Shown piece by piece: positions 1 to 64,000 of a stretch of DNA of 64,000 bases. The notes beneath the pieces were generated by a model. The model did no database searches, was not told the DNA's origin, and saw only the letters and a list, made by a program, of their open reading frames with translations. Origin of the DNA: Caldisericia bacterium (GTDB lineage: Bacteria > Caldisericota > Caldisericia > B22-G15); assembly GCA_026414995.1 (NCBI GenBank), contig JAOAHY010000002.1, positions 592 to 64,591 of the forward strand, read 5' to 3'. How positions within the stretch are numbered: the stretch's first letter is position 1; every line of letters starts with the position of its first letter. The translations under genes were made by a program, and so were the position numbers.

Positions 1-215
1 AAGAACTCTCTTAACCTCTTTGGAAAAAATTTATGTTATAAACCTGTCCCTGATCCAATATCTGCTGCTAATATCCCATGTTCAATATTGGCAACTGCAG
101 TTGCTTTTTCTCTAACTGTTTAAGAAAAAAACCTTTTCGCAATATATCCCAATATTTGTCTATTTTATCAAAATACTCTTTACTTTCCTTAACTAAACTT
201 ATTTTTCTTAATAAT

Positions 216-719
216 TTATATCATATTTATCATATTAATCTTGATTCCAAAATTCTTTATAAAATATTTTTTGCCCCTTTTAATTATTTCATGTCCTTCT
301 TGTTTCAGAAGTTCAATTTGTTTATCAATGCCAATTAAAAATTTTTCATTTAAACTTCCATCATTTTTTATAGTTCTCCAAAAGGGTAAATAATCTTGAG
401 TTTCAATTGACGCATTTGCTGATACAACAACAAATATACCAGTTGTTAATGTACAACAATATTTTGTATTATATTTATTAGCAAGAATCTCACATATTCT
501 ATTCAAAGTAATTAATTTTCCTTCAGGAACCTTTTTCATTATTTCATATACATCAATTGCTGGCGCTAGAACAACAGAATCTCCTTGTTTAGCACCTAAT
601 TTTTTAAGTGCTTTGCTACATGGAAATCTCTCTTCAAAATAAATTATCTTTGGAAATTTTTTATTTTCATGTAATTTTTCATTCCATGATTTTCTTTTAT
701 ATGTCATATTTACCTCCAA
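216..719 (-). CDS. hypothetical protein, possible MGMT/Atl-like alkyltransferase-fold DNA-binding protein
   Basis: 167-aa ORF. The C-terminal 'LPFWRTIKNDGSL' resembles the MGMT_C 'PCHRV...GxLGG' region but with Cys and His replaced. No other motif recognised. Confidence 0.3.
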   Translation of the reverse strand: MEVNMTYKRKSWNEKLHENKKFPKIIYFEERFPCSKALKKLGAKQGDSVVLAPAIDVYEIMKKVPEGKLITLNRICEILANKYNTKYCCTLTTGIFVVVSANASIETQDYLPFWRTIKNDGSLNEKFLIGIDKQIELLKQEGHEIIKRGKKYFIKNFGIKINMINMI

Positions 720-749
720 AAAATTATAATTAAATAATATAATTTTTTT

Positions 750-1421
750 ATGGATTTTAGTAGTATTAAAATAATTAAAAGCAAAAGAAAGAGCTTTTGT
801 ATAGAAATTCTTGATACAAAAGAAATTGTTTTAAGAGTTCCATTAAAAACAAAAGGTGAGGAGATAATAAATTTTCTTTTTAAACATAAAAATTGGATTG
901 AAAGGAAATTAAAAATAATTAAAGAAAGAGAAGATAATTATAAAGAGAAAAAATTTATAGATAAAGAAAAATTTCTTTTTTTAGGAAATTTTTATGAATT
1001 AAAACTTGTTGAAAAACAAAGAAGTTCACTTTTATTTGATAATGGATTTTATCTAAAAATATCAAAAAAGTTGAAGGCAAAAGAGCTTTTTATGAAATTT
1101 TATAAACAAAGGGCAAAAGAGATAATTTATGAAAGAGTAAAATTTTATGCAGATAAATATGGATTTAAATATAATAAAATAAAAATTACAAGTGCAAATA
1201 AAAGATGGGGTTCCTGTGGTGCAAAAGGAAATCTAAATTTCTCTTATAGAATTATTATGGCTCCATTAGAAATAGTTGATTATATTGTTGTTCATGAATT
1301 GGTACATACAAAATATAGAAACCATAAAAAAATTTTTTATGAAGAAGTTTCAAAAATCTTACCAGATTATAAAAACATGGAAAATTGGCTAAAAGAAAAT
1401 GGTTATAGGTTAAAAATATAG
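750..1421 (+). CDS. YgjP-like metal-dependent hydrolase (DUF45/WLM family, HExxH)
   Basis: 223 aa. C-terminal 'RWGSCGAKGNLNFSYRII...VVHELVHTKY' matches the DUF45/YgjP signature with an HExxH zinc site. Confidence 0.7.
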   Translation: MDFSSIKIIKSKRKSFCIEILDTKEIVLRVPLKTKGEEIINFLFKHKNWIERKLKIIKEREDNYKEKKFIDKEKFLFLGNFYELKLVEKQRSSLLFDNGFYLKISKKLKAKELFMKFYKQRAKEIIYERVKFYADKYGFKYNKIKITSANKRWGSCGAKGNLNFSYRIIMAPLEIVDYIVVHELVHTKYRNHKKIFYEEVSKILPDYKNMENWLKENGYRLKI

Positions 1422-1475
1422 ACATTTGAAACTTTTTATCAAATTTAAAGTTTAGTTAAATAGAGGAGGTAAGGT

Positions 1476-1808
1476 ATGAGTAAGAAGCTTTTAATTATAA
1501 CATTAATTTTAACAATATTAGTTATAGGTTCAATAACATTATATTTTAAAATTAGGAATGCTGAACAGGGAGATTTTGAAAATGGAGAAATTATAATGAA
1601 AGGTACTATAAAATATATTGACCTTGAGGGTGGTTTTTATGGAATAGTTGGAGATAATGGTAAAAATTATTTACCTATTAACCTTTCACAAGAATTTAAA
1701 ATAAATGGACTAAGAGTTAAATTTGAGGGGAAAATAAGGAATGATGTAATGACAATTTATATGTGGGGTACACCAATCGAAATAATAAAAATAGAAATAA
1801 TTAAATAA
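1476..1808 (+). CDS. hypothetical membrane-anchored protein
   Basis: 110 aa. N-terminal hydrophobic helix (LLIITLILTILVIGSITLYF) followed by a Gly-rich beta-like region. SD 'ggaggt' lies upstream of the ATG. Confidence 0.4.
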   Translation: MSKKLLIITLILTILVIGSITLYFKIRNAEQGDFENGEIIMKGTIKYIDLEGGFYGIVGDNGKNYLPINLSQEFKINGLRVKFEGKIRNDVMTIYMWGTPIEIIKIEIIK

Positions 1809-1816
1809 ATTTCAAG

Positions 1817-1845
1817 TTGACATAATATATTTCTTTTTATATATT
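1817..1845 (+). promoter_or_regulatory. sigma70-like promoter (TTGACA, 17-nt spacer, TATATT) for ppcA; predicts a near-leaderless mRNA
   Basis: TTGACA at 1817-1822 and TATATT at 1840-1845. The ATG of the downstream CDS is at 1856 with no SD in between. Confidence 0.4.
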
Positions 1846-1855
1846 TAATTTTATT

Positions 1856-3319
1856 ATGATAAGGAAGATTCCGAGGTGCATGAGCACACAACATCCTGAT
1901 AATGTTAATCCACCATTTTTTGCAGAAAATTCAGAAATGGGTGGAGAAGATGAGATAAAAGAGGCCTATTATGTTTTTTCACATCTTGGATGTGATGAAC
2001 AAATGTGGGATTCAGAAGGAAAAGAAGTTGATAATTTTGTAGTTAAAAAACTTTTATCAAAATATGAAAACTATTTTAAAGAAAAGATTTTAGGAAAAGA
2101 TGTTTTTATAACTTTAAGAGTTCCTAATCCAGAAATAGAAAAGGCTGAGTCAAAAATTTTGATAGAAACACTTGAAAGTATTCCAAGATCATTTGACGCA
2201 AATAAATTATTTTACAATTCTGAAGAACCTCCTATTTTTGAAGTTATTCTTCCTATGACTTCTAATTCAGAGAGTTTAAATAGAATTTATTATTATTATA
2301 AAAATTTTGTTGTTGGTAAGGAAAAATATTGTCTTTATGATGGTGATATAAAAGTTTGTGAATGGATAGGAGAAATAAATCCTAAGGAAATTAATGTAAT
2401 TCCTCTATTTGAAGACATTGAACAAATGTTAAATTCTCATTTAATTCTTAAAGAATATTTAAAAGATAAAAAAATAAATTATCAAAGAGTATTTCTTGCA
2501 AGGTCTGATCCAGCTTTAAATTATGGATTAATTAGCGCTGTATTAATTAATAAAATAGCTTTAAAAAAGTTATTTGAATTATCTAAAGAACTTGATATAA
2601 AGATTTATCCAATTTTAGGAACAGGACCTTCTCCATTCAGAGGAAACTTAAATCCTGATAGAGTAAAAGAGGTTTTAAATGAATACAAAGGAGTTTATAC
2701 ATTTACAATACAATCTTCTTTTAAATACGACCATCCACCAGAAAAAGTAAGAGATGCAATAAATGAGATTAAAACAAGTATTTGTTCTGAACCAGAAAAT
2801 ATAGATGAAGAGAAGATTTTTGAAGTTGTAAAAAATTATTCAAATGAATATCAAAAACAATTAATAGAGTTAGCACCAGTTATAAATTTAATATCTAAAT
2901 ATGTTCCAAAAAGAAGAAAAAGAAAACTACATATTGGACTGTTTGGATACTCAAGAGAAAAATTTGGTGTTAAACTTCCAAGGGCTATACCATTTGTTTG
3001 TTCTATGTATTCTATAGGCTTTCCTCCAGAAATATTGGGAATTAACTCATTAACTAAAGACGATATTAAATTTATAAGAAATTTTTATAAAAACTTTAAT
3101 TTAGATTTAAAAGATTCATTAAAATTTATTAATTTTGATTCAAAATATATACCTAATAAAATATTAAGAAAGTTAGATGAACTAGAAATTGATTTTGAAT
3201 TTGATAAAGAACACAAAGAAATAACTGATTTTATAATTGATGCAATTCAAAAAAATAAATATGAAGTAATTTCAGATTTAATTTTAAAATCAGCATTAAT
3301 TAGAAAGTTTTTAGGTTAA
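1856..3319 (+). CDS. ppcA: phosphoenolpyruvate carboxylase, archaeal type
   Basis: 487 aa. N-terminal 'IPRCMSTQHPDN' is the hallmark of archaeal-type PEPC (about 480-540 aa), distinct from the 900-aa bacterial Ppc. Confidence 0.85.
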   Translation: MIRKIPRCMSTQHPDNVNPPFFAENSEMGGEDEIKEAYYVFSHLGCDEQMWDSEGKEVDNFVVKKLLSKYENYFKEKILGKDVFITLRVPNPEIEKAESKILIETLESIPRSFDANKLFYNSEEPPIFEVILPMTSNSESLNRIYYYYKNFVVGKEKYCLYDGDIKVCEWIGEINPKEINVIPLFEDIEQMLNSHLILKEYLKDKKINYQRVFLARSDPALNYGLISAVLINKIALKKLFELSKELDIKIYPILGTGPSPFRGNLNPDRVKEVLNEYKGVYTFTIQSSFKYDHPPEKVRDAINEIKTSICSEPENIDEEKIFEVVKNYSNEYQKQLIELAPVINLISKYVPKRRKRKLHIGLFGYSREKFGVKLPRAIPFVCSMYSIGFPPEILGINSLTKDDIKFIRNFYKNFNLDLKDSLKFINFDSKYIPNKILRKLDELEIDFEFDKEHKEITDFIIDAIQKNKYEVISDLILKSALIRKFLG

Positions 3320-4227
3320 AGTCTTTTATTATTTTTCATTTGATACATTAATTCTTCTGCTAAAGTTATTATTTCATTTAAATTTAATTCTTTAAAATTT
3401 TTTATATTAACAATTCCGTATGAAATATAAATATTATTTTTATTAAGTATATCTTCAATTCTCTTTATAATATTTTCTCCTTGTTCTTTATTTGTATTTA
3501 TTAAAAATAACAAAAACTCATCTCCACCATATCTTATTAACTTATCTATATCATTTCTTATTAAATTTTTTACAATTTTTACAAAATTTTTTAGAACTTC
3601 ATCTCCAAAATTGTGTCCATACTTATCATTTATATGTTTAAAATTATCTATATCAATAAAAACAACACTTAAATCCTCATCATATCTTACTGCTCTTTTG
3701 TAATCTGATATTCCAAACTCATCTAGGTACTTTCTATTATATGCATTTGTTAAATGGTCGTGATATGATAAAAATTCTAATTCTTTTGTCTTTTTTAATA
3801 ACTCTCTATTTAATCTTGCTATCTCATTTGATAATTCTGCACTCTCTTTCAATAATCTCTCTTGCTCAAATTTTAGATTTGCAATGACCTTTGAATAATC
3901 TCTAATTATATCTGTTTGATCTCCAAGAAAATAATTATATGAATTGAAGAATTCATTGATTTTATTCTCTATAATAAAAATAATTATTTTATCGTATATC
4001 TTAACTCCTGATATAGTGGCTAAAAACTCAATTTGGTCTATTTTTATAAATACTTCTGTAGGAGATAAAAATTTATCTTTATTAAAATTTTCTAAAATAT
4101 TATTATAATCTTTTCCATGAAAGTTAAGTATATTAAAAACATTTTCAGATTCTAAATTAAAATTTAAATTACTAAAAGATTTTAATATTTTACCATTTTC
4201 ATCTAAACAACATATAATCCAATTCAT
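3316..4227 (-). CDS. diguanylate cyclase (GGDEF domain) with uncharacterised N-terminal sensor region
   Basis: 303 aa. 'RYGGDEFLL' active site with GGDEF-domain context (HDHLTNAYNRKYLDE). The N-terminal 150 aa carry no recognisable domain. Confidence 0.8.
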   Translation of the reverse strand: MNWIICCLDENGKILKSFSNLNFNLESENVFNILNFHGKDYNNILENFNKDKFLSPTEVFIKIDQIEFLATISGVKIYDKIIIFIIENKINEFFNSYNYFLGDQTDIIRDYSKVIANLKFEQERLLKESAELSNEIARLNRELLKKTKELEFLSYHDHLTNAYNRKYLDEFGISDYKRAVRYDEDLSVVFIDIDNFKHINDKYGHNFGDEVLKNFVKIVKNLIRNDIDKLIRYGGDEFLLFLINTNKEQGENIIKRIEDILNKNNIYISYGIVNIKNFKELNLNEIITLAEELMYQMKNNKRL

Positions 4228-4228
4228 T

Positions 4229-5266
4229 TTAATTTAAAAAACTTTTAATCACATCAACTGCTTGTGAAGCATCTGAACCAAAACCATCAGCACCAATCCC
4301 TTTAGCAATTGAATAATTTAAAACACCTCTTCCGCCAACAATAATTTTTGAATCTTCTTTTATATTTTTTATTAATTCAATTAGTTTTTGTAAATTAGGT
4401 AAATTCAACATTAAAGTAGCCGATAGTGCAAAATATTTAAAATCTTTATTTTTAATTAACTCTATTATTGCATCTATAGGTGTATTTGAACCTATAAAAA
4501 TCGTATCCATTCCTTCAAATTCTAAAAAATCAGCAACCATTCTTGCTCCAAGTTCGTGAAGTTCATTTTGACTACATATAACAACAATTTTAGGAGCATA
4601 GGGATCAAAGGTTAAAAATTCTCTGTAAATTCTTGATATTATCCATTGAATTAGATTTGTTACATAATGTTCATGAGCAACTGTTATTTTATTTTTTTGC
4701 CATAGTTCGCCTATTTTATAGAGGGTTTTTTGAAATATCTCTAAATATATATCTTTAATATTTATTCCTTTTTTTAATAAACTGTTAATTAATTCAAACG
4801 CTTTATCTTTTTCCATATTTAATGAATAATTTAGAAAATCGGTAAAATAATCTTCAAGTTTTGTTTTTACTTCCTCCTCTTTTATTTGATTATATTCTTT
4901 TAAAGAAGTATTATAAATTTCTTCTGTTTTTAATGCTAAATCTCTTTCAAAATATTTTTTAATATAATCTAACAAAATTTCATAACTAGTTAAAACGCCT
5001 TTAAAATTAAGATTGTAATTATCAAATAAAATTTTCAACCAATTTAAATATCTTACAAAAATGGTTCTGTCATTATAAGAGACTGACACAGCAAGATGAT
5101 CATAATTGTAATTTAAATCTCTTTTTGTTACATTTTCTAAATATTGGGTTTTGAAATTTTCTGGTAATAGAGTTTTAAGTTTCTCATTAGTTTCTGATAA
5201 TACTAAATCTTTCAATTTTTGAAACTCTTCATAAATTCTTAAACTAAATAACATTTCACCCTCCAA
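4229..5266 (-). CDS. cobalamin (B12)-binding domain protein with helical cap, no DNA-binding domain
   Basis: 345 aa. C-terminal Rossmann-like B12-binding module 'IVVICSQNELHELGARMVADFLEFEGMDTIFIG...ALSATL' uses an ExHxxG variant of the DxHxxG motif. It is preceded by a B12-binding_2-type helical cap (WQKNKITVAHEHY). Only 1 nt separates it from the downstream GGDEF gene. Confidence 0.65.
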   Translation of the reverse strand: MEGEMLFSLRIYEEFQKLKDLVLSETNEKLKTLLPENFKTQYLENVTKRDLNYNYDHLAVSVSYNDRTIFVRYLNWLKILFDNYNLNFKGVLTSYEILLDYIKKYFERDLALKTEEIYNTSLKEYNQIKEEEVKTKLEDYFTDFLNYSLNMEKDKAFELINSLLKKGINIKDIYLEIFQKTLYKIGELWQKNKITVAHEHYVTNLIQWIISRIYREFLTFDPYAPKIVVICSQNELHELGARMVADFLEFEGMDTIFIGSNTPIDAIIELIKNKDFKYFALSATLMLNLPNLQKLIELIKNIKEDSKIIVGGRGVLNYSIAKGIGADGFGSDASQAVDVIKSFLN

Positions 5267-5295
5267 TTTAATAAATTTAAATTAAATCACTTTAA

Positions 5296-6165
5296 TTATA
5301 TACCCTTTATTAGATTTTTTATTTTATTTATTAATTCATCCTTTATTTCATCATCCATCAAAGAGAAGTAAATATTTGAAACTAAATAGTCAACTTTATT
5401 TCCAATATCAAAATGTATATCATCTATTTCATAACCATATATATCTAAATTTCCCAATAAATTTTTGATTGCATCTGTTAATTGTAATTCATTATTTTTG
5501 CCAGGTTTTAAACTTGGTATAACCTCAAAAATCTCTGGTAAAAGAATATATCTTCCTATTATAGCTAAATTTGAAGATGTTTCTTTTTTATTCGGTTTTT
5601 CAATTAGATTTTTTGCTTTAAATAAACCTTTTTCTATTTCATCGCCTTCAATTATTCCATAATTTTGAACTTTATTATAATCTACTCTTTTAACTCCAAT
5701 AATTATTCCTTTAAATTTTTCAAACACTTTTATTAATTTTAAAAGAGGTGGTTCTTTATAGAAAAAAATATCATCTGCAAGAAGTAGGGCAAATGGTTCA
5801 TTGTTGACAAAATCTTTAGCTAAATAAACTGCATCAGCAAGGCCTTTTGGTTCTTTTTGTCTTATATAGTAAATTTTACCTATTTCGTATATTTCCTTAA
5901 GTTTTTTTATTAAATCTATCTTGTTTTCATTTTCGAGTTTCTTCTCAAGTTCATATGAATAATCAAAATATGCTTCAATTGATTCTTTCCCTTTTCCAAT
6001 AATAAATAAAAAATTATCTATTCCACTCTCTTTTGCTTCAATCAAAACATGATGTAGGGAGGGTTTATCATAAATTGGTAACATTTCTTTTGGTTGTGAT
6101 TTTGTTATAGGAAGTAGTCTTGTTCCTAAACCAGCCAAAGGTAAAACGCCTTTTTTTATTTTCAT
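5296..6165 (-). CDS. galU: UTP--glucose-1-phosphate uridylyltransferase
   Basis: 289 aa. N-terminal 'GVLPLAGLGTRLLPITKSQPKEMLPI' nucleotidyltransferase signature typical of GalU. Confidence 0.8.
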   Translation of the reverse strand: MKIKKGVLPLAGLGTRLLPITKSQPKEMLPIYDKPSLHHVLIEAKESGIDNFLFIIGKGKESIEAYFDYSYELEKKLENENKIDLIKKLKEIYEIGKIYYIRQKEPKGLADAVYLAKDFVNNEPFALLLADDIFFYKEPPLLKLIKVFEKFKGIIIGVKRVDYNKVQNYGIIEGDEIEKGLFKAKNLIEKPNKKETSSNLAIIGRYILLPEIFEVIPSLKPGKNNELQLTDAIKNLLGNLDIYGYEIDDIHFDIGNKVDYLVSNIYFSLMDDEIKDELINKIKNLIKGI

Positions 6166-6245
6166 AATTTTATTTTAATATATTTTATAAAATTTATTTG
6201 AAAATAATTTTCAATTTGGTATAATTTCAAATTAGGAGGTGAAAT

Positions 6246-6923
6246 ATGAGTTGTTGTGAAGAAAAAAATGGAATGCCTTTACTAGGTGATAAGTTCCCTG
6301 AAATGAAAGTTTTAACAACACATGGAGAGATTGTTTTGCCAGAATATTTTAAGGGTAAATGGTTTGTTCTATTTTCACATCCAGCTGATTTTACACCAGT
6401 TTGTACAACAGAATTTGTTGCGTTCCAAAAAAGATATGAAAAGTTTAAAAAATTAAATTGTGAATTAATTGGTTTATCTATTGATCAAGTATTTTCTCAT
6501 ATTAAATGGGAAGAATGGATAAAAGAGAAATTGGGGATTCAAATTGAATTTCCGATTATTGCAGATACAGGGAGTGTTGCAAATAAACTTGGTTTAATAC
6601 ATCCTGGAAAAGGAACAAATACTGTAAGAGCTGTTTTTGTTGTCGATGATAAAGGAATAATAAGAATAATATTCTATTATCCTCAAGAACTTGGAAGAAA
6701 CATTGATGAAATTCTAAGAGCAGTTGAGGGAATGCAAGTTTCTGATAAATATGGAGTTGCAATGCCAGCTATGTGGCCAGATAGTGAAGTTGTTGGAAAA
6801 GATCATGTAATAGTTCCACCAGCAAAGGATGTAAAAACAGCAATGGAAAGGTTTGAGAGAGCAAAAAAGGGTGAATTTGAATGTATTGATTGGTGGCTAT
6901 GTCATAAAAAACTTGAAAAGTAA
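6246..6923 (+). CDS. peroxiredoxin (Prx6-like/archaeal-type, 1-Cys/2-Cys)
   Basis: 225 aa. 'FTPVCTTEF' peroxidatic-cysteine motif and AhpC/TSA fold. Strong SD 'aggaggtg' upstream. Confidence 0.85.
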
Positions 6924-6968
6924 AATTAATCAAATTGGTTTAAAACTTTTATTGATTAACAAAATTTA

Positions 6969-6996
6969 TTGCCCTGGTTAACCAGGGCAATTTTTT
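6969..6996 (+). terminator. rho-independent terminator after the peroxiredoxin gene
   Basis: 9-bp GC-containing stem ttgccctgg/ccagggcaa with a ttaa loop, followed by TTTTTT (6991-6996). Confidence 0.6.
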
Positions 6997-7051
6997 AATA
7001 TAATTTATTATAATTAAAATCTATTTTTGAATAGTTTGGAGGGTTTTAAAA

Positions 7052-7830
7052 ATGAGTTATAAAAAAATTCTTTTGCTTTTAATAATAAACTTAATTTTGT
7101 TTAACTTTAATTTAATAATTAAATATAAAAATTTAAATGCACAAGAGGGTTATTGGGTAAAAATAACTGATGAAACATATGGTGGTTATATAAATTATTT
7201 TGAAATAGATCCTATAAATCCAACATAATTTATTATCTAACAAATTATGGACTTTTTAAATCAATAGACGCTGGTAAAACATGGGAAAATAAAGGATTAA
7301 TTGATTATAACCTAAATTCAATAGAAATAGATAGAATTAAACCAAAAATTTTATATATATAAACAGAAAATGGTGGTATTTTAAAAAGCACAAATGGTGG
7401 CGAAAATTTCTTTGAAATAAATAAGGGAATTGAAACTCAAGATATAAAGTTTGTGAAAATTGATAAAAACAAATGAAGGTGGGAAAATTACTCCTTCTGG
7501 AGAGATTAATGTTGAATTTGGTTCTTCTATTGAATTTATAATTATTCCTGATAGTGGTTTCTTAATTAAAGATGTTTATGTTAATGGAGAATCTTTTGGC
7601 CCTGTTAAAAGTTTAAAGTTTCTTTAAAATTAACCACAATTGAACTATGGATTGGAGAAAAAATAGCAAGAGTAAATGGAATAAATACTCCAATTGATCC
7701 AAACAATCCAAAGGTTGTTCCAATGATTATTCAAGGAAGAACAATGCTTCCAGTAAGATTTGTTGCTGAAAATCTTGGATGTAAAGTTGAGTGGGAGTCA
7801 ACAACAAAAACAGTAACTATTATTTATGAA
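7052..7830 (+). pseudogene. degraded remnant of a secreted surface protein (BNR/Asp-box repeats plus copper-amine-oxidase-like N-terminal domain), multiple frameshifts and stops
   Basis: At least five short pieces in different frames: signal peptide piece (7052-7228), two BNR Asp-box pieces ('KSIDAGKTWEN', 'KSTNGGENF'), an Ig-like piece, and a C-terminal 'RVNGINTPIDPNNPKVVPMIIQGRTMLPVRFVAENLGCKVEWESTTKTVTIIY' Cu-amine-oxidase N-terminal domain. No intact ORF of 60 aa or more across 900 bp. Confidence 0.6.
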
Positions 7831-7835
7831 TTTTT

Positions 7836-8381
7836 CTAATGCTCAATTATTCCATAACCACCAGTTACTGGATCTTTAAATAGAAAATTTTTAAGTGGGA
7901 AATAGGTAAAAATTGAAAATAGAGAAAAGATAATTATAAATAGAATAATTGAAATTATTATATAATTTTTTCCTAAATTTTCTTTTTTAATTAAAAATTT
8001 GTATGCAACATATTCACCAAGAAAAACAGAAAGCACAAATATAAAAATGTCCCAAATTAATGAATTGCTTTTAAATAAAATTTTATAACCATAAAAAAGA
8101 ACTATAATAGTTATTGGCATTATATAAAAACCTATTACTTTTCCAAAAAAATAATTTTTTACATGTTTTTTAACAAAAGGATATTCAATAATTGAAAAGA
8201 TTAGAGCAGGGAAAAATGCAAGTTTTAAATGTTCCCAAGTACTCTCATTAACTGCTGCAAAATATGCAACAATTATTGAGTTTCCAGATAATTCAAACAA
8301 GAAATGCAAAAAGGACCCTAAAAATACTGTAAACAAAAAGGCAAATAATTGCCATTTAAATATAAACTTTTTATCACTCAT
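7836..8381 (-). CDS. hypothetical polytopic membrane protein
   Basis: 181 aa with about 5 predicted TM helices. No diagnostic motif. Confidence 0.4.
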   Translation of the reverse strand: MSDKKFIFKWQLFAFLFTVFLGSFLHFLFELSGNSIIVAYFAAVNESTWEHLKLAFFPALIFSIIEYPFVKKHVKNYFFGKVIGFYIMPITIIVLFYGYKILFKSNSLIWDIFIFVLSVFLGEYVAYKFLIKKENLGKNYIIISIILFIIIFSLFSIFTYFPLKNFLFKDPVTGGYGIIEH

Positions 8382-8440
8382 AAAATCTCCTTTAATTAAA
8401 TTTTATCATTAATATGCTAATATAATGATTAGGTGATAAA

Positions 8441-8656
8441 ATGAAAAATTTAGGAATTTATGTTTTTATTGTTGGTTTAGCACTTTTTGTGGGTTATATA
8501 GTTTATTCAATAATAACATTTTTATTTAAATTTACTCTCCCTATTGTTTTAGAAATAGCAATAATTTTAATTTTTACAGGATTTGTAATAATTCTTATTT
8601 CATTAATAATAGAAAGATTAAAGAAGGGTAAAGAAGAGGGAATAGATAAATATTAA
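8441..8656 (+). CDS. small membrane protein (2 TM), hypothetical
   Basis: 71 aa, two hydrophobic helices, immediately upstream of the ybjQ-like gene. Confidence 0.35.
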   Translation: MKNLGIYVFIVGLALFVGYIVYSIITFLFKFTLPIVLEIAIILIFTGFVIILISLIIERLKKGKEEGIDKY

Positions 8657-8666
8657 GGAGGTTATT

Positions 8667-8987
8667 ATGATTTTAACTACATGTGATTATGTACCAAATA
8701 AAAAAGTAAAAGAAGTTTTAGGAATTGTTCTTGGAAATACTGTTAGGGCAAAAAGTTTTGCAAAAGATTTTACTGCTGCACTTAAAAATTTAGTTGGAGG
8801 AGAAATATCTGAATATACAGATCTTTTAAGAGAAGCAAGAAGTCAAGCACTTTATCGAATGGAAGAAGAAGCAAGAAAGATTGGGGCAGATGCAGTAATT
8901 AATGTAAGATTTGTAACTGCAAGTGTTATGCAAGGCGCAGCAGAACTTCTTGCATATGGAACTGCGGTAAAGCTTGAAGATATTTAA
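8667..8987 (+). CDS. YbjQ family (UPF0145) heavy-metal-binding protein
   Basis: 106 aa. 'MILTTCDYVPNKK...GGEISEYTDLLREAR...AVINVRF' is typical UPF0145. SD 'aaggaggt' upstream. Confidence 0.8.
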   Translation: MILTTCDYVPNKKVKEVLGIVLGNTVRAKSFAKDFTAALKNLVGGEISEYTDLLREARSQALYRMEEEARKIGADAVINVRFVTASVMQGAAELLAYGTAVKLEDI

Positions 8988-8990
8988 AAT

Positions 8991-9695
8991 TTAAATTAAT
9001 CCATTTTCCTCTAAAAAATTTTTATCATTTAGTACTTTATCTGTTTCTCCTATTTTTAATATCTTTCCATTATTTAATAGAATAATTTTATTACATAATT
9101 CTTTTACCATATCAAAGTCATGAGATACAATAATTTTTGTTCCATCAATTTTTTTAATTATCTCAATAATTCCTCTTCTTGATTTAGGATCAAGTCCTTG
9201 AGTAGGTTCATCAAATATAACAATTTCTGGTTTCATTGAAATAACTGTTGCTATAGAAATTTTCTTTTTTTCACCAAAACTTAAATGATGAGGGAAGTAA
9301 TTTTTATATTGAATCATATCTATTTGTTTTAGTGCCTCATCAACTCTTTTTATTACTTCATCTTCTTTTAAACCAAGATTCAAAGGACCAAAAGATACAT
9401 CATCAAAAACAGTTGGAGAAAAAAGTTGATCATCAGGATTTTGAAAAACAACTTGCATTCTTTTTCTAATTTCTTTTAAATTACCTTTTTTTAATGGTAT
9501 ATCAAAAATTTTAATAACTCCTTCACCTTTTAATATTCCAACAAGATTTAATATAAGAGTTGTCTTTCCAGAACCATTAGGTCCAATAATTCCAACAATT
9601 TCCTTTTCATAAATTTCAAAACTTATATCTTCTAATTTAAAATTAGTTTCTTCATAAGAAAAATTCAAATCTTTAACTTCAATTACTTTTTTCAT
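8991..9695 (-). CDS. ECF transporter ATPase (CbiO/NikO-type ABC ATP-binding protein)
   Basis: 234 aa. Walker A 'GPNGSGKTT', ABC signature 'LSFGEKKKISIA', Walker B 'IVIFDEPT'. Confidence 0.8.
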   Translation of the reverse strand: MKKVIEVKDLNFSYEETNFKLEDISFEIYEKEIVGIIGPNGSGKTTLILNLVGILKGEGVIKIFDIPLKKGNLKEIRKRMQVVFQNPDDQLFSPTVFDDVSFGPLNLGLKEDEVIKRVDEALKQIDMIQYKNYFPHHLSFGEKKKISIATVISMKPEIVIFDEPTQGLDPKSRRGIIEIIKKIDGTKIIVSHDFDMVKELCNKIILLNNGKILKIGETDKVLNDKNFLEENGLI

Positions 9696-10405
9696 ATAAC
9701 TTTAAATGTTAAAAATATAATTATGAATATAATAAAAATAATTATCTCTTTTTTTTCGTATTTTAAATCAATAATATAACTTATATCTCCGTTATATCCT
9801 CTTAATTTCATTGCATTATAAACTTTCTCACTTTTTTCAATTGACCTTAATAATAAAACTCCTATAATATTTGAATAAACTTTTATTTGTCTCTTAAAAT
9901 ATCCTCCAAAATATCTTATATCTCTTGCTATTTCCATTCTTTTTATCTCATCTAATAAAACATAAAAATATCTATATATAAGAAGTATAGTATTTAGTAA
10001 TTCTTTTGGTAATTTTAAAAACTTTAAACTACATATTAATTGAGTAAAATTTGTTGTTTCAATAAAAGTAATTGCTAAAGCGATAGATAAAATTGATTTA
10101 GAAAATATTGAAATAAAATTTAAAATATTTAAAGGAAGATAAAAATAAACAAAATTAAAAAAATTAATTTCTAAAATTGTTTCTTTTTTAATAAATATTA
10201 ACATTATAGAAAAAGATAGAATAAATGGTGTTAAAGTTAATAATTTTTTTAGATAATTTTTAAAACCTATTTTATAAGTAAAAATAAAAATAGATAACAA
10301 GAAAGAAAGTATTAAAAGTTTATCAAGATCGAAAATTTTTGTTGTTATAATTGAAAATATAAAAGAAATTATAAATAAAAATTTTAATAATGGATTTTTA
10401 ATCAA
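9692..10405 (-). CDS. ECF transporter transmembrane T component (CbiQ/NikQ)
   Basis: 237-aa polytopic protein overlapping the ATPase gene by 4 nt. Position and size match CbiQ. Confidence 0.65.
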   Translation of the reverse strand: MIKNPLLKFLFIISFIFSIITTKIFDLDKLLILSFLLSIFIFTYKIGFKNYLKKLLTLTPFILSFSIMLIFIKKETILEINFFNFVYFYLPLNILNFISIFSKSILSIALAITFIETTNFTQLICSLKFLKLPKELLNTILLIYRYFYVLLDEIKRMEIARDIRYFGGYFKRQIKVYSNIIGVLLLRSIEKSEKVYNAMKLRGYNGDISYIIDLKYEKKEIIIFIIFIIIFLTFKVI

Positions 10406-10677
10406 CTTCTTTTCTTAATAAGATTTCCTGCAAAATAAAGGAGAACAAAAGTTGTTAAAGCACCAATTATACCAGCAAGAATAGTAGAAAATATTTCATT
10501 CTTTGTTAATGGAAATGTATAATCTGGCATTGGAGATTTAATTATAGAAGTTTCTTTATGTGAAAAATTAAAAATTTCACTAACTTTTTCAAGTCCATCA
10601 GGAAATGAAGATGCAAAAGGCGAAATCAAAACAATAAGCATTGAAATTAATAAACCAAAAATTATGTACTTTTTCAT
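10402..10677 (-). CDS. PDGLE-domain small membrane component of Ni/Co ECF transporter (CbiN/NikN-like)
   Basis: 91 aa, contains the 'FPDGLE' motif and two TM helices. Sits between the M and Q components. Confidence 0.55.
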   Translation of the reverse strand: MKKYIIFGLLISMLIVLISPFASSFPDGLEKVSEIFNFSHKETSIIKSPMPDYTFPLTKNEIFSTILAGIIGALTTFVLLYFAGNLIKKRS

Positions 10678-10679
10678 TT

Positions 10680-11315
10680 TTAAACTCCATGATTATAAAG
10701 ATTTATTAAATCTTTTTTAGTTTTATAAAGAAAATTTAAAATAAGAGAAGTAATAACACCTTCTGGAATTCCAATTAAAGTATGTATTCCAGTCATAGCA
10801 GGTAAGCCAAGATTTATTGGGACTGTATTAGAAATTGCAAGTTGAAATGAGCATGTTATTGCACCAAATATAACTACTAAAAACCCTGTTAAAAATGATG
10901 AGATTATAAAATTATTTCTTAAAATCTTTAATAAGAACCTATATAAATAATATCCAAGAAAAGTTCCCATTATCCCCATATTAAATATATTTGCACCAAG
11001 AGCAAGTATTCCACCATCTGCGAAAAGAATTGATTGAATTATGAGAATTGAACTCATTGTTATTAAACCAGCAAACGGACCTAATACAATACCTAGCAAT
11101 GCTCCTCCTACAAAATGGCCCGAAGTTCCATTTAAAATTGGGAAATTTAACATTTGTGCAGCAAAAACAAAAGCACCTAGAACTCCCATTAAAGGAACTG
11201 TCTTATCATTTAATTCTTTTCTTATTTTTTTAATTGAGTAAGATAGAAAAATTACAGAGAGTCCAGAAAATGCACCAACAGTTTTTCCATCTAAAAAACC
11301 ATCTGGCATATGCAT
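10680..11315 (-). CDS. Ni/Co ECF transporter substrate-capture component (CbiM/NikM)
   Basis: 211 aa. N-terminal 'MHMPDGFL' is the metal-ligating signature of CbiM/NikM. Confidence 0.8.
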   Translation of the reverse strand: MHMPDGFLDGKTVGAFSGLSVIFLSYSIKKIRKELNDKTVPLMGVLGAFVFAAQMLNFPILNGTSGHFVGGALLGIVLGPFAGLITMSSILIIQSILFADGGILALGANIFNMGIMGTFLGYYLYRFLLKILRNNFIISSFLTGFLVVIFGAITCSFQLAISNTVPINLGLPAMTGIHTLIGIPEGVITSLILNFLYKTKKDLINLYNHGV

Positions 11316-11317
11316 AT

Positions 11318-11725
11318 TTATACCTCCTCAATTCTCACAATTGAAATATTGAAGTTTAAACCTTTTATATTTTTTAGAAATTTTCTTAATTCATCAACTC
11401 TTTTTGAATCTCCTCTAAAAGCAATAACTTCAAGACAATTGTCTTTATCAATATGGACATGTAAGTTAGATATAATCAAATCATTATATTCATGTTGAAT
11501 GTCAGTTAATTTGTTTGTTAAATCTCTTTTATGGTGATTGTAAAAAAGAGTAATTGAACCAAATACACTCTTACTATTAATCCATTCTCTTTTAGTTAAA
11601 CTTTCTAAAATAATATCATTTATTGCTTTTGAGCGATTAGGATAATTTTCTAATTTTATAAATTCATCAAATTTTTTTAATAAATTCTTATCTAAAGATA
11701 CACCAAAACGAGCAAGTTCTCCCAT
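11318..11725 (-). CDS. nikR: nickel-responsive transcriptional regulator NikR
   Basis: 135 aa. N-terminal ribbon-helix-helix (GVSLDKNLLKKFDEFI) and C-terminal nickel-site 'HVHIDKDNCLEV' (compare E. coli VHVHLDHDNCLEV). Confidence 0.8.
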   Translation of the reverse strand: MGELARFGVSLDKNLLKKFDEFIKLENYPNRSKAINDIILESLTKREWINSKSVFGSITLFYNHHKRDLTNKLTDIQHEYNDLIISNLHVHIDKDNCLEVIAFRGDSKRVDELRKFLKNIKGLNFNISIVRIEEV

Positions 11726-11766
11726 AAATTACTCCTTGTAACACATTTTTTAAAATTCATAACACA

Positions 11767-11795
11767 ATATTAAATGAATAGAAATATTTTGTCAA
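11767..11795 (-). promoter_or_regulatory. sigma70-like promoter for nikR and the ECF operon (TTGACA, 17 nt, TAATAT on the minus strand)
   Basis: Minus-strand TTGACA (11795-11790) and TAATAT (11772-11767). Followed by a direct repeat TGTGTTA...TGTGTTA in the leader. Confidence 0.4.
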
Positions 11796-11814
11796 GTTAA
11801 AGTTTAAAATTTAA

Positions 11815-12588
11815 TTATTGAAATTTATAAAAATATGAAAGGTCTTTCTCTATTTTTCTTTTAGTCTCTTTTAAACTTTTTATTATCTCTTTTATATAAA
11901 ATTCTGAGAGTTTTGTTTTAGAAATAATTGTTCCAAGAGAATAAATCGAATTCTTATTTATATCGAAAATAGGAACAGATATATCAAAAAACCCATAAGC
12001 AAATTCTTCAATTGAAATTGAGAAGCCTTCTTTTTTTATTTTCTTAAATTCTTCAAAAAGATCTTTAAGGTTAATTTTTGTAAAATTTGTAAATGTTTCT
12101 AAATTTAAATTTTCAAGTAATTTAATTGCTTCTTCTTTATTTAGAAAAGAGACTATAACTTTTCCAAAAGAAGTTGAATGTATTGGAAAAAATTGATAAT
12201 TGCTCTTTTTTGAATTAGAATAAACTAATTTTAAATCCCCATTTTCAAGTTTGAAAAGAAATACATCTTCTTTTAATTTTTCTCCTAATTCTGAAACCAT
12301 TTTTTCTCCAAGAAAATAAATTAATTCTTTGAAAAGTATCTTTTTAGAAAGTTCAAAAATTTTATTATTTAAATAAAATTTAGAATCTCCTTTTTTATGA
12401 TCCAAAAAACCTTTTTTTAAAAGAACACTTAAAATTCTATAACTTCCAGATTTGCTTAGTTTAAAAAGATTTGATATCTCATTTATATCTACAAAAATTT
12501 CATCTTTTAAAAAAATATATTCTAAAATATCAATTAATTTACCTTGTGAGCCAAGGAAATCTTTATCTTTTATTTTTATTTCCTCCAA
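11815..12588 (-). CDS. IclR-family-like transcriptional regulator
   Basis: 257 aa. N-terminal wHTH (ILEYIFLKDEIFVDINEISNLFKLSKSGSYRILSVLLKKGFL) plus C-terminal effector-like domain. Confidence 0.5.
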   Translation of the reverse strand: MEEIKIKDKDFLGSQGKLIDILEYIFLKDEIFVDINEISNLFKLSKSGSYRILSVLLKKGFLDHKKGDSKFYLNNKIFELSKKILFKELIYFLGEKMVSELGEKLKEDVFLFKLENGDLKLVYSNSKKSNYQFFPIHSTSFGKVIVSFLNKEEAIKLLENLNLETFTNFTKINLKDLFEEFKKIKKEGFSISIEEFAYGFFDISVPIFDINKNSIYSLGTIISKTKLSEFYIKEIIKSLKETKRKIEKDLSYFYKFQ

Positions 12589-12594
12589 TGAATC

Positions 12595-13812
12595 TTATTG
12601 AATCTGGCCAACCATGTAAAATATTGGAAGATATAAAGAAATTACTATGAATCCTATAATTCCTCCAACAAAAATTATTAAAAGTGGCTCAATCATTGAT
12701 GTTAGTTGTCCAACTGCTCTATCAACTTCTTCTTCATAAAATTCGGAAACTTTTTTAAGCATTCCCTCCAATTCTCCTGTTTCTTCACCAACAGCTGTCA
12801 TTTGAACAACCATTGGAGTAAAAAGACCTGAGTCTTCCATTGGTTTTGATAAAGTCTCACCCCTTCTTACTCTATCCTCAATTTTTGTAATCTCTCTTTC
12901 AATAATTACATTATCAACAGTTGAAGCAACAGTATCTAATGCTTGAAGAAGAGGAACTCCTGCTGAAAGAAGTGAAGATAGAGTACCTGCAAATCTAGCC
13001 ATAATTGTTAAATGATTCACCTTACCAAGAACTGGCATTCTAAGTTTTCCTCTATCAACTCTTTCTCTTCCGAAAGGTGTTGATTTATAAACATTATATA
13101 AAGAATATCCAACTACAAAAACTATTAATAAAACCCACCAATATCTTGTTAATGCTCTTGAAAGATTTAATGTAAAAGCTGTCATTGCAGGCAATGGGAC
13201 ATTTAAATCTGCAAAAAAACCAGCAAATCTTGGAACAAAAATTGTCAACATAAAAAATCCAAGAGTAAATGCAAATAAAAGCACAAATAAAGGATAACTC
13301 ATTGCACTTTTAATTTTTTGTCTTAATCTATAATCATTTTCAAGAAATTCTGTAATCCTCTCTAAAGATCTATCAAGAGTTCCACCGACTTCTCCTGCTC
13401 TTACCATACTTACATAAAGATTTGAAAAAATAGTTGGATAATTCATTAAACTTGTAGAAAGAGGAATTCCTGACTCAACATTTCTCTTTAATTCTTTTGC
13501 AACCTCTCTTAATTTTTTTGTTGGCGATTGATATGAAAGAATATCAAGAATTCTTGTCAAGGGAAGACCTGCTTTAAGCATTGTTGTGAATTGTCTAGTG
13601 AAAAAGAGGAGGTCTTTAATACTAACTCCCCTTTTGCCAAAAAACTTAAATAGTATTCCAGCAATTCCACTCTCTTCACTTTTTTCAATTTTAATTGGAA
13701 TTAAACCTCTTTTTTTAAGAGATGCTTCAAGGTCTTCTGCATTAGGTGCTTCTAAAACCCCCTCAACTACTTTTCCATAACTATCTCTTCCTTTATATTT
13801 GAACTTTGCCAT
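12595..13812 (-). CDS. pilC: type IV pilus assembly platform protein PilC (GspF family)
   Basis: 405 aa, duplicated T2SSF domains, three TM segments. Adjacent to pilT and pilB. Confidence 0.8.
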   Translation of the reverse strand: MAKFKYKGRDSYGKVVEGVLEAPNAEDLEASLKKRGLIPIKIEKSEESGIAGILFKFFGKRGVSIKDLLFFTRQFTTMLKAGLPLTRILDILSYQSPTKKLREVAKELKRNVESGIPLSTSLMNYPTIFSNLYVSMVRAGEVGGTLDRSLERITEFLENDYRLRQKIKSAMSYPLFVLLFAFTLGFFMLTIFVPRFAGFFADLNVPLPAMTAFTLNLSRALTRYWWVLLIVFVVGYSLYNVYKSTPFGRERVDRGKLRMPVLGKVNHLTIMARFAGTLSSLLSAGVPLLQALDTVASTVDNVIIEREITKIEDRVRRGETLSKPMEDSGLFTPMVVQMTAVGEETGELEGMLKKVSEFYEEEVDRAVGQLTSMIEPLLIIFVGGIIGFIVISLYLPIFYMVGQIQ

Positions 13813-14878
13813 AACTCTCTCTTCCTATAATTTTAATTAATTCATCCCTATCATAAGAATATTTTATTGCATCTTCATAAGTAATTAAACCTCTATCATA
13901 TAAATCTTTTAATGATTGATTCATTGTTTGCATACCAAGATCTCTTGAAGTTTGAATAATAGTATTAATTTGATATGTTTTGTTTTCTCTAATAAGATTT
14001 CTAACAGCAGGTGTTACTATTAATACTTCAGTTGCAAGAACTAAGCCTCCACCATCTCTTCTTGGAAGTAGTTGTTGTGAAAAAATTGCTGATAAGTTAT
14101 TTGAAAGTTGTATTCTTATTTGTTGTTGCTGGTGTGGTGGGAAGACATCTATTATTCTATCTATAGATTGTGCCGCAGTATTTGTGTGAAGAGTTGCAAA
14201 AACAAGATGACCTGTTTCTGCTGCGGTAATTGCAGCAGAAATTGTTTCGAGGTCTCTCATCTCACCAACAAGAATAACATCAGGATCTTCTCTTAAAACG
14301 CTCTTTAATGCATTAGGAAAAGATTTAGTGTCAGAGCCGAGTTCTCTTTGAACTACAATACTTTTTTTGTGTCTGAAAAGATATTCAATTGGGTCTTCTA
14401 TTGTTATAATATGAACACTTTTAGTTGCATTTATTCTGTCTATCACTGAAGCAAGAGTTGTGGATTTTCCAGCACCAGTTGCTCCAGTTACTAAAACAAA
14501 ACCTTTTTCTAATTCAACAATTTTATTCATAATAGGTGGAAGACCGAGTTCTTCAAAAGTTGGGATATCCCAAGGTATTACTCTAAATGCAGCTGCAACA
14601 GTTTGTCTTTGTCTAAAAACATTTACCCTAAATCTTCCAACATGAGCAACACCAAAAGAAAAGTCGATTTCCCAGTTTTCTTTAAATATTCTTTTTTGTT
14701 CATCATTCATTATTGGATAAATTAATTCTTCTATCTCTTCAGGTGTGAGTGGATCACCTTTTAACGGTAATAAATTTTTTTTAATTCTAAAAACAGGTGG
14801 TAAACCTGCTGTTAAATGCAAATCAGAAGCATTTTTTTCTTTACAAATCTTAAGCAAATCATCTAATTTATAAATCAT
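13793..14878 (-). CDS. pilT: type IV pilus retraction ATPase PilT
   Basis: 361 aa. Walker A 'GATGAGKSTT', PilT-size secretion ATPase lacking the N-terminal GspE_N domain. Confidence 0.85.
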   Translation of the reverse strand: MIYKLDDLLKICKEKNASDLHLTAGLPPVFRIKKNLLPLKGDPLTPEEIEELIYPIMNDEQKRIFKENWEIDFSFGVAHVGRFRVNVFRQRQTVAAAFRVIPWDIPTFEELGLPPIMNKIVELEKGFVLVTGATGAGKSTTLASVIDRINATKSVHIITIEDPIEYLFRHKKSIVVQRELGSDTKSFPNALKSVLREDPDVILVGEMRDLETISAAITAAETGHLVFATLHTNTAAQSIDRIIDVFPPHQQQQIRIQLSNNLSAIFSQQLLPRRDGGGLVLATEVLIVTPAVRNLIRENKTYQINTIIQTSRDLGMQTMNQSLKDLYDRGLITYEDAIKYSYDRDELIKIIGRESYGKVQI

Positions 14879-16590
14879 CCTTCAAGCACCTCAACAGTTG
14901 AAATAACTCTAATAACTTCCTCAACTGTTGTTATACCTTTTTTTGCTTTATCTATTGCATCTTGAAGCAAAGATATAGTTCCATTTTTTATTGCATACTC
15001 TTTAATTTCAGTTGATGATCTTCTTTGAAGAACCATTTCTCTTATTGTATCATCTATCTTTAAAACTTCTTGAACTGCAATTCTTCCTTTATATCCACTA
15101 TTCCCACAGGTAATACAACCTTTACCTTTATAAAACACTCCATCATAATCTTCTAATCCAATTTGTTTCAAAATAAATTTATTAGGTTTATACTCTTCTT
15201 TGCATTCATTGCATATCTTTCTAACCAATCTTTGTGCTGTAACTCCAATTAAAGATGATGCTATAAGATATGGTTCAATTCCCATATCAATTAATCTTGT
15301 TGGTGCAGAGAAAGAATCATTTGTATGAAGTGTTGAAAAAACTAGGTGACCAGTCAATGCTGCTTCCATTGCAATTTGTGCTGTTTCTCTATCTCTTATC
15401 TCACCAACAAGAATAATATCTGGGTCTTGTCTTAAAAAGGATCTTAAAGCATTTGCAAATGTCAAATTGATTTTCGGATTAACCTGTACTTGAGTTATAC
15501 CATCAAGTTGGTATTCAACTGGATCTTCAACTGTCAATATATTTACCTCAGGTGTGTTTAATATTCTTAAAATTGCATATAGTGTTGTAGATTTACCAGA
15601 ACCAGTTGGACCTGTTATTAATATCATTCCGTATGGTTGTTTTATTAGAGTTTTAAAAATTTCAAGACTTGTTTCTGAAAACCCAAGTTGTTCTAGTGGA
15701 ATTAAAGACCTCTCTTTATCAAGTATTCTTAAAACAACTTTTTCTCCAAAAATTCCTGGAAGTACAGATACTCTTAAATCTACTTCTCTTCCTCTAAATT
15801 TTAAATTTATTCTTCCATCTTGAGGTCTTCTTCTCTCTGCTATATCTAGATTTGCCATAATTTTTGCTCTTGAAATTAAACCTGGTTGAATATTTTTTGG
15901 AAGATTCATTGCATCTCTTAAAACTCCGTCAATTCTATATCTTATTCTTAAAAACCTTTTTTGGGGTTCAATATGAATATCTGAAGCATTTGATGTAATT
16001 GCTTCTGTAATAATTTGGTTCATAAGTCTAATTATAGGTGCTGTTTCTGCTAAACTTTTTGCTTCATCTATAGATAATTCAACATCTTTTACTTCTTCTT
16101 TTTCTACTTCAATTGGAGTACTACCAGTCATTTCTTTAACAGCCTCTTTAACAGTTGTTTCCATAGCATAATATTTCTCTATATTTCTTAAAATTGATTC
16201 ATAGGATGCAACAAAAATTTTAATATTTGGTATAAAATTTCTTAGATAATCTATTGCGACAATATCTGTTGGATCAGCAATTGCAACCATAATTTTATCA
16301 TCTCTTGATTTTCCAAAAGGAATTGCTTTATATCTTCTTGCAACTTCTTCAGATATTATACGAACTATTTCTTTATCAATCTCAACTGTTGAAAGATCTA
16401 TATATGGAAAACCCCACTGTCTCGCTAAAAGATTTGCATATGTTTCTTCATTTATATATTTTAATTTTTTTAATGTGTCAAGAAGAGGTTCACCACTCTT
16501 TTTACTTTCATCTAGAGCTACTTTAAGTTGTTCTTCAGTTACAATTCCGTCTGTTATTAAATTATTTCCAATTTGTGAATATTTATCCAT
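14875..16590 (-). CDS. pilB: type IV pilus assembly ATPase PilB (GspE family)
   Basis: 571 aa. GspE_N domain, Walker A 'GPTGSGKSTT', tetracysteine 'CNECKEEY...CITCGNSGYKGR' zinc motif. Confidence 0.85.
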   Translation of the reverse strand: MDKYSQIGNNLITDGIVTEEQLKVALDESKKSGEPLLDTLKKLKYINEETYANLLARQWGFPYIDLSTVEIDKEIVRIISEEVARRYKAIPFGKSRDDKIMVAIADPTDIVAIDYLRNFIPNIKIFVASYESILRNIEKYYAMETTVKEAVKEMTGSTPIEVEKEEVKDVELSIDEAKSLAETAPIIRLMNQIITEAITSNASDIHIEPQKRFLRIRYRIDGVLRDAMNLPKNIQPGLISRAKIMANLDIAERRRPQDGRINLKFRGREVDLRVSVLPGIFGEKVVLRILDKERSLIPLEQLGFSETSLEIFKTLIKQPYGMILITGPTGSGKSTTLYAILRILNTPEVNILTVEDPVEYQLDGITQVQVNPKINLTFANALRSFLRQDPDIILVGEIRDRETAQIAMEAALTGHLVFSTLHTNDSFSAPTRLIDMGIEPYLIASSLIGVTAQRLVRKICNECKEEYKPNKFILKQIGLEDYDGVFYKGKGCITCGNSGYKGRIAVQEVLKIDDTIREMVLQRRSSTEIKEYAIKNGTISLLQDAIDKAKKGITTVEEVIRVISTVEVLEG

Positions 16591-16597
16591 AAACTAA

Positions 16598-17095
16598 TTA
16601 TAACATAACAAAATTTTTGATTTTTTTTAAAATAGGTTCTTCAAAAATTCTTTGAAATTTAGTTAAAATAAAATCTCTTTTTTTATCTTTTGGTTCAACA
16701 AGTATTGTATAAAAACCTAAAAAATTTCCACCTAAAATATCTGTAAAAATTTGATCTCCTATTAAAATAATATTATTTTTATTTAATTTTAATAATTTAA
16801 GAATTTTAAGAAATGAAAATGGAAGAGGTTTTAAACCATTAAAAATTATAGGAATATTTAGTTCTTTAATTTCTTTAATTTCTCTTTTCTTTCTATTATT
16901 TGAAATTATTCCTATTTTAAATTTTTCTTTTGCATATTTTAACCAATTAATAATTTCCTTCTCTAAAATATATTCACCTCTTTTCGTTAAAGTGTTATCA
17001 AGATCTAAAATTATTCCTTTAAAAGATGAATATTTATCTAAATTTATATCTTCTACTTTTTTATAAAATTCTTTTGGATATAAAATTTTAAGCAT
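16598..17095 (-). CDS. HAD-superfamily phosphatase (YqeG-like)
   Basis: 165 aa. 'IILDLDNTL' DxDxT motif I. Confidence 0.6.
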   Translation of the reverse strand: MLKILYPKEFYKKVEDINLDKYSSFKGIILDLDNTLTKRGEYILEKEIINWLKYAKEKFKIGIISNNRKKREIKEIKELNIPIIFNGLKPLPFSFLKILKLLKLNKNNIILIGDQIFTDILGGNFLGFYTILVEPKDKKRDFILTKFQRIFEEPILKKIKNFVML

Positions 17096-17333
17096 TACCG
17101 TAATTTAATGGTTCATATAGTAAAGGAACTATTTCAGAAACTTCTTTTAAAAAAGAGAGAACATCATTCATTAAAGATTTATCAAAAGAAATATCCATTA
17201 TCCCTAAATTGTCATCAACATAGGTGTATAAAATCATTGCTTTACCTTCAAGTGATTCTATTAAGGTTTGAAGTATCATAATGTTTTCTTTTGGAAAAAA
17301 TATTCTTAAAATAGACTCATTCATTAATATCAC
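17088..17333 (-). CDS. hypothetical protein
   Basis: 81-aa ORF tightly packed between the HAD and udk genes with 4-8-nt overlaps. No motif. Confidence 0.3.
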
Positions 17334-17944
17334 TCCCTGAAAAATTCCTTGATTCTACTAACAACAATATCAACTGCAACAACATTAAAACCACCTTCTG
17401 GAATAATTATATCAGCAAATCTTTTTGTTGGTTCAACAAATTGAATATGCATTGGTCTTACAACTTCAGTGTATTGTTTTATGACTGAATCAATTGTTCT
17501 CCCTCTCTCTTTTATATCTCTCAGAAGTCTTCTAATTAATCTTATATCAGCATCAGTATCAACATAAATTTTAATATCCATTACTCTTCTCAACTCTTCG
17601 AAAAATAGAGCAAAAATTCCTTCAAGAATTATAATTCTTTTTGGTTTAACCTCTTCATAATCTTTTAGACGAGTATATTCGACAAAAGAGTATATGGGTT
17701 TTTTAACAACTTCTCCTTTTAAAAGCATCTCTATGTGAGATTTAAGAAGAGGAATATCAAATGCATCTGGATGATCATAATTTATTTTTAGCCTCTCTTC
17801 AAATGGAATATTTGAATTGTCTTTATAATATGAATCCATGTCTAAAATTAAAATATCTTCACCTATTTTTTCTTTTATATTTTGAGCTACTGTTGTTTTG
17901 CCAGAACCAGTTCCACCAGCAATTCCAATTAACATTATTCTCAT
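17330..17944 (-). CDS. udk: uridine kinase
   Basis: 204 aa. '[13 protein letters not shown]' P-loop and PRK/uridine-kinase family length. Confidence 0.75.
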
Positions 17945-18927
17945 GGCATTACCTTGTGAATGTTTCTTAAATGTTCCTCAAAAGTTTTAGCAAAAATGTG
18001 TCTTCCCTTACCATCAGCAACAAAATAAAGATAATCTGTTTTTTTTGGATTTAAAACAGCTATAATTGATTTTATTGATGGATTACAAATTGGAGTAGGT
18101 GGAAGACCGTTATATTTATAAGAGTTATATGGAGAGTCAATCTCAAGTTCTTTTGATGAAAGTGTGTAAGATGGGTTATCAAGGATGTATTTTAGCGTTG
18201 GGTCTGCCTGAAGTGGCATACCAATTTCTAATCTGTTAATAAATACGCCAGCAATAATATCTCTTTCTTCATCAACCATTGCCTCTTTTTCAACAATTGA
18301 TGCAAGTTTCAAAATATCATATTTGTTTAGTTTTCCATTATAATCTTTATAAACTTCAAAAAATTTCTTTTTGAAGTTTTCAAGCATCATTAAAATATTA
18401 TTTTTTAAATTTTCTCTTTCAAAATAATATGTATCAGGATATAAAAAACCCTCAAGTGATTTAGCTTCTTCAAAAATATAACTTTTATATTCTTCGATTT
18501 TATTCACCTCTTCAAAAAATCTTTCTTTTGTGCATAAACCATTCTCTTCAAAAGATTTAGCAATATCTTTTAAAGTGAAACCCTCTTTTATTGTTACTTT
18601 AATAAATGGAGGAAGACCACCTTGAGTTAGTTTAAAAAGAACTTCTTTTAAATTCATCTTTTCATTAAATTCATAAATACCTGATTTTAATTTTTCATCA
18701 ATTTCGTAATATTTTGCAAAAAGAACAAAAAGTTCAGCATTTTTAATTATATTTTCCTCTTTAAGTTTCTTTCCAATCTCTCTTGGCGTCATTCCATCTT
18801 TAATATAAACTTTTTTTGGTTCAAAATTCATTGGTGGTTTAAACTCTTCATAAGCATATAAACCCAATGAAAGGAAAATTAAAAGAAAAATTGAAAAAAT
18901 TAATGTTATCATTTTAATAATTTTCAT
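17941..18927 (-). CDS. mltG: endolytic murein transglycosylase MltG (YceG)
   Basis: 328 aa. N-terminal TM anchor, YceG-like domain. Conserved alaS-ruvX-mltG order. Confidence 0.8.
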
Positions 18928-19343
18928 TTTAGCCTCTCAAGATAAGAATTTAAAATAATTATAGCACTTGAAAGATCATCTTGAGTTTTTTTCTCTTTTA
19001 TTTTTTCTCCTTTCTTTTTTTCAAAAGAAAATCTTTGTTTTGATATTTTTGTTGTGAATCTCTCATCGATAAGTTCAACTTGAATCGAAAATCTTTTCTC
19101 AATTTCTTCTTTTACTTTTAAAATTTTTTCACCTTCTTTTTCAATATTTCCAGAAAGAGATATTGGAAGTCCGAGAATTATTTTCTCAATATTATATTTT
19201 TCTATTAAATCTTTTAAAACATTCATTTTTTCCTCAAAATCTCCATAAAAAATTCCAACACCATTTGCAGAAATTTTAAGTGGGTCTGATACACTAACCC
19301 CCATTTTTTTATCACCCCAATCAACTCCTAAAATTCTTTTCAT
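18924..19343 (-). CDS. ruvX: Holliday-junction-resolvase-like RuvX (YqgF)
   Basis: 139 aa. 'ILGVDWGDKKMGVSVSD' RNase H-like YqgF signature. Confidence 0.8.
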   Translation of the reverse strand: MKRILGVDWGDKKMGVSVSDPLKISANGVGIFYGDFEEKMNVLKDLIEKYNIEKIILGLPISLSGNIEKEGEKILKVKEEIEKRFSIQVELIDERFTTKISKQRFSFEKKKGEKIKEKKTQDDLSSAIIILNSYLERLK

Positions 19344-19355
19344 CTATTCCTCAAT

Positions 19356-21956
19356 TTAAATTTTTTCATTTATATAATCAGAAATTTCTTTCAAATCTAA
19401 ATCTATTCTTTCAATTTTCCCTTGTGCTGTTTTTTCTTTTCCTCCTCCCTTTCCTCCATACTTTGAATTTATGAAATTAAGAATTTCTTTTGCATTAATT
19501 TTTTCACTTACTAAATCAGAAATGAAAATTGATATATTTTTCAAATCTTTACTTGAAATAAAAATAAATATAAAATTATTATCTTTTACTTTTATTTTAT
19601 CGAATATATAAAATCCATCTTGGGGATTTAAAGTTTTATCTTCAATAAAAATTAATTTTGTATCTTTAATTTTTATTACATTCTTCATTGCATCTTCAAG
19701 AATTTTTTCAAAATATCTCTCTTTTAAAGTTTTTATTGTGTTTTCAAGTTCTTTAATATTCTCCTTTAATCTATCGACCTTTGCTAATACTTCATCTTCT
19801 TTTGCAGAAAGAGAAATAGATAGATTTTTAAAATCATTTGATAATTTACTTAAATAATCTAAAACCTTGAGACCAGTTATACCTTCAATTCTTCTTAAAT
19901 TCGTTCCAATTCCTCTTTCTGAAATAATTTTAAACCCACCTATTTCTATAGAATTTGATACATGAGTTCCACCACAAAATTCCTTTGTAATTTCATCAAC
20001 TGAAATAACTCGCACAATTTGACTATACTTTTCTCCAAAGAGGGCTATTGCACCTTCTTTTTTGGCTTCTTCAATATTTTTAATTTCTGCTAAAACTGGT
20101 AATTTTTCATAAATCCAATTGTTTACCTTATTCTCAATTTGAGTAATTTCCTTTTCAGTTAGTTCTGAAAAGTGTGAAAAATCAAATCTTAAATAATCTT
20201 CTGAGACTAATGAACCCTTTTGCGTAGCATGTTCTCCAAGTATCTCTCTAAGTGCTTTATGAAGAAGGTGCGTTGCAGTATGTGCTCTTTTTATTCCATC
20301 TCTTCTTTTTCTATCAACAAATGTATAAACTTTGTCTTTCTCTTTTACTTCACCTTTTATCACCTTTGCAACATGAACTATAAAATTTTCAACAGGTGAT
20401 TTTGTATCTAATACAGAAATGATTAAATTTTCCCCTTTAATTTCTCCTGTATCCCCAACTTGTCCACCTTTCTCTCCATAAAAAGGTGTTTTATTTAAAA
20501 TAATTAAACCTTCATCTCCTTCTTTAAGTTTTTCAACCCTTTCACCATTTTTCATTAAAACAAGTATTTCAGCTTCTCCCTCAATTCTTTCATATCCAAT
20601 AAATTCTGTCTCACCAACATCTTCTTTAATTTTTATAAAATCTAAACTCTCCTCGTATAATTTTAAACCCTTTGCTAATTTTCTACTTTTTTCTCTTGAT
20701 TCATTTAATGCAATTTCAAACTCCTCTTTATTGTAATTTAGTCCTCTTGAAGAGAGTATATCTTCAACTACTTCTGCTGGTAATCCAAAGGTATCATAAA
20801 TATAGAATATATCTTTACCTGAAATTTCTCTTTTTTTCTCTTCTAATGCTTTTTTAATTAAATTTTCAATAATATCTATCCCTTTCTCAAGAGTCTCAAT
20901 GAAATTTCTCTCTTCACTCAAAATTACTCTTTCAATTTTTCCATCAATTCTTAAAAAAGAATATGGTTCTTTAAACTTTTCAACAACTGATGGATAAATT
21001 TTATATAAAAATGGATCTCTTGCACCAAGAGCCCATCCAGATGAAAATGCTCTTCTTATTAATCTTCTCAAAACATATCCTCTTCCTTCATTTGAGGGAA
21101 AGAGATTTTCTGAAATTAAAAATGTTATTGCTCTTATATGATCTGCAATAACTCTTATATTTATTTTTGTTTTTTCATCATAATCACAAGATAATACTTT
21201 TGTTATATTTTCTATAATTCCTGAAAATAGGTCTGTTTCAAAATTACTTTTTTTATTTTGAAGTACCATTGTTATTCTTTCTAAGCCCATCCCAGTATCA
21301 ATATTTTTTCTTGGTAGTGGAGTAAGAGTCCCATCTTTTTTTCTATCAAATTGTGTAAAAACGAGATTCCATACCTCTAAAAACCTATCTCCTTCTGATT
21401 TTGGACCGAGAGAAGGATCACTACAGTAAAACTCCTCCCCCAAATCATAGTAAATTTCTGAATCTGGTCCACATGGACCTTCTTCTCCCATCTGCCAAAA
21501 ATTATCTGGAAGTCTTACAATTTTCTCTACAGGAATTCCAACTTTTTTCCAAATATCTAAAGCCTCATCATCATCAGGATAAATAGAAACCCATATTTTT
21601 TCTTTATCTAAACCCCAATTCTTTGTTAACAAAGTATATGCCCAAGAAATTGCTTCTTCTTTAAAATAATCACCAATCGAAAAATTACCTAACATTTCAA
21701 AAAAAGTATGATGTCTTATTGTTCTGCCTACTTGCTCAATATCATTAGTTCTAATACAAGCTTGACATGTTGCAATTCTTTTTTTTGGAGGCTCTTCTTC
21801 TCCAAGAAAGTAAGATTTAAGTGGAACCATACCTGCTGCTGTAAAAAGAAGTGTAGGATCTTTTGGAATTAAAGAAAATGATGGAAGAATAATATGGTCT
21901 CTTTCTTCAAAAAATTTTAAAAATTCACTCCTTATACTACTTGAAGTCAGACTCAT
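19356..21956 (-). CDS. alaS: alanine--tRNA ligase
   Basis: 866 aa. Class II AlaRS N-terminal core, editing-domain HxxxH/CxxxH motifs (HTATHLLH; 'CGGTH'). Confidence 0.9.
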   Translation of the reverse strand: MSLTSSSIRSEFLKFFEERDHIILPSFSLIPKDPTLLFTAAGMVPLKSYFLGEEEPPKKRIATCQACIRTNDIEQVGRTIRHHTFFEMLGNFSIGDYFKEEAISWAYTLLTKNWGLDKEKIWVSIYPDDDEALDIWKKVGIPVEKIVRLPDNFWQMGEEGPCGPDSEIYYDLGEEFYCSDPSLGPKSEGDRFLEVWNLVFTQFDRKKDGTLTPLPRKNIDTGMGLERITMVLQNKKSNFETDLFSGIIENITKVLSCDYDEKTKINIRVIADHIRAITFLISENLFPSNEGRGYVLRRLIRRAFSSGWALGARDPFLYKIYPSVVEKFKEPYSFLRIDGKIERVILSEERNFIETLEKGIDIIENLIKKALEEKKREISGKDIFYIYDTFGLPAEVVEDILSSRGLNYNKEEFEIALNESREKSRKLAKGLKLYEESLDFIKIKEDVGETEFIGYERIEGEAEILVLMKNGERVEKLKEGDEGLIILNKTPFYGEKGGQVGDTGEIKGENLIISVLDTKSPVENFIVHVAKVIKGEVKEKDKVYTFVDRKRRDGIKRAHTATHLLHKALREILGEHATQKGSLVSEDYLRFDFSHFSELTEKEITQIENKVNNWIYEKLPVLAEIKNIEEAKKEGAIALFGEKYSQIVRVISVDEITKEFCGGTHVSNSIEIGGFKIISERGIGTNLRRIEGITGLKVLDYLSKLSNDFKNLSISLSAKEDEVLAKVDRLKENIKELENTIKTLKERYFEKILEDAMKNVIKIKDTKLIFIEDKTLNPQDGFYIFDKIKVKDNNFIFIFISSKDLKNISIFISDLVSEKINAKEILNFINSKYGGKGGGKEKTAQGKIERIDLDLKEISDYINEKI

Positions 21957-22051
21957 ATACCTCCTTAATGAAAATTCAAAAAACTTTTCTAATTATTATA
22001 TCATAATAAATTTTGATAAAATAGATTTAAAATCTTCTTTGGGAGGTGTAA

Positions 22052-22714
22052 ATGTTTGATAAAGTTAGAGAACCAAAAGAGGCACTTCTATTATCTGGAC
22101 TTAAAGATGGTTCAACTCTTCTTATAGCTGGTTTTTTAGCAAATGGTACAAGTGAAATATTAATAGATACAATTTTAGAATTAGGAGTAAAAGAGTTAAC
22201 AATAATATGTAATGATACATCATTTCCAGATAAAGGTATAGGAAAGTTAATAAAAGAGAGGCGAGTAAAAAAAGTTATAACAACTCATATTGGAACTAAT
22301 CCTGAAACTCAAAGGCAATATTTAAATAAAGAACTTGAAGTTGAATTTGTACCACAAGGAACTTTAATTGAGAGATTAAGAGCATATGGAGGAGGTTTAG
22401 GTGGAATTTTAACACCAGTTGGAGTTGGAACAATTGTTGAAGAAGGAAAACAAAAATTTTCTATAAATGGAAAAGAATTTTTGCTTGAATTGCCTCTTGG
22501 AGGAGATATCTCAATATTAAAAGCAAAATGGGGAGATAAATTTGGAAATTTAAAATATTATGGAACAGCAAGAAATTTTAACCCTATTATGGCTCTTGCA
22601 GGAAAAAAAGTAATTGTTGAAGTTGAAAATTTACTTGAAATAGGTGAGATGAATCCAAATGAAATTGAGACACCTGGAATTTTTGTTGATTATATCGTAA
22701 AAGGAGGAAAATAA
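22052..22714 (+). CDS. atoD: 3-oxoacid CoA-transferase subunit A (acetoacetate:butyryl-CoA CoA-transferase alpha)
   Basis: 220 aa, CoA-transferase family I subunit A. 2-nt gap to subunit B. Confidence 0.8.
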   Translation: MFDKVREPKEALLLSGLKDGSTLLIAGFLANGTSEILIDTILELGVKELTIICNDTSFPDKGIGKLIKERRVKKVITTHIGTNPETQRQYLNKELEVEFVPQGTLIERLRAYGGGLGGILTPVGVGTIVEEGKQKFSINGKEFLLELPLGGDISILKAKWGDKFGNLKYYGTARNFNPIMALAGKKVIVEVENLLEIGEMNPNEIETPGIFVDYIVKGGK

Positions 22715-22715
22715 A

Positions 22716-23363
22716 ATGGATCCAAAAGAGCTTATTGCAAAAAGAGTTGCGAAAGAGTTAAAAGATGGAGATATAGTTAATTTAGGTTTTGGAATTCCAA
22801 CTCTTGTATCAAATTATATTCCTCAAGGAGTTAGAGTTATTTTTCAAGGTGAAAATGGAATTTTAGGAATTGGAGAAGTTAATAAAGAAAAACCTGACCC
22901 TGAAATAACAAATGCAGGAAATGTTCCAGTTAAAACACTTCCATTTTCCTCCTTTTTTGACACATTTATGTCTTTTACAATGATTAGAGGTGGACATATA
23001 GATGTTACAGTACTTGGTGGAATTCAAGTTGATGAAGAAGGGAATTTGGCAAATTGGATAATACCTGGAAAAATGATCGCTGGAATAGGTGGGGCAATGG
23101 ACCTTGCAGTTGGAGCTAAAAGATTAATTGTTGCAATGGAACATACTGCAAAAGGTGAACCAAAAATTTTAAAAAAATGTACATACCCATTGACTGCAAA
23201 GAAAAGAGTAAATTTAATTGTTACTGAACTTGCAGTTATTGAAGTAAATAAAGAAGGACTCATTTTAAAGGAGATTAGTCCATTCACAACTCTTGAAGAA
23301 GTAATTTCTAAAACAGAAGCAAAACTTAATGTATCAAAAGATCTAAAAATTATGGAAATTTAA
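22716..23363 (+). CDS. atoA: 3-oxoacid CoA-transferase subunit B
   Basis: 215 aa. Glutamate-containing 'SENG'-like active-site region (FQGENGILG). Confidence 0.8.
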   Translation: MDPKELIAKRVAKELKDGDIVNLGFGIPTLVSNYIPQGVRVIFQGENGILGIGEVNKEKPDPEITNAGNVPVKTLPFSSFFDTFMSFTMIRGGHIDVTVLGGIQVDEEGNLANWIIPGKMIAGIGGAMDLAVGAKRLIVAMEHTAKGEPKILKKCTYPLTAKKRVNLIVTELAVIEVNKEGLILKEISPFTTLEEVISKTEAKLNVSKDLKIMEI

Positions 23364-23364
23364 T

Positions 23365-24195
23365 TTATTTTTTAATATTTAAAATTTTTCTTGCTTCTTC
23401 AGGCGTTGCAATTTCTCTTCCAAATTCTAAACTAAATTTTGCGATTCTTTCAACAAGTTCAGCATTTGATTTTGCCAAAACTCCTTTTTTTATATAAATA
23501 TTATCTTCAAACCCTACTCTAACATTTCCACCAAGAGTAACTGCAATTATTCCAAGAGTAAATTCATATCTTCCAATTCCTGCAACCATCCAAGTTGAAT
23601 TTTTAGGAATAGAGTTGATTAAAAAAATTAAATTTTTAGGATCACCACTCATACCTCCTGGTACTCCTAAAACAAAATCAAAATGTATTGGTTCTTCAAT
23701 TAGATCCTCTTTTAAAAGTCTTAAAGCATTATCAATCATTCCTGCTTCAAAAATTTCAACTTCTGGTTTTATTTTTCTATCTTTCATAATTAAAGCAAAC
23801 TTTTTAATCCAATCTGGTGGATTATAAAAAACTCCATCGCCAAAATTTACAGTTCCACAAGTTAAAGATGCAAATTCAGGATTAAGTTCAAGTGGCTCAG
23901 CTCTTTCTTCAAAACTCATACCAATAGCTCCACCTGTGGAAATTTGAATTATTATATCTGGTACTTTTTCTTTTATTTTTTCAATAATTTCTTGGTATCT
24001 TTCTTTTTTTTGTGTTGGTGCCCCTCTTTCATCTCTTGCGTGAAGATGAACAACAGATGCTCCAGCATTATAACTCCTTAATACCTCATTTGCTATTTCT
24101 TCTGGTGTTAAAGGAAGGTAAGGCGTTTCTTTTCTTGTGACTTCAGCCCCTACTGGGGCAACAGTGATAATTAATTTTTCCATAATTAACTCCAT
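23365..24195 (-). CDS. kce: 3-keto-5-aminohexanoate cleavage enzyme (BKACE family)
   Basis: 276 aa, DUF849/BKACE fold (LIITVAPVGAEVTRKETPYLPLTPEEIANE...VVHLHARDE). Confidence 0.8.
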   Translation of the reverse strand: MELIMEKLIITVAPVGAEVTRKETPYLPLTPEEIANEVLRSYNAGASVVHLHARDERGAPTQKKERYQEIIEKIKEKVPDIIIQISTGGAIGMSFEERAEPLELNPEFASLTCGTVNFGDGVFYNPPDWIKKFALIMKDRKIKPEVEIFEAGMIDNALRLLKEDLIEEPIHFDFVLGVPGGMSGDPKNLIFLINSIPKNSTWMVAGIGRYEFTLGIIAVTLGGNVRVGFEDNIYIKKGVLAKSNAELVERIAKFSLEFGREIATPEEARKILNIKK

Positions 24196-24947
24196 TTATC
24201 AAATAAATTTCTCCTAACAACTTCATTAATAATATAAAATGCAACATCAGATGGATATGTATCAATTCCAAATCCCATATCATATCCGAGTTCATGAGCA
24301 AGTTCTTTTGTAATTCTAAATCCACCACAAATTAAAATAACTTTGTCTCTTATATTTTCAGCTTCAAGAAGTTCAACAAGATATGTTAAATTTTTAAGGT
24401 GAATGTTTCTTTGAGTAACTGTTTGAGAAATTAAAATCGCATTAGGCTTAAATTCAAAAATTTTTGAAACTAAAAATTCATGTGGAACTTGTGCTCCTAA
24501 ATTTAAAATTTCAAAAAAGGGATACCTTTCAAGTCCAGAATCACCTTTATAACCCTTTGCATTAATTATTGCATCAAGTCCAACAGTATGAGCATCTGAA
24601 CCAATTGTTGCAGCAATTATTTTAATCTTTCTTTTATCTAAAATCTTTTCACCTAATTCTAAAACTTCATGAAATTCATGTTTTCTTTTCTCTTCTTCTT
24701 TAACTTCTATTTTTGAAATAAGAACTCCTTTCTTAAATTTTCCATAAATAATGTAAAAGGAAAAATCTTCATAAAGATCTTTTTCAAAAACAATTATTTC
24801 ATCTGTAAGATTCATTTCTCTTGCAATTTTTCTTGCAATTTCTCTTGAAAGATTGGAGAGTTTAAGTGGTAAAGTGAAAGAAATTTGTACCATACCATCA
24901 TTTGGTAAATCACCATATGGTTTTATTATTAATTCTTTTTCTTTCAT
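24186..24947 (-). CDS. kamE: lysine 5,6-aminomutase beta subunit (B12-binding)
   Basis: 253 aa. B12-binding DxHxxG 'SDAHTVG' Rossmann module. Directly downstream of kamD. Confidence 0.8.
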   Translation of the reverse strand: MKEKELIIKPYGDLPNDGMVQISFTLPLKLSNLSREIARKIAREMNLTDEIIVFEKDLYEDFSFYIIYGKFKKGVLISKIEVKEEEKRKHEFHEVLELGEKILDKRKIKIIAATIGSDAHTVGLDAIINAKGYKGDSGLERYPFFEILNLGAQVPHEFLVSKIFEFKPNAILISQTVTQRNIHLKNLTYLVELLEAENIRDKVILICGGFRITKELAHELGYDMGFGIDTYPSDVAFYIINEVVRRNLFDKWS

Positions 24948-24956
24948 ATTCTTCTC

Positions 24957-26495
24957 CTAAATTTCAAATTCAATATAATCTTTATCTTTTTTAAACACTC
25001 CTTCATATCCTCTTCCCTCAAACTTAGGTCTTTTTACATTAGAAAAATAACCTTTTTCTAAAGCATTAAACAAACCTAAACTCTCTATTTCTTCAAGAGT
25101 TTGAACTGCTTTCTCAAAAATAGTTTTTGCTCTCGTTTCTATCAAACCACCATTTCTAATTACAAATTCTTTTGAAATGTTTCTTAATGCTCTTCTTATA
25201 TATTTTGCATTTTCAATTGCAAGATATCTATCTTGAACAAAAGGGGTGTGAAGTGCTTCAGTTAACATACCTAATAAAACTATCTCTTGATCCGTTAAAA
25301 TTGAAACAATATTGAATAAAGTATCCATTGCATAAGAGAAAAAGATATTTCCTGTTTTATATCTTGTTGGTGGCATATATTTAATTGGAGATTTCGGAAA
25401 AAGTTCTCTTACAAGTTGTGCTTGTGCAACTTCATATAAAAAAGAATTTTCTAAGTTTGGATCAAGTTCATAAGCATGTCCAAGACCAATTTGGTTTTCA
25501 TTCATAGAAGAAAATTTAGCAAGTTGCTCATTTATTAGTTGAGAAACTATAACTGTGTAATAAAATTCAAATGAATCAACTGTTTTAATCAAATTATCCT
25601 CACCAGTTACAATTGGTATATCTGCAAGTGATAAGATAAATCTACTGAATTTCTGATCAATCATAGTTCTAATTGGATTTATATTTCTAAATAAAATTCC
25701 ATATAGAGCATCATTTACCATAAGATCTAACCTTTCAAGAGCTGCAATTATTGAAATTTCAGGCATACATAAACCAGAAGAATAGTTAACAAGTTTTATG
25801 TATCTTTTTGTATTTTGTGTCACATCATCAAGTTTTTCTCTTACATATTTAAAATTTTCCTGTGTTGCATAAGTTCCGCCATATCCTTCTGTTGTTAAAC
25901 CATAAGGAACATAGTCAAGCAAAGATTGAGCAGTGCTTCTGATTATTGCAATGTAATCGGCACCAAGATAAGCAGCAGAAGATGCTTGTTTTGCATCTTC
26001 ATAAATATTTCCAGTTGCAACAATTACATAAAAGTATGGTTTTTCAAATGGAGTATATTTTTGAAAAAGTTCTTCTCTCTCTTTTTTTCTATTATTTATT
26101 CTCTCTAAACATTCTTTTTTTAAATTTTTTGCTAATTTTTCAACCTTTTCTTTTTCTAAAATTTTAATTTCATTTAAACTAATTTTTCCATCAAGAACTC
26201 CTTTAACAAAATCCTCTGGCTTCAAAGAGTTGTAGTTTAAAATTCCATTTGAAATAACAAATAAAACTCCTTTAGATAAAAGATTTTCTTTTTTTAATTT
26301 TTCAACAAAAAGATTTACAATGGGAACACCTTTTGAATCTACACCTTTTATGCCCAATAATCTTAAAATGCCCCTTTCAATTGAAACTGTTGAATAATCC
26401 TTAATTTCATTGATAACTTTTTCTGAAATTTTCTTTGCAATTTCTTTTGCATATAAAACTCTCTCTTCATTTAAATTTAAAATTCCCTTTTCCAT
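24957..26495 (-). CDS. kamD: lysine 5,6-aminomutase alpha subunit (PLP-binding TIM barrel)
   Basis: 512 aa, KamD/OraE-family length and context. Confidence 0.8.
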   Translation of the reverse strand: MEKGILNLNEERVLYAKEIAKKISEKVINEIKDYSTVSIERGILRLLGIKGVDSKGVPIVNLFVEKLKKENLLSKGVLFVISNGILNYNSLKPEDFVKGVLDGKISLNEIKILEKEKVEKLAKNLKKECLERINNRKKEREELFQKYTPFEKPYFYVIVATGNIYEDAKQASSAAYLGADYIAIIRSTAQSLLDYVPYGLTTEGYGGTYATQENFKYVREKLDDVTQNTKRYIKLVNYSSGLCMPEISIIAALERLDLMVNDALYGILFRNINPIRTMIDQKFSRFILSLADIPIVTGEDNLIKTVDSFEFYYTVIVSQLINEQLAKFSSMNENQIGLGHAYELDPNLENSFLYEVAQAQLVRELFPKSPIKYMPPTRYKTGNIFFSYAMDTLFNIVSILTDQEIVLLGMLTEALHTPFVQDRYLAIENAKYIRRALRNISKEFVIRNGGLIETRAKTIFEKAVQTLEEIESLGLFNALEKGYFSNVKRPKFEGRGYEGVFKKDKDYIEFEI

Positions 26496-26497
26496 AT

Positions 26498-27514
26498 TTA
26501 CCTTCCTTTAACTGGATCAAAAATTTCAAATGGTTTTAATCTATCTTTCAATGTTTCAAAAACCTCCTCCTCATCTTTTAAATTAAAAACTCCTTCTTGA
26601 TTAAAAGAGGAAAATGAAAATCCTAGAAGTTTAACTTGATTAATAACATAAATATCTCCTTCATTTTTTTTAAAATCAAAGTATATTTTTCTTGATGTGA
26701 GAATATTATAGGGATGCTCAACAATAATTTTTTTAATATCCTCTTTTATTATTTCATCTAAAATAGCATCAGTTAAAGCACCATTTATAAATAAATATTT
26801 CTCGTTAAATTTTTTAATTGTGTCTGATTTAATGAAATCATTATTAAGAATATAGATGAACTTATGGTGATTTTTTATTTTATAGATTATATTTTTTATT
26901 TCTTCATCTATCTCAGGGAGCAAAAAAAGTTCTTTATAAAATAGAGTTTCTTCAATTATCTCTTCTTTTTTATCCATAATATTAAGACCAGTTTGAAGAA
27001 TTATTCCATCAGAATATCTTATACTAACTTTTCTATCAATTGCTCCATCTATTAAAATGAAATCAAAATCTAGTTCTTTAATTTCATTTAATATTTTTTC
27101 TAAATCTTTTCCAATATATGGACCAGATACTTCAACATCTCCTTCTTTTTCGATTTTCACTAAAATTAATTCACCTTTTGAAGTAAATATATTAAATTTT
27201 TTAACTATTGAAATTTTAGCATCACTATTTTCAAGAGAATCAATAGAAGTTATCACATAAAAATTTTCTTTTAGATGAATTTTTGGTTTTTCAAAAAGAA
27301 AAAGGTAATCAAAACTTTCCCCATCAATTCCAATTGAAGTAATACAAACTTTCTTGCCCTCTTTCTCTAAAATTTCAATTATTTTATTTAAAGTTGTAGT
27401 TTTACCACAATTTTTTGAAAGTCCTATAATTGATAAAATTTTTATATTATTCTCTTTTAGTTTTTGTAAAATATCCATTTCTTCTTTTGATTCTCTCTGA
27501 ATCTGGTGGTTCAA
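26498..27514 (-). CDS. P-loop NTPase of unknown function embedded in the aminomutase operon
   Basis: 338 aa. Walker A 'GLSKNCGKTTT' and Walker-B-like 'DFILIDGA'. The 5' end overlaps kamA by up to 68 nt, so the start is uncertain. Confidence 0.4.
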   Translation of the reverse strand: MNHQIQRESKEEMDILQKLKENNIKILSIIGLSKNCGKTTTLNKIIEILEKEGKKVCITSIGIDGESFDYLFLFEKPKIHLKENFYVITSIDSLENSDAKISIVKKFNIFTSKGELILVKIEKEGDVEVSGPYIGKDLEKILNEIKELDFDFILIDGAIDRKVSIRYSDGIILQTGLNIMDKKEEIIEETLFYKELFLLPEIDEEIKNIIYKIKNHHKFIYILNNDFIKSDTIKKFNEKYLFINGALTDAILDEIIKEDIKKIIVEHPYNILTSRKIYFDFKKNEGDIYVINQVKLLGFSFSSFNQEGVFNLKDEEEVFETLKDRLKPFEIFDPVKGR

Positions 27515-28751
27515 TTAAAAGTCTATTACCAGAAAGTATTGATGCTGGGCCATCTTTACTTATTAAATTTTTCTCTTTTTCACATAAATCGCAATTTTTT
27601 GGACAGTTTGAAATTTTATCTTCAGGTTCTGTATAAGAGAAAAATCCACCTTCATAGTTTCTTAAAACAACCTTCCTATCTGACATTGATATAAGATAAT
27701 TTGGAAAAACTGGAATTTTACCACCACCAAGAGTATCAATAATATATGTAGGAACTTTAAAACCAGAAACATGTCCTCTTAAGTTTTCTATTATCTCAAT
27801 ACCTTTTCCAACTGATGTTCTAAAATGAGATATACCTTGTGAAAGATCACATTGATATAGATAATAAGGTCTTACCCTTATTTTTACAAGTTCATTAACT
27901 AGTTTCTTTTGAATTACAGGACAATCATTAATTCCTTTAAGAAGTACACTTTGGTTTCCAACTGGAATTCCTGCATCAACAAGTTTTAAAATTGCCTTTT
28001 TACTTTCATCTGTAATTTCTTTATAGTGGTTAAATTGAGTATTAAGCCAAATTGGATGATATTTCTTAAGCATATCAACTAATTTATCAGTTATTCTCAT
28101 AGGTAGAGTTGATGGCGCTCTTGTTCCAATTCTTATAACATCAACATGTGGAATTTTTCTTAACTCTTTAAGAATAAATTCAAGTGTATCATCTGAAACA
28201 AGAAGTGCATCGCCACCAGATAATAAAACATCATTTATTTCTGTATGTTCTCTTATATATTCAATCCCTAATAATAATTCTTCTTTTGTTCGAGCTCTAT
28301 CTCTTTCACCTGCTAACCTTCTTCTTGTGCAATGCCTACAATACATAGCACATTGGTCTGTAATTAAAAAAAGGACTCTATCTGGGTATCTATGAGTTAA
28401 TCCCTTGACTGGAGAGTCAACATCCTCAAAAAGAGGATCTAAAATATCTTCTTCCTTTATATCTAATTCTTTAATTGTTGGTACAGATTGCTTTCTTATA
28501 GGATCCTCTGGATCATCCTTATCAATAAGTGTAATCCAATATGGAGTTATAGCCATTCTTAATTTTATTAAAGAATTTTTTACCCCCTCTTCTTCATGAG
28601 GAGTTAAATTTATAACTTTTTTTAAAATTTCAAGATTCATTATTCTGTTTCTTAATTGCCAATGCCAATCATACCACTCCTCTTCTTTAACATCTTTCCA
28701 TATATCTATCTCTCTATAATCCCTCATATTACCCTCCAAACTCTTCTTCAA
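27447..28751 (-). CDS. kamA: lysine 2,3-aminomutase (radical SAM)
   Basis: 434 aa. 'CAMYCRHCTRRR' CxxxCxxC radical-SAM cluster motif and KamA-family flanks. Confidence 0.85.
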   Translation of the reverse strand: MKKSLEGNMRDYREIDIWKDVKEEEWYDWHWQLRNRIMNLEILKKVINLTPHEEEGVKNSLIKLRMAITPYWITLIDKDDPEDPIRKQSVPTIKELDIKEEDILDPLFEDVDSPVKGLTHRYPDRVLFLITDQCAMYCRHCTRRRLAGERDRARTKEELLLGIEYIREHTEINDVLLSGGDALLVSDDTLEFILKELRKIPHVDVIRIGTRAPSTLPMRITDKLVDMLKKYHPIWLNTQFNHYKEITDESKKAILKLVDAGIPVGNQSVLLKGINDCPVIQKKLVNELVKIRVRPYYLYQCDLSQGISHFRTSVGKGIEIIENLRGHVSGFKVPTYIIDTLGGGKIPVFPNYLISMSDRKVVLRNYEGGFFSYTEPEDKISNCPKNCDLCEKEKNLISKDGPASILSGNRLLIEPPDSERIKRRNGYFTKTKRE

Positions 28752-29766
28752 AAATTTTTCTTAAGTGAGAATTTTCTCTTAAAATATTAAATGCAAATTC
28801 AGCATGACCTTTTGCATAACCATTTCCAATCAACATATCAATATCTTTTCCAATCCCCTCTGCGCCAAGAGCTGCTTTTGTAAATGATGTTGCCATGCTA
28901 AAAAAGTAAACTAAGCCTCTCTCTTTGCATGAAAGAATTGATGACAACTCTGTATCTGGAACATTTACACAATTTATTACTTTATCACATAATTCTCCTT
29001 TAGTTATTTCATTAACTTTTTCATATATTTCAATTGGGTCTTGTGCATTTCCAGTTATTAAATAATCATAAAAACCTAATCTTTCAATTCTTTTTTTTGA
29101 TTTTTCTGAATGTGCAAGAGCAATTACAATTCCATTTTTTGCATATTTTTTTGCAATATATGTACAAAGAAGGCCAGATTTTCCACCTGCACCAATAATT
29201 AAAACTTTATCATCCTCTTTCACAATTCTTGAAACTTGAATTGGAGCACCTGCAACATCAAGAAGAGAAAGTGAAGTTCTTAAAGAGAAATCAGATGGAA
29301 TTTTTGTAAAAACTCCACTTTCAAAAATTATAGCTTTTCCTTCAATTTCAACTTGTTCTTTTTCAATATCTATGCTTTTTATTTTTTCAATTTTTAATGG
29401 AGTTAATGAAAGCGAAACAAGAGAAGCAATAAGGTCTCCTTCCTTTGCTTCAACTTTTTCCTTTAAGTCATCTCCTATTTTCTCAATAACACCAACAAAC
29501 ATACCACCAGAGCCAGTTATAGGATTATGCATCTTTCCTCTATCTTCAACAATTTTTAAAATTATCTCTTCAATTTTTTTCAAATCACCATTTGCTTCAT
29601 TTTTTATTTGAGTAAATGATGAAGAGTCTATATTTAAAAATTTAACATCAACTAAAATCTCATTTGAATAAATAATTCTAAAATCATTATTTAATTTCTT
29701 AGCAGGTTGAGGAAGATAACCTTCTGGCTCTAAGACTCTATGTCTTCCAAATTTATCTCCTCTCAT
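28729..29766 (-). CDS. kdd: L-erythro-3,5-diaminohexanoate dehydrogenase
   Basis: 345 aa. Rossmann 'VLIIGAGGKSG' and Kdd-family N-terminus. The ATG overlaps the stop of the upstream regulator (ATGA). Confidence 0.8.
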   Translation of the reverse strand: MRGDKFGRHRVLEPEGYLPQPAKKLNNDFRIIYSNEILVDVKFLNIDSSSFTQIKNEANGDLKKIEEIILKIVEDRGKMHNPITGSGGMFVGVIEKIGDDLKEKVEAKEGDLIASLVSLSLTPLKIEKIKSIDIEKEQVEIEGKAIIFESGVFTKIPSDFSLRTSLSLLDVAGAPIQVSRIVKEDDKVLIIGAGGKSGLLCTYIAKKYAKNGIVIALAHSEKSKKRIERLGFYDYLITGNAQDPIEIYEKVNEITKGELCDKVINCVNVPDTELSSILSCKERGLVYFFSMATSFTKAALGAEGIGKDIDMLIGNGYAKGHAEFAFNILRENSHLRKIFEEEFGG

Positions 29767-31114
29767 ACTTTTCTCCTTTCTCCTAATTTGTATTTTTTTA
29801 TTTTGTATTGAAGGGTTTGTCTTGGTATTTTTAAAATCTTACTTGCTTTAGATATATTTCTGTTTGAAATATTTAAAACTTCCTCAATTATCTTTTTTTC
29901 AAATTCAGATGATAACTCAGATAAACTCGACTCTTTAAAATAAATTGATCTTGGTAAATATGATTTTTTTATTATTTTTCCATGAGAATTTAAATATGAC
30001 GATTCAATTATGTAAAATAATTCTCCAACATTTCCTGGGAAGTTATAAGAAAGAAGAAAGTCTAAAAAATCATCACTAAATTTTTTTTCCTTTTTATATT
30101 TTTTATTGAGTTTATTTAGAAAATAATCTGATAGAAGTTTAATATCTTCTTTTCTCTCTCTTAAAGGTGGAATATCAAATTCAATTTTTGAAATTTCATA
30201 ATATAAATCTTTTTTAAGTTTTCCTTCTTTTATTGAAAAAATTGGTAAGGTCTCAATTGATGTTATTAATCTTCCTCCAAATTTACTACTTTCTAAAAGA
30301 TTTGTTAATTGATCCTGTAATCTTAGTGGAAGAGAATCTATATTTGCAAGATAAAGAGTTCCGCCATCTAATATGTGGATAAAACCCTCTTTAATTAATT
30401 TTTGTTTTGAATCATATATTCCAAAGATTATTTCTTCAAGTAGTGACTCCTCATAAGTTGAACAATTTAAATATAAAAATTTCTTTTCTTTTCTTTTTGA
30501 TATTGAGTGAATTATTTGAGAAAGTAATCTTTTTCCAACCTGTGGTTCACCAACAAGTAGTATAGGAGTATTAATGAGTCTTCAATTTTTTTAATATCTT
30601 CTTCTAATTTATTCATTTTCTGATAAATTTGTTCCAATAATACTTCTTGTTTTAAATCAACTTTATAATTTTGTTCTGCCATTAATTGATTTTTTTCTTC
30701 TTTTTTTCCACTCTGAAGTTCAATTATTTTTTCACTTAATTTTTTAACTTCTGTTATATCTCTTGATAGTTCAATTGCGCCAATTAGTTCTCCTCCATAA
30801 TATAAAGGAAAAGTTGTATTAAGAGTTGTTATTTCTTTTCCTTTATATGTTAAAAAAACTTGAAGTTTATTTATTATTGGTTCGCCTGTTTTTAAAACCT
30901 TTAGAAGAGTTGATGTTTCTGGTGTTAAAGATGGAAAAACTTCAAGAATATTTTTTCCGATAACTTCATCTTCAGATAGTCCTTCAAGTTTTGAATTTGC
31001 TTTGTTATAAAAAAGCGTAACACCATTTTTATCAATGATATGAATTCCTATATCAACATAATTTAAAAGTATATCAATTAATGATTCCCAAGGAAAATAT
31101 TTTATCCTTTCCAT
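29764..31114 (-). CDS. PAS-domain plus sigma54-activator-like (degenerate AAA+) plus Fis-type HTH regulator, interrupted by an apparent single-base frameshift near 30560-30585
   Basis: The PAS ORF (30512-31114) and a 273-codon open frame (29764-30582, in-frame stop at 30583-30585, no ATG/GTG/TTG, absent from the ORF track) encode an NtrC-like central domain. Walker A is degenerate ('GEPQVGKR'), Walker B is 'LANIDS' instead of DEIGE, and GAFTGA is replaced by 'DSKQKL'. C-terminal HTH is 'ISKASKILKIPRQTLQYKIKKY'. Confidence 0.6.
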
Positions 31115-31185
31115 TGTTAAAATTATATCATATTTTTAAAATAGAAATTTTGCCTAAAATTTAGCATATTTAATAAAAAAAAAAA

Positions 31186-32535
31186 TTAAATTTCTATACT
31201 TTTTGTTGCTTCATCAATTGCTTCATCTAAAATTTGAACTATTCTTTCTAAATCTTTATCTTCAATTACGAGTGGTGGTGCAATATAAGTTTTATCAACT
31301 GATGCTCTACAAAGATATAAACCTCTTTTATATGCAGCTTCCTCAACTCTCATAGCAAATCTTATGTTAGAAGGAATTCTCTCTTTTGTGCTTTTATCTT
31401 TAACATACTCAATTGCCCAATGAAGCCCAACGCCTCTTATATCACCAACTCTTTTGTGTTTCTTTAACTCATTTAATAGTTTTCCTAATTTTTCTCCTTT
31501 TTCTTTTGCTTTTTGAGGTAAATTTTCTTTTTCAATTAACTCTATATTTTTAAGAGCAGCAACAGTTGAAAGGCAGTGTCCTCCAAATGTGTGTCCATGG
31601 ACAAACATATTATCAACAAAAACTTCAAATAATTCTTCTTTAACGATCATTGCACCAAGAGGTGCGTAACCTGATGTTATCCCTTTTCCAAAAACCATAA
31701 TATCAGGGTCTAAATTAAAAAGTGAAGAACCAAAAAGTTCACCACATCTTCCCCATCCGTTTATAACTTCATCTGCAATTATTAAAATATTATTTTCTCT
31801 TGCAATAGTTTGAATCTCCTCAAAATATTTTTTTGGTGGAACAAGAGCACCTGCTGCACTCATAACTGGTTCCATTATTATTGCTGCAATTGTTCCTTTT
31901 CCTTCATAATAGACAATATCTTTAAAACATTTGGCGCATTCTACATTACATGAGTTTGGCTCTTTTCCAAAATCACATCTATAACAATATGGAGGAGAGA
32001 TATGAATAAAAAAAGGAAGAAGAGGTTCAAATGGTTGTCTATAGATTCTTAAACCTGTTGCAGAAAGTGCCCCATAAGTTACCCCATGATATGATTCTCT
32101 TCTAGAAACAATTTTCTTTTTTTCTGGATAACCTTTAATTGCCCAGTATTGTCTTGCAAATTTAATAGCTGATTCAACTGCCTCTGATCCACCAGAGATA
32201 AAAAATGTTGTCTTTAGTGTTGATGGAGTTATTTTACTTAATTTATCAGCAAGTTTTATTGCTGGTTCATTAAAATAACCTCCAAATAAACTTGCATAAT
32301 TTATTTTTTCAAGTTGTTCTTTAAGGGATTCAATTATCTCTTTTCTTCCATGGCCTATATTTACTGTCCAAAGAATAGACAAACCATCTATATACTCTTT
32401 TCCATCAATATCATAAATTTTTGCACCATCTCCTTTTACAATAATTTTTGGCCCTTTCTCTCTTATCTCTTTAACAAAAGCATAATGAGGTAAAACATTG
32501 CTCTCAGCAATTTTTATGAGTTCATTTTTATCCAT
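31186..32535 (-). CDS. class III (omega) aminotransferase, candidate 3-aminobutyryl-CoA aminotransferase (Kat) by context
   Basis: 449 aa. PLP-lysine region 'DEVINGWGRCGELF'. Carries an unusual Cys-rich insert 'YCYRCDFGKEPNSCNVECAKC'. Located directly upstream of the lysine-fermentation operon, which lacks kal. Confidence 0.55.
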   Translation of the reverse strand: MDKNELIKIAESNVLPHYAFVKEIREKGPKIIVKGDGAKIYDIDGKEYIDGLSILWTVNIGHGRKEIIESLKEQLEKINYASLFGGYFNEPAIKLADKLSKITPSTLKTTFFISGGSEAVESAIKFARQYWAIKGYPEKKKIVSRRESYHGVTYGALSATGLRIYRQPFEPLLPFFIHISPPYCYRCDFGKEPNSCNVECAKCFKDIVYYEGKGTIAAIIMEPVMSAAGALVPPKKYFEEIQTIARENNILIIADEVINGWGRCGELFGSSLFNLDPDIMVFGKGITSGYAPLGAMIVKEELFEVFVDNMFVHGHTFGGHCLSTVAALKNIELIEKENLPQKAKEKGEKLGKLLNELKKHKRVGDIRGVGLHWAIEYVKDKSTKERIPSNIRFAMRVEEAAYKRGLYLCRASVDKTYIAPPLVIEDKDLERIVQILDEAIDEATKSIEI

Positions 32536-32584
32536 AATAACCTCCTATTTTATTAAACTATTCAAAAAAATTATAACATCTAAC

Positions 32585-33589
32585 TTATTTTTTCTTTAGA
32601 TAAGGATTTTTATTAATTGGTAAAGATGCAATTGCATCAAGATTATAATCTGAAAAATAACCCTCAAGAAAATATTTTTCCCCAACAAGAGCAATCATTC
32701 CTCCATTATCAGTTGAAAATTCAAATGAAGGAAAATAAAATTCAAAATTAGAGTTTAAATTAAAATATTTTCTCAAAAATTTACTTGCTGAAACTCCTCC
32801 AACAACTGAAACTTTATTTATTCTAAATTCATCATAAGCAAGTTTTATATTTCTCATTAAAGATTCATAGATAGAATAAAACATAGATGAAACTAAATCT
32901 TCAACTTTGTAATCACCTTTATTTATTATATTTAACACTTCTGTTTTTAAACCTGAAAAGGAAAAAGAATATCTTTTTTTCTTATCTTTGAATTTTGGAA
33001 TTGAAAATTTAAATCTATTTGGATCTCCTTTAAGAGCAAGTTCATCAAGCATCTTTCCAGCAGGATAATCAAAACCTAATCTTCTTCCAATTTTATCAAT
33101 AACTTCACCTGCTGAATCATCAACTGTTTCACCGAGAAGTTTATATTTAAGATTCTCTTCAACAATTAATAAAATCGTGTGTCCTCCTGAAATAATTAGT
33201 GATAAAAATGGAAATTCTAAATTATGATCAAAAAAAATTGAATATATATGCCCTTCAAGGTGGTTAACACCGATTAATGGTATTGAAAGAGAGTAAGAAA
33301 TGGTTTTAGCAAATTCAACACCAACAAGAAGTGAACCAACAAGACCTGGACCTATGGTTACAGAAACACCATCAATTTTATCAAGAGAAATTCCACTTTT
33401 CTTTTCAAGATCTTCTAAAACAAATGGGAAAATTTCAAGTTGTTTTCTTGCAGCAATTTCTGGAACTACTCCCCCATAACTTTTGTGAAAATCCTCAGAT
33501 GTAGCTCTTACCATGGAAATTAGTTTTCCATCACTAACTATTGCCATTGATGTATCATCACAGGATGTTTCAACTCCTAAAACTTTCAT
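32585..33589 (-). CDS. tsaD: tRNA N6-adenosine threonylcarbamoyltransferase
   Basis: 334 aa. 'VLGVETSCDDTSMAIV' and HxxH-containing Kae1/TsaD family. Confidence 0.85.
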   Translation of the reverse strand: MKVLGVETSCDDTSMAIVSDGKLISMVRATSEDFHKSYGGVVPEIAARKQLEIFPFVLEDLEKKSGISLDKIDGVSVTIGPGLVGSLLVGVEFAKTISYSLSIPLIGVNHLEGHIYSIFFDHNLEFPFLSLIISGGHTILLIVEENLKYKLLGETVDDSAGEVIDKIGRRLGFDYPAGKMLDELALKGDPNRFKFSIPKFKDKKKRYSFSFSGLKTEVLNIINKGDYKVEDLVSSMFYSIYESLMRNIKLAYDEFRINKVSVVGGVSASKFLRKYFNLNSNFEFYFPSFEFSTDNGGMIALVGEKYFLEGYFSDYNLDAIASLPINKNPYLKKK

Positions 33590-33605
33590 ATGTAATTAAA
33601 TTTTA

Positions 33606-34532
33606 TCATATATCAATATAATCGAGCCATCCATATTTATCTTCTTCTTTGCCCTCAACTATGTTAGAATATTTTTCCTGAAGCAATCTTGTTATTTCTC
33701 CAATCTCACCTTTTCCAACTTTAATCTTATCTACACTTATAACTGGTGTTACTTCAGCAGCAGTTCCTACTAAAAATATCTCATCAGCAATATAAAGTGC
33801 TTCTCTTGGCATGAATTCAACTCTAACTTCAATTCCAAGATCTCTTGCCAACTTAATAATTGAATCTCTTGTTATTCCTTCCAAAATTGATGAAGATAGA
33901 GGTGGCGTATAAAGTATACCATTTTTTACAAGAAAGATATTTTCTCCACTTCCTTCACTTATATAACCAAAATAATCAAGAAGAATTGCCTCTTGAAATC
34001 CATAACTTACAACTTCCATTAAAGCAAGTTGAGAATTTAGATAATTACCACTTGCTTTTGCCATAGCAGGTAAAGTATCAGGTGCAAATTTTCTCCATGA
34101 AGAAACCATTACATTCAACCCTTTTTTTATATTTTCATCTCCAAGATATCTTCCAAGATCAAAAGCAATAATAGATACTTCAACTGGAACATTTAGTGGA
34201 TTTGGTGCAATAGTTCCATATCCTCTATAAACTATAGGTCTTATATATGCAGATTCTAAATCATTTTTCCTTATCAACTCTTTTGTTGCTTCCCTTAATT
34301 CTTCAACTGAATAAGGAATCTCCATTCTATAAATTTTTGCAGAATTTTTTAATCTAATAAGGTGGTCTTTTAATCTAAAAATCTCTGGACCTTTGTCTGT
34401 TTTATAACACCTTATACCTTCAAAAACACCAGAACCATAATGAATTACATGTGATAGAATATGAATTTTTGCATCCCACCAGTTAACAAATTCACCATTC
34501 ATCCAAATAAATTTAGCCTCCTTAATCGGCAT
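33606..34532 (-). CDS. ilvE: branched-chain amino acid aminotransferase (class IV)
   Basis: 308 aa. 'HYGSGVFEGIRCY' and fold-type IV family features. Confidence 0.8.
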   Translation of the reverse strand: MPIKEAKFIWMNGEFVNWWDAKIHILSHVIHYGSGVFEGIRCYKTDKGPEIFRLKDHLIRLKNSAKIYRMEIPYSVEELREATKELIRKNDLESAYIRPIVYRGYGTIAPNPLNVPVEVSIIAFDLGRYLGDENIKKGLNVMVSSWRKFAPDTLPAMAKASGNYLNSQLALMEVVSYGFQEAILLDYFGYISEGSGENIFLVKNGILYTPPLSSSILEGITRDSIIKLARDLGIEVRVEFMPREALYIADEIFLVGTAAEVTPVISVDKIKVGKGEIGEITRLLQEKYSNIVEGKEEDKYGWLDYIDI

Positions 34533-34651
34533 GGCTCCTCCTTTTTATATGATAAATATAATTAAACAATATTTTATGATAAATTTAATTTAATTCAATA
34601 AATTTTTATATCAAAGCATAAAATAATTTAAATTGAAATAATTAACTTTAT

Positions 34652-35746
34652 TTGAAAGAAATCTTTTTAAGAGTTATAATTTTTAAAGTTATGTATCCAA
34701 GACTAATTATTAACATAAAAGCAATAGGTGAGAATTATTTAAAAATAAAGAAAAAATGTGAGGAGTTAGGAGTTGAAGTTGTTCCTGTAACAAAAGTTGT
34801 TAGAGGTGATGAAAACATAGTTAGAACTCTTGTTTCTCTTGGTGCTAAAGTTATAGGTGATTCAAGAGTTAAAAATATAAAAAATTTTTCTCATATTAAA
34901 GTAAATACACTTCTTTTAAGAGCACCTTCTTTTTCAGAGATAGAAGAAACATCTGATTTGGTTGATATCTCTTTAGAAACAGAACTTTCTACAATTGAAA
35001 AACTTTCACTCTCTTTAAAAAAGAAAGGTAAAAAACATGGAGTAATTGTTATGGTGGAAGTTGGAGAATTAAGAGAGGGAGTTATGCCAGAAGAAGTTAT
35101 TCCTTTTGTGAAGAAGTTGATAACATTTCCAAATATTGAATTTCTTGGTCTTGGAACAAATACAACATGTTTTTCTGGAATCATTCCAGATGAAAAAAAT
35201 TTAAAAGTTTTATATGATTTAAAGATAAAACTCGAAGATGAAGGGATTCCTGTAAAAATTATTTCAGGAGGTGGATCAAATTTACTAAAAATGATATGGG
35301 ATAAAAAGTTACCTAATTTTATAAACCAAGTAAGAGTTGGAGAAGGCATATTTTGTGGAGTTGAAGCAATAAAAAGAGAGAGACTTCCTGGTTTAAGAGA
35401 AGATACATTTTTACTTGAAGCAGAGTTAATTGAAGTTAAAAGAAAACCATCAAAACCATGGGGAGAGAGAACAAAAGATGCTTTTGGAGAAGAAGTTGAA
35501 TTTAAAGATGAAGGTGAAATGATAAGGGGGATTCTTTCTCTTGGAAGACAAGATGTAAATTTAGGTGGAATAAAAAACGACGAAGATATTAAAATAGTTG
35601 GTGCATCAAGTGATCATATGGTTATCAATTTAAATAAAAGATACTTTTCAAAAGTTGGAGATGTAATTTCGTTCAGGTTAAATTACTCAGGTGTTTTATC
35701 TGCAATGACTTCTCCTTATATAGAAAAAATTTACATTGAAGAATGA
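34652..35746 (+). CDS. alanine-racemase-family PLP enzyme (Orr/YhfX-like putative amino-acid racemase)
   Basis: 364 aa (true start possibly the Met at 34691). Ala_racemase_N-type TIM barrel plus C-terminal beta domain. Confidence 0.5.
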   Translation: MKEIFLRVIIFKVMYPRLIINIKAIGENYLKIKKKCEELGVEVVPVTKVVRGDENIVRTLVSLGAKVIGDSRVKNIKNFSHIKVNTLLLRAPSFSEIEETSDLVDISLETELSTIEKLSLSLKKKGKKHGVIVMVEVGELREGVMPEEVIPFVKKLITFPNIEFLGLGTNTTCFSGIIPDEKNLKVLYDLKIKLEDEGIPVKIISGGGSNLLKMIWDKKLPNFINQVRVGEGIFCGVEAIKRERLPGLREDTFLLEAELIEVKRKPSKPWGERTKDAFGEEVEFKDEGEMIRGILSLGRQDVNLGGIKNDEDIKIVGASSDHMVINLNKRYFSKVGDVISFRLNYSGVLSAMTSPYIEKIYIEE

Positions 35747-36267
35747 AATATAAACTATTTTTCACATTTTTGAAAATAAGCACATTAACTTTGGGTGGTG
35801 GTTATGCAATGGTTCCAATAATTGAAAGAGAAATCATAAAGAAAAATGTAATTGAAAAAGAAGAATTTTTGAACCTTTTCTCAAAAGCACAAAGTTCACC
35901 TGGTCCTATTGCAGTAAACACTGCATTTATGGTTGGAATGAAACTTGGCGGAGTTATGCTTGGACTTTATTATGTTTTAGGAGTTTTTATTCCTCCATTT
36001 TTTGCTATTTTAATAGTAGCTTCACTTTTCAAAAAATATATTGATATTTTATATGTCCAACATTTTTTAGAGGGAATAAGAGTTGGAATTTCAATAATAT
36101 TGATTAACTTTTTATTAGGGATAATAAAAAACTTTAAAATTATTGAAGCAATTTTTCTTTTATTTGGGTTTTTATTAATCTTTCTTTTTAAACTTCACTC
36201 AATTTATACACTCGTTTTAATAACCTTTTTTTATTTTGTTTTTACATCCAAAAGGAATAAAAAATGA
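35743..36267 (+). CDS. chromate transporter (ChrA) family protein, half-size paralogue 1
   Basis: 174 aa. 'GGGYAMVPIIEREII' CHR-family signature. 4-nt overlap with its paralogue. Confidence 0.7.
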   Translation: MKYKLFFTFLKISTLTLGGGYAMVPIIEREIIKKNVIEKEEFLNLFSKAQSSPGPIAVNTAFMVGMKLGGVMLGLYYVLGVFIPPFFAILIVASLFKKYIDILYVQHFLEGIRVGISIILINFLLGIIKNFKIIEAIFLLFGFLLIFLFKLHSIYTLVLITFFYFVFTSKRNKK

Positions 36268-36788
36268 TTCTAAAATTATTTTTTATATTTTTTAAAATAG
36301 GTTTATTTTCTTATGGTGGTGGTTGGAGTGCTTTATCAATAATAAAAGATGAACTTGTAAATGTTTACAAATTAATAACTCTAAAAGAGTTTCTTGATAT
36401 GGTTTCAATAGCCGAAATAACACCAGGACCTATTGCTTTAAATATAGCAACTTATACAGGAAATAAATTTGCTTCATTCACTGGTGGATTTTTTGCCTCA
36501 ATTGGTTTGATTATGCCTGGAATAATTATATTGATTCTATTAGAAACAATTTTAAATTTTCTAAATAAAAAGTATGATCTTTCAAATTTTTATAAAAGTT
36601 TAAGAGTAGGAGTTGCTGTTTTAGTTTTATTTGCAACATATCTAATTACATCAAATTCAATAATAGATTTAAAAACATTTATAATTTTTTTAACTCTTCT
36701 AATGTTAATTTTTATAAAAAAAGAAATTCATCCACTTATTGTTGTTTTTCTTGGTGGTATAGGTGTTATGCTTATTAAAATGATATAA
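36264..36788 (+). CDS. chromate transporter (ChrA) family protein, half-size paralogue 2
   Basis: 174 aa. 'GGGWSALSIIKDELV' and 'TPGPIALN' CHR motifs. Confidence 0.7.
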   Translation: MILKLFFIFFKIGLFSYGGGWSALSIIKDELVNVYKLITLKEFLDMVSIAEITPGPIALNIATYTGNKFASFTGGFFASIGLIMPGIIILILLETILNFLNKKYDLSNFYKSLRVGVAVLVLFATYLITSNSIIDLKTFIIFLTLLMLIFIKKEIHPLIVVFLGGIGVMLIKMI

Positions 36789-36816
36789 TTTTTTAAAAAG
36801 TTGAAAGGAGGAAAAA

Positions 36817-38394
36817 ATGGAAATAAAGGAATTTTTAGATAAGGTAAACAGTGAGTTAAAGGAATTAATTAAAGAAGTTAGTCTAAATTATTGGAATCTC
36901 GCAACAACTGGTCAAAGAGAATGGGAAGAAAAATTAAAAGAAAGTGACTTAAAATTGAGAAGATATCTTTCAGACAAAGAGAAATTTAAATTAGTTGAAA
37001 AATATTTAAAAGATACATCATTATCAAAAATTGAATATAGAGAGCTTCTTCTTTTAAGAAATGAGATGCTTCCAAATCAAATTAGTGAGGACAAATTAAA
37101 AGAGTTATCAACAAAAGAAATTGAGATTGAATCAATTTTTGTAAATTTTAGAGGAAAAATTGATGGAAAGGAAGTCAGTGATAATGAAATTGTAGAAATT
37201 TTAAGAAATGAAAAAGATTCAAACTTAAGAAAAAAGGCATGGGAAGCTAGTAAAGAAATAGGAGAAGTTGTTGCTCCAAAAATATATGACTTAGTTAAAC
37301 TTAGAAATTCAATAGCAAGAGATTTTGGTTATTCAAATTATTATGAGATGATGTTTGAATTACAAGAACTAAATGTAAATGAAGTTCACAAAATGTTTAA
37401 AGATTTTAAATCCAAAACAGATACATCTTTTATGATTATTAAAGATGAGGTAGATGAAAGAGTTGCAAGTAAACTAGGAGTTTCACAAGAAAATTTAATG
37501 CCTTGGCATTATAGTGATAGATTTTTCCAAGAGGCACCTAATGTATATAATATTCCTTTTGATGTAATATTTAAAAATAGAAATATTGAAGATTTAACAA
37601 AAAGAACCTATTTAGAAATTGGAATGGAAGTGGAAGAAATTTTAAAAAGAAGTGATCTTTATGAAAGAAAAGGCAAAAATCAACATGCTTTTTGTATTTT
37701 TATAGATAGAGAAGATGATGTAAGAATTCTTGCTAATATAAGACCAAATGAAAAATGGGCTGAAACAATGCTTCATGAGATGGGTCATGCAGTTTACGAT
37801 AAATATATAGATAAAACTTTACCTGTTATTTTAAGAACTCCCTCTCACATATTTACTACAGAAGCAGTAGCTATGTTTTTTGGAAGATTATCAAGAAGAC
37901 CAGAGTGGTATAAAAAAATTGTAAGATTAGATGAGAGTGAGGTTGAAAAGTTTGAAAACGAACTACACATTTCTTTGAGAGATCAACTTATGATATCAGC
38001 AAGGTGGATAATTAATTTTGTTTTCTTTGAAAGAGAACTTTATGAAAGAGAAGAAAATATAGATTCACTTTGGTATGATTTCGTTTCTCAAAATCAATTT
38101 TTAAATATTCCAGAAGAAAGAAGAGGAAAACCCGATTGGGCTGCAAAAATCCATTTTGGAACAAATCCAGTATATTATCAAAATTATCTTCTAGGTGAAA
38201 TGATGGCTTCTCAAATGAGATTTTATTTAAAAGAGAATATATCAGATGATATTTTTAACAAAAAAGTCGGTGCATTTTTTATAAATAAAATATTCAAACC
38301 AGGGGCAAGTTTAAGATGGGATGAACTTTTAATTCAATCAACTGGTGAAACACTAAACCCAGATTATCTTGTAAAAGAAGTTTCAATAATCTAA
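36817..38394 (+). CDS. zinc metallopeptidase, M32 carboxypeptidase-Taq-like (HEMGH)
   Basis: 525 aa. 'MLHEMGHAVYD' HExxH and a downstream 'DWAAKIHFGT...YYQNYLLG' region resembling the M32 'GxxQDxHW...YxxTYxLG' block. Confidence 0.5.
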   Translation: MEIKEFLDKVNSELKELIKEVSLNYWNLATTGQREWEEKLKESDLKLRRYLSDKEKFKLVEKYLKDTSLSKIEYRELLLLRNEMLPNQISEDKLKELSTKEIEIESIFVNFRGKIDGKEVSDNEIVEILRNEKDSNLRKKAWEASKEIGEVVAPKIYDLVKLRNSIARDFGYSNYYEMMFELQELNVNEVHKMFKDFKSKTDTSFMIIKDEVDERVASKLGVSQENLMPWHYSDRFFQEAPNVYNIPFDVIFKNRNIEDLTKRTYLEIGMEVEEILKRSDLYERKGKNQHAFCIFIDREDDVRILANIRPNEKWAETMLHEMGHAVYDKYIDKTLPVILRTPSHIFTTEAVAMFFGRLSRRPEWYKKIVRLDESEVEKFENELHISLRDQLMISARWIINFVFFERELYEREENIDSLWYDFVSQNQFLNIPEERRGKPDWAAKIHFGTNPVYYQNYLLGEMMASQMRFYLKENISDDIFNKKVGAFFINKIFKPGASLRWDELLIQSTGETLNPDYLVKEVSII

Positions 38395-38406
38395 TAAGGA
38401 GGAAAT

Positions 38407-39327
38407 ATGAGTTTAAAGGGAAGAGATCTATTAACTCTCTATGACTTTACAAAAGAGGAATTAAATTTATTTTTAAAAGCAGGTGAAGAGCTAAAATTAA
38501 AATCAAAAATGGGAGAAAAAACACCAATTCTTTCAGGTAAAAAGCTTGGAATGATTTTTGAAAAACCATCTACAAGAACTAGAGTTTCTTTTGAAGTTGC
38601 AATGTATGAACTTGGAGGACATGCAATTTATCTTTCATCTAGTGAACTACAACTTAAAAGAGGTGAAACAATTGCAGATACAGCAAGAGTTTTATCAAGA
38701 TATCTTGATGGCATTATGGCAAGAGTTTTTTCTCATAAAGATTTGGTTGAACTTGCAAAATATGCTTCAATTCCAGTTATAAATGGACTCTCTGACATGT
38801 TTCATCCCTGTCAAGTTTTAGGTGATCTTTTAACTATTAAAGAAAAGAAGGGAAGATTAGAAGGGATAAAACTAACTTATGTTGGAGATGGAAACAATGT
38901 TTGTCACTCTTTAATGATTGGTGGTGTTAAAATGGGGCTTAAAGTTGTTGTATCAACTCCAAAAGAATATGAACCAAATCCAGAAGTTGTAAAAATGGCA
39001 AAAGAAGGTGAAAAATATGGTGGAGAACTCATATTAATTGAAGATCCTATTGAAGCAGTTAAAGATAGCGATGTTATATATACTGATGTTTGGGTTTCTA
39101 TGGGTCAGGAAGATAGTGAAATTAAAAAGAAAAAACTAGAGATTTATCAAGTAAATAAAGAACTTGTAAAATATGCAAAAGAAGATTTTATTTTTATGCA
39201 TTGTTTACCTGCTCACAGAGGAGAAGAGGTAGTTGATGAAGTTATAGATAGTGCTAATTCAGTTGTTTTTGATCAAGCAGAAAATAGATTACATATTCAA
39301 AAGGGAATTTTATCTTTGCTTTTATAA
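38407..39327 (+). CDS. argF: ornithine carbamoyltransferase
   Basis: 306 aa. 'STRTRVSFE' carbamoyl-phosphate site and 'HCLPAHRGEEV' ornithine site. Confidence 0.8.
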   Translation: MSLKGRDLLTLYDFTKEELNLFLKAGEELKLKSKMGEKTPILSGKKLGMIFEKPSTRTRVSFEVAMYELGGHAIYLSSSELQLKRGETIADTARVLSRYLDGIMARVFSHKDLVELAKYASIPVINGLSDMFHPCQVLGDLLTIKEKKGRLEGIKLTYVGDGNNVCHSLMIGGVKMGLKVVVSTPKEYEPNPEVVKMAKEGEKYGGELILIEDPIEAVKDSDVIYTDVWVSMGQEDSEIKKKKLEIYQVNKELVKYAKEDFIFMHCLPAHRGEEVVDEVIDSANSVVFDQAENRLHIQKGILSLLL

Positions 39328-39346
39328 AACTGATGAGGTTTAAAAA

Positions 39347-39916
39347 TTGATTTTAGAAAAAAGGGAATGGATAATAATAACTATTGTTGCATTTGTCTTA
39401 GGAATAATTATAGGTTTTTACTCATCAAAACTCAGTTCAAAAGAGACATTAACTTTAAATGAAACAAAAGAAAAGATATATGTTCAGATAGTAGGAGAGA
39501 TAAAATATCCAGGTGTCTATGAAATGGAGAATGGTGATAGAGTTTTTCAACTTGTTGAGAAAGCAGGTGGTCTTTCTGAAAATGCAGATATTAATTCTAT
39601 AAATCTTTCAAAAAAACTAATTGATGGTGAAAAAATAACTGTATTTGCAAAAAAATCTTTAACTGAAGATGATTCAAAGACTACTCAATCTGGAATATCA
39701 TCAACCAAACCTAAATCAAATCTTATTAATATAAACACTGCATCAAAAGAAGAACTTGAATCACTTCCTGGGATTGGTCCAACTCTCGCCCAAAGAATTA
39801 TTGATTATAGAGAAACAAATGGATATTTTCAAACAATTGAAGATATTAAGAAAGTTTCAGGGATAGGAGATAAGAAGTTTGAGGCTATTAAAAATTTAAT
39901 TACAGTTGGTCCTTGA
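39347..39916 (+). CDS. comEA: competence protein ComEA (HhH DNA receptor)
   Basis: 189 aa. N-terminal TM, SLBB-like region, C-terminal tandem helix-hairpin-helix 'INTASKEELESLPGIGPTLAQRIIDYR'. Confidence 0.8.
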   Translation: MILEKREWIIITIVAFVLGIIIGFYSSKLSSKETLTLNETKEKIYVQIVGEIKYPGVYEMENGDRVFQLVEKAGGLSENADINSINLSKKLIDGEKITVFAKKSLTEDDSKTTQSGISSTKPKSNLININTASKEELESLPGIGPTLAQRIIDYRETNGYFQTIEDIKKVSGIGDKKFEAIKNLITVGP

Positions 39917-42093
39917 GAAAACTATTTAGGATAATTTTTATTTTCTTTCTCCTATCCCTTTTCTCTATTAAGTATCCATTTTTAATTATTTTTTTATTTA
40001 TCCCAATTTTATTTATCAGAAGAAGGGATTTTTTTATTTTCTATTCAATTTTTATAATTTTAGGACTAACAAGAGTTTATTTTTTTAAAACTCCATCTTT
40101 TTTAGAACTTAAAGAAAACATAATTAAGGGAGAAGTAGTTTCATATGAAAATGAAAATAGTTTTGTATTAAAAAACAATTTGGGAAAATTTTTAGTGTAT
40201 AAAAATGGTGATTTTTTTCTAAAACCGGGTGATAAAATTTCGATTGAGGGATTTTTTCTAAATAGTCTCAAAGGAAACCCTGGAGAAGAAAGTTATTATA
40301 TATATTCTTTAACCGAAGGAATAAGAGGGAATTTTTATGCAAATAAAATAGAAATTATCGAAAAAAATCAAAGTTTAATTTCAAAATTAAGAGAAAAAAT
40401 TTACAATAATTTAAACATTTTCGGAAAAAATTCTGAAATTTTCGAAGGTTTTATTTTTGGAGGCAAAACAGTTGATAGTGAAATAAAAGAACTTTTTAAA
40501 TATAGTGGAACAATTCACCTTTTTGCTATCTCAGGAATTCATCTTTCAATTTTGGGTGGATTTTTCTCAATCTTTCTCAATCCTTTGATTGTTATTATTA
40601 TTCTTTTTATATATCTTATTATAATTCTCTTTCCAGTTTCAGCATTAAGAGCTTTTTTTATGTACTCATTCTTTTTAATTGGCAAGGTTTTCAAAAGAGA
40701 GATTGATACATTAAATTCACTTCTATTTTCAGCAATAATTCTAATTTTAATAAATCCACTTAATTTAATTTCTCCATCTTTTTTATTAACATTTATATCT
40801 ACCCTCTCGATAATAACAATTTCAGAAAAATTTAAAAATAGATTACTAAAATTTTTAATGCTACCTTCTTTTATTATCTTTGGTTCTTTTCCTATTCTTA
40901 TATATTTCTTCCCTTTTTTCTCTTTTATAACACTAATATCAAATTTAGTGATAATTCCTTTAATTTCATTGTTTCTTCCGGTTATTTTCTTTTTTTCGTT
41001 AATATCTATAATTTTCAAAGAGTCAATATTAATACTTAAACCAATTTGCTATATAATTGAAAAATTAGTTTCTTTTTTCTCAAACACTCCTTTATCTTCA
41101 ATTGGTATTAAAAAACCTACTACTCTTTTTATTATCTTTTATTTTATTATCTATTTTATTGTTGTTTTAATTTTTTTAAAAGAAATTGAATTAAAAAAAG
41201 TAAAACAATATTTTATTATTTTTTTAATTATAACTTTGATTACATTTTCTTTTCCCTATTTAAAAGATTTTAATAACTTTAAAATAATTTTTTTTGATGT
41301 TGGAGAAGGTGATTCAATTTTGATCAAAACACCAAAAAATGAAACTATATTAGTTGATGGTGGAGGAACCTCAGATAAAGAGAAAAAAAGCCCTGGAATG
41401 AGAGTTTTAAATTCTTTAAAGAGATTGGGAATAAATGAAATTGATTATGTTATTTTTACTCATGAAGATAGTGATCATATTGAAGGGCTTTTTCATGTAA
41501 TAAAAAGAGTAAAAATTAAAAATTTACTTTATCCTGATATAAATTTGTCTAATTATGGAATAGATTTAGCAAAAATTCTTCAAAAAGAAAAAATATTAAT
41601 AAATAAATTGAAAAGAGGAGATGAATTTGAAATATGTGGGGTAAAATTTTTTGTTTTAAATCCTTATCCTAATGGAAAAGAATATTTGAGAGCAAATGAT
41701 AATAACAATTCACTTTCTATAATTGTAGAATATGAAAATTTTAAATTTTTTTTAAGTGGTGATATTGAAAATGAAGCAATAGAAGAAATATATAATCTTT
41801 ATCCTGATAAATTGAAGAATGTTTTTATATTAAAAGTTCCTCACCATGGAAGTAAAAATTCCTATAATGAAAATTTTTTTAATATTTTAAATCCTCAAAT
41901 TTCAGTAATTTCTGTTGGATCAAATAATTTTGGTCATCCATCAGATGATGTTATAAATTATCTTAATTCTTTGAATTCTAAAATTTATAGAACAGATAAA
42001 GATGGAGCAGTTGAATGTGAAATAGATAATAATAAAAATTATAATATAAAAAGTTATAATTTCTCTGAAATAACTATTAATCTTTTTGAATGA
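39913..42093 (+). CDS. comEC: DNA internalisation competence protein ComEC/Rec2
   Basis: 726 aa. Polytopic competence domain plus C-terminal metallo-beta-lactamase domain 'HEDSDHIEG'. TTG start overlapping the comEA stop. Confidence 0.85.
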   Translation: MRKLFRIIFIFFLLSLFSIKYPFLIIFLFIPILFIRRRDFFIFYSIFIILGLTRVYFFKTPSFLELKENIIKGEVVSYENENSFVLKNNLGKFLVYKNGDFFLKPGDKISIEGFFLNSLKGNPGEESYYIYSLTEGIRGNFYANKIEIIEKNQSLISKLREKIYNNLNIFGKNSEIFEGFIFGGKTVDSEIKELFKYSGTIHLFAISGIHLSILGGFFSIFLNPLIVIIILFIYLIIILFPVSALRAFFMYSFFLIGKVFKREIDTLNSLLFSAIILILINPLNLISPSFLLTFISTLSIITISEKFKNRLLKFLMLPSFIIFGSFPILIYFFPFFSFITLISNLVIIPLISLFLPVIFFFSLISIIFKESILILKPICYIIEKLVSFFSNTPLSSIGIKKPTTLFIIFYFIIYFIVVLIFLKEIELKKVKQYFIIFLIITLITFSFPYLKDFNNFKIIFFDVGEGDSILIKTPKNETILVDGGGTSDKEKKSPGMRVLNSLKRLGINEIDYVIFTHEDSDHIEGLFHVIKRVKIKNLLYPDINLSNYGIDLAKILQKEKILINKLKRGDEFEICGVKFFVLNPYPNGKEYLRANDNNNSLSIIVEYENFKFFLSGDIENEAIEEIYNLYPDKLKNVFILKVPHHGSKNSYNENFFNILNPQISVISVGSNNFGHPSDDVINYLNSLNSKIYRTDKDGAVECEIDNNKNYNIKSYNFSEITINLFE

Positions 42094-42788
42094 ATTGAGT
42101 ACTCCTCGAAATTATACCCACCAAAACATTTTATAATTCTAAAACCTGCTTCTTTAAGATAAAATTCTATTTCTTTATATGTAAAAACTCTATATATTCT
42201 TATATAACTTTTATTATTTCCATTATTAATAATAACTCTTTCAGTTTTTAATCTACTTGTTTTAATATTTAATTCATTTCTCTCTAGAATATAGAAATTT
42301 CCTTCCTTTTCCCATCTTTCTTTTGGAAGATTTTTTAACATATAATAAATGTTTTCAAGATCAAGTAAAAACTTTCCATTATCTTTTAAGGAGTTATTGA
42401 CTTTTTTAAGCAAAAATAGGTTTTCCTCGTCTGAAAAATAACCAAAACTTGTCCAAATTGATATTACTGCATTAAATTCATTCTGAAAATTAATTTCTCT
42501 CATATCTATTTTTTTAAAATCAATATTTTCTAAATCACCTTTTAAATTTTTTCCTATTTCAATATATTTTTCATTAAAATCAATTCCGAGACCAGAAATT
42601 CCTCTTCTTCCCAGTTCTAAAATATGTCTTCCAATTCCGCAACCTAAATCTAAAACTTTATCACCCATTTTAAGAGAAAGAGCATTTATTATAAAATCAA
42701 CTTGTTTAAAAGTAAGTTCTTCTTTTTGCTTTTTAAGATAAAGCTCAAGATAATTATCATCAAAAAAATCAAAATACCACTCTTCCAT
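42054..42788 (-). CDS. class I SAM-dependent methyltransferase
   Basis: 244 aa. Motif I 'VLDLGCGIGRH'. Confidence 0.7.
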   Translation of the reverse strand: MEEWYFDFFDDNYLELYLKKQKEELTFKQVDFIINALSLKMGDKVLDLGCGIGRHILELGRRGISGLGIDFNEKYIEIGKNLKGDLENIDFKKIDMREINFQNEFNAVISIWTSFGYFSDEENLFLLKKVNNSLKDNGKFLLDLENIYYMLKNLPKERWEKEGNFYILERNELNIKTSRLKTERVIINNGNNKSYIRIYRVFTYKEIEFYLKEAGFRIIKCFGGYNFEEYSIHSKRLIVISEKL

Positions 42789-42838
42789 ATTTCCTCTTAA
42801 TTTAAATCTTACAAAAATTTTTAAAAAAATTAAGTTGT

Positions 42839-42867
42839 TTGAATAAAATTAAAAATTTTGATATTAT
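42839..42867 (+). promoter_or_regulatory. sigma70-like promoter (TTGAAT, 17 nt, TATTAT) placing the transcription start site (TSS) at about 42874-42876, the first base of the leader RNA
   Basis: TTGAAT at 42839-42844, TATTAT at 42862-42867. Confidence 0.4.
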
Positions 42868-42875
42868 TAAATTGA

Positions 42876-43034
42876 CCCTCGGGCTATCGTGTTGAAAAGG
42901 ATGGGTTGGGCCAACACGGTAAAAAATGGGATTCAATATCTTTATAACTTCTTCTGGGATGGAAGAGTTATAAATGAGAATCCCACCTGCTTGGATGCAG
43001 GTTCAATCCTATCCTGACTCACGTAGCCTGGGGG
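42876..43034 (+). ncRNA. about 160-nt structured 5' leader RNA (four-way junction plus pseudoknot; riboswitch-like, unclassified)
   Basis: P1 closing helix 42876-42887/43023-43034 (12 bp, contains the GGGGG SD of the downstream gene). Hairpin A 42888-42918, long bulged hairpin B 42928-42984, hairpin C 42985-43002. A 7-bp pseudoknot joins loop A 'GGAUGGG' (42899-42905) and the 3' linker 'CCUAUCC' (43008-43014). Confidence 0.5.
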
Positions 43035-43043
43035 ATTTTTTAA

Positions 43044-43493
43044 ATGAAAGAAATTGGAAAAGTATTAGAAAATAAAAACAAATTTTCTATAGTTGAAGTT
43101 GGTGGTTCTTATTGTGAAAGTTGTATAAGCAAAGAAAAATGTTTATTTCATAGAGAAAGAGAGAAATTGGTTGAAGCAGAAAATAAAATAAATGCAAAAC
43201 CAGGAGATATTGTTCTTTTGGAAGTTCCACCAAAAAAATATGTTTTTATTACATTCGTTATTTATTTAATTCCGATAATCTCTATGTTTGTTGGTTCTAT
43301 ATTAGGTGAATATATATTTAAAAATATTTATTTTAAAGGAGAAAACATTACTCCAATTTTGTCAGGATTTATATTTTTAGTTTTTTCTATCCTATTAATT
43401 CGGGTTTTCAATAAATTCCTTTTGTTAAGACCTAAAATAGAAGAGGTAATTAATGAAGATTTCTTAAAAAATCTAACAGATGAAAATTCTTGA
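43044..43493 (+). CDS. RseC/MucC-family protein (N-terminal Cys pairs, C-terminal 2 TM)
   Basis: 149 aa. 'GGSYCESCISKEKCLF' cysteine cluster and two C-terminal hydrophobic helices, typical of SoxR-reducing-system RseC-like proteins. Confidence 0.5.
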   Translation: MKEIGKVLENKNKFSIVEVGGSYCESCISKEKCLFHREREKLVEAENKINAKPGDIVLLEVPPKKYVFITFVIYLIPIISMFVGSILGEYIFKNIYFKGENITPILSGFIFLVFSILLIRVFNKFLLLRPKIEEVINEDFLKNLTDENS

Positions 43494-43537
43494 TTTAAAA
43501 TTAAAAGTTGATATATTAAAATTCAAGGAGATAAATT

Positions 43538-44362
43538 ATGGGAATTGAAGGTAATATTAAAGACTTTCCTTTAATTGATGTGTTGAACCTTCTCTCCTTC
43601 GGAACAAAGACAGGAGTTCTTGTTATATCAGGTAAAAAAAATGATGAACTATTAAATGGAGAAATCTATTTTATGGGTGGAAAAATAGTTGATGCAATTT
43701 GTGGAAATAAAAGGGGAGAAGAAGCATTTTATTCTATTTTTTTGATGAGTGAAGGTAATTTTACTTTTAAAACACAAAATATAAATATAACACCAAAAAT
43801 CGAAAAAAGTTTTGATAATCTTTTACTTGAAGCAATAAGAAAAGCGGATGAAATTAAAGTATTATATTCAAAAATACCAGATCTTGCAACTGTTTTAGAA
43901 ACAAATCCAAATGTTGAAGCAAGTGAAATACGTCTTTCTTCTGATGAATGGCAAGTACTAAACTTATTTAAAGATAAAAAAAGCATAAAAGAGGCACTTA
44001 AAATTTCACCATTTTCTGAGTTTGAAACTTTAAAATCAATTTATCTTTTGCTTTCATTTAATCTTTTAACAAAAGCAGAAGAAATTGAGATAGATTTATC
44101 AAAAATTATTCCAAAAAGGGTTATCACTCCTGTAAAAGATGCTTTATCAATTTTAGGACTTTCTCAACCAAGAACAATTTGTGAAAAAGTTCTATTTAAA
44201 GTTGATGGAGTTAGAAGTCTACAAGATATAGCAAATGAATTAAAAATTTCAAAACAAGAAATTTTGAGTTGTTTTATAAAACTTCTGAAAGAAACAAAAA
44301 TTATAGCCAATATATCTCTTGAAAAAATAAAAGTAATAGAAAGATTAACAAAGGAGGAGTAA
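43538..44362 (+). CDS. DUF4388-domain protein
   Basis: 274 aa. N-terminal 'GNIKDFPLIDVLNLLSFGTKTGVLVI...GEIYFMGGKIVDA...GEEAFYSIFLMSEGNFTF' matches the DUF4388 pattern. SD 'aaggag' upstream. Confidence 0.55.
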   Translation: MGIEGNIKDFPLIDVLNLLSFGTKTGVLVISGKKNDELLNGEIYFMGGKIVDAICGNKRGEEAFYSIFLMSEGNFTFKTQNINITPKIEKSFDNLLLEAIRKADEIKVLYSKIPDLATVLETNPNVEASEIRLSSDEWQVLNLFKDKKSIKEALKISPFSEFETLKSIYLLLSFNLLTKAEEIEIDLSKIIPKRVITPVKDALSILGLSQPRTICEKVLFKVDGVRSLQDIANELKISKQEILSCFIKLLKETKIIANISLEKIKVIERLTKEE

Positions 44363-45073
44363 ATGAGATTAGAGAATTTTTTGTATCCTGCAATTCTTGT
44401 TTTAATATTCCACTTTTTCATTTTAATTGCTTTAAAAATTAGAAGAGGTGTATCTTTAGCATTCTTCTATCTTTTGATAGGTGGAATTCTCTCTATAATT
44501 CAGTTTGTAAGTTTTCCTGGATATCTTGCTTTATTAAGAGGTTTAAGTATTCAAGGTATACCTCTTATTCCTGTTTATTTTATCTCAATTGTTATAATTT
44601 CGATCTTTATAATATTTGAAATGTTTGATATTGAAATTAGTAGAAATTATACAATTTCTTTAATTTTTGGAAGAATTCTTGTTATTCTCCTTTTCTTTTC
44701 TATTGTTTTCATTGAATATTTATTATCTTCTTTAGGAACAGAAAAATTTCAATTAAAAAATGTTTTTGATTATGTTTATCTTATAACAGGTAAGCCAACG
44801 CAAATTTTAATAACTCTTGCATTCTTTATCGGAGCAATTTTTGTTGCTTTTCTTATTTATGCACTTTTAAGAGCTGTTAAATTACCTTTCTTTATTGCTT
44901 CAATAATTTCTATTTTTGTTGGAGGTTTAGTTAATCTGATGAGTGTTAGTTTTCCACTATTTTTCTATGTTCCACAAATGTTCTTTGGTGTTTTTTATCA
45001 TTTAGCTTTTGTTGGTATAATTTTATCTTTTATAACATTTATTCTCTGGGGTTGGGTGAAAGGAAAAGAATAA
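44363..45073 (+). CDS. hypothetical polytopic membrane protein
   Basis: 236 aa with 6-7 predicted TM helices. Starts 1 nt after the DUF4388 gene. Confidence 0.35.
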   Translation: MRLENFLYPAILVLIFHFFILIALKIRRGVSLAFFYLLIGGILSIIQFVSFPGYLALLRGLSIQGIPLIPVYFISIVIISIFIIFEMFDIEISRNYTISLIFGRILVILLFFSIVFIEYLLSSLGTEKFQLKNVFDYVYLITGKPTQILITLAFFIGAIFVAFLIYALLRAVKLPFFIASIISIFVGGLVNLMSVSFPLFFYVPQMFFGVFYHLAFVGIILSFITFILWGWVKGKE

Positions 45074-47280
45074 TTAAAGATCCGCTAATTGAAAAAATAA
45101 TTAATTCAAAAAATTATAAAAATAATATAAGAAATATTGTTGAATTAGATGAAATTAAACCAAATTTAATTCCACTTGACTTTTTAAATGAAAATTTAAA
45201 AAATAAATTAGAAAAAATCGGAATAAACTTTTTTTATGAATATCAGAAGGAAGTTTACAACTCAATTAAAAATAGAGAAAATATAGCTATTATATCTCCA
45301 ACTGCATCAGGAAAAACAATTGCATTTCACTTACCTATATATGAATTTATAAAAAATGGTGAAAAAGCAATTTATATCTATCCAACAAAAGCGCTAACAA
45401 GAGATCAAGAAAGGCAAATTTTAAATCTCACAGAAGAAATTAAATGTGGTGTCTATGATGGAGATACAGATATTTCGTTAAGAAAGAAAATAAGGGAGGA
45501 AGCACAAATTTTATTTACAAATCCAGAAATGATTCATTATTCTATTCTTCCCTACCACACAAATTGGAGTAGATTTATAAGCAGACTTTCTTATATTGTT
45601 TTCGATGAGGCACATATCTATAATGGAGTCTTTGGTTCAAATATCTCTTCTCTTATAAAAAGAATGAAAAGAATTTTCAAGTTTTATGAAAAAGATGTTA
45701 AATTTGTTTTTTCCTCAGCAACAGTTGGAAATCCAGAGGAGTTTTTTTATAATCTTTTTGGTGAAAAAATAAAAATAATTAGAGGAGATAAAACTCCCAG
45801 AAAAAAGAAAAAGTTCATTTTTATTAAAACACCAGATGAAAGATCAATTCTTATTGAAGCAATGTGGATAACAGAACTATTAGTAAATTCAGATTATAGA
45901 GGAATTGCATTTATGAGAAGTAGAAAAGGGGTAGAACTTTTATATAGATATTTAAGAGAGAAATTAGATGAAAAATTAACTAAAAAAGTTTTACCTTATA
46001 GAGCAGGTTATTCAAAAGAAAGAAGGAGAGAAATTGAGAAAAAGCTCCTTCAAGGAGATATAAATTTTGTAATTTCAACAAATGCATTAGAACTTGGAAT
46101 TGATATTGGTGACCTTGATATAGTTTTAATTGTAGGTTATCCAGGAACAATATCTTCATTTTTGCAGGAAAGTGGAAGAGCAGGAAGAAAAAGAGAGGGG
46201 TACACAATATTTATTGCTGATAAAGATCCTTTAAATGAATATATAGTGAATCACCCAGAGGAAATTTTTGAAAAGGGGTCAGAAAATTTAATTATTGATC
46301 CAGAAAATCCACATTTATTAAAAAAACATATTTTATGTGCATCATTTGAAATTCCAATTCATAAAAACGATGATTTTTATTTTAAAGATGTATGTGAAAA
46401 TTTAAAAAAAGAAGATAAATTAAAAGAAGTTGATGGTAGATTAATTCCAAATTCTCTTAATTTTCCTCATAAAAATGTCACCCTTAGAAGTTTTGAAGAA
46501 GATGATTTTATTCTTTATGATGAAGATAAAAAAGAAATTGAAAGAATTGATGAAAGAAGAGCATATTCAGAGGCACATCCTGGTGCAGTTTACTATTTTG
46601 AAGGAGACTCATTTGTTGTAAATGATTTTGATATTAGAAATAAGGAAATTTATTTAATAAAAAAGGAGGTTGATTATTATACTCAATCTCTTGAAATTGT
46701 TTCAACAAAAATTCTAAAGGAGATGAATAACAAAAAAGAAAGGTCTCTTCAAATATTTTACGGAGAATTAGAAGTAACTTCACAAATTTATGGTTATCAG
46801 AAAAGGAAACATTTTACAAATGACCTTATAGGTGAATTTCCACTTGACTTACCAAGAATAGTTTTTGAAACAAAAGGATTTTGGTTTACTATAATCGAAG
46901 AAATTAAAAAAGATGTCTTAAAGTTCCATTTTGATTTTAATGGCTCAATTCATGCACTAGAACATCTTCTAATTGGCGTTTTTCCACTTATTGCAATTTG
47001 TGATAGAAGAGACCTTGGAGGCCTATCTCACCCAATTCATCCAGATACAGATAAACCAACAATATTTATTTATGATGCTTATCCTGGGGGAGTTGGATTT
47101 TCAAAAAAAGGGTTTGATTATATCGAAAAATTATTAACTTTTGGACTTGATGTAATTAAAAATTGTAAATGCGAAGATGGTTGCCCATCTTGTATTTACT
47201 CTCCAAAATGTGGAAATAAAAATAAACCACTCGATAAAAAAGGTGCTATTTTAATTTTAGAGAAAATTTTGAATTTATAG
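45052..47280 (+). CDS. DEAD/DEAH-box helicase with C-terminal DUF1998 zinc module (YprA/MrfA-like)
   Basis: 742 aa. Motif I 'SPTASGKT', motif II 'FDEAH', motif VI 'QESGRAGR', C-terminal 'CKCEDGCPSCIYSPKCGNK' four-Cys DUF1998 signature. Confidence 0.75.
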   Translation: MGERKRIIKDPLIEKIINSKNYKNNIRNIVELDEIKPNLIPLDFLNENLKNKLEKIGINFFYEYQKEVYNSIKNRENIAIISPTASGKTIAFHLPIYEFIKNGEKAIYIYPTKALTRDQERQILNLTEEIKCGVYDGDTDISLRKKIREEAQILFTNPEMIHYSILPYHTNWSRFISRLSYIVFDEAHIYNGVFGSNISSLIKRMKRIFKFYEKDVKFVFSSATVGNPEEFFYNLFGEKIKIIRGDKTPRKKKKFIFIKTPDERSILIEAMWITELLVNSDYRGIAFMRSRKGVELLYRYLREKLDEKLTKKVLPYRAGYSKERRREIEKKLLQGDINFVISTNALELGIDIGDLDIVLIVGYPGTISSFLQESGRAGRKREGYTIFIADKDPLNEYIVNHPEEIFEKGSENLIIDPENPHLLKKHILCASFEIPIHKNDDFYFKDVCENLKKEDKLKEVDGRLIPNSLNFPHKNVTLRSFEEDDFILYDEDKKEIERIDERRAYSEAHPGAVYYFEGDSFVVNDFDIRNKEIYLIKKEVDYYTQSLEIVSTKILKEMNNKKERSLQIFYGELEVTSQIYGYQKRKHFTNDLIGEFPLDLPRIVFETKGFWFTIIEEIKKDVLKFHFDFNGSIHALEHLLIGVFPLIAICDRRDLGGLSHPIHPDTDKPTIFIYDAYPGGVGFSKKGFDYIEKLLTFGLDVIKNCKCEDGCPSCIYSPKCGNKNKPLDKKGAILILEKILNL

Positions 47281-47288
47281 AGTTAATT

Positions 47289-48341
47289 TTACAAAAATTC
47301 ACCTCTCCTTTTTATTGAAAGGCTTAAAATTATAAAAAGTGTTAAGTTCATTAATATTAAAATTAATATATAAAATATAGAATTCTCTAATCTCCCTTTT
47401 TCTGCTATTTCAAGAATTGGTTTAATAAGGTAATAAGTAGGAAAAATTTTTGATATAATTTCTGGAATTTTTGGAAATAGAGTTTGAATTACTGGAAAGA
47501 AAAGAACTATTCCTCCAATTTTCCAAAATGAAAGAAGAGTCGCAAAGTCATTTAGATAAATCCCAAGAATTATTCCCAAAAATGTCGCCATAATTGTACC
47601 TAAAAATGTTAAAACTAGCAACATAAGAGGATTAATCATAAAAATATTATTAATAATTAAAATAATTATCCCAGTAAATAAACTTACAATAAAACCAAAT
47701 AACCACTTTGAAAATAATATTTCATTTAACTGAAGTGATGAAGCCTTTAATGCATCAAGAGTTTTTTTTCTTTTTTCTTCAATTAACGATGTTGATGGAA
47801 TAAACAATCCACCAAAAAATATAGCTATCATTACAATTAATGGAAAAACTCTTAATTTAATTGAAAGTCCTTTTTCTCCTATCTCTTCAGTTTCAATATT
47901 AACTTTAATATCTTTCTGAAACAATTTTCGAATTATATTTCCTAAAGTAACAACAATTATTGCTCTATTCCTTGCATAACTTTCACCAAATATATAACTT
48001 TTTAAAATTACCTTTTCGCCACTCTTTAATTTTTCATCAAAATATTTTGGAATAACTATCCCTATATCAATTATTCCATTACTAACGTTTGATTTTAAAG
48101 AATCAATTGATTTATACTCTTTAGTAATTATTGATTTTGTTTCATATATTATATTCTTAATGTCTGACTCTCCTTCAAAATAAATACCTAATCTTGGTGT
48201 TCTTATATAAAAAGAGCCAAGAAGTAAAGAAAGAACAATTGATATTAAAAATGGGGCAAGGAGGGACCAAATAATAATAAATCTTTTTGAGCCTATTTTA
48301 AATTCTTTTAATAATAAAATAAATATTCTCTTAAAACTCAT
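47289..48341 (-). CDS. ABC-2 family exporter permease
   Basis: 350 aa. N-terminal TM, large extracytoplasmic loop, 5 C-terminal TM helices. Confidence 0.6.
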   Translation of the reverse strand: MSFKRIFILLLKEFKIGSKRFIIIWSLLAPFLISIVLSLLLGSFYIRTPRLGIYFEGESDIKNIIYETKSIITKEYKSIDSLKSNVSNGIIDIGIVIPKYFDEKLKSGEKVILKSYIFGESYARNRAIIVVTLGNIIRKLFQKDIKVNIETEEIGEKGLSIKLRVFPLIVMIAIFFGGLFIPSTSLIEEKRKKTLDALKASSLQLNEILFSKWLFGFIVSLFTGIIILIINNIFMINPLMLLVLTFLGTIMATFLGIILGIYLNDFATLLSFWKIGGIVLFFPVIQTLFPKIPEIISKIFPTYYLIKPILEIAEKGRLENSIFYILILILMNLTLFIILSLSIKRRGEFL

Positions 48342-49375
48342 GTTAATCTCCTTTTAAGAAAAAAAGAACCAAATAAGAATAAAATTGCCGAAGTAAATAT
48401 TAATATTAAGATATTTAAATTTATTTCTTCTAAAGAAGAAGAAAAATTAATAATTTTATGAAGAGCATCTGTAATATAATGTGATGGAATTAATTTTACC
48501 CAACCTGTTAAAGAACCTGGGGCTAAGATGTTAAAAGAGGGAATTAAAAAAATAACAAAAACAAGAAATCCATATCCAATTATAGACATCATGTCATTTG
48601 CTATTGAACCTATTAAAAAACCGATACTTATTGAGAACAAACTTCCTAAAAAAAGAATTAAAAATATCAATGGGAAACTTTTAAATCCTGTAGTAATTAT
48701 TGTGAATAATATAGAAGGAATTAAAGTTGTTATTAAACCTATTATAGATTTAGAAAAGAAAATTTCTCCAATTGTAACAGGAGTTGATAGAAGAGCAAAG
48801 ATCGTTTTATTTTCTAACTCTTCGCTTATTAAATTTGCTAAACCAAGAGTTTCAGTAACAATAAGAAAAAATGCAAAAACAGGAATTAATCTTTTAGATG
48901 TTGGAATTTGTTTTCCTGCCATATCAACACCTATAATCTCATTTTCGCTCTCTATATTCAAAAAATATCCAAATTCTGTATGATAAAGTTCTTTTGCTAT
49001 ATATTCATATGCTTCTTTCATCTCCTCTTCTGTATTTGAATTTATAAAAATTTTTATAAGTTTACTTCTTTCTATATTTTCTGGAAAATATAAGCCAAAT
49101 GAAATTTCTCCTCTTTCAATTAGTTTTTGTAAATCATTTACTGATTTTGCTTGTAAAATCATTACTTTTTGCTTTTCAAGAAAATAATAGACTCTTGTTA
49201 GAGGAACCTCTGAATAAATCCCAATCTTTATTTTATCTTCTTGAGTTTTTGGAAGAGCAAAATATATAATCAAGTAAGCGACAAGCCCAAGAATTGTAAT
49301 TAAAGAAAAAAATCTGTTTTTGAAAAAGAGTGTTAAATCTTTTTTTGTAAGTGTTATTATATTTTTTAAATTCAT
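48338..49375 (-). CDS. ABC-2 family exporter permease
   Basis: 345 aa, same architecture as its neighbour. 4-nt overlaps. Confidence 0.6.
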   Translation of the reverse strand: MNLKNIITLTKKDLTLFFKNRFFSLITILGLVAYLIIYFALPKTQEDKIKIGIYSEVPLTRVYYFLEKQKVMILQAKSVNDLQKLIERGEISFGLYFPENIERSKLIKIFINSNTEEEMKEAYEYIAKELYHTEFGYFLNIESENEIIGVDMAGKQIPTSKRLIPVFAFFLIVTETLGLANLISEELENKTIFALLSTPVTIGEIFFSKSIIGLITTLIPSILFTIITTGFKSFPLIFLILFLGSLFSISIGFLIGSIANDMMSIIGYGFLVFVIFLIPSFNILAPGSLTGWVKLIPSHYITDALHKIINFSSSLEEINLNILILIFTSAILFLFGSFFLKRRLT

Positions 49376-50235
49376 TCCTTTAGACCTCTTCCTGTTATTT
49401 GTATAAAAATATCTTCGAGGGTGGCTTCTTCACTATGAACTGTAACTACTTTTTCACTTTTAAAAGTTTTTAATATTTCTTCAATAGATTCATCTCTATC
49501 AAGTATTATTTCTTTTTCATAAATTTCTCCATTTTCCTTTTGAAGTATTATCTTAAGGCCTCTTTTTCCAAATCTAGTTTTTAAATTTAGTGGATTATCA
49601 ATAGCGACTATTTTTCCATTATTGATAAATGCAACTCTATCAGATAAAACATCTGCTTCATACATATCATGAGTTGTTAAAAATATTGTTTTTCCTTTTT
49701 TCTTTTCTTCAATAATTATTTTTCTAATATCTTCAGAAGAAACTGGGTCTAGACCTTGCGTTGGTTCATCAAGGAAAAGAATCTCTGGATCATTTACTAA
49801 AGAGCGAGCAACCATTAATCTTTGTTTCATGCCTTTAGAAAAAGTTTTAACTAAATCTTTCTCTTTTCCTTTTAATCCAACTTTTTCAAGAAGTTCATCT
49901 GGTTTAAAATTTTTTATTCCAAATAAATTTGCAAAAAGAATAAGATTCTCTTTTGCAGATAAATCTTCATACAAATTTGTATATTCAAAACAAACACCAA
50001 TATGCTTTTGAACTTTTTTAGGCTCTTTTGATACATCAATTCCTAAAATTTTTGCTTCACCTTCATTTGGTTTAAGAAGCCCTATTAACATTTTAAAAGT
50101 GGTTGTTTTCCCTGCACCATTTGGCCCAAGAAAACCTAATATCTCTCCTTTGTTAACAAAAAAACTTATATGATCAACTGCAAGATTTTTTCCATAACTA
50201 TATGTTATTCTATTTGCTTCTATAACTTTTTCCAT
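49372..50235 (-). CDS. ABC transporter ATP-binding protein
   Basis: 287 aa. Walker A 'GPNGAGKTT', signature 'FSKGMKQRL', Walker B 'ILFLDEPT'. Confidence 0.85.
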   Translation of the reverse strand: MEKVIEANRITYSYGKNLAVDHISFFVNKGEILGFLGPNGAGKTTTFKMLIGLLKPNEGEAKILGIDVSKEPKKVQKHIGVCFEYTNLYEDLSAKENLILFANLFGIKNFKPDELLEKVGLKGKEKDLVKTFSKGMKQRLMVARSLVNDPEILFLDEPTQGLDPVSSEDIRKIIIEEKKKGKTIFLTTHDMYEADVLSDRVAFINNGKIVAIDNPLNLKTRFGKRGLKIILQKENGEIYEKEIILDRDESIEEILKTFKSEKVVTVHSEEATLEDIFIQITGRGLKE

Positions 50236-50265
50236 AAAACCTCCTTTTGGATAATTATAACTGAT

Positions 50266-50279
50266 TAGTCATATGACTA
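50266..50279. promoter_or_regulatory. perfect 14-bp palindrome TAGTCATATGACTA (candidate TetR operator) between tetR and the ABC-2 exporter genes
   Basis: Palindrome at 50266-50279 inside ATAACTGATTAGTCATATGACTATCAAGTCATG. A second overlapping dyad is ATGACTATCAAGTCAT. Confidence 0.45.
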
Positions 50280-50289
50280 TCAAGTCATG

Positions 50290-50922
50290 TTATTTAGATA
50301 ATCCGTTTCTTAATAATTTAACAAAATAATTTTGAAGTTCTTTCAAAAAACTAACTGGAAGTTCTTTTGATGAAATTCCTTTATTTAATGCATAATCTAT
50401 TATATATTTTTTGAAATTCATTACAGCGCCTTCCATAAAAATAAGAATCAAATCTATTGGTATATCATCTCTTACAAACCCATTCTTTTGGTTTTTTTCT
50501 ATTATTAATTTCAAGCTCTCTCTAAATTTATTCAAAAAAAGTTTATTTATCTCTTCTTTAAATTGAATATCAAAACCAAAAAGTGCTCTTTCAAGAAGAA
50601 GATATTCATCTGGATATTCTAAGAAAAGTTTCCAATTTGATTCAAAGGATTCAATAAGATAATCAAAAACATTTATTTTTTCAAAATCAATTTTCTTTGA
50701 AATTTCAAACATTTTCTTTATTGCCTCTTTTATGGCATAAAAATACATATCTTTTTTATTAACAAAATATTGATACATACTGCCTTTAGATACTTTACAT
50801 TCCTTTGCAACATCATCTATGTCGACCTTATCATATGGATTTTTTCCAAAATATTTTATAAGTGTTTTTAATATCTTTTTCCTCTTTTTAGCACTTAAAT
50901 TAAAAAAAGTATTTTTTGGCAT
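50290..50922 (-). CDS. TetR/AcrR family transcriptional regulator
   Basis: 210 aa. N-terminal HTH 'VDIDDVAKECKVSKGSMYQYFVNKKDMYF'. Confidence 0.8.
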   Translation of the reverse strand: MPKNTFFNLSAKKRKKILKTLIKYFGKNPYDKVDIDDVAKECKVSKGSMYQYFVNKKDMYFYAIKEAIKKMFEISKKIDFEKINVFDYLIESFESNWKLFLEYPDEYLLLERALFGFDIQFKEEINKLFLNKFRESLKLIIEKNQKNGFVRDDIPIDLILIFMEGAVMNFKKYIIDYALNKGISSKELPVSFLKELQNYFVKLLRNGLSK

Positions 50923-50948
50923 AAATTTTAATTCCTTCTTTTAAAATT

Positions 50949-50966
50949 ATAACTCATTAGTCATAT
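50949..50966. promoter_or_regulatory. second copy of the ATAACT(C/G)ATTAGTCATAT operator half-motif in the tetR/MATE divergent promoter region
   Basis: ATAACTCATTAGTCATAT matches 17 of 18 nt of the site at 50257-50274. Confidence 0.35.
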
Positions 50967-51048
50967 TCAAATCAAAAACTACAAATTCAAGTTTTACTTT
51001 TACTAAAATTTATGATAAATTATTATAGATTGTTGGAGGAAGTTAAGA

Positions 51049-52449
51049 ATGAAGAAGGTAACACTTGATGAAGTATTAAACAAGCCTCTTTTTCCTATTA
51101 TGTGGAAACTTGGATGGCCAGTAATGATTTCTTCTATTCTTGAAACTGTTTACCACCTTGCTGATACATTTTGGCTAGGACATCTACCACAGGGAGAAAG
51201 TGGAAATGCTGTAGCAGGTCTTCAACTTGCATTTCCTAGTATGTGGTTTTTAATTTCTTTTGCGTCTGGCTTTGCAATGGCAGGAGTTGCTCTTGTCTCT
51301 CAATATACAGGAGCAAGAGAACATGAAAAAGCAAATATTGCAGCATCTCAAGTTGTAACTTTAACTTTTATTTTTGGAACACTTCTTGGAATATTTGGAT
51401 TCTTTTTTATCCCATTTTTAATAAATGTGTTAACAAATGCAAAAGAGTTGACCTTAGTTGCAAATACTTATCTTAAAGTTATTTTTTTAGGTTTTCCTTT
51501 TATGTTTTTAAATGGAATTTTTAGAGCAGTTATGGTTTCTTATGGAGATACCCTCACTCCTATGTATGTCTCTGTCTTTACAAATATTTTAAATATTTTT
51601 TTAGACCCAGTTTTAATTTTTGGTCTTGGCCCATTCCCTAAAATGGGAATAGTTGGTGCAGCTGTTGCAACAATATTTTCAATGTTTATTGCATCTGCAA
51701 TTGCAATGTACTATCTTATGAGTGGAAAAAGGGGAATTCATGTTAAAAAAGAATATTTAAAACCAGATTTTATTTGGATTAAAAAAATATTTAAGATTGG
51801 TCTTCCTGCTGCAATAGGGCAAAGCGCTGAAGCATTTGGTTTTGTTGTTTTAACTGGAATTATTGGAAGATTACAACATGCAAGAGTTGCAATTGCAGCA
51901 TATGGAATAGGCGATAGACTACTCTCATTTTCTTTTATTGCAATTGATGGGCTTGCTACAGGTCTTACAACAATAATTGGACAATCGCTTGGTGCAGATA
52001 GAATTGATAGAGCATCTTTTGCAGCGAAAAGGGGAATGTTTTTTATGTTTATTGTTTTATGTATAGAGACTTTTGTGTTAGTTTTATTTAGAAAACAATT
52101 AGTGATGTTATTTATTCCTAATGAGATAGAAATTATTGAAGAAGGTGGAAGATTTATGCTTTATTTTGCACCAGCAATTCCATTGTTTGGAGTGATAAGA
52201 GGTATTATGTCAGCATTTCAAGCATCTGGACATAACACTCCAAATATGATTATTGCATTTTTAAGATTATGGGGATTAAGAGTTCCTTTAAGTTATATTT
52301 TTGGTTTTACACTAAAAATGAATTCAACAGGTGTATGGATTGGAATGACTTTAAGTAATTTTATAACTGCTCTTGTTGCAACATTTCTATTTCTAAAAGG
52401 TGGTTGGAAAAAGAAGGTCATTGAAGAAAAAGTTGAGGTTTTGGTTTAA
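51049..52449 (+). CDS. MATE family efflux transporter
   Basis: 466 aa, 12 TM helices, typical NorM/DinF-like composition. Confidence 0.8.
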   Translation: MKKVTLDEVLNKPLFPIMWKLGWPVMISSILETVYHLADTFWLGHLPQGESGNAVAGLQLAFPSMWFLISFASGFAMAGVALVSQYTGAREHEKANIAASQVVTLTFIFGTLLGIFGFFFIPFLINVLTNAKELTLVANTYLKVIFLGFPFMFLNGIFRAVMVSYGDTLTPMYVSVFTNILNIFLDPVLIFGLGPFPKMGIVGAAVATIFSMFIASAIAMYYLMSGKRGIHVKKEYLKPDFIWIKKIFKIGLPAAIGQSAEAFGFVVLTGIIGRLQHARVAIAAYGIGDRLLSFSFIAIDGLATGLTTIIGQSLGADRIDRASFAAKRGMFFMFIVLCIETFVLVLFRKQLVMLFIPNEIEIIEEGGRFMLYFAPAIPLFGVIRGIMSAFQASGHNTPNMIIAFLRLWGLRVPLSYIFGFTLKMNSTGVWIGMTLSNFITALVATFLFLKGGWKKKVIEEKVEVLV

Positions 52450-52457
52450 AAATAATT

Positions 52458-53387
52458 ATGAAGAGTTTAATAAATTTAATAGAGAAGTATAGTTCCTATT
52501 TTTTGATTTTAGTTGTAATTTTTGGAATTTTATTTCCATATTTTGAAATTTTTTCCAAATATATTACATATTTTTTAATGATTATTCTTTTAATAACATT
52601 TTTGAAAGTTGATTTTAATTGTATAAGAATCTATATAAAAAAACCTCTTTTAGTCTTATATATTCTTTTAATAAATTCAATCATAACACCAATAATTATT
52701 TATCTTGTATATAGATCATTCACCTCAGATTACTATTTTTTAAGTGCGCTTATGCTTTTAGCTCTTGTTCCAACTGGTGTTGCTGCATCTGCGATGACAG
52801 ACTTATCAAATGGAAACACTCTTCTCTCTGTTTTAATAACTATCTTAACTCATATTTTAGCACCAATATTAATTCCAATTTTCTTTTTTATACTTTTTAG
52901 AAAAGTAATAAAATTAGATTATTTTCAAGTTTTTATAACAATCTCAAGATTAATTTTCATCCCATTGATATTATCATTTCCGATAAAAAAATATTTTAAA
53001 GGTTTTACAAATTTTATAGGAAACAATAGCAAAATAATTACTTTGATTTTTGTTACTCTTCTATCTCTTGGAATTATTTCAATTACAGCTCAATATATTA
53101 GAAATAATCCTTTATTAGTTATAAAATATATTTTAATTTTATATTCTGAATTTATTTTATTTCAAATTATAAACTTTTTTGCACCTTTCTTTTTAAAAAT
53201 TCCAGATAGAATAGCAATTTCTAATTCAAAGACATTCAATAATATTGCAATAGCAACTGTTCTTTCACTCCAATTTCTAGATCCTAAAAGTAGTTTAATA
53301 GTTATATTAGGTCAAATACCTTGGCCAACTATGTTGATACCTTTGAATATTCTTTTATATTTAACAAAAAATAAAAATAGTTCTTAA
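52458..53387 (+). CDS. polytopic membrane transporter, possibly BASS (bile acid:Na+ symporter)-like
   Basis: 309 aa, about 9-10 TM helices. Weak family assignment. Confidence 0.35.
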   Translation: MKSLINLIEKYSSYFLILVVIFGILFPYFEIFSKYITYFLMIILLITFLKVDFNCIRIYIKKPLLVLYILLINSIITPIIIYLVYRSFTSDYYFLSALMLLALVPTGVAASAMTDLSNGNTLLSVLITILTHILAPILIPIFFFILFRKVIKLDYFQVFITISRLIFIPLILSFPIKKYFKGFTNFIGNNSKIITLIFVTLLSLGIISITAQYIRNNPLLVIKYILILYSEFILFQIINFFAPFFLKIPDRIAISNSKTFNNIAIATVLSLQFLDPKSSLIVILGQIPWPTMLIPLNILLYLTKNKNSS

Positions 53388-53833
53388 AGTTCTCCTATAT
53401 CTTCAAGCCATAATTCAGGTTTTTCATTAATAAATTTTTTCATTAACTCTTTACATTCATCAAGATCTAAATCAATAACTTCAACTCCATGTTCTTCAAG
53501 AAATTTTCTATCTCCAGAAAAAGTTTCTGATTCTCCAACAATTACTTTTTTAATTCCAAATTGAACAATTGCACCAGAACATAAATAACATGGCATAAGA
53601 GTTGTGTATAAAATTTTGTCTTTATAACTTTTTATTCTTCCTGCGTTTCTTATTGCAACAATTTCAGCATGTGCAAGTGGATCATTATCTTGAACTCTTC
53701 TATTATGACCTTTTCCTAAAATTTTTCCATCTTTACTCACTAAAACTGAACCAATTGGTATTCCACCTTCTTCTAAACCCTTTTTTGCCTCTTGAATTGC
53801 AATTTCCATAAATTGATCAAGATTCTTTCTCAT
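53384..53833 (-). CDS. nucleoside/tRNA-specific adenosine deaminase (CDA fold, TadA/GuaD-like)
   Basis: 149 aa. 'HAEIVAI' and 'PCYLCSGAI' zinc-ligand motifs. Confidence 0.75.
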   Translation of the reverse strand: MRKNLDQFMEIAIQEAKKGLEEGGIPIGSVLVSKDGKILGKGHNRRVQDNDPLAHAEIVAIRNAGRIKSYKDKILYTTLMPCYLCSGAIVQFGIKKVIVGESETFSGDRKFLEEHGVEVIDLDLDECKELMKKFINEKPELWLEDIGEL

Positions 53834-53864
53834 ATTTTAATTTTATTATAAATTTATTATTGTT

Positions 53865-55019
53865 TTAAATATTCATTTCTCTTCTTAAATCAAGAAATCT
53901 TTTTGTTGCTTCACCAAAATTAAAATTATAATTAAAATCTTTCAAGGTACATTCAATTCCAGAAATAGTCACAAGCAAATCATTTGAATTCATAAATCCC
54001 ATATGTCCAATTCTAAAACCTTTACCTTTTAGATCTCCAAACATTCCTGCAAGTTCAATATTATATCTTTCTCTTAATCTATTTACAAAATTTTCTCCAT
54101 TTATATTTTCTGGAAGAAGAATAGCAGTAACACAAGGAGATGAATCTTCATCGTTTGCAAGAAATTTTAAGTTTGTTAGTTTGAGTGACTCTCTTATAAG
54201 ATATTTAAAATTTTCATGTCTTTGATAGACATTTTGAAGCCCTTCTTCAAAAAGTATATTTAATGCTTCTCTTAAGCCAAATAAAACTGAAACTGGAAAT
54301 GTTGTAAATGGTTCTCCTAAATCATGTCTCTTTTTAAGTTCTTTAATATTAAAATAATATGAATCTGTTTTATTATTCAAAGTAAATTCAAGGGCTCTTT
54401 TATTTACAGCAACAATTCCAATGCCTGGTGGTGACATAAGTCCCTTTTGAGATGCTGCAACCACAACATCAAGTTCCCAATCTTTCATATTTATCTCAGA
54501 AATTCCTATTGAACTTACTGCATCAACAACAATTAAAGCATCTGTTTTCTCTTTTAATTTTTTAGAAATATTTTTAATATCATTTATAATACCAGTTGAG
54601 GTTTCGTTGTGTGTTATAAAAATTGTTTTTATATCCTTATTTTTATTAACAACTTCAAGGATCTCATTTATATTTGCACTTTTTCCAGATGGAAATTTTA
54701 ATCTAATTGGATCTCTCTCGTAAGATAAACAAATTTCATAAAACCTCTGTCCAAAAAATCCTGTATCAATTACTAAAACTTTATCACCTCTTAATGAAAA
54801 ATTTTGTACTGCAAGTTCCATTGCTCCACTTCCAGACGACCCAAACATATACACTTCATCATCACAATTTAACATCTTTTTCAATAGTTCAATTGATTCA
54901 AGAAATATTTTTTTAAATTTAGGTCCTCTATGATTAATCATAGGTTGTGTCATTGCAGCAACAACTTTTGGTGGAAGTGGTGTTGGGCCAGGTATCATTA
55001 AAAATTCTTTGTCTATCAT
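53865..55019 (-). CDS. class V aminotransferase (alanine--glyoxylate/serine--pyruvate aminotransferase family)
   Basis: 384 aa. N-terminal 'LMIPGPTPLPPKV', PLP-Lys region 'VVAASQKGL'. Confidence 0.7.
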   Translation of the reverse strand: MIDKEFLMIPGPTPLPPKVVAAMTQPMINHRGPKFKKIFLESIELLKKMLNCDDEVYMFGSSGSGAMELAVQNFSLRGDKVLVIDTGFFGQRFYEICLSYERDPIRLKFPSGKSANINEILEVVNKNKDIKTIFITHNETSTGIINDIKNISKKLKEKTDALIVVDAVSSIGISEINMKDWELDVVVAASQKGLMSPPGIGIVAVNKRALEFTLNNKTDSYYFNIKELKKRHDLGEPFTTFPVSVLFGLREALNILFEEGLQNVYQRHENFKYLIRESLKLTNLKFLANDEDSSPCVTAILLPENINGENFVNRLRERYNIELAGMFGDLKGKGFRIGHMGFMNSNDLLVTISGIECTLKDFNYNFNFGEATKRFLDLRREMNI

Positions 55020-55395
55020 ATTATCCCTCCTTTTTTAAAAAATTATTTAAATAAAACTCAATTTTTCTATTATTTAGTGTTATGATGGAATCAAAGTTTA
55101 AAAATTTTTTAATGTATTTAATAAATTGATACCCAAGAAAATAACTTCTCATTCTTCTGTTTTAATATTAAACTAATCACAAAAGAAATCAAATATCTCT
55201 TCTTTATTAAAAGCATAACAAAATCTTCATTACTTAATTTTACAAAACCATTGAGTAAATCCTAAACTGTAAATTAAGAAATAAAGTTCCTCATTTATAA
55301 ATTTCTTCCAAACAAACTAATTTTTAATTCTATTCATAAATTTTTTATGTAATAATTATAAAAATCTCTTTTTATTTCTATTACATTAAATAAAT

Positions 55396-56625
55396 TTATG
55401 CACCAAATTTTTTTAGTCTTCTCGAGTGGGCCAGTAAAAGTGACATTATATCTTCTCCCTTAATTATACCTAATTCTCCTCTTAAAGATTCTTTTTCAGT
55501 AAATCTTTCTGAAAAACCTTTAAAGATAAATGGTGAATTTAATAAAACAGGTACTGGATGGAATGAGTGAGATTTCATTGGAACTGGTGTTGAATGATCT
55601 CCTGTTATACATATTACATCAAAATTTAATGATAAAATTTCTGGAAGATAACTATCAAACTCTTCTATTACTTTAACTTTGTTTTCAAAATTTCCATCTT
55701 CTCCATAAGAATCTGTTTTTTTAATATGGAAATAAATAAAATCATAATTTTTATAATTCTCTTTTAAAACATCAACTTCATCTTTTATTGAATATCCATT
55801 AAAATTAATAACTTCCATTCCAAGAAGTTTTGTTAACCCTTTATACATTGGATATGTCGCAATTGAGAGTGCTCTTAATTTATAAATCTCATTAAACTTT
55901 GGAATATCTGGAGGAGATGAATAACCCCTTAAAAGAAGGAAATTCCCTTTTTCTTCTCTTAGCAATTCTCTTATTCTTCTTAAAAATTCTTTTAAAACTT
56001 CTGAGGTAGGTTTTGAACTTTCATTCATCGGTTCTGGAGAAATTATCTCTTTGTACTCTTTTTGTGGGTCAGTTTCTAAAATTTTACACATCTCTTCATT
56101 AACTTTGTATGGGAACCTTAATACTATTGCTGATCTATATTCCATTCCAGGTTTCATAAAAATCTTTACTCCATTAATTTCACTTATATTTTTAGTTATT
56201 TTTTCCGTTAATAAAATATTTTCTTCAGTTGACAATCTTCCAGCTCTTCTATCAATAACAATAAGTTTTCCGTCTTTTTCATCTACTTTAGCATAATTTG
56301 CCCTAATACAAATATCATTTTCAGTAACATCTAAGCCTACCCCGAGTGCTTCAAGAATTCCTCTTCCAATTTCATATTTAAGAGGATTGTATCCAAAAAG
56401 AGCAAGATGTCCAGGTCCACTTCCTGGTGTTATTCCTGGTAAAACAGGTATTTGCATACCTAGTGCGCTCTCTTTAGCTAATTTATCTAAATTTGGTGTA
56501 TTTGCACTTTCAAGCGGTGTTTTTCCATTTTTGCTTGGTATATCACCTAAACCATCAAGAACAATAAGTAAAATTTTTGTATTATTTTCTTCAATCAATT
56601 CTTTTAAAATTTCAATTCTATCCAT
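55396..56625 (-). CDS. apgM: 2,3-bisphosphoglycerate-independent phosphoglycerate mutase, archaeal type
   Basis: 409 aa. 'ILLIVLDGLGD' metal-site start and ApgM-family length. Confidence 0.8.
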   Translation of the reverse strand: MDRIEILKELIEENNTKILLIVLDGLGDIPSKNGKTPLESANTPNLDKLAKESALGMQIPVLPGITPGSGPGHLALFGYNPLKYEIGRGILEALGVGLDVTENDICIRANYAKVDEKDGKLIVIDRRAGRLSTEENILLTEKITKNISEINGVKIFMKPGMEYRSAIVLRFPYKVNEEMCKILETDPQKEYKEIISPEPMNESSKPTSEVLKEFLRRIRELLREEKGNFLLLRGYSSPPDIPKFNEIYKLRALSIATYPMYKGLTKLLGMEVINFNGYSIKDEVDVLKENYKNYDFIYFHIKKTDSYGEDGNFENKVKVIEEFDSYLPEILSLNFDVICITGDHSTPVPMKSHSFHPVPVLLNSPFIFKGFSERFTEKESLRGELGIIKGEDIMSLLLAHSRRLKKFGA

Positions 56626-56639
56626 TTTAAATCTCCATT

Positions 56640-57167
56640 TTAATTTTCAGTACTTATATTAAAAATATTTTTTAATTGTAATAATAAAGGATAAGTGATA
56701 ATTGTATATACAGGAACCTCAATTAATAAACTTATTATTCTTGGAGGAATAAGAACATATAAAGGAAGCTTAAATAATAAATTAATAAAATATATAATAA
56801 TGGTGGATGTTATTAATTTTGTTATTGCAAATATAAAAATTATATTTATTAATTTCTTCTTATTTATAAATAAATAAAAACTTAATAAACCAGGTATAAT
56901 TCCTTTTAAAGCTGAAGTAAAAGTAAAATGAGGCATATATGGACCCATTGGACTAATAAAATAACCAACTATATCTGAAATTATTCCAACAATACCTCCT
57001 AATATTGGACCAAAAATTATTCCAGTTAAAATTATTGGATAATCTCCAAATCCTATTCTAATACCCTCAACACCTCCAATAGAAATTCTAATACTTAATA
57101 ATCTAGTAAGAACTATACTTAACGCAGTTAACAATGCTAATATTGTTATTGTTTTTGTTTTAAACAT
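56640..57167 (-). CDS. ECF transporter S component (FolT/substrate-capture family)
   Basis: 175 aa with 5-6 TM helices. Solitary S-component without an adjacent A/T module. Confidence 0.5.
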   Translation of the reverse strand: MFKTKTITILALLTALSIVLTRLLSIRISIGGVEGIRIGFGDYPIILTGIIFGPILGGIVGIISDIVGYFISPMGPYMPHFTFTSALKGIIPGLLSFYLFINKKKLINIIFIFAITKLITSTIIIYFINLLFKLPLYVLIPPRIISLLIEVPVYTIITYPLLLQLKNIFNISTEN

Positions 57168-57631
57168 TAATACCTCCTAGTTCTAATATATCATTAAATA
57201 AAATTATATATAAATAAAATTATATAATAAATAACATGTTATTATTTTTTAAATATAAAAACTTTAAAAGAAAATTTAAAAGAAAAATAATAAAATTGGT
57301 TTAATTAAAGTTACAAAAGAGATATTAAGTTAAATTTAATCAAACAAAAAAGGAACTTATTAAAGTTATAAGGTGTAAGCCAAAAGTTAACTTAATTTTA
57401 AGATATATAAACTATCTTTTAAATCTTTAAATATTATCTTATGTAATTTTCAAAAATTTTTATTTTCATTAAATTGCATAAATTAATTTTTTAATACTGC
57501 TTTTGTCTCTAGTTGTTCTGTCTTATTAATGATATAAATATAAAAAACTTTCTTTTGAATTATATCTTCTTTTGGTGCATATCTTGGATTAATTTCAAAA
57601 TTAGGAGAAAAATTGTGATTAAATAAAGAAT

Positions 57632-57781
57632 GTGATTGCAAATAATTATATAAAATGTAAAAAATGCACAAAAGGATGCTTTACTAATTCAGTTTGTGAA
57701 AATGACGAGACTTTTTTAATAGATAAAAGCGAGTGTTTTGATTGTAGTGATTGTAATATTAATTGTCCTAAAAATAAATAA
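57632..57781 (+). CDS. small 4Fe-4S ferredoxin-like protein (49 aa, GTG start)
   Basis: Frame encodes 'CKKCTKGC...C' and a canonical 'CFDCSDCNINCP' (CxxCxxCxxxCP) cluster motif. Below the 60-aa cutoff of the ORF track. Weak SD, so the start is uncertain. Confidence 0.3.
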   Translation: MIANNYIKCKKCTKGCFTNSVCENDETFLIDKSECFDCSDCNINCPKNK

Positions 57782-57784
57782 AAA

Positions 57785-59131
57785 TTATTTTCCTATACAG
57801 AATCTCTCAAATATCTCTTTTAAGGTATCTTGATCAAATTCTTCACCAATTACATATTTTAATGCTTTGATTGCTTCTTTTAAATTTATTGAAATTTTAT
57901 CAATTTCCTCTTTATTTAATATTATTTCTTTTAATATATTTTTTGCTTGAATAATTAGATTTTTTTCTCTTGATGAAATAGATAAAATCTGATCTGAATT
58001 TGGTATCTCTTTAAAGTTTTCTAATATTTTATTTTTTAACTCACTGATTCCATTTTTTGTTATACATGAGATAGAAATGACCTCTTTTCTCAAAATCTCC
58101 TCAAGTTTACTTTTATCAACTTTTTTAGGAAGATCATTTTTGTTTAAAACTGGTATATAATTTTTATTTTTTACTTTTTCTATTGCATATAAATCATCTT
58201 CATTTAATTCTGTAGATATATCAAACATTAAAATTATTAAATTTGATGAATCTAAAATTTTTTCGCTTCTTTCTTGTGCAATTTTATCAAGTTCATTTTC
58301 GATTTTTTTAATAACTCCTGCTGTGTCGATTATATCAACAGGAAGATAATCTAAATAGATTCTTTCTTTAACGACATCTCTTGTTGTTCCAGGAATGGAT
58401 GAAACAATTACTCTTTCATCTTCCATAAATATATTAAATAGAGAAGATTTACCAACATTTGCTTTTCCAAAAATTGCAAGTTTAATTCCATCAACAAATG
58501 GCTTTGATTTTTCATATCTTTCAAGAATTTTTTCAATCGAAGATAAATTTTTATTTATTTTACTAAATATCTCCTCTTCTCTTATTAATTCAACATCGTC
58601 TGGAAAAGAAATTGATGCTTCAATAGAAAGCATTAATTCATTTAAATCATTAATTATTTTTTTTATTTCATCTGTTAGCTTCCCCTCTAAAACATTTAAT
58701 GAAGATTTTAATTCTATTAAATCTTGTGAATAAACTATTCTATTAATTGCTTCTGCCCTAATCAAATCAATTTTTCCATTTAAGAATGCTCTCTCAGTAA
58801 ATTCACCTGGTCTAGATAATCTTGCGCCATATTCAACAATTAATTCTAATATTTTATTCATTAGAACAGGAGATGAAAGAGTTTGAATTTCAACAATGTC
58901 TTCTCCAGTATATGAATTTGGGCCTTTATAATAAATTATAATTGCATCTCCAAGTGATGAACCATCTTTATCTTTTAAGAAAAAATGTTTTGCTACCCTA
59001 GGTTCAATATTAATATCTTTTTGTAATAATTTTTTTAAAATATATAATGAATTTTCTCCTGAAATTCTAATAATTCCAATTGCACCATAACCTCTTGGTG
59101 TTGAAATATTTGCAATTGTATCACTGGTCAT
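57785..59131 (-). CDS. mnmE: tRNA modification GTPase MnmE
   Basis: 448 aa. G-domain 'GKANVGKSSLFN', C-terminal 'CIGK'. Confidence 0.85.
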   Translation of the reverse strand: MTSDTIANISTPRGYGAIGIIRISGENSLYILKKLLQKDINIEPRVAKHFFLKDKDGSSLGDAIIIYYKGPNSYTGEDIVEIQTLSSPVLMNKILELIVEYGARLSRPGEFTERAFLNGKIDLIRAEAINRIVYSQDLIELKSSLNVLEGKLTDEIKKIINDLNELMLSIEASISFPDDVELIREEEIFSKINKNLSSIEKILERYEKSKPFVDGIKLAIFGKANVGKSSLFNIFMEDERVIVSSIPGTTRDVVKERIYLDYLPVDIIDTAGVIKKIENELDKIAQERSEKILDSSNLIILMFDISTELNEDDLYAIEKVKNKNYIPVLNKNDLPKKVDKSKLEEILRKEVISISCITKNGISELKNKILENFKEIPNSDQILSISSREKNLIIQAKNILKEIILNKEEIDKISINLKEAIKALKYVIGEEFDQDTLKEIFERFCIGK

Positions 59132-59630
59132 TATCAGTTGATTTTAAAGCAACAACAACCCTTCTGTTTGGTTCTTTTCCTATTGAATATGTGTAAACAT
59201 ATTGATTGTTGGCAAGAGTTGTGTGAATTATTTTTCTTGCCATAGCACTCATTGGTTGAAGTATCTGATCTTTTTTTGTTTTTCTTGCTTTAATTGCTGC
59301 TTCTATTGCGAGATTTCTAAGATAATCAATCTGTTTTTGTTTGTATCCTGAAATATCAACAATAAAGAGTCTTTTATCTTTAAAATTTCTGTGAATTATT
59401 GAATTTAATAAATATTGGATTGTGGCTAAAACTTTTCCTTGTTTACCAATAAATAAAGCCTGTTTTTCTTTAGATAGTTGTAATATGTTTACATAAACCT
59501 CTTCATCCTTTTCTCTAATTTCAAAATCAATTTTCTCCCCAAATTTTTCAAAAAAATATCCTAAAATTCCCTTAACAATTTTTGATGCATCTTTTTCGCC
59601 AAGTTTAACATTAAAGATTTTGTCCATCAT
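59121..59630 (-). CDS. jag: RNA-binding protein Jag/KhpB (KH plus R3H)
   Basis: 169 aa. KH-like 'GKQGKVLATIQYLLN' and C-terminal R3H region. Conserved position next to yidC. Confidence 0.7.
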   Translation of the reverse strand: MMDKIFNVKLGEKDASKIVKGILGYFFEKFGEKIDFEIREKDEEVYVNILQLSKEKQALFIGKQGKVLATIQYLLNSIIHRNFKDKRLFIVDISGYKQKQIDYLRNLAIEAAIKARKTKKDQILQPMSAMARKIIHTTLANNQYVYTYSIGKEPNRRVVVALKSTDNDQ

Positions 59631-61033
59631 TTCTTTATCTTACTCAATGCTTCTTGATATCTTTTATTTATAAAGAAATACTCAACAGTTGAAAAGATAC
59701 TATAAAAAATCCAATATATTGAAATGGCACTTGGGAATGTTAGTGCCCAATAAGCAATTAGAATTGGAAACATTATCATAAAAATTCTTGCATTAGGATC
59801 TTTTCCACTTGATACCCATTGTTGTAAAAGAGTAGTTAACGCAACAAGAATTGGAATAAGATAAGTTGGGTCTGGTGCAGCAAGATTATTTATCCACAAA
59901 AATTTTTGATCTAGTAATTTAACATAACCATTTAGAGATGAAAAAAGAACAAGCAAAATTGGAAGAGGTAAAATTGACATTAAACACCCAGTTGTAGGGT
60001 TAATTCCATATTTTTTATACAATTTCATCTGTTCTTCTTGTGCTTTTCTTGGATCATCTTTATATTTTTTTTGAATTGCTTGAAGTTCAGGAGTTATCAT
60101 TTGTGTTTTACTCATATTTCTAATCTGTTGTATTGTAAATGGAAGAATTATCAACTTTATTAAGAGGGTCAAGAATATAATTGCAATTCCATAATTTGGA
60201 ATAATGCCATAAAAGAAATCAAGTATCCTTCTAACAAAATATACAAATGAATTACTCACAATATTTATTGTTGCACCCTCTTCTATGTTATACTCATTTC
60301 CACTAGCATCTTTATAATCAACCATAATTGGAATATTAAAACTTTTTGGTGTAACATTTTCGTTTGGTTTTAATCTTAACGTAAATGTTGCATTTTTCCC
60401 AGGTTGAAGTGATTCAAGATAAGTATTTTTTCCAGTTATGTATTCAGTAAAATAATCATTTTCTTTTATCTTTACTTTAATCTCTCTTGCTTCAGAATTT
60501 CCTGTGTTTTTTAAATTAACAGATAAGGCAATAAGAGTTTCATAAGTTGCTTTTACATTTGGAGTTGAAGAAAATTGAAGAAATCCACCTTTACCAACAA
60601 TTTTTAATGGGAAATGAGATTTATAAAATTTCTTTAAACCACCTTCTTCGTACTCTATGCTTCCTAAAAATGTATATTCATCAAGTTTTATATCTTCTTT
60701 TAATCTTAAATTGAAAGTAACCTTTTTTTCTTCATCTTTTTTTATTGAATCTAATAATTTTTTTGTTTCTAATAACTCAAAAGGTCCAAAATCTGAAAAA
60801 TTTGATAGTGACTCAATTTGAATTATTAAATTCTTTTTTTCCTCTCCAAGATTTTTCAGTGATAACTCAAAATAAAAATTATCACCAATGTTTTTCTTTT
60901 CAATTGGTGAAGTTGTTATTTTTAAATCTAGTTCTTTAAAAGTTGCTCCAGTAAATAAAATAAAAATTAATAATCCTAATAAAACTAAATACCTCTTCAT
61001 CTTTCCTCCTCTATGGTACAGGATCTTCTCCAC
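59627..61033 (-). CDS. yidC: membrane protein insertase YidC (long periplasmic domain form)
   Basis: 468 aa. N-terminal TM plus large periplasmic domain plus C-terminal 5-TM 60-kDa inner-membrane-protein core. Confidence 0.8.
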
Positions 61034-61220
61034 CTGGAAAGAAAGGATTGCATCTTAAAATCCTTTTCATTCCAAGAAAAAGACCCTTTAAAACTCCATA
61101 TTTTTGTACTGCCTCAAATGTATATTGTGAACATGTTGGTGTAAATCTACATGAAGGTGGAAATAAAGGAGATATAAATTTTTGATAGAATTTAATTAGA
61201 AAAAGCACTGATTTTTTCAT
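61011..61220 (-). CDS. yidD: membrane protein insertion efficiency factor YidD
   Basis: 69 aa. '[27 protein letters not shown]' matches the YidD/DUF37 signature. Confidence 0.75.
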
Positions 61221-61533
61221 TATTGTATCTCCTTAAAAATTTTTCAAAATCATTCATAATTTCCTCTTTTTTCTTTTTTATAACAAAAGGTGGAATAATA
61301 ATTGCTACCCATATTTTATCAAATAGATTTTGATATTTATAAAAAATTTCTCTTATAAACCTTCTCAATTTATTTCTTTCAACAGAACTTTTTGTTTTTA
61401 TAGGTATAAAAGCTACTTTAAGGTCTTCTTTCTTCAAAATTATAAATGTAATATTTTTTTCTTTAAATTTTAATCCATTTTTCATTAATTCATCTATCTC
61501 TTTTTTGGAAAGTCTTTTTGCAAGTTTACCCAT
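61192..61533 (-). CDS. rnpA: ribonuclease P protein component
   Basis: 113-aa basic protein. Start overlaps the rpmH stop (TAATG). Confidence 0.75.
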
Positions 61534-61670
61534 TATCTGGGTGTTAAAACCTTTCTCCCCTTCCTCCTCCTTCTTTTTATAACATTTCTACCGCCTGGTG
61601 TACTCATTCTCTTTAAAAATCCATGAACTTTCCTTCTTTTTCCTTTATGAGGGTGATATGTTGTTCTCAT
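61533..61670 (-). CDS. rpmH: 50S ribosomal protein L34
   Basis: 45 aa '[45 protein letters not shown]'. Classic L34 sequence. Missed by the ORF track (under 60 aa). Confidence 0.85.
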
Positions 61671-61691
61671 CTCTTATACCTCCTTTTAATC

Positions 61692-62372
61692 TTATGATAC
61701 TGCTCTTAAAACCTCATTAACAAAATCATCTTCTGGTATTGCACCTTCAAACTCTATTTTATCATTAATTACTATTTTCGGCACTGCATAAACATTATAT
61801 CTATCAGAAAGATTTGGAAATTCAGTTGCTTCAACCATATCAGCAACTATATTTTCATTTAAAAACGCTATTTTATGAGCGGTTCTCACAGCTCTTGGAC
61901 AATATGGACAAGTTGGAGTAACAAAAACTTGAATATGAACTTTATCTTTTATTTCTTCTATTTTCTTTTTATTTTCCTCTTTAAAATCGATATTTCCAGT
62001 TGATATATCAATAATATCTTCTATAAAAGAGGTAAATTCATAACCAGCAGGAATACCAACATATCTTACTAAACCTTTATTTTTCCCAAGAAGAACTATG
62101 GTCGGTATCCTTTCAACTTTATATTGATCAAATATATCTTTATCTTTTCCAAGTTCATATATCTCAAGTTTTAATTTATCTGAAAGAGAAACTACATCAG
62201 TATAAATTTCTTCCGCCTCTTTACAATATCTACATTCATTATCTTCTGTTTCATCTGGAGTCCAGAGTCCTACTCCACTTTTTTTAAAAAATAAAATTCT
62301 AACATCATCTTTTAATTCATTATCAAATCTTTCTTTAATTATTTTTTTATCTTTTTCTTGAATAAGTCCCAT
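61692..62372 (-). CDS. protein disulfide oxidoreductase (PDO; double-thioredoxin-fold, glutaredoxin-like) of the thermophile type
   Basis: 226 aa with two thioredoxin-fold halves carrying 'CRYC' and 'CPYC' active sites. Size and architecture as in Pyrococcus, Aquifex and Thermotoga PDOs. Confidence 0.65.
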   Translation of the reverse strand: MGLIQEKDKKIIKERFDNELKDDVRILFFKKSGVGLWTPDETEDNECRYCKEAEEIYTDVVSLSDKLKLEIYELGKDKDIFDQYKVERIPTIVLLGKNKGLVRYVGIPAGYEFTSFIEDIIDISTGNIDFKEENKKKIEEIKDKVHIQVFVTPTCPYCPRAVRTAHKIAFLNENIVADMVEATEFPNLSDRYNVYAVPKIVINDKIEFEGAIPEDDFVNEVLRAVS

Positions 62373-62454
62373 ATCTTATTCCTCCTTAATATGTTTCAAA
62401 TTAGTTTTTAAATTATATCACAATATTGTTATAATTTTAATAACGGAGGGTAAG

Positions 62455-62793
62455 ATGGAAGATAAATTAATAATGGTACTTACGACAATTGATGATATGG
62501 AAAAGGCTAAAAAACTTGCAAGGTTTATCGTGGATCAAAAGTTAGCAGCATGTGTTCAAATAACAGGGCCAATTCAAAGTATCTATTACTGGAGGGATAA
62601 AACTGAAGATACAAAAGAGTGGTTAATTTTAATCAAAACAAGAAAAAATTTATATGAAAAACTTGAAGAATTTATAATAAAACTACATCCTTATATTGTA
62701 CCTGAAATTGTATCGTTTGATATTGAAAATTGTTTTAAAAAATATTTTGATTGGGTTTTTGAAGTAACAAGTAGAAGAGAAGAAAATGATTAA
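62455..62793 (+). CDS. cutA: divalent-cation tolerance protein CutA
   Basis: 112 aa, CutA1 fold (VLTTIDDMEKAKKLARFIVDQKLAACVQI...YYWRDK). Confidence 0.8.
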   Translation: MEDKLIMVLTTIDDMEKAKKLARFIVDQKLAACVQITGPIQSIYYWRDKTEDTKEWLILIKTRKNLYEKLEEFIIKLHPYIVPEIVSFDIENCFKKYFDWVFEVTSRREEND

Positions 62794-64000
62794 AATTATA
62801 TTTATATTAATTATTCTAATATCTAATTTTTGGGATTTATTATTAAATAATTTAAATTTAAAACATTCTATAAAAAAGGGGAAAGATGTTCCTGATATTT
62901 TAAAAGACACTATAAAAGAAGAAACTCTTCAAAAAAGTATAAATTATCTCAAAGATAAAACAAATCTTTTAAATATTGAGATAATAATTAAAACTATTTT
63001 GATTATTATAGGTTTAATTTATATTTTTCCTTTTTTTGAAAATATCGCAATTAAAATTACCTATACTGAAAGTTTTAAAAATTACACATTTTATCAATCA
63101 ATAATTTTCTTTTTATTAACTGGTGTTTATATCATTTTAATTGATCTTCCTTTTGACATCTTTTTTACATTTAAAATTGAGAAAAAATATGGTTTTTCAA
63201 AAATTTCACCTAAATTATATATTACCGACAAATTAAAAATTCTAATACTATCAATTATAATTGGCTTACCAATTCTATATATTTTCATAAACTTTATTTT
63301 AAAATTCAAACAATTTTTTATACCTCTTTCACTTATAATTATTGGAATAATATTTTTAATTAATATAATTTATCCTTCGTTAATTCTTCCACTTTTTTAT
63401 AAATTTGAAAAATTAGAAGACGAAAATCTAAGGAACAAAATCTTAGATATTACTAAAAAAGTTAATCTTAAATTTGAGAATATTTACATTATGAATGCAT
63501 CATCAAGGTCGACTCACACAAACGCTTTTTTCTCTGGTTTAGGAAAAACAAAGAAAATTGTTTTTTATGATACTCTTATAAAAAATCACACAGAAGAAGA
63601 AATTTTATCAATATTTGCACATGAACTTGGTCACTACAAAAAGGGGCATATTTTTAAATCTTTTATACTTACCTCAATTTTTACAATTTTTGTAATTTTT
63701 TTATTTAATTTATTAATAAATACAAAAGTTGCTGAAGTTTTTTATTCTTGTAATAATTGTATAGATTTAAAAATAATTTATACAGGAATATTTATATCTA
63801 GCATATTATTTCCTATTGAATTTTTAGTAAATTCAATCAGTAGGAAATTTGAGTTTGAATCTGATGAGTTTGCTGCAAAATTAACTAATAAAAATTCAAT
63901 AATAGCTTCTTTGAAAAAAATTTTTAAAGAAAATTTATCAAATATTTTTCCACATCCACTTTTTTCAAAATTTAAATACACACACCCTCCTCCAATAGAA
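62785..64000 (+). CDS. M48-family zinc metalloprotease, Ste24/CAAX-prenyl-protease-like (3' end beyond the window)
   Basis: Open frame to the window end. Multiple TM helices, 'FAHELGHYKKGH' HExxH, C-terminal 'KYTHPPPIE'. Overlaps cutA by 9 nt. Absent from the ORF track because no stop is reached. Confidence 0.7.

What the first reader, a model, noticed from the sequence alone, without database searches (positions are those of the whole stretch)
29764..31114. Lysine-fermentation operon is headed by a PAS plus sigma54-activator-like regulator that has lost Walker A/B and GAFTGA and carries a frameshift
What the sequence shows:
- The PAS ORF (30512-31114) and a 273-codon open frame with no start codon (29764-30582) together encode PAS, an NtrC-type central domain and a Fis-type HTH.
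- The two frames overlap for about 70 nt, and the AAA-frame has an in-frame stop at 30583-30585. That implies a 1-nt indel near 30560-30585, which is either a real pseudogene lesion, a sequencing error or a recoding site.
- The central domain has a degenerate Walker A (GEPQVGKR instead of GESGTGKE).
- Walker B is LANIDS instead of DEIGE.
- DSKQKL stands in place of the sigma54-contacting GAFTGA loop.
- Its stop overlaps the kdd ATG (ATGA), so it is translationally coupled to the operon.

Inference: an enhancer-binding-protein homologue that can neither hydrolyse ATP nor contact sigma54 has probably been repurposed as a sigma54-independent amino-acid (lysine/beta-lysine?) responsive regulator. 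I have not seen this architecture described for lysine fermentation clusters.
Basis: seen in the sequence. Interest (0 to 1): 0.55.

Follow-up and report, generated by a model that had tools for sequence, protein, structure and literature searches.

The report
Frameshifted sigma54-independent KamR-like lysine-operon regulator
The lysine-fermentation operon of this uncultured Caldisericota bacterium is headed by a regulator descended from a sigma-54 activator (KamR-like) that has lost its motor and sigma-54-contact parts in the whole lineage. It still keeps its sensor, its DNA-binding helix and its operator, and only the copy in this genome is broken by a very young frameshift.

Summary
A 200-codon PAS ORF (31114..30512, minus strand) overlaps by 70 nt a 272-codon open frame with no start codon (30581..29766). 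Together they encode PAS + EBP-type AAA+ + lid + Fis-type HTH, and the stop overlaps the kdd ATG.

The frameshift is specific to this MAG. About 40 Caldisericota orthologue clusters (62-83% identity) are single intact ORFs in identical synteny. The lesion is net +2/-1 nt at 30565-30580, outside any long homopolymer. The downstream frame shows no decay, so the lesion is either very recent or an assembly error. Recoding is rejected.

The degenerate motifs are shared by the whole clade and are under purifying selection:
- the GAFTGA loop is replaced or deleted;
- the L2 hairpin is deleted;
- Walker B DE has become AN;
- sensor I and the Arg fingers are lost.

The closest outgroups are canonical Firmicutes EBPs that sit upstream of kdd-kamA. 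Each has a perfect -24/-12 promoter and a TGCY-N8-RGCA dyad. Caldisericota keep that dyad but place it against a conserved extended -10, apparently leaderless, sigma70-type promoter.

So this is a new member of the known class of "atypical EBPs", related to the known KamR. Whether it activates or represses, and whether these genomes carry rpoN, remain untested.

The parts
31151..31166 (.). Dyad TGCTAAATTTTAGGCA (TGCY-N8-RGCA), the proposed operator of the regulator. It abuts the -35 position, at about -51..-36 from the predicted start.
   Evidence: It is the only intergenic match to the pattern in the window; there are 4 matches against 0.84 expected, and the other 3 are intragenic. It occurs at the same place in 9 of the 10 Caldisericota loci, with a degenerate left arm in L010. 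The same dyad lies upstream of the sigma54 promoter of kdd in 4 Firmicutes loci and upstream of the regulator gene in 3 of them.
31122..31130 (-). Extended -10 element TGATATAAT (TGnTATAAT). It lies 20 nt downstream of the dyad and 7 nt upstream of the ATG, so a leaderless or near-leaderless mRNA is predicted. There is no Shine-Dalgarno sequence.
   Evidence: The geometry dyad-20-TGnTATAAT-7-ATG is invariant in 10 loci (6 nt to the ATG in L006), and none of them has an SD. The intergenic region is more conserved than third codon positions: 0.91-0.93 against 0.70-0.72 within subclade 1.
30512..31114 (-). The 5' part of the regulator gene as an ORF: the PAS sensor (aa 21-124 = 31054..30743), the linker, then 20 out-of-frame codons ending at TAA 30514-30512.
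   Evidence: PAS dN/dS is about 0.03. NCBI annotates it as a stand-alone 'PAS domain S-box protein', MCX8094773.
30565..30580 (-). Frameshift site GACTCATTAATACTCC. It is net +2 nt against the orthologues (GAC--CTTGATACTCC), equivalent to an extra codon plus loss of one base. The shift must lie between the TGA at 30584-30582 and the start of homology at about 30575.
   Evidence: DNA alignments, frame translations, and all orthologues being in frame.
29763..30581 (-). The 3' part of the regulator gene: 272 codons covering a degenerate EBP-type AAA+ domain, the AAA lid and the Fis-type HTH, followed by TGA. It has no start codon.
   Evidence: AlphaFold gives pLDDT 81-93 for the AAA+ core. Foldseek gives a TM-score (normalised to target length) of about 0.8 to the NtrC1 AAA+ domain.
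30528..30551 (-). Walker A GEPQVGKR. The P-loop core GxxxxGK is retained; E has become R after the Lys.
   Evidence: G, G and K are invariant in 23 clade members and in the Firmicutes relatives.
30384..30425 (-). The L1 loop region FGIYDSKQKLIKEG, where canonical relatives have G(A/S/G)FTGA.
   Evidence: One Caldisericota subclade has a 14-residue deletion here.
30333..30356 (-). Walker B LYLANIDS, with the DE pair replaced by AN.
   Evidence: The change is present across the whole clade.
30252..30293 (-). An 11-residue deletion of the pre-sensor-I (L2) hairpin, and sensor I ATN replaced by SIE.
   Evidence: Alignment to the Firmicutes relatives and to NtrC1.
30192..30218 (-). The Arg-finger region LKKDLYYEI, where NtrC1 has FREDLYYRL. 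Both Arg residues are lost.
29790..29855 (-). HTH_8 with recognition helix PRQTLQYK, identical in Caldisericota and in the Firmicutes KamR-like proteins.
   Evidence: Invariant columns P432-K439; Pfam HTH_8 at 2e-10.
23365..29766 (-). The co-directional lysine-fermentation genes kdd, kamA, P-loop ORF, kamD, kamE and kce. The kdd ATG overlaps the regulator stop (ATGA).
   Evidence: Synteny is identical in L001, L002 and L009-L011; the L008 contig ends within kamA.

Best explanation
**What it is.** The gene is the Caldisericota version of a KamR-like regulator with PAS sensor, EBP-type AAA+ domain and Fis-type HTH. It is the first gene of the lysine-fermentation operon regulator-kdd-kamA-orf-kamD-kamE-kce.

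**Shown:**
- In the whole Caldisericota clade the AAA+ domain has become a pseudo-ATPase. It lacks the sigma54-contacting L1 (GAFTGA) and L2 loops, the Walker B acids, sensor I and the Arg fingers.
- The AAA+ fold, the GxxxxGK P-loop, the PAS domain and the DNA-recognition helix are kept under purifying selection.
- The closest outgroup proteins are canonical EBPs of Firmicutes that sit upstream of the same operon. Each of those loci has a perfect TGGCAT-N5-TTGC(A/T) promoter and a TGCY-N8-RGCA dyad.
- Caldisericota keep that dyad but have no -24/-12 element. The dyad lies 20 nt upstream of a perfect TGnTATAAT, which lies 7 nt upstream of the regulator's ATG.

**Inferred mechanism:**
- The protein binds the dyad as a dimer or higher oligomer through its HTH.
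- It senses an amino-acid-related signal through its PAS domain, most simply lysine or a pathway intermediate.
- It controls a sigma70-type, probably leaderless, promoter that transcribes itself and the operon.
- I lean about 60:40 to class II-like activation, because the site centre is near -43.5 and the -35 is poor, as proposed for VpsR. The alternative is repression by occlusion.
- The retained P-loop may still bind a nucleotide or another ligand as an oligomerisation switch, without hydrolysis.

**The copy in this window.** It carries a private frameshift at 30565-30580 that separates PAS from AAA+/HTH. The frameshift is either a very recent real loss of function, possibly a population variant (about 60%), or a consensus or assembly error in the MAG (about 37%). 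Either way it is not part of how the system works.
For: **Architecture**
- Pfam domain hits.
- AAA+ fold retained in the AlphaFold model and its PDB matches.

**Clade-wide degeneracy**
- Shown by alignments A1 and A3 and by alignment to NtrC1.

**Purifying selection**
- dN/dS is about 0.03 for PAS, 0.09-0.19 for AAA+/lid and 0.08-0.23 for the HTH among intact orthologues.

**Orthologue integrity and synteny**
- About 40 clusters hold intact 430-452 aa orthologues.
- Synteny and the ATGA overlap are identical in all loci examined.

**Outgroup**
- The canonical relatives P0041, P0045, P0051 and P0085 lie directly upstream of kdd-kamA-orf-MutS_V-kamD-kamE.
- Each of those loci has a perfect sigma54 promoter 49-87 nt (pattern start to just past the kdd start codon) upstream of kdd, and one dyad 67-131 nt further upstream.

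**Caldisericota promoter**
- The geometry is invariant in 10 loci and there is no SD.
- The window has no -24/-12 match with 0 or 1 mismatch, and none at the operon head.
- The recognition helix is invariant across phyla.

**Frameshift young or artefactual**
- The window's AAA+ dN/dS is 0.15-0.16, the same as for intact pairs.
- Only 2 private changes occur at otherwise invariant AAA/HTH columns.
- 192 possible single-base changes would create a stop, yet none is present. That gives P = 0.04 at 5% neutral divergence, against dS of about 0.75 to the nearest relative.
- The other roughly 20 genes shared with the orthologue loci have the expected lengths, so the assembly is not generally indel-prone.

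**Precedents**
- KamR (PMC4428206) and the atypical EBPs, including VpsR as a proposed class II activator (PMC6158489; PMC3162934).
Against: - No experiment or transcript data were available. The transcription start, the sigma factor used, DNA binding and the ligand are all inferred.
- Presence or absence of rpoN in Caldisericota could not be tested. There is none in the 64 kb window or in the loci I hold, which is uninformative.
- A perfect extended -10 element can be strong on its own, which favours a repressor model.
- An alternative promoter reading, TAGGCA-18-TATGAT, would put the dyad over the -35.
- In L010 the left arm of the dyad is degenerate.
- The window's linker (aa 131-180) has dN/dS of about 0.9-1.0 and several private indels. 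Some relaxation in this lineage before the frameshift therefore cannot be excluded.
- Orthology to B. thuringiensis KamR itself was not tested.
Confidence: 0.7

Rival explanations
1. The frameshift is an assembly or sequencing artefact, or a minority-strain consensus. On this view the organism encodes an intact regulator of about 450 aa like all its relatives.
For: The downstream 272-codon frame is perfectly open, with no excess of substitutions and the same dN/dS as intact orthologues. The source is a MAG seen only once in the databases, so there is no independent confirmation. All 40 orthologue clusters are intact.
Against: The lesion is not in a long homopolymer or a simple repeat. All other genes in the roughly 23 kb syntenic stretch are intact, so the assembly has a low indel error rate. 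The same 110-nt linker shows several other real, frame-preserving indels in this lineage, so it is an indel-prone region in evolution.
Confidence: 0.37
2. The frameshift is real and recent. This lineage, or part of its population, has lost the HTH-bearing regulator and makes at most a 200-aa PAS-only protein. The operon is then either deregulated, if the protein is a repressor, or on its way to silencing, if it is an activator.
For: The sequence context is non-homopolymeric. The assembly is otherwise clean. The linker of this lineage already has dN/dS of about 1 and a compensated frameshift pair. Real split genes exist in relatives: the aldo-keto reductase is split in L001 and L009. The AAA frame has no start codon and no SD.
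Against: There is no secondary decay at all in 816 nt in which 192 single-base changes would give a stop. Every relative keeps the gene under selection. All six operon genes are intact.
Confidence: 0.6
3. The junction is a programmed recoding site (ribosomal frameshift or transcriptional slippage) that produces the full-length protein.
For: The two halves are perfectly preserved and overlap by 70 nt. An A7 run lies 8 nt upstream of the junction motif.
Against: The shift would have to occur within about 10 nt (GAA GAC TCA TTA A), which contains no X XXY YYZ or other slippery motif. Adding or removing an A in the A7 run leads straight into TGA or TAA. No orthologue has the shift, so it is not a conserved feature.
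Confidence: 0.03
4. The clade proteins are still conventional sigma54-dependent activators, or alternatively are functionless decaying remnants.
For: Databases name them 'sigma 54-interacting transcriptional regulator', and the Pfam Sigma54_activat domain is above threshold.
Against: Against the conventional reading: GAFTGA is absent or deleted, the L2 hairpin is deleted, Walker B DE, sensor I and the Arg fingers are all lost, and there is no -24/-12 promoter at the operon. Against decay: there are 40 intact clusters, dN/dS is 0.03-0.2, and the operator and promoter are invariant.
Confidence: 0.03
5. The components are as in the best explanation, but the protein is a repressor. It would block an intrinsically strong extended -10 promoter until the PAS domain binds its inducer.
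For: The TGnTATAAT element is perfect and has a T-rich upstream tract. An alternative -35 reading overlaps the dyad. In Firmicutes the same dyad lies just downstream of a TATAAT in L013, and 12-36 nt before the regulator's own ATG in L013, L015 and L016, which is an autorepression-type position. The atypical EBP NtrX is a repressor (PMC6158489). The operon is intact here despite the broken regulator.
Against: The ancestral role at kdd is activation (KamR). The site is upstream of the -35 position rather than over the -10 or +1, and the -35 hexamer is poor (AAATTT), as in activator-dependent promoters.
Confidence: 0.4

Closest known systems
KamR of Bacillus thuringiensis HD73 (sigma54-dependent PAS-EBP of the kam locus) and the KamR-like EBPs of Tepidimicrobium, Thermoflavimicrobium, Caminicella and a Tissierellaceae MAG found here
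   Same: The PAS + AAA+ + HTH_8 architecture is the same. The gene sits immediately upstream of, and co-directional with, lysine 2,3-aminomutase and the lysine-fermentation genes. Identity to the Firmicutes proteins is about 40%. The recognition helix is identical and the operator is the same TGCY-N8-RGCA dyad.
   Different: The Firmicutes proteins keep GAFTGA, Walker A and B and the Arg fingers. They act on a separate TGGCAT-N5-TTGC promoter in a roughly 200-300-nt gap before kdd. The Caldisericota protein has lost all of these, has no gap before kdd (ATGA overlap), and is expressed with the operon from a sigma70-type promoter. Direct comparison with the B. thuringiensis KamR sequence was not possible.
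VpsR of Vibrio cholerae (atypical EBP)
   Same: It lacks GAFTGA and has non-catalytic Walker B residues. [quoted passage not shown] The AAA+ domain is similar: phmmer 1e-25 and a Foldseek hit.
   Different: VpsR has a receiver domain and binds c-di-GMP, and it regulates biofilm genes. Here the sensor is a PAS domain, the L2 hairpin is also deleted, and the target is an amino-acid fermentation operon that includes the regulator itself.
TyrR / PhhR, DhaR, HupR, HsfA and NtrX (other sigma54-independent EBP homologues)
   Same: All have an EBP-derived central domain without a functional GAFTGA and act at sigma70 promoters. TyrR, PhhR and DhaR respond to small metabolites through N-terminal ACT, PAS or GAF domains (PMC3162934; PMC6158489). 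The NCBIfam scores to DhaR (2e-46) and TyrR (2e-28) are far below their cut-offs.
   Different: This is a different lineage, nearest to PrdR, RocR and KamR-type Firmicutes EBPs. From my own knowledge rather than a test here, TyrR keeps Walker B and binds and hydrolyses ATP. The present clade has lost Walker B, sensor I and both Arg residues. It is not a member of any of those orthologous groups.
Canonical bacterial enhancer-binding proteins (NtrC1, PspF, ZraR)
   Same: The AAA+ fold is shared, with a TM-score (normalised to target length) of about 0.8 and rmsd 2.7-3 A to NtrC1. Sequence identity to the NtrC1 AAA+ domain is 33-38%.
   Different: The defining L1 and L2 insertions and the catalytic residues are missing, and there is no sigma54 promoter.

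Membership tests
Bacterial enhancer-binding protein (sigma54-dependent activator) | AAA+ central domain of the EBP clade (Pfam Sigma54_activat) plus AAA lid | tested here: met
   PF00158 at 8e-22 and PF25601 at 2.5e-20. The AlphaFold core has pLDDT 81-93, and Foldseek to NtrC1 gives a TM-score (normalised to target length) of about 0.8.
Bacterial enhancer-binding protein (sigma54-dependent activator) | GAFTGA motif on the L1 loop, which contacts sigma54 | tested here: not met
   It is replaced by YDSKQKLI in the window and its subclade, and is a 14-residue gap in the other subclade. The Firmicutes relatives have G(A/S/G)FTGA.
Bacterial enhancer-binding protein (sigma54-dependent activator) | Pre-sensor-I (L2) insertion | tested here: not met
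   There is an 11-residue deletion relative to the Firmicutes relatives and NtrC1.
Bacterial enhancer-binding protein (sigma54-dependent activator) | Catalytic set: Walker A GxxxxGK, Walker B hhhhDE, sensor I Asn, Arg finger(s) | tested here: not met
   The Walker A core is kept (GEPQVGK). DE has become AN, ATN has become SIE, and FRxDLYYRL has become LKKDLYYEI. The sensor II Arg is Gly in this subclade.
Bacterial enhancer-binding protein (sigma54-dependent activator) | Target promoter of the -24/-12 type (TGGCAC-N5-TTGC) | tested here: not met
   There is none in 31115-31185, and no match with 0 or 1 mismatch in the 64 kb window. In contrast, L013-L016 carry perfect sites.
Bacterial enhancer-binding protein (sigma54-dependent activator) | rpoN present in the genome | not testable with these tools
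   Only 64 kb of the MAG is on hand. No literature on this was found.
Atypical (sigma54-independent) EBP homologues (TyrR, PhhR, DhaR, HupR, HsfA, NtrX, VpsR) | EBP-homologous central domain lacking a functional GAFTGA | tested here: met
Atypical (sigma54-independent) EBP homologues (TyrR, PhhR, DhaR, HupR, HsfA, NtrX, VpsR) | Acts at a sigma70-type promoter | tested here: inconclusive
   A conserved TGnTATAAT with an adjacent operator is present in 10 loci. There are no transcription start or in vitro data.
Atypical (sigma54-independent) EBP homologues (TyrR, PhhR, DhaR, HupR, HsfA, NtrX, VpsR) | Regulation independent of sigma54, shown experimentally | not testable with these tools
   This needs genetics or in vitro transcription.
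KamR-type regulators of lysine aminomutase loci | PAS + AAA+ + HTH_8 protein encoded directly upstream of kamA/kdd in the same orientation | tested here: met
   The window, 9 Caldisericota loci and 4 Firmicutes loci.
KamR-type regulators of lysine aminomutase loci | Shared operator and recognition helix with relatives | tested here: met
   The TGCY-N8-RGCA dyad is present in both phyla, and PRQTLQYK is invariant.
KamR-type regulators of lysine aminomutase loci | Sigma54-dependent activation of the kam promoter, as shown for B. thuringiensis KamR | tested here: not met
   There is no -24/-12 promoter and no sigma54-contact loop in Caldisericota.
KamR-type regulators of lysine aminomutase loci | Sequence orthology to B. 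thuringiensis HD73_2539 itself | not tested
Pseudogene | Frame disruption that is absent from orthologues | tested here: met
Pseudogene | Relaxed selection or secondary lesions downstream | tested here: not met
   dN/dS is 0.15-0.16, there are no stops, and there are only 2 private changes at invariant sites.
Pseudogene | Lesion supported by sequencing reads | not testable with these tools
   No reads are available, and the protein is seen on one contig only.
Programmed frameshift | Slippery site, and conservation of the shift in relatives | tested here: not met
   There is no slippery heptamer in 30571-30583. Slippage in the A7 run gives immediate stops. All relatives are in frame.

The most novel reading that the evidence does not exclude
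An orthologous regulator-operator pair has been rewired from sigma54 enhancer mode to sigma70 mode.

- **Firmicutes (KamR-like).** The dyad acts as an upstream activating sequence 67-131 bp from a -24/-12 promoter of kdd. A second copy lies in the regulator's own promoter.
- **Caldisericota.** The sigma54 promoter and its gap have been lost, and the operon has fused behind the regulator gene. The regulator's own dyad-bearing, leaderless extended -10 promoter now drives the whole pathway.
- **The AAA+ domain.** The motor has fossilised into a non-hydrolysing scaffold. Its invariant P-loop may still bind a nucleotide or another small ligand.

If Caldisericota also lack rpoN, this would be a clean natural example of how an EBP survives transfer into, or persists in, a sigma54-less host.
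Probability: 0.5. Interest if true: 0.55.

Novelty: new member of a known kind. Interest (0 to 1): 0.4.

Why it matters
- **Annotation.** These roughly 40 Caldisericota proteins are labelled 'sigma 54-interacting' or 'arginine utilization regulatory protein' in databases. The evidence here says they are sigma54-independent regulators of lysine fermentation.
- **Evolution.** The canonical version (Firmicutes) and the atypical version (Caldisericota) of the same regulator can be compared side by side, with the same operator and the same operon. That makes the sigma54-to-sigma70 transition of an EBP directly testable by swapping promoters and AAA+ domains. The field has discussed this question mainly from isolated cases such as TyrR and VpsR.
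- **This genome.** The broken copy matters only for predicting whether lysine fermentation is regulated, constitutive or silent in that population.

Tried and rejected
1. **Recoding.** I inspected the roughly 10-nt interval where the shift must happen, and the A7 run upstream. There is no slippery motif, and slippage in the run gives immediate stops.
2. **Internal start for the AAA/HTH part.** There is no ATG, GTG or TTG in 272 codons and no SD.
3. **TGA as a sense codon.** Some database orthologues are 452 aa because the gene callers read the terminal TGA as Trp. 'translates_to_query: no' shows this is a calling artefact. Even with TGA as sense, a TAA two codons further upstream closes the frame.
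4. **Sigma54 promoters.** There are 28 matches with 2 mismatches against 11.3 expected, but they are almost all intragenic and none is at the operon head. I take this to be codon bias.
5. **rpoN.** It is not in the window or the held loci. Literature searches for Caldisericota with rpoN or sigma54 found nothing useful. A protein database search could not have been filtered by taxon, so I did not spend one on it.
6. **Riboswitch or other RNA at the operon head.** There were no Rfam hits at gathering threshold in the window, and no terminator-like sites in 29600-31400.
7. **Generic sigma70 scan.** It is uninformative in 26% GC DNA: 15 sites found against 11.6 expected.
8. **The primary KamR paper.** It is not held.
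9. **GTDB genome scan.** It returned only four Caldisericota loci and not the window's own genome.

Full report
**Source and anatomy**

The window is from a MAG named 'Caldisericia bacterium', on a contig of 167,094 bp. Its kdd, PAS ORF and class-III aminotransferase are NCBI proteins MCX8094772-74. The PAS ORF is seen on one contig only. GC content is about 26%.

The feature lies on the minus strand.
- A 200-codon ORF (31114..30512) encodes a PAS domain and a linker.
- A second frame is open for 272 codons (30581..29766). It is preceded by TGA at 30584-30582 and ends with TGA at 29765-29763. That stop overlaps the kdd ATG as ATGA.
- The second frame contains no ATG, GTG or TTG at all.
- The chance of such an open frame in this composition is about 7e-12. 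The other two frames of the stretch carry 24 and 29 stops.
- Joined, the two parts hit PAS_4, Sigma54_activat, AAA_lid_14 and HTH_8. The best NCBIfam model is PrdR, at 1e-64 but far below its cut-off.

The downstream genes are kdd, kamA, a P-loop ORF, kamD, kamE and kce. Two convergent CoA-transferase genes follow.

**The frameshift is private to this genome**

A database search found about 40 clusters of 430-452-aa single-ORF orthologues, 62-83% identical. Where they are named, the name is Caldisericia or Caldisericota.

Nine orthologous loci show the same order: Aminotran_4, tsaD, Aminotran_3, a 67-68-nt gap, regulator, ATGA overlap, kdd, kamA, orf, kamD, kamE, kce.

DNA alignment places the lesion in GACTCATTAATACTCC (30580..30565), against GAC--CTTGATACTCC in relatives. 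That is a net +2 nt, or equivalently one extra codon minus one base. The site is not in a long homopolymer.

The same 110-nt linker carries further private indels that preserve the frame: +3, +18, and a compensated -1/+1 pair that turns FKT into LKQ. Its dN/dS is about 0.9-1.0, against 0.1-0.43 in other pairs.

Downstream of the shift nothing has decayed.
- dN/dS of the AAA+/lid part is 0.15-0.16 against the nearest relatives. Intact pairs give the same range, 0.09-0.19.
- Only two private changes occur at otherwise invariant columns.
- No stop is present, although 192 single-base changes would create one. That gives P(no stop) = 0.04 at 5% neutral divergence, while dS to the nearest relative is about 0.75.
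- All other genes in the syntenic roughly 23 kb have the expected lengths.

So the lesion is either very young or a consensus error. I put this at about 60% real and about 37% artefact. Only reads can decide.

Recoding is rejected. The shift would have to occur within about 10 nt that contain no slippery motif. Slippage in the nearby A7 run gives immediate stops. No relative shares the shift.

**The degenerate motifs are a property of the clade, not decay**

The clade was aligned with canonical Firmicutes relatives and with A. aeolicus NtrC1.

| Feature | Canonical | Caldisericota clade |
|---|---|---|
| Walker A | GESGVGKE (NtrC1) | GE(P/S)(Q/G)VGKR; GxxxxGK core invariant |
| Walker B | DE | AN |
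| L1 loop | G(A/S/G)FTGA | YDSKQKLI in one subclade, 14-residue gap in the other |
| Pre-sensor-I (L2) hairpin | present | 11 residues deleted |
| Sensor I | ATN | SIE |
| Arg fingers | FRxDLYYRL | LKKDLYYEI |

The sensor II Arg is Gly in the window's subclade.

Despite this, the domain is under purifying selection. It is modelled confidently as an EBP-type AAA+ fold, with pLDDT 81-93 and a TM-score (normalised to target length) of about 0.8 to NtrC1. NtrX and VpsR are also among the structural hits.

The PAS domain is the most constrained part, with dN/dS about 0.03 and 97-99% identity within the subclade. The HTH recognition helix PRQTLQYK is invariant even across phyla.

**Where it came from and what it binds**

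The best non-Caldisericota hits, at about 40% identity, keep G(A/S/G)FTGA, Walker A and Walker B. Four of the five I examined lie directly upstream of kdd-kamA-orf-MutS_V-kamD-kamE. These four are from Tepidimicrobium, Thermoflavimicrobium, Caminicella and a Tissierellaceae MAG. The fifth, from Thermosediminibacter, does not.

In all four, the 200-300-nt gap before kdd holds two elements:
- a perfect TGGCAT-N5-TTGC(A/T) promoter 49-87 nt (pattern start to just past the kdd start codon) before kdd;
- one dyad TGCY-N8-RGCA a further 67-131 nt upstream. The four are TGCCTAAAATTGGGCA, TGCCGAAAAATCGGCA, TGCTCAATTTTGAGCA and TGCCGAAAATTAGGCA.

In three of the four, another copy lies 12-36 nt before the regulator's own ATG.

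Caldisericota have the same dyad, TGCTAAATTTTAGGCA or TGCTAATTTTTAAGCA. It sits in the 68-nt gap upstream of the regulator, at window 31151-31166. It is the only intergenic match in 64 kb; there are 4 matches against 0.84 expected.

**The Caldisericota promoter**

In ten loci the geometry is invariant: dyad, 20 nt, TGnTATAAT, 7 nt, ATG (6 nt in L006). None has a Shine-Dalgarno sequence. The spacer is better conserved than third codon positions.

This predicts a sigma70-type extended -10 promoter that gives a leaderless or 1-nt-leader mRNA, with the operator centred near -43.5. There is no -24/-12 element at the operon head, and no match with 0 or 1 mismatch anywhere in the window.

The generic promoter scanner is uninformative in this AT-rich DNA. 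It does offer an alternative reading, TAGGCA-18-TATGAT, in which the dyad overlaps the -35. No Rfam family or terminator-like site is present.

**Mechanism**

Shown:
- architecture;
- clade-wide loss of the sigma54-contact and catalytic features;
- purifying selection;
- a conserved operator and a conserved sigma70-like promoter;
- canonical sigma54-dependent counterparts at the same operon in Firmicutes.

Inferred:
- The protein binds the dyad through its HTH.
- It senses a lysine-related signal through its PAS domain.
- It controls the promoter that transcribes itself and the operon.
- I favour class II-like activation (about 60%), because the site abuts a poor -35, as proposed for VpsR (PMC6158489).
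- Repression (about 40%) is a serious rival. The extended -10 is perfect, and the ancestral autoregulatory sites in Firmicutes lie in repressor-type positions.
- The invariant P-loop suggests retained ligand binding without hydrolysis.

**Comparison with what is known**

- A PAS-EBP that controls a kam locus is known. KamR of B. thuringiensis activates the -12/-24 kamA promoter with sigma54 (Zhang et al. 2014, summarised in PMC4428206).
- EBP homologues without GAFTGA that use sigma70 are a recognised class: TyrR, PhhR, DhaR, HupR, HsfA, NtrX, VpsR (PMC3162934; PMC6158489).
- The Clostridiales sigma54 regulon reconstruction does not list a lysine regulon (PMC6615313).
- I found nothing on Caldisericota regulators.

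The finding is therefore a new member of a known kind. Its added value is that the canonical and atypical forms share operon and operator.

**Limits**

- There are no reads, no transcript data and no biochemistry.
- The rpoN status of Caldisericota is unknown.
- Orthology to B. thuringiensis KamR itself was not tested.

Noticed in passing
window 31112-31130, and the same position in L001, L002, L004-L006 and L008-L011: The regulator gene appears leaderless. TGnTATAAT ends 7 nt before the ATG and no Shine-Dalgarno sequence is present. kdd, by contrast, has AGGAG 6 nt upstream of its ATG.
   Followed up: partly
L013 7955-7987, L015 7973-7988, L016 7935-7980: In the Firmicutes KamR-like loci a second copy of the TGCY-N8-RGCA dyad lies 12-36 nt before the regulator's own ATG. 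In L013 and L016 there is also a GGCAC-N4-GTGCC palindrome. This suggests autoregulation of the canonical EBP gene.
   Followed up: partly
P0001, P0005, P0008 (L008 and L009, 10001-11359): Database versions of the orthologue that are 452 aa long are the 442-aa protein read through its TGA stop as Trp. These are gene calls made with genetic code 4 on very AT-rich contigs, and the tool reports 'translates_to_query: no'.
   Followed up: yes
window 30640-30700 (minus strand): The linker carries a compensated frameshift pair relative to close relatives, GATTT(T)AAAACAA(+G)AAG, which turns FKT into LKQ. It also has +3 and +18 nt in-frame insertions. Linker dN/dS is about 1 in this lineage only.
   Followed up: partly
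window 26498-27514 (minus strand); the equivalent ORF in all loci: A conserved P-loop ORF of about 320-340 aa lies between kamA and kamD. It has no Pfam family above threshold, only weak AAA_31 and MobB hits. In Firmicutes it is followed by a MutS_V-domain protein that Caldisericota lack. It may be an aminomutase reactivase or chaperone.
   Followed up: no
window 34532-34652, against L008 5313-6473, L010 5304-6461, L001 5619-6474 and L009 5311-6471: An aldo-keto reductase gene lies between the Aminotran_4 gene and alr. It is intact in L008 and L010, split into fragments in L001 and L009, and absent from the window. This is evidence of ongoing gene decay in these genomes.
   Followed up: no
window 1-64000: There are no tRNA genes (ARAGORN) and no Rfam family at gathering threshold in 64 kb.
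   Followed up: no
whole window (for example 16270-16285, 51654-51669): Matches to TGGCAC-N5-TTGCW with 2 mismatches are enriched, 28 against 11.3 expected, but almost all are inside genes. This is probably codon or dipeptide bias rather than promoters.
   Followed up: no
window 31186-32535 (minus strand): A class-III aminotransferase gene always precedes the regulator, at a fixed distance of 67-68 nt, in Caldisericota but not in Firmicutes. No terminator-like site is found between them. Its relation to the lysine pathway is unknown.
   Followed up: no
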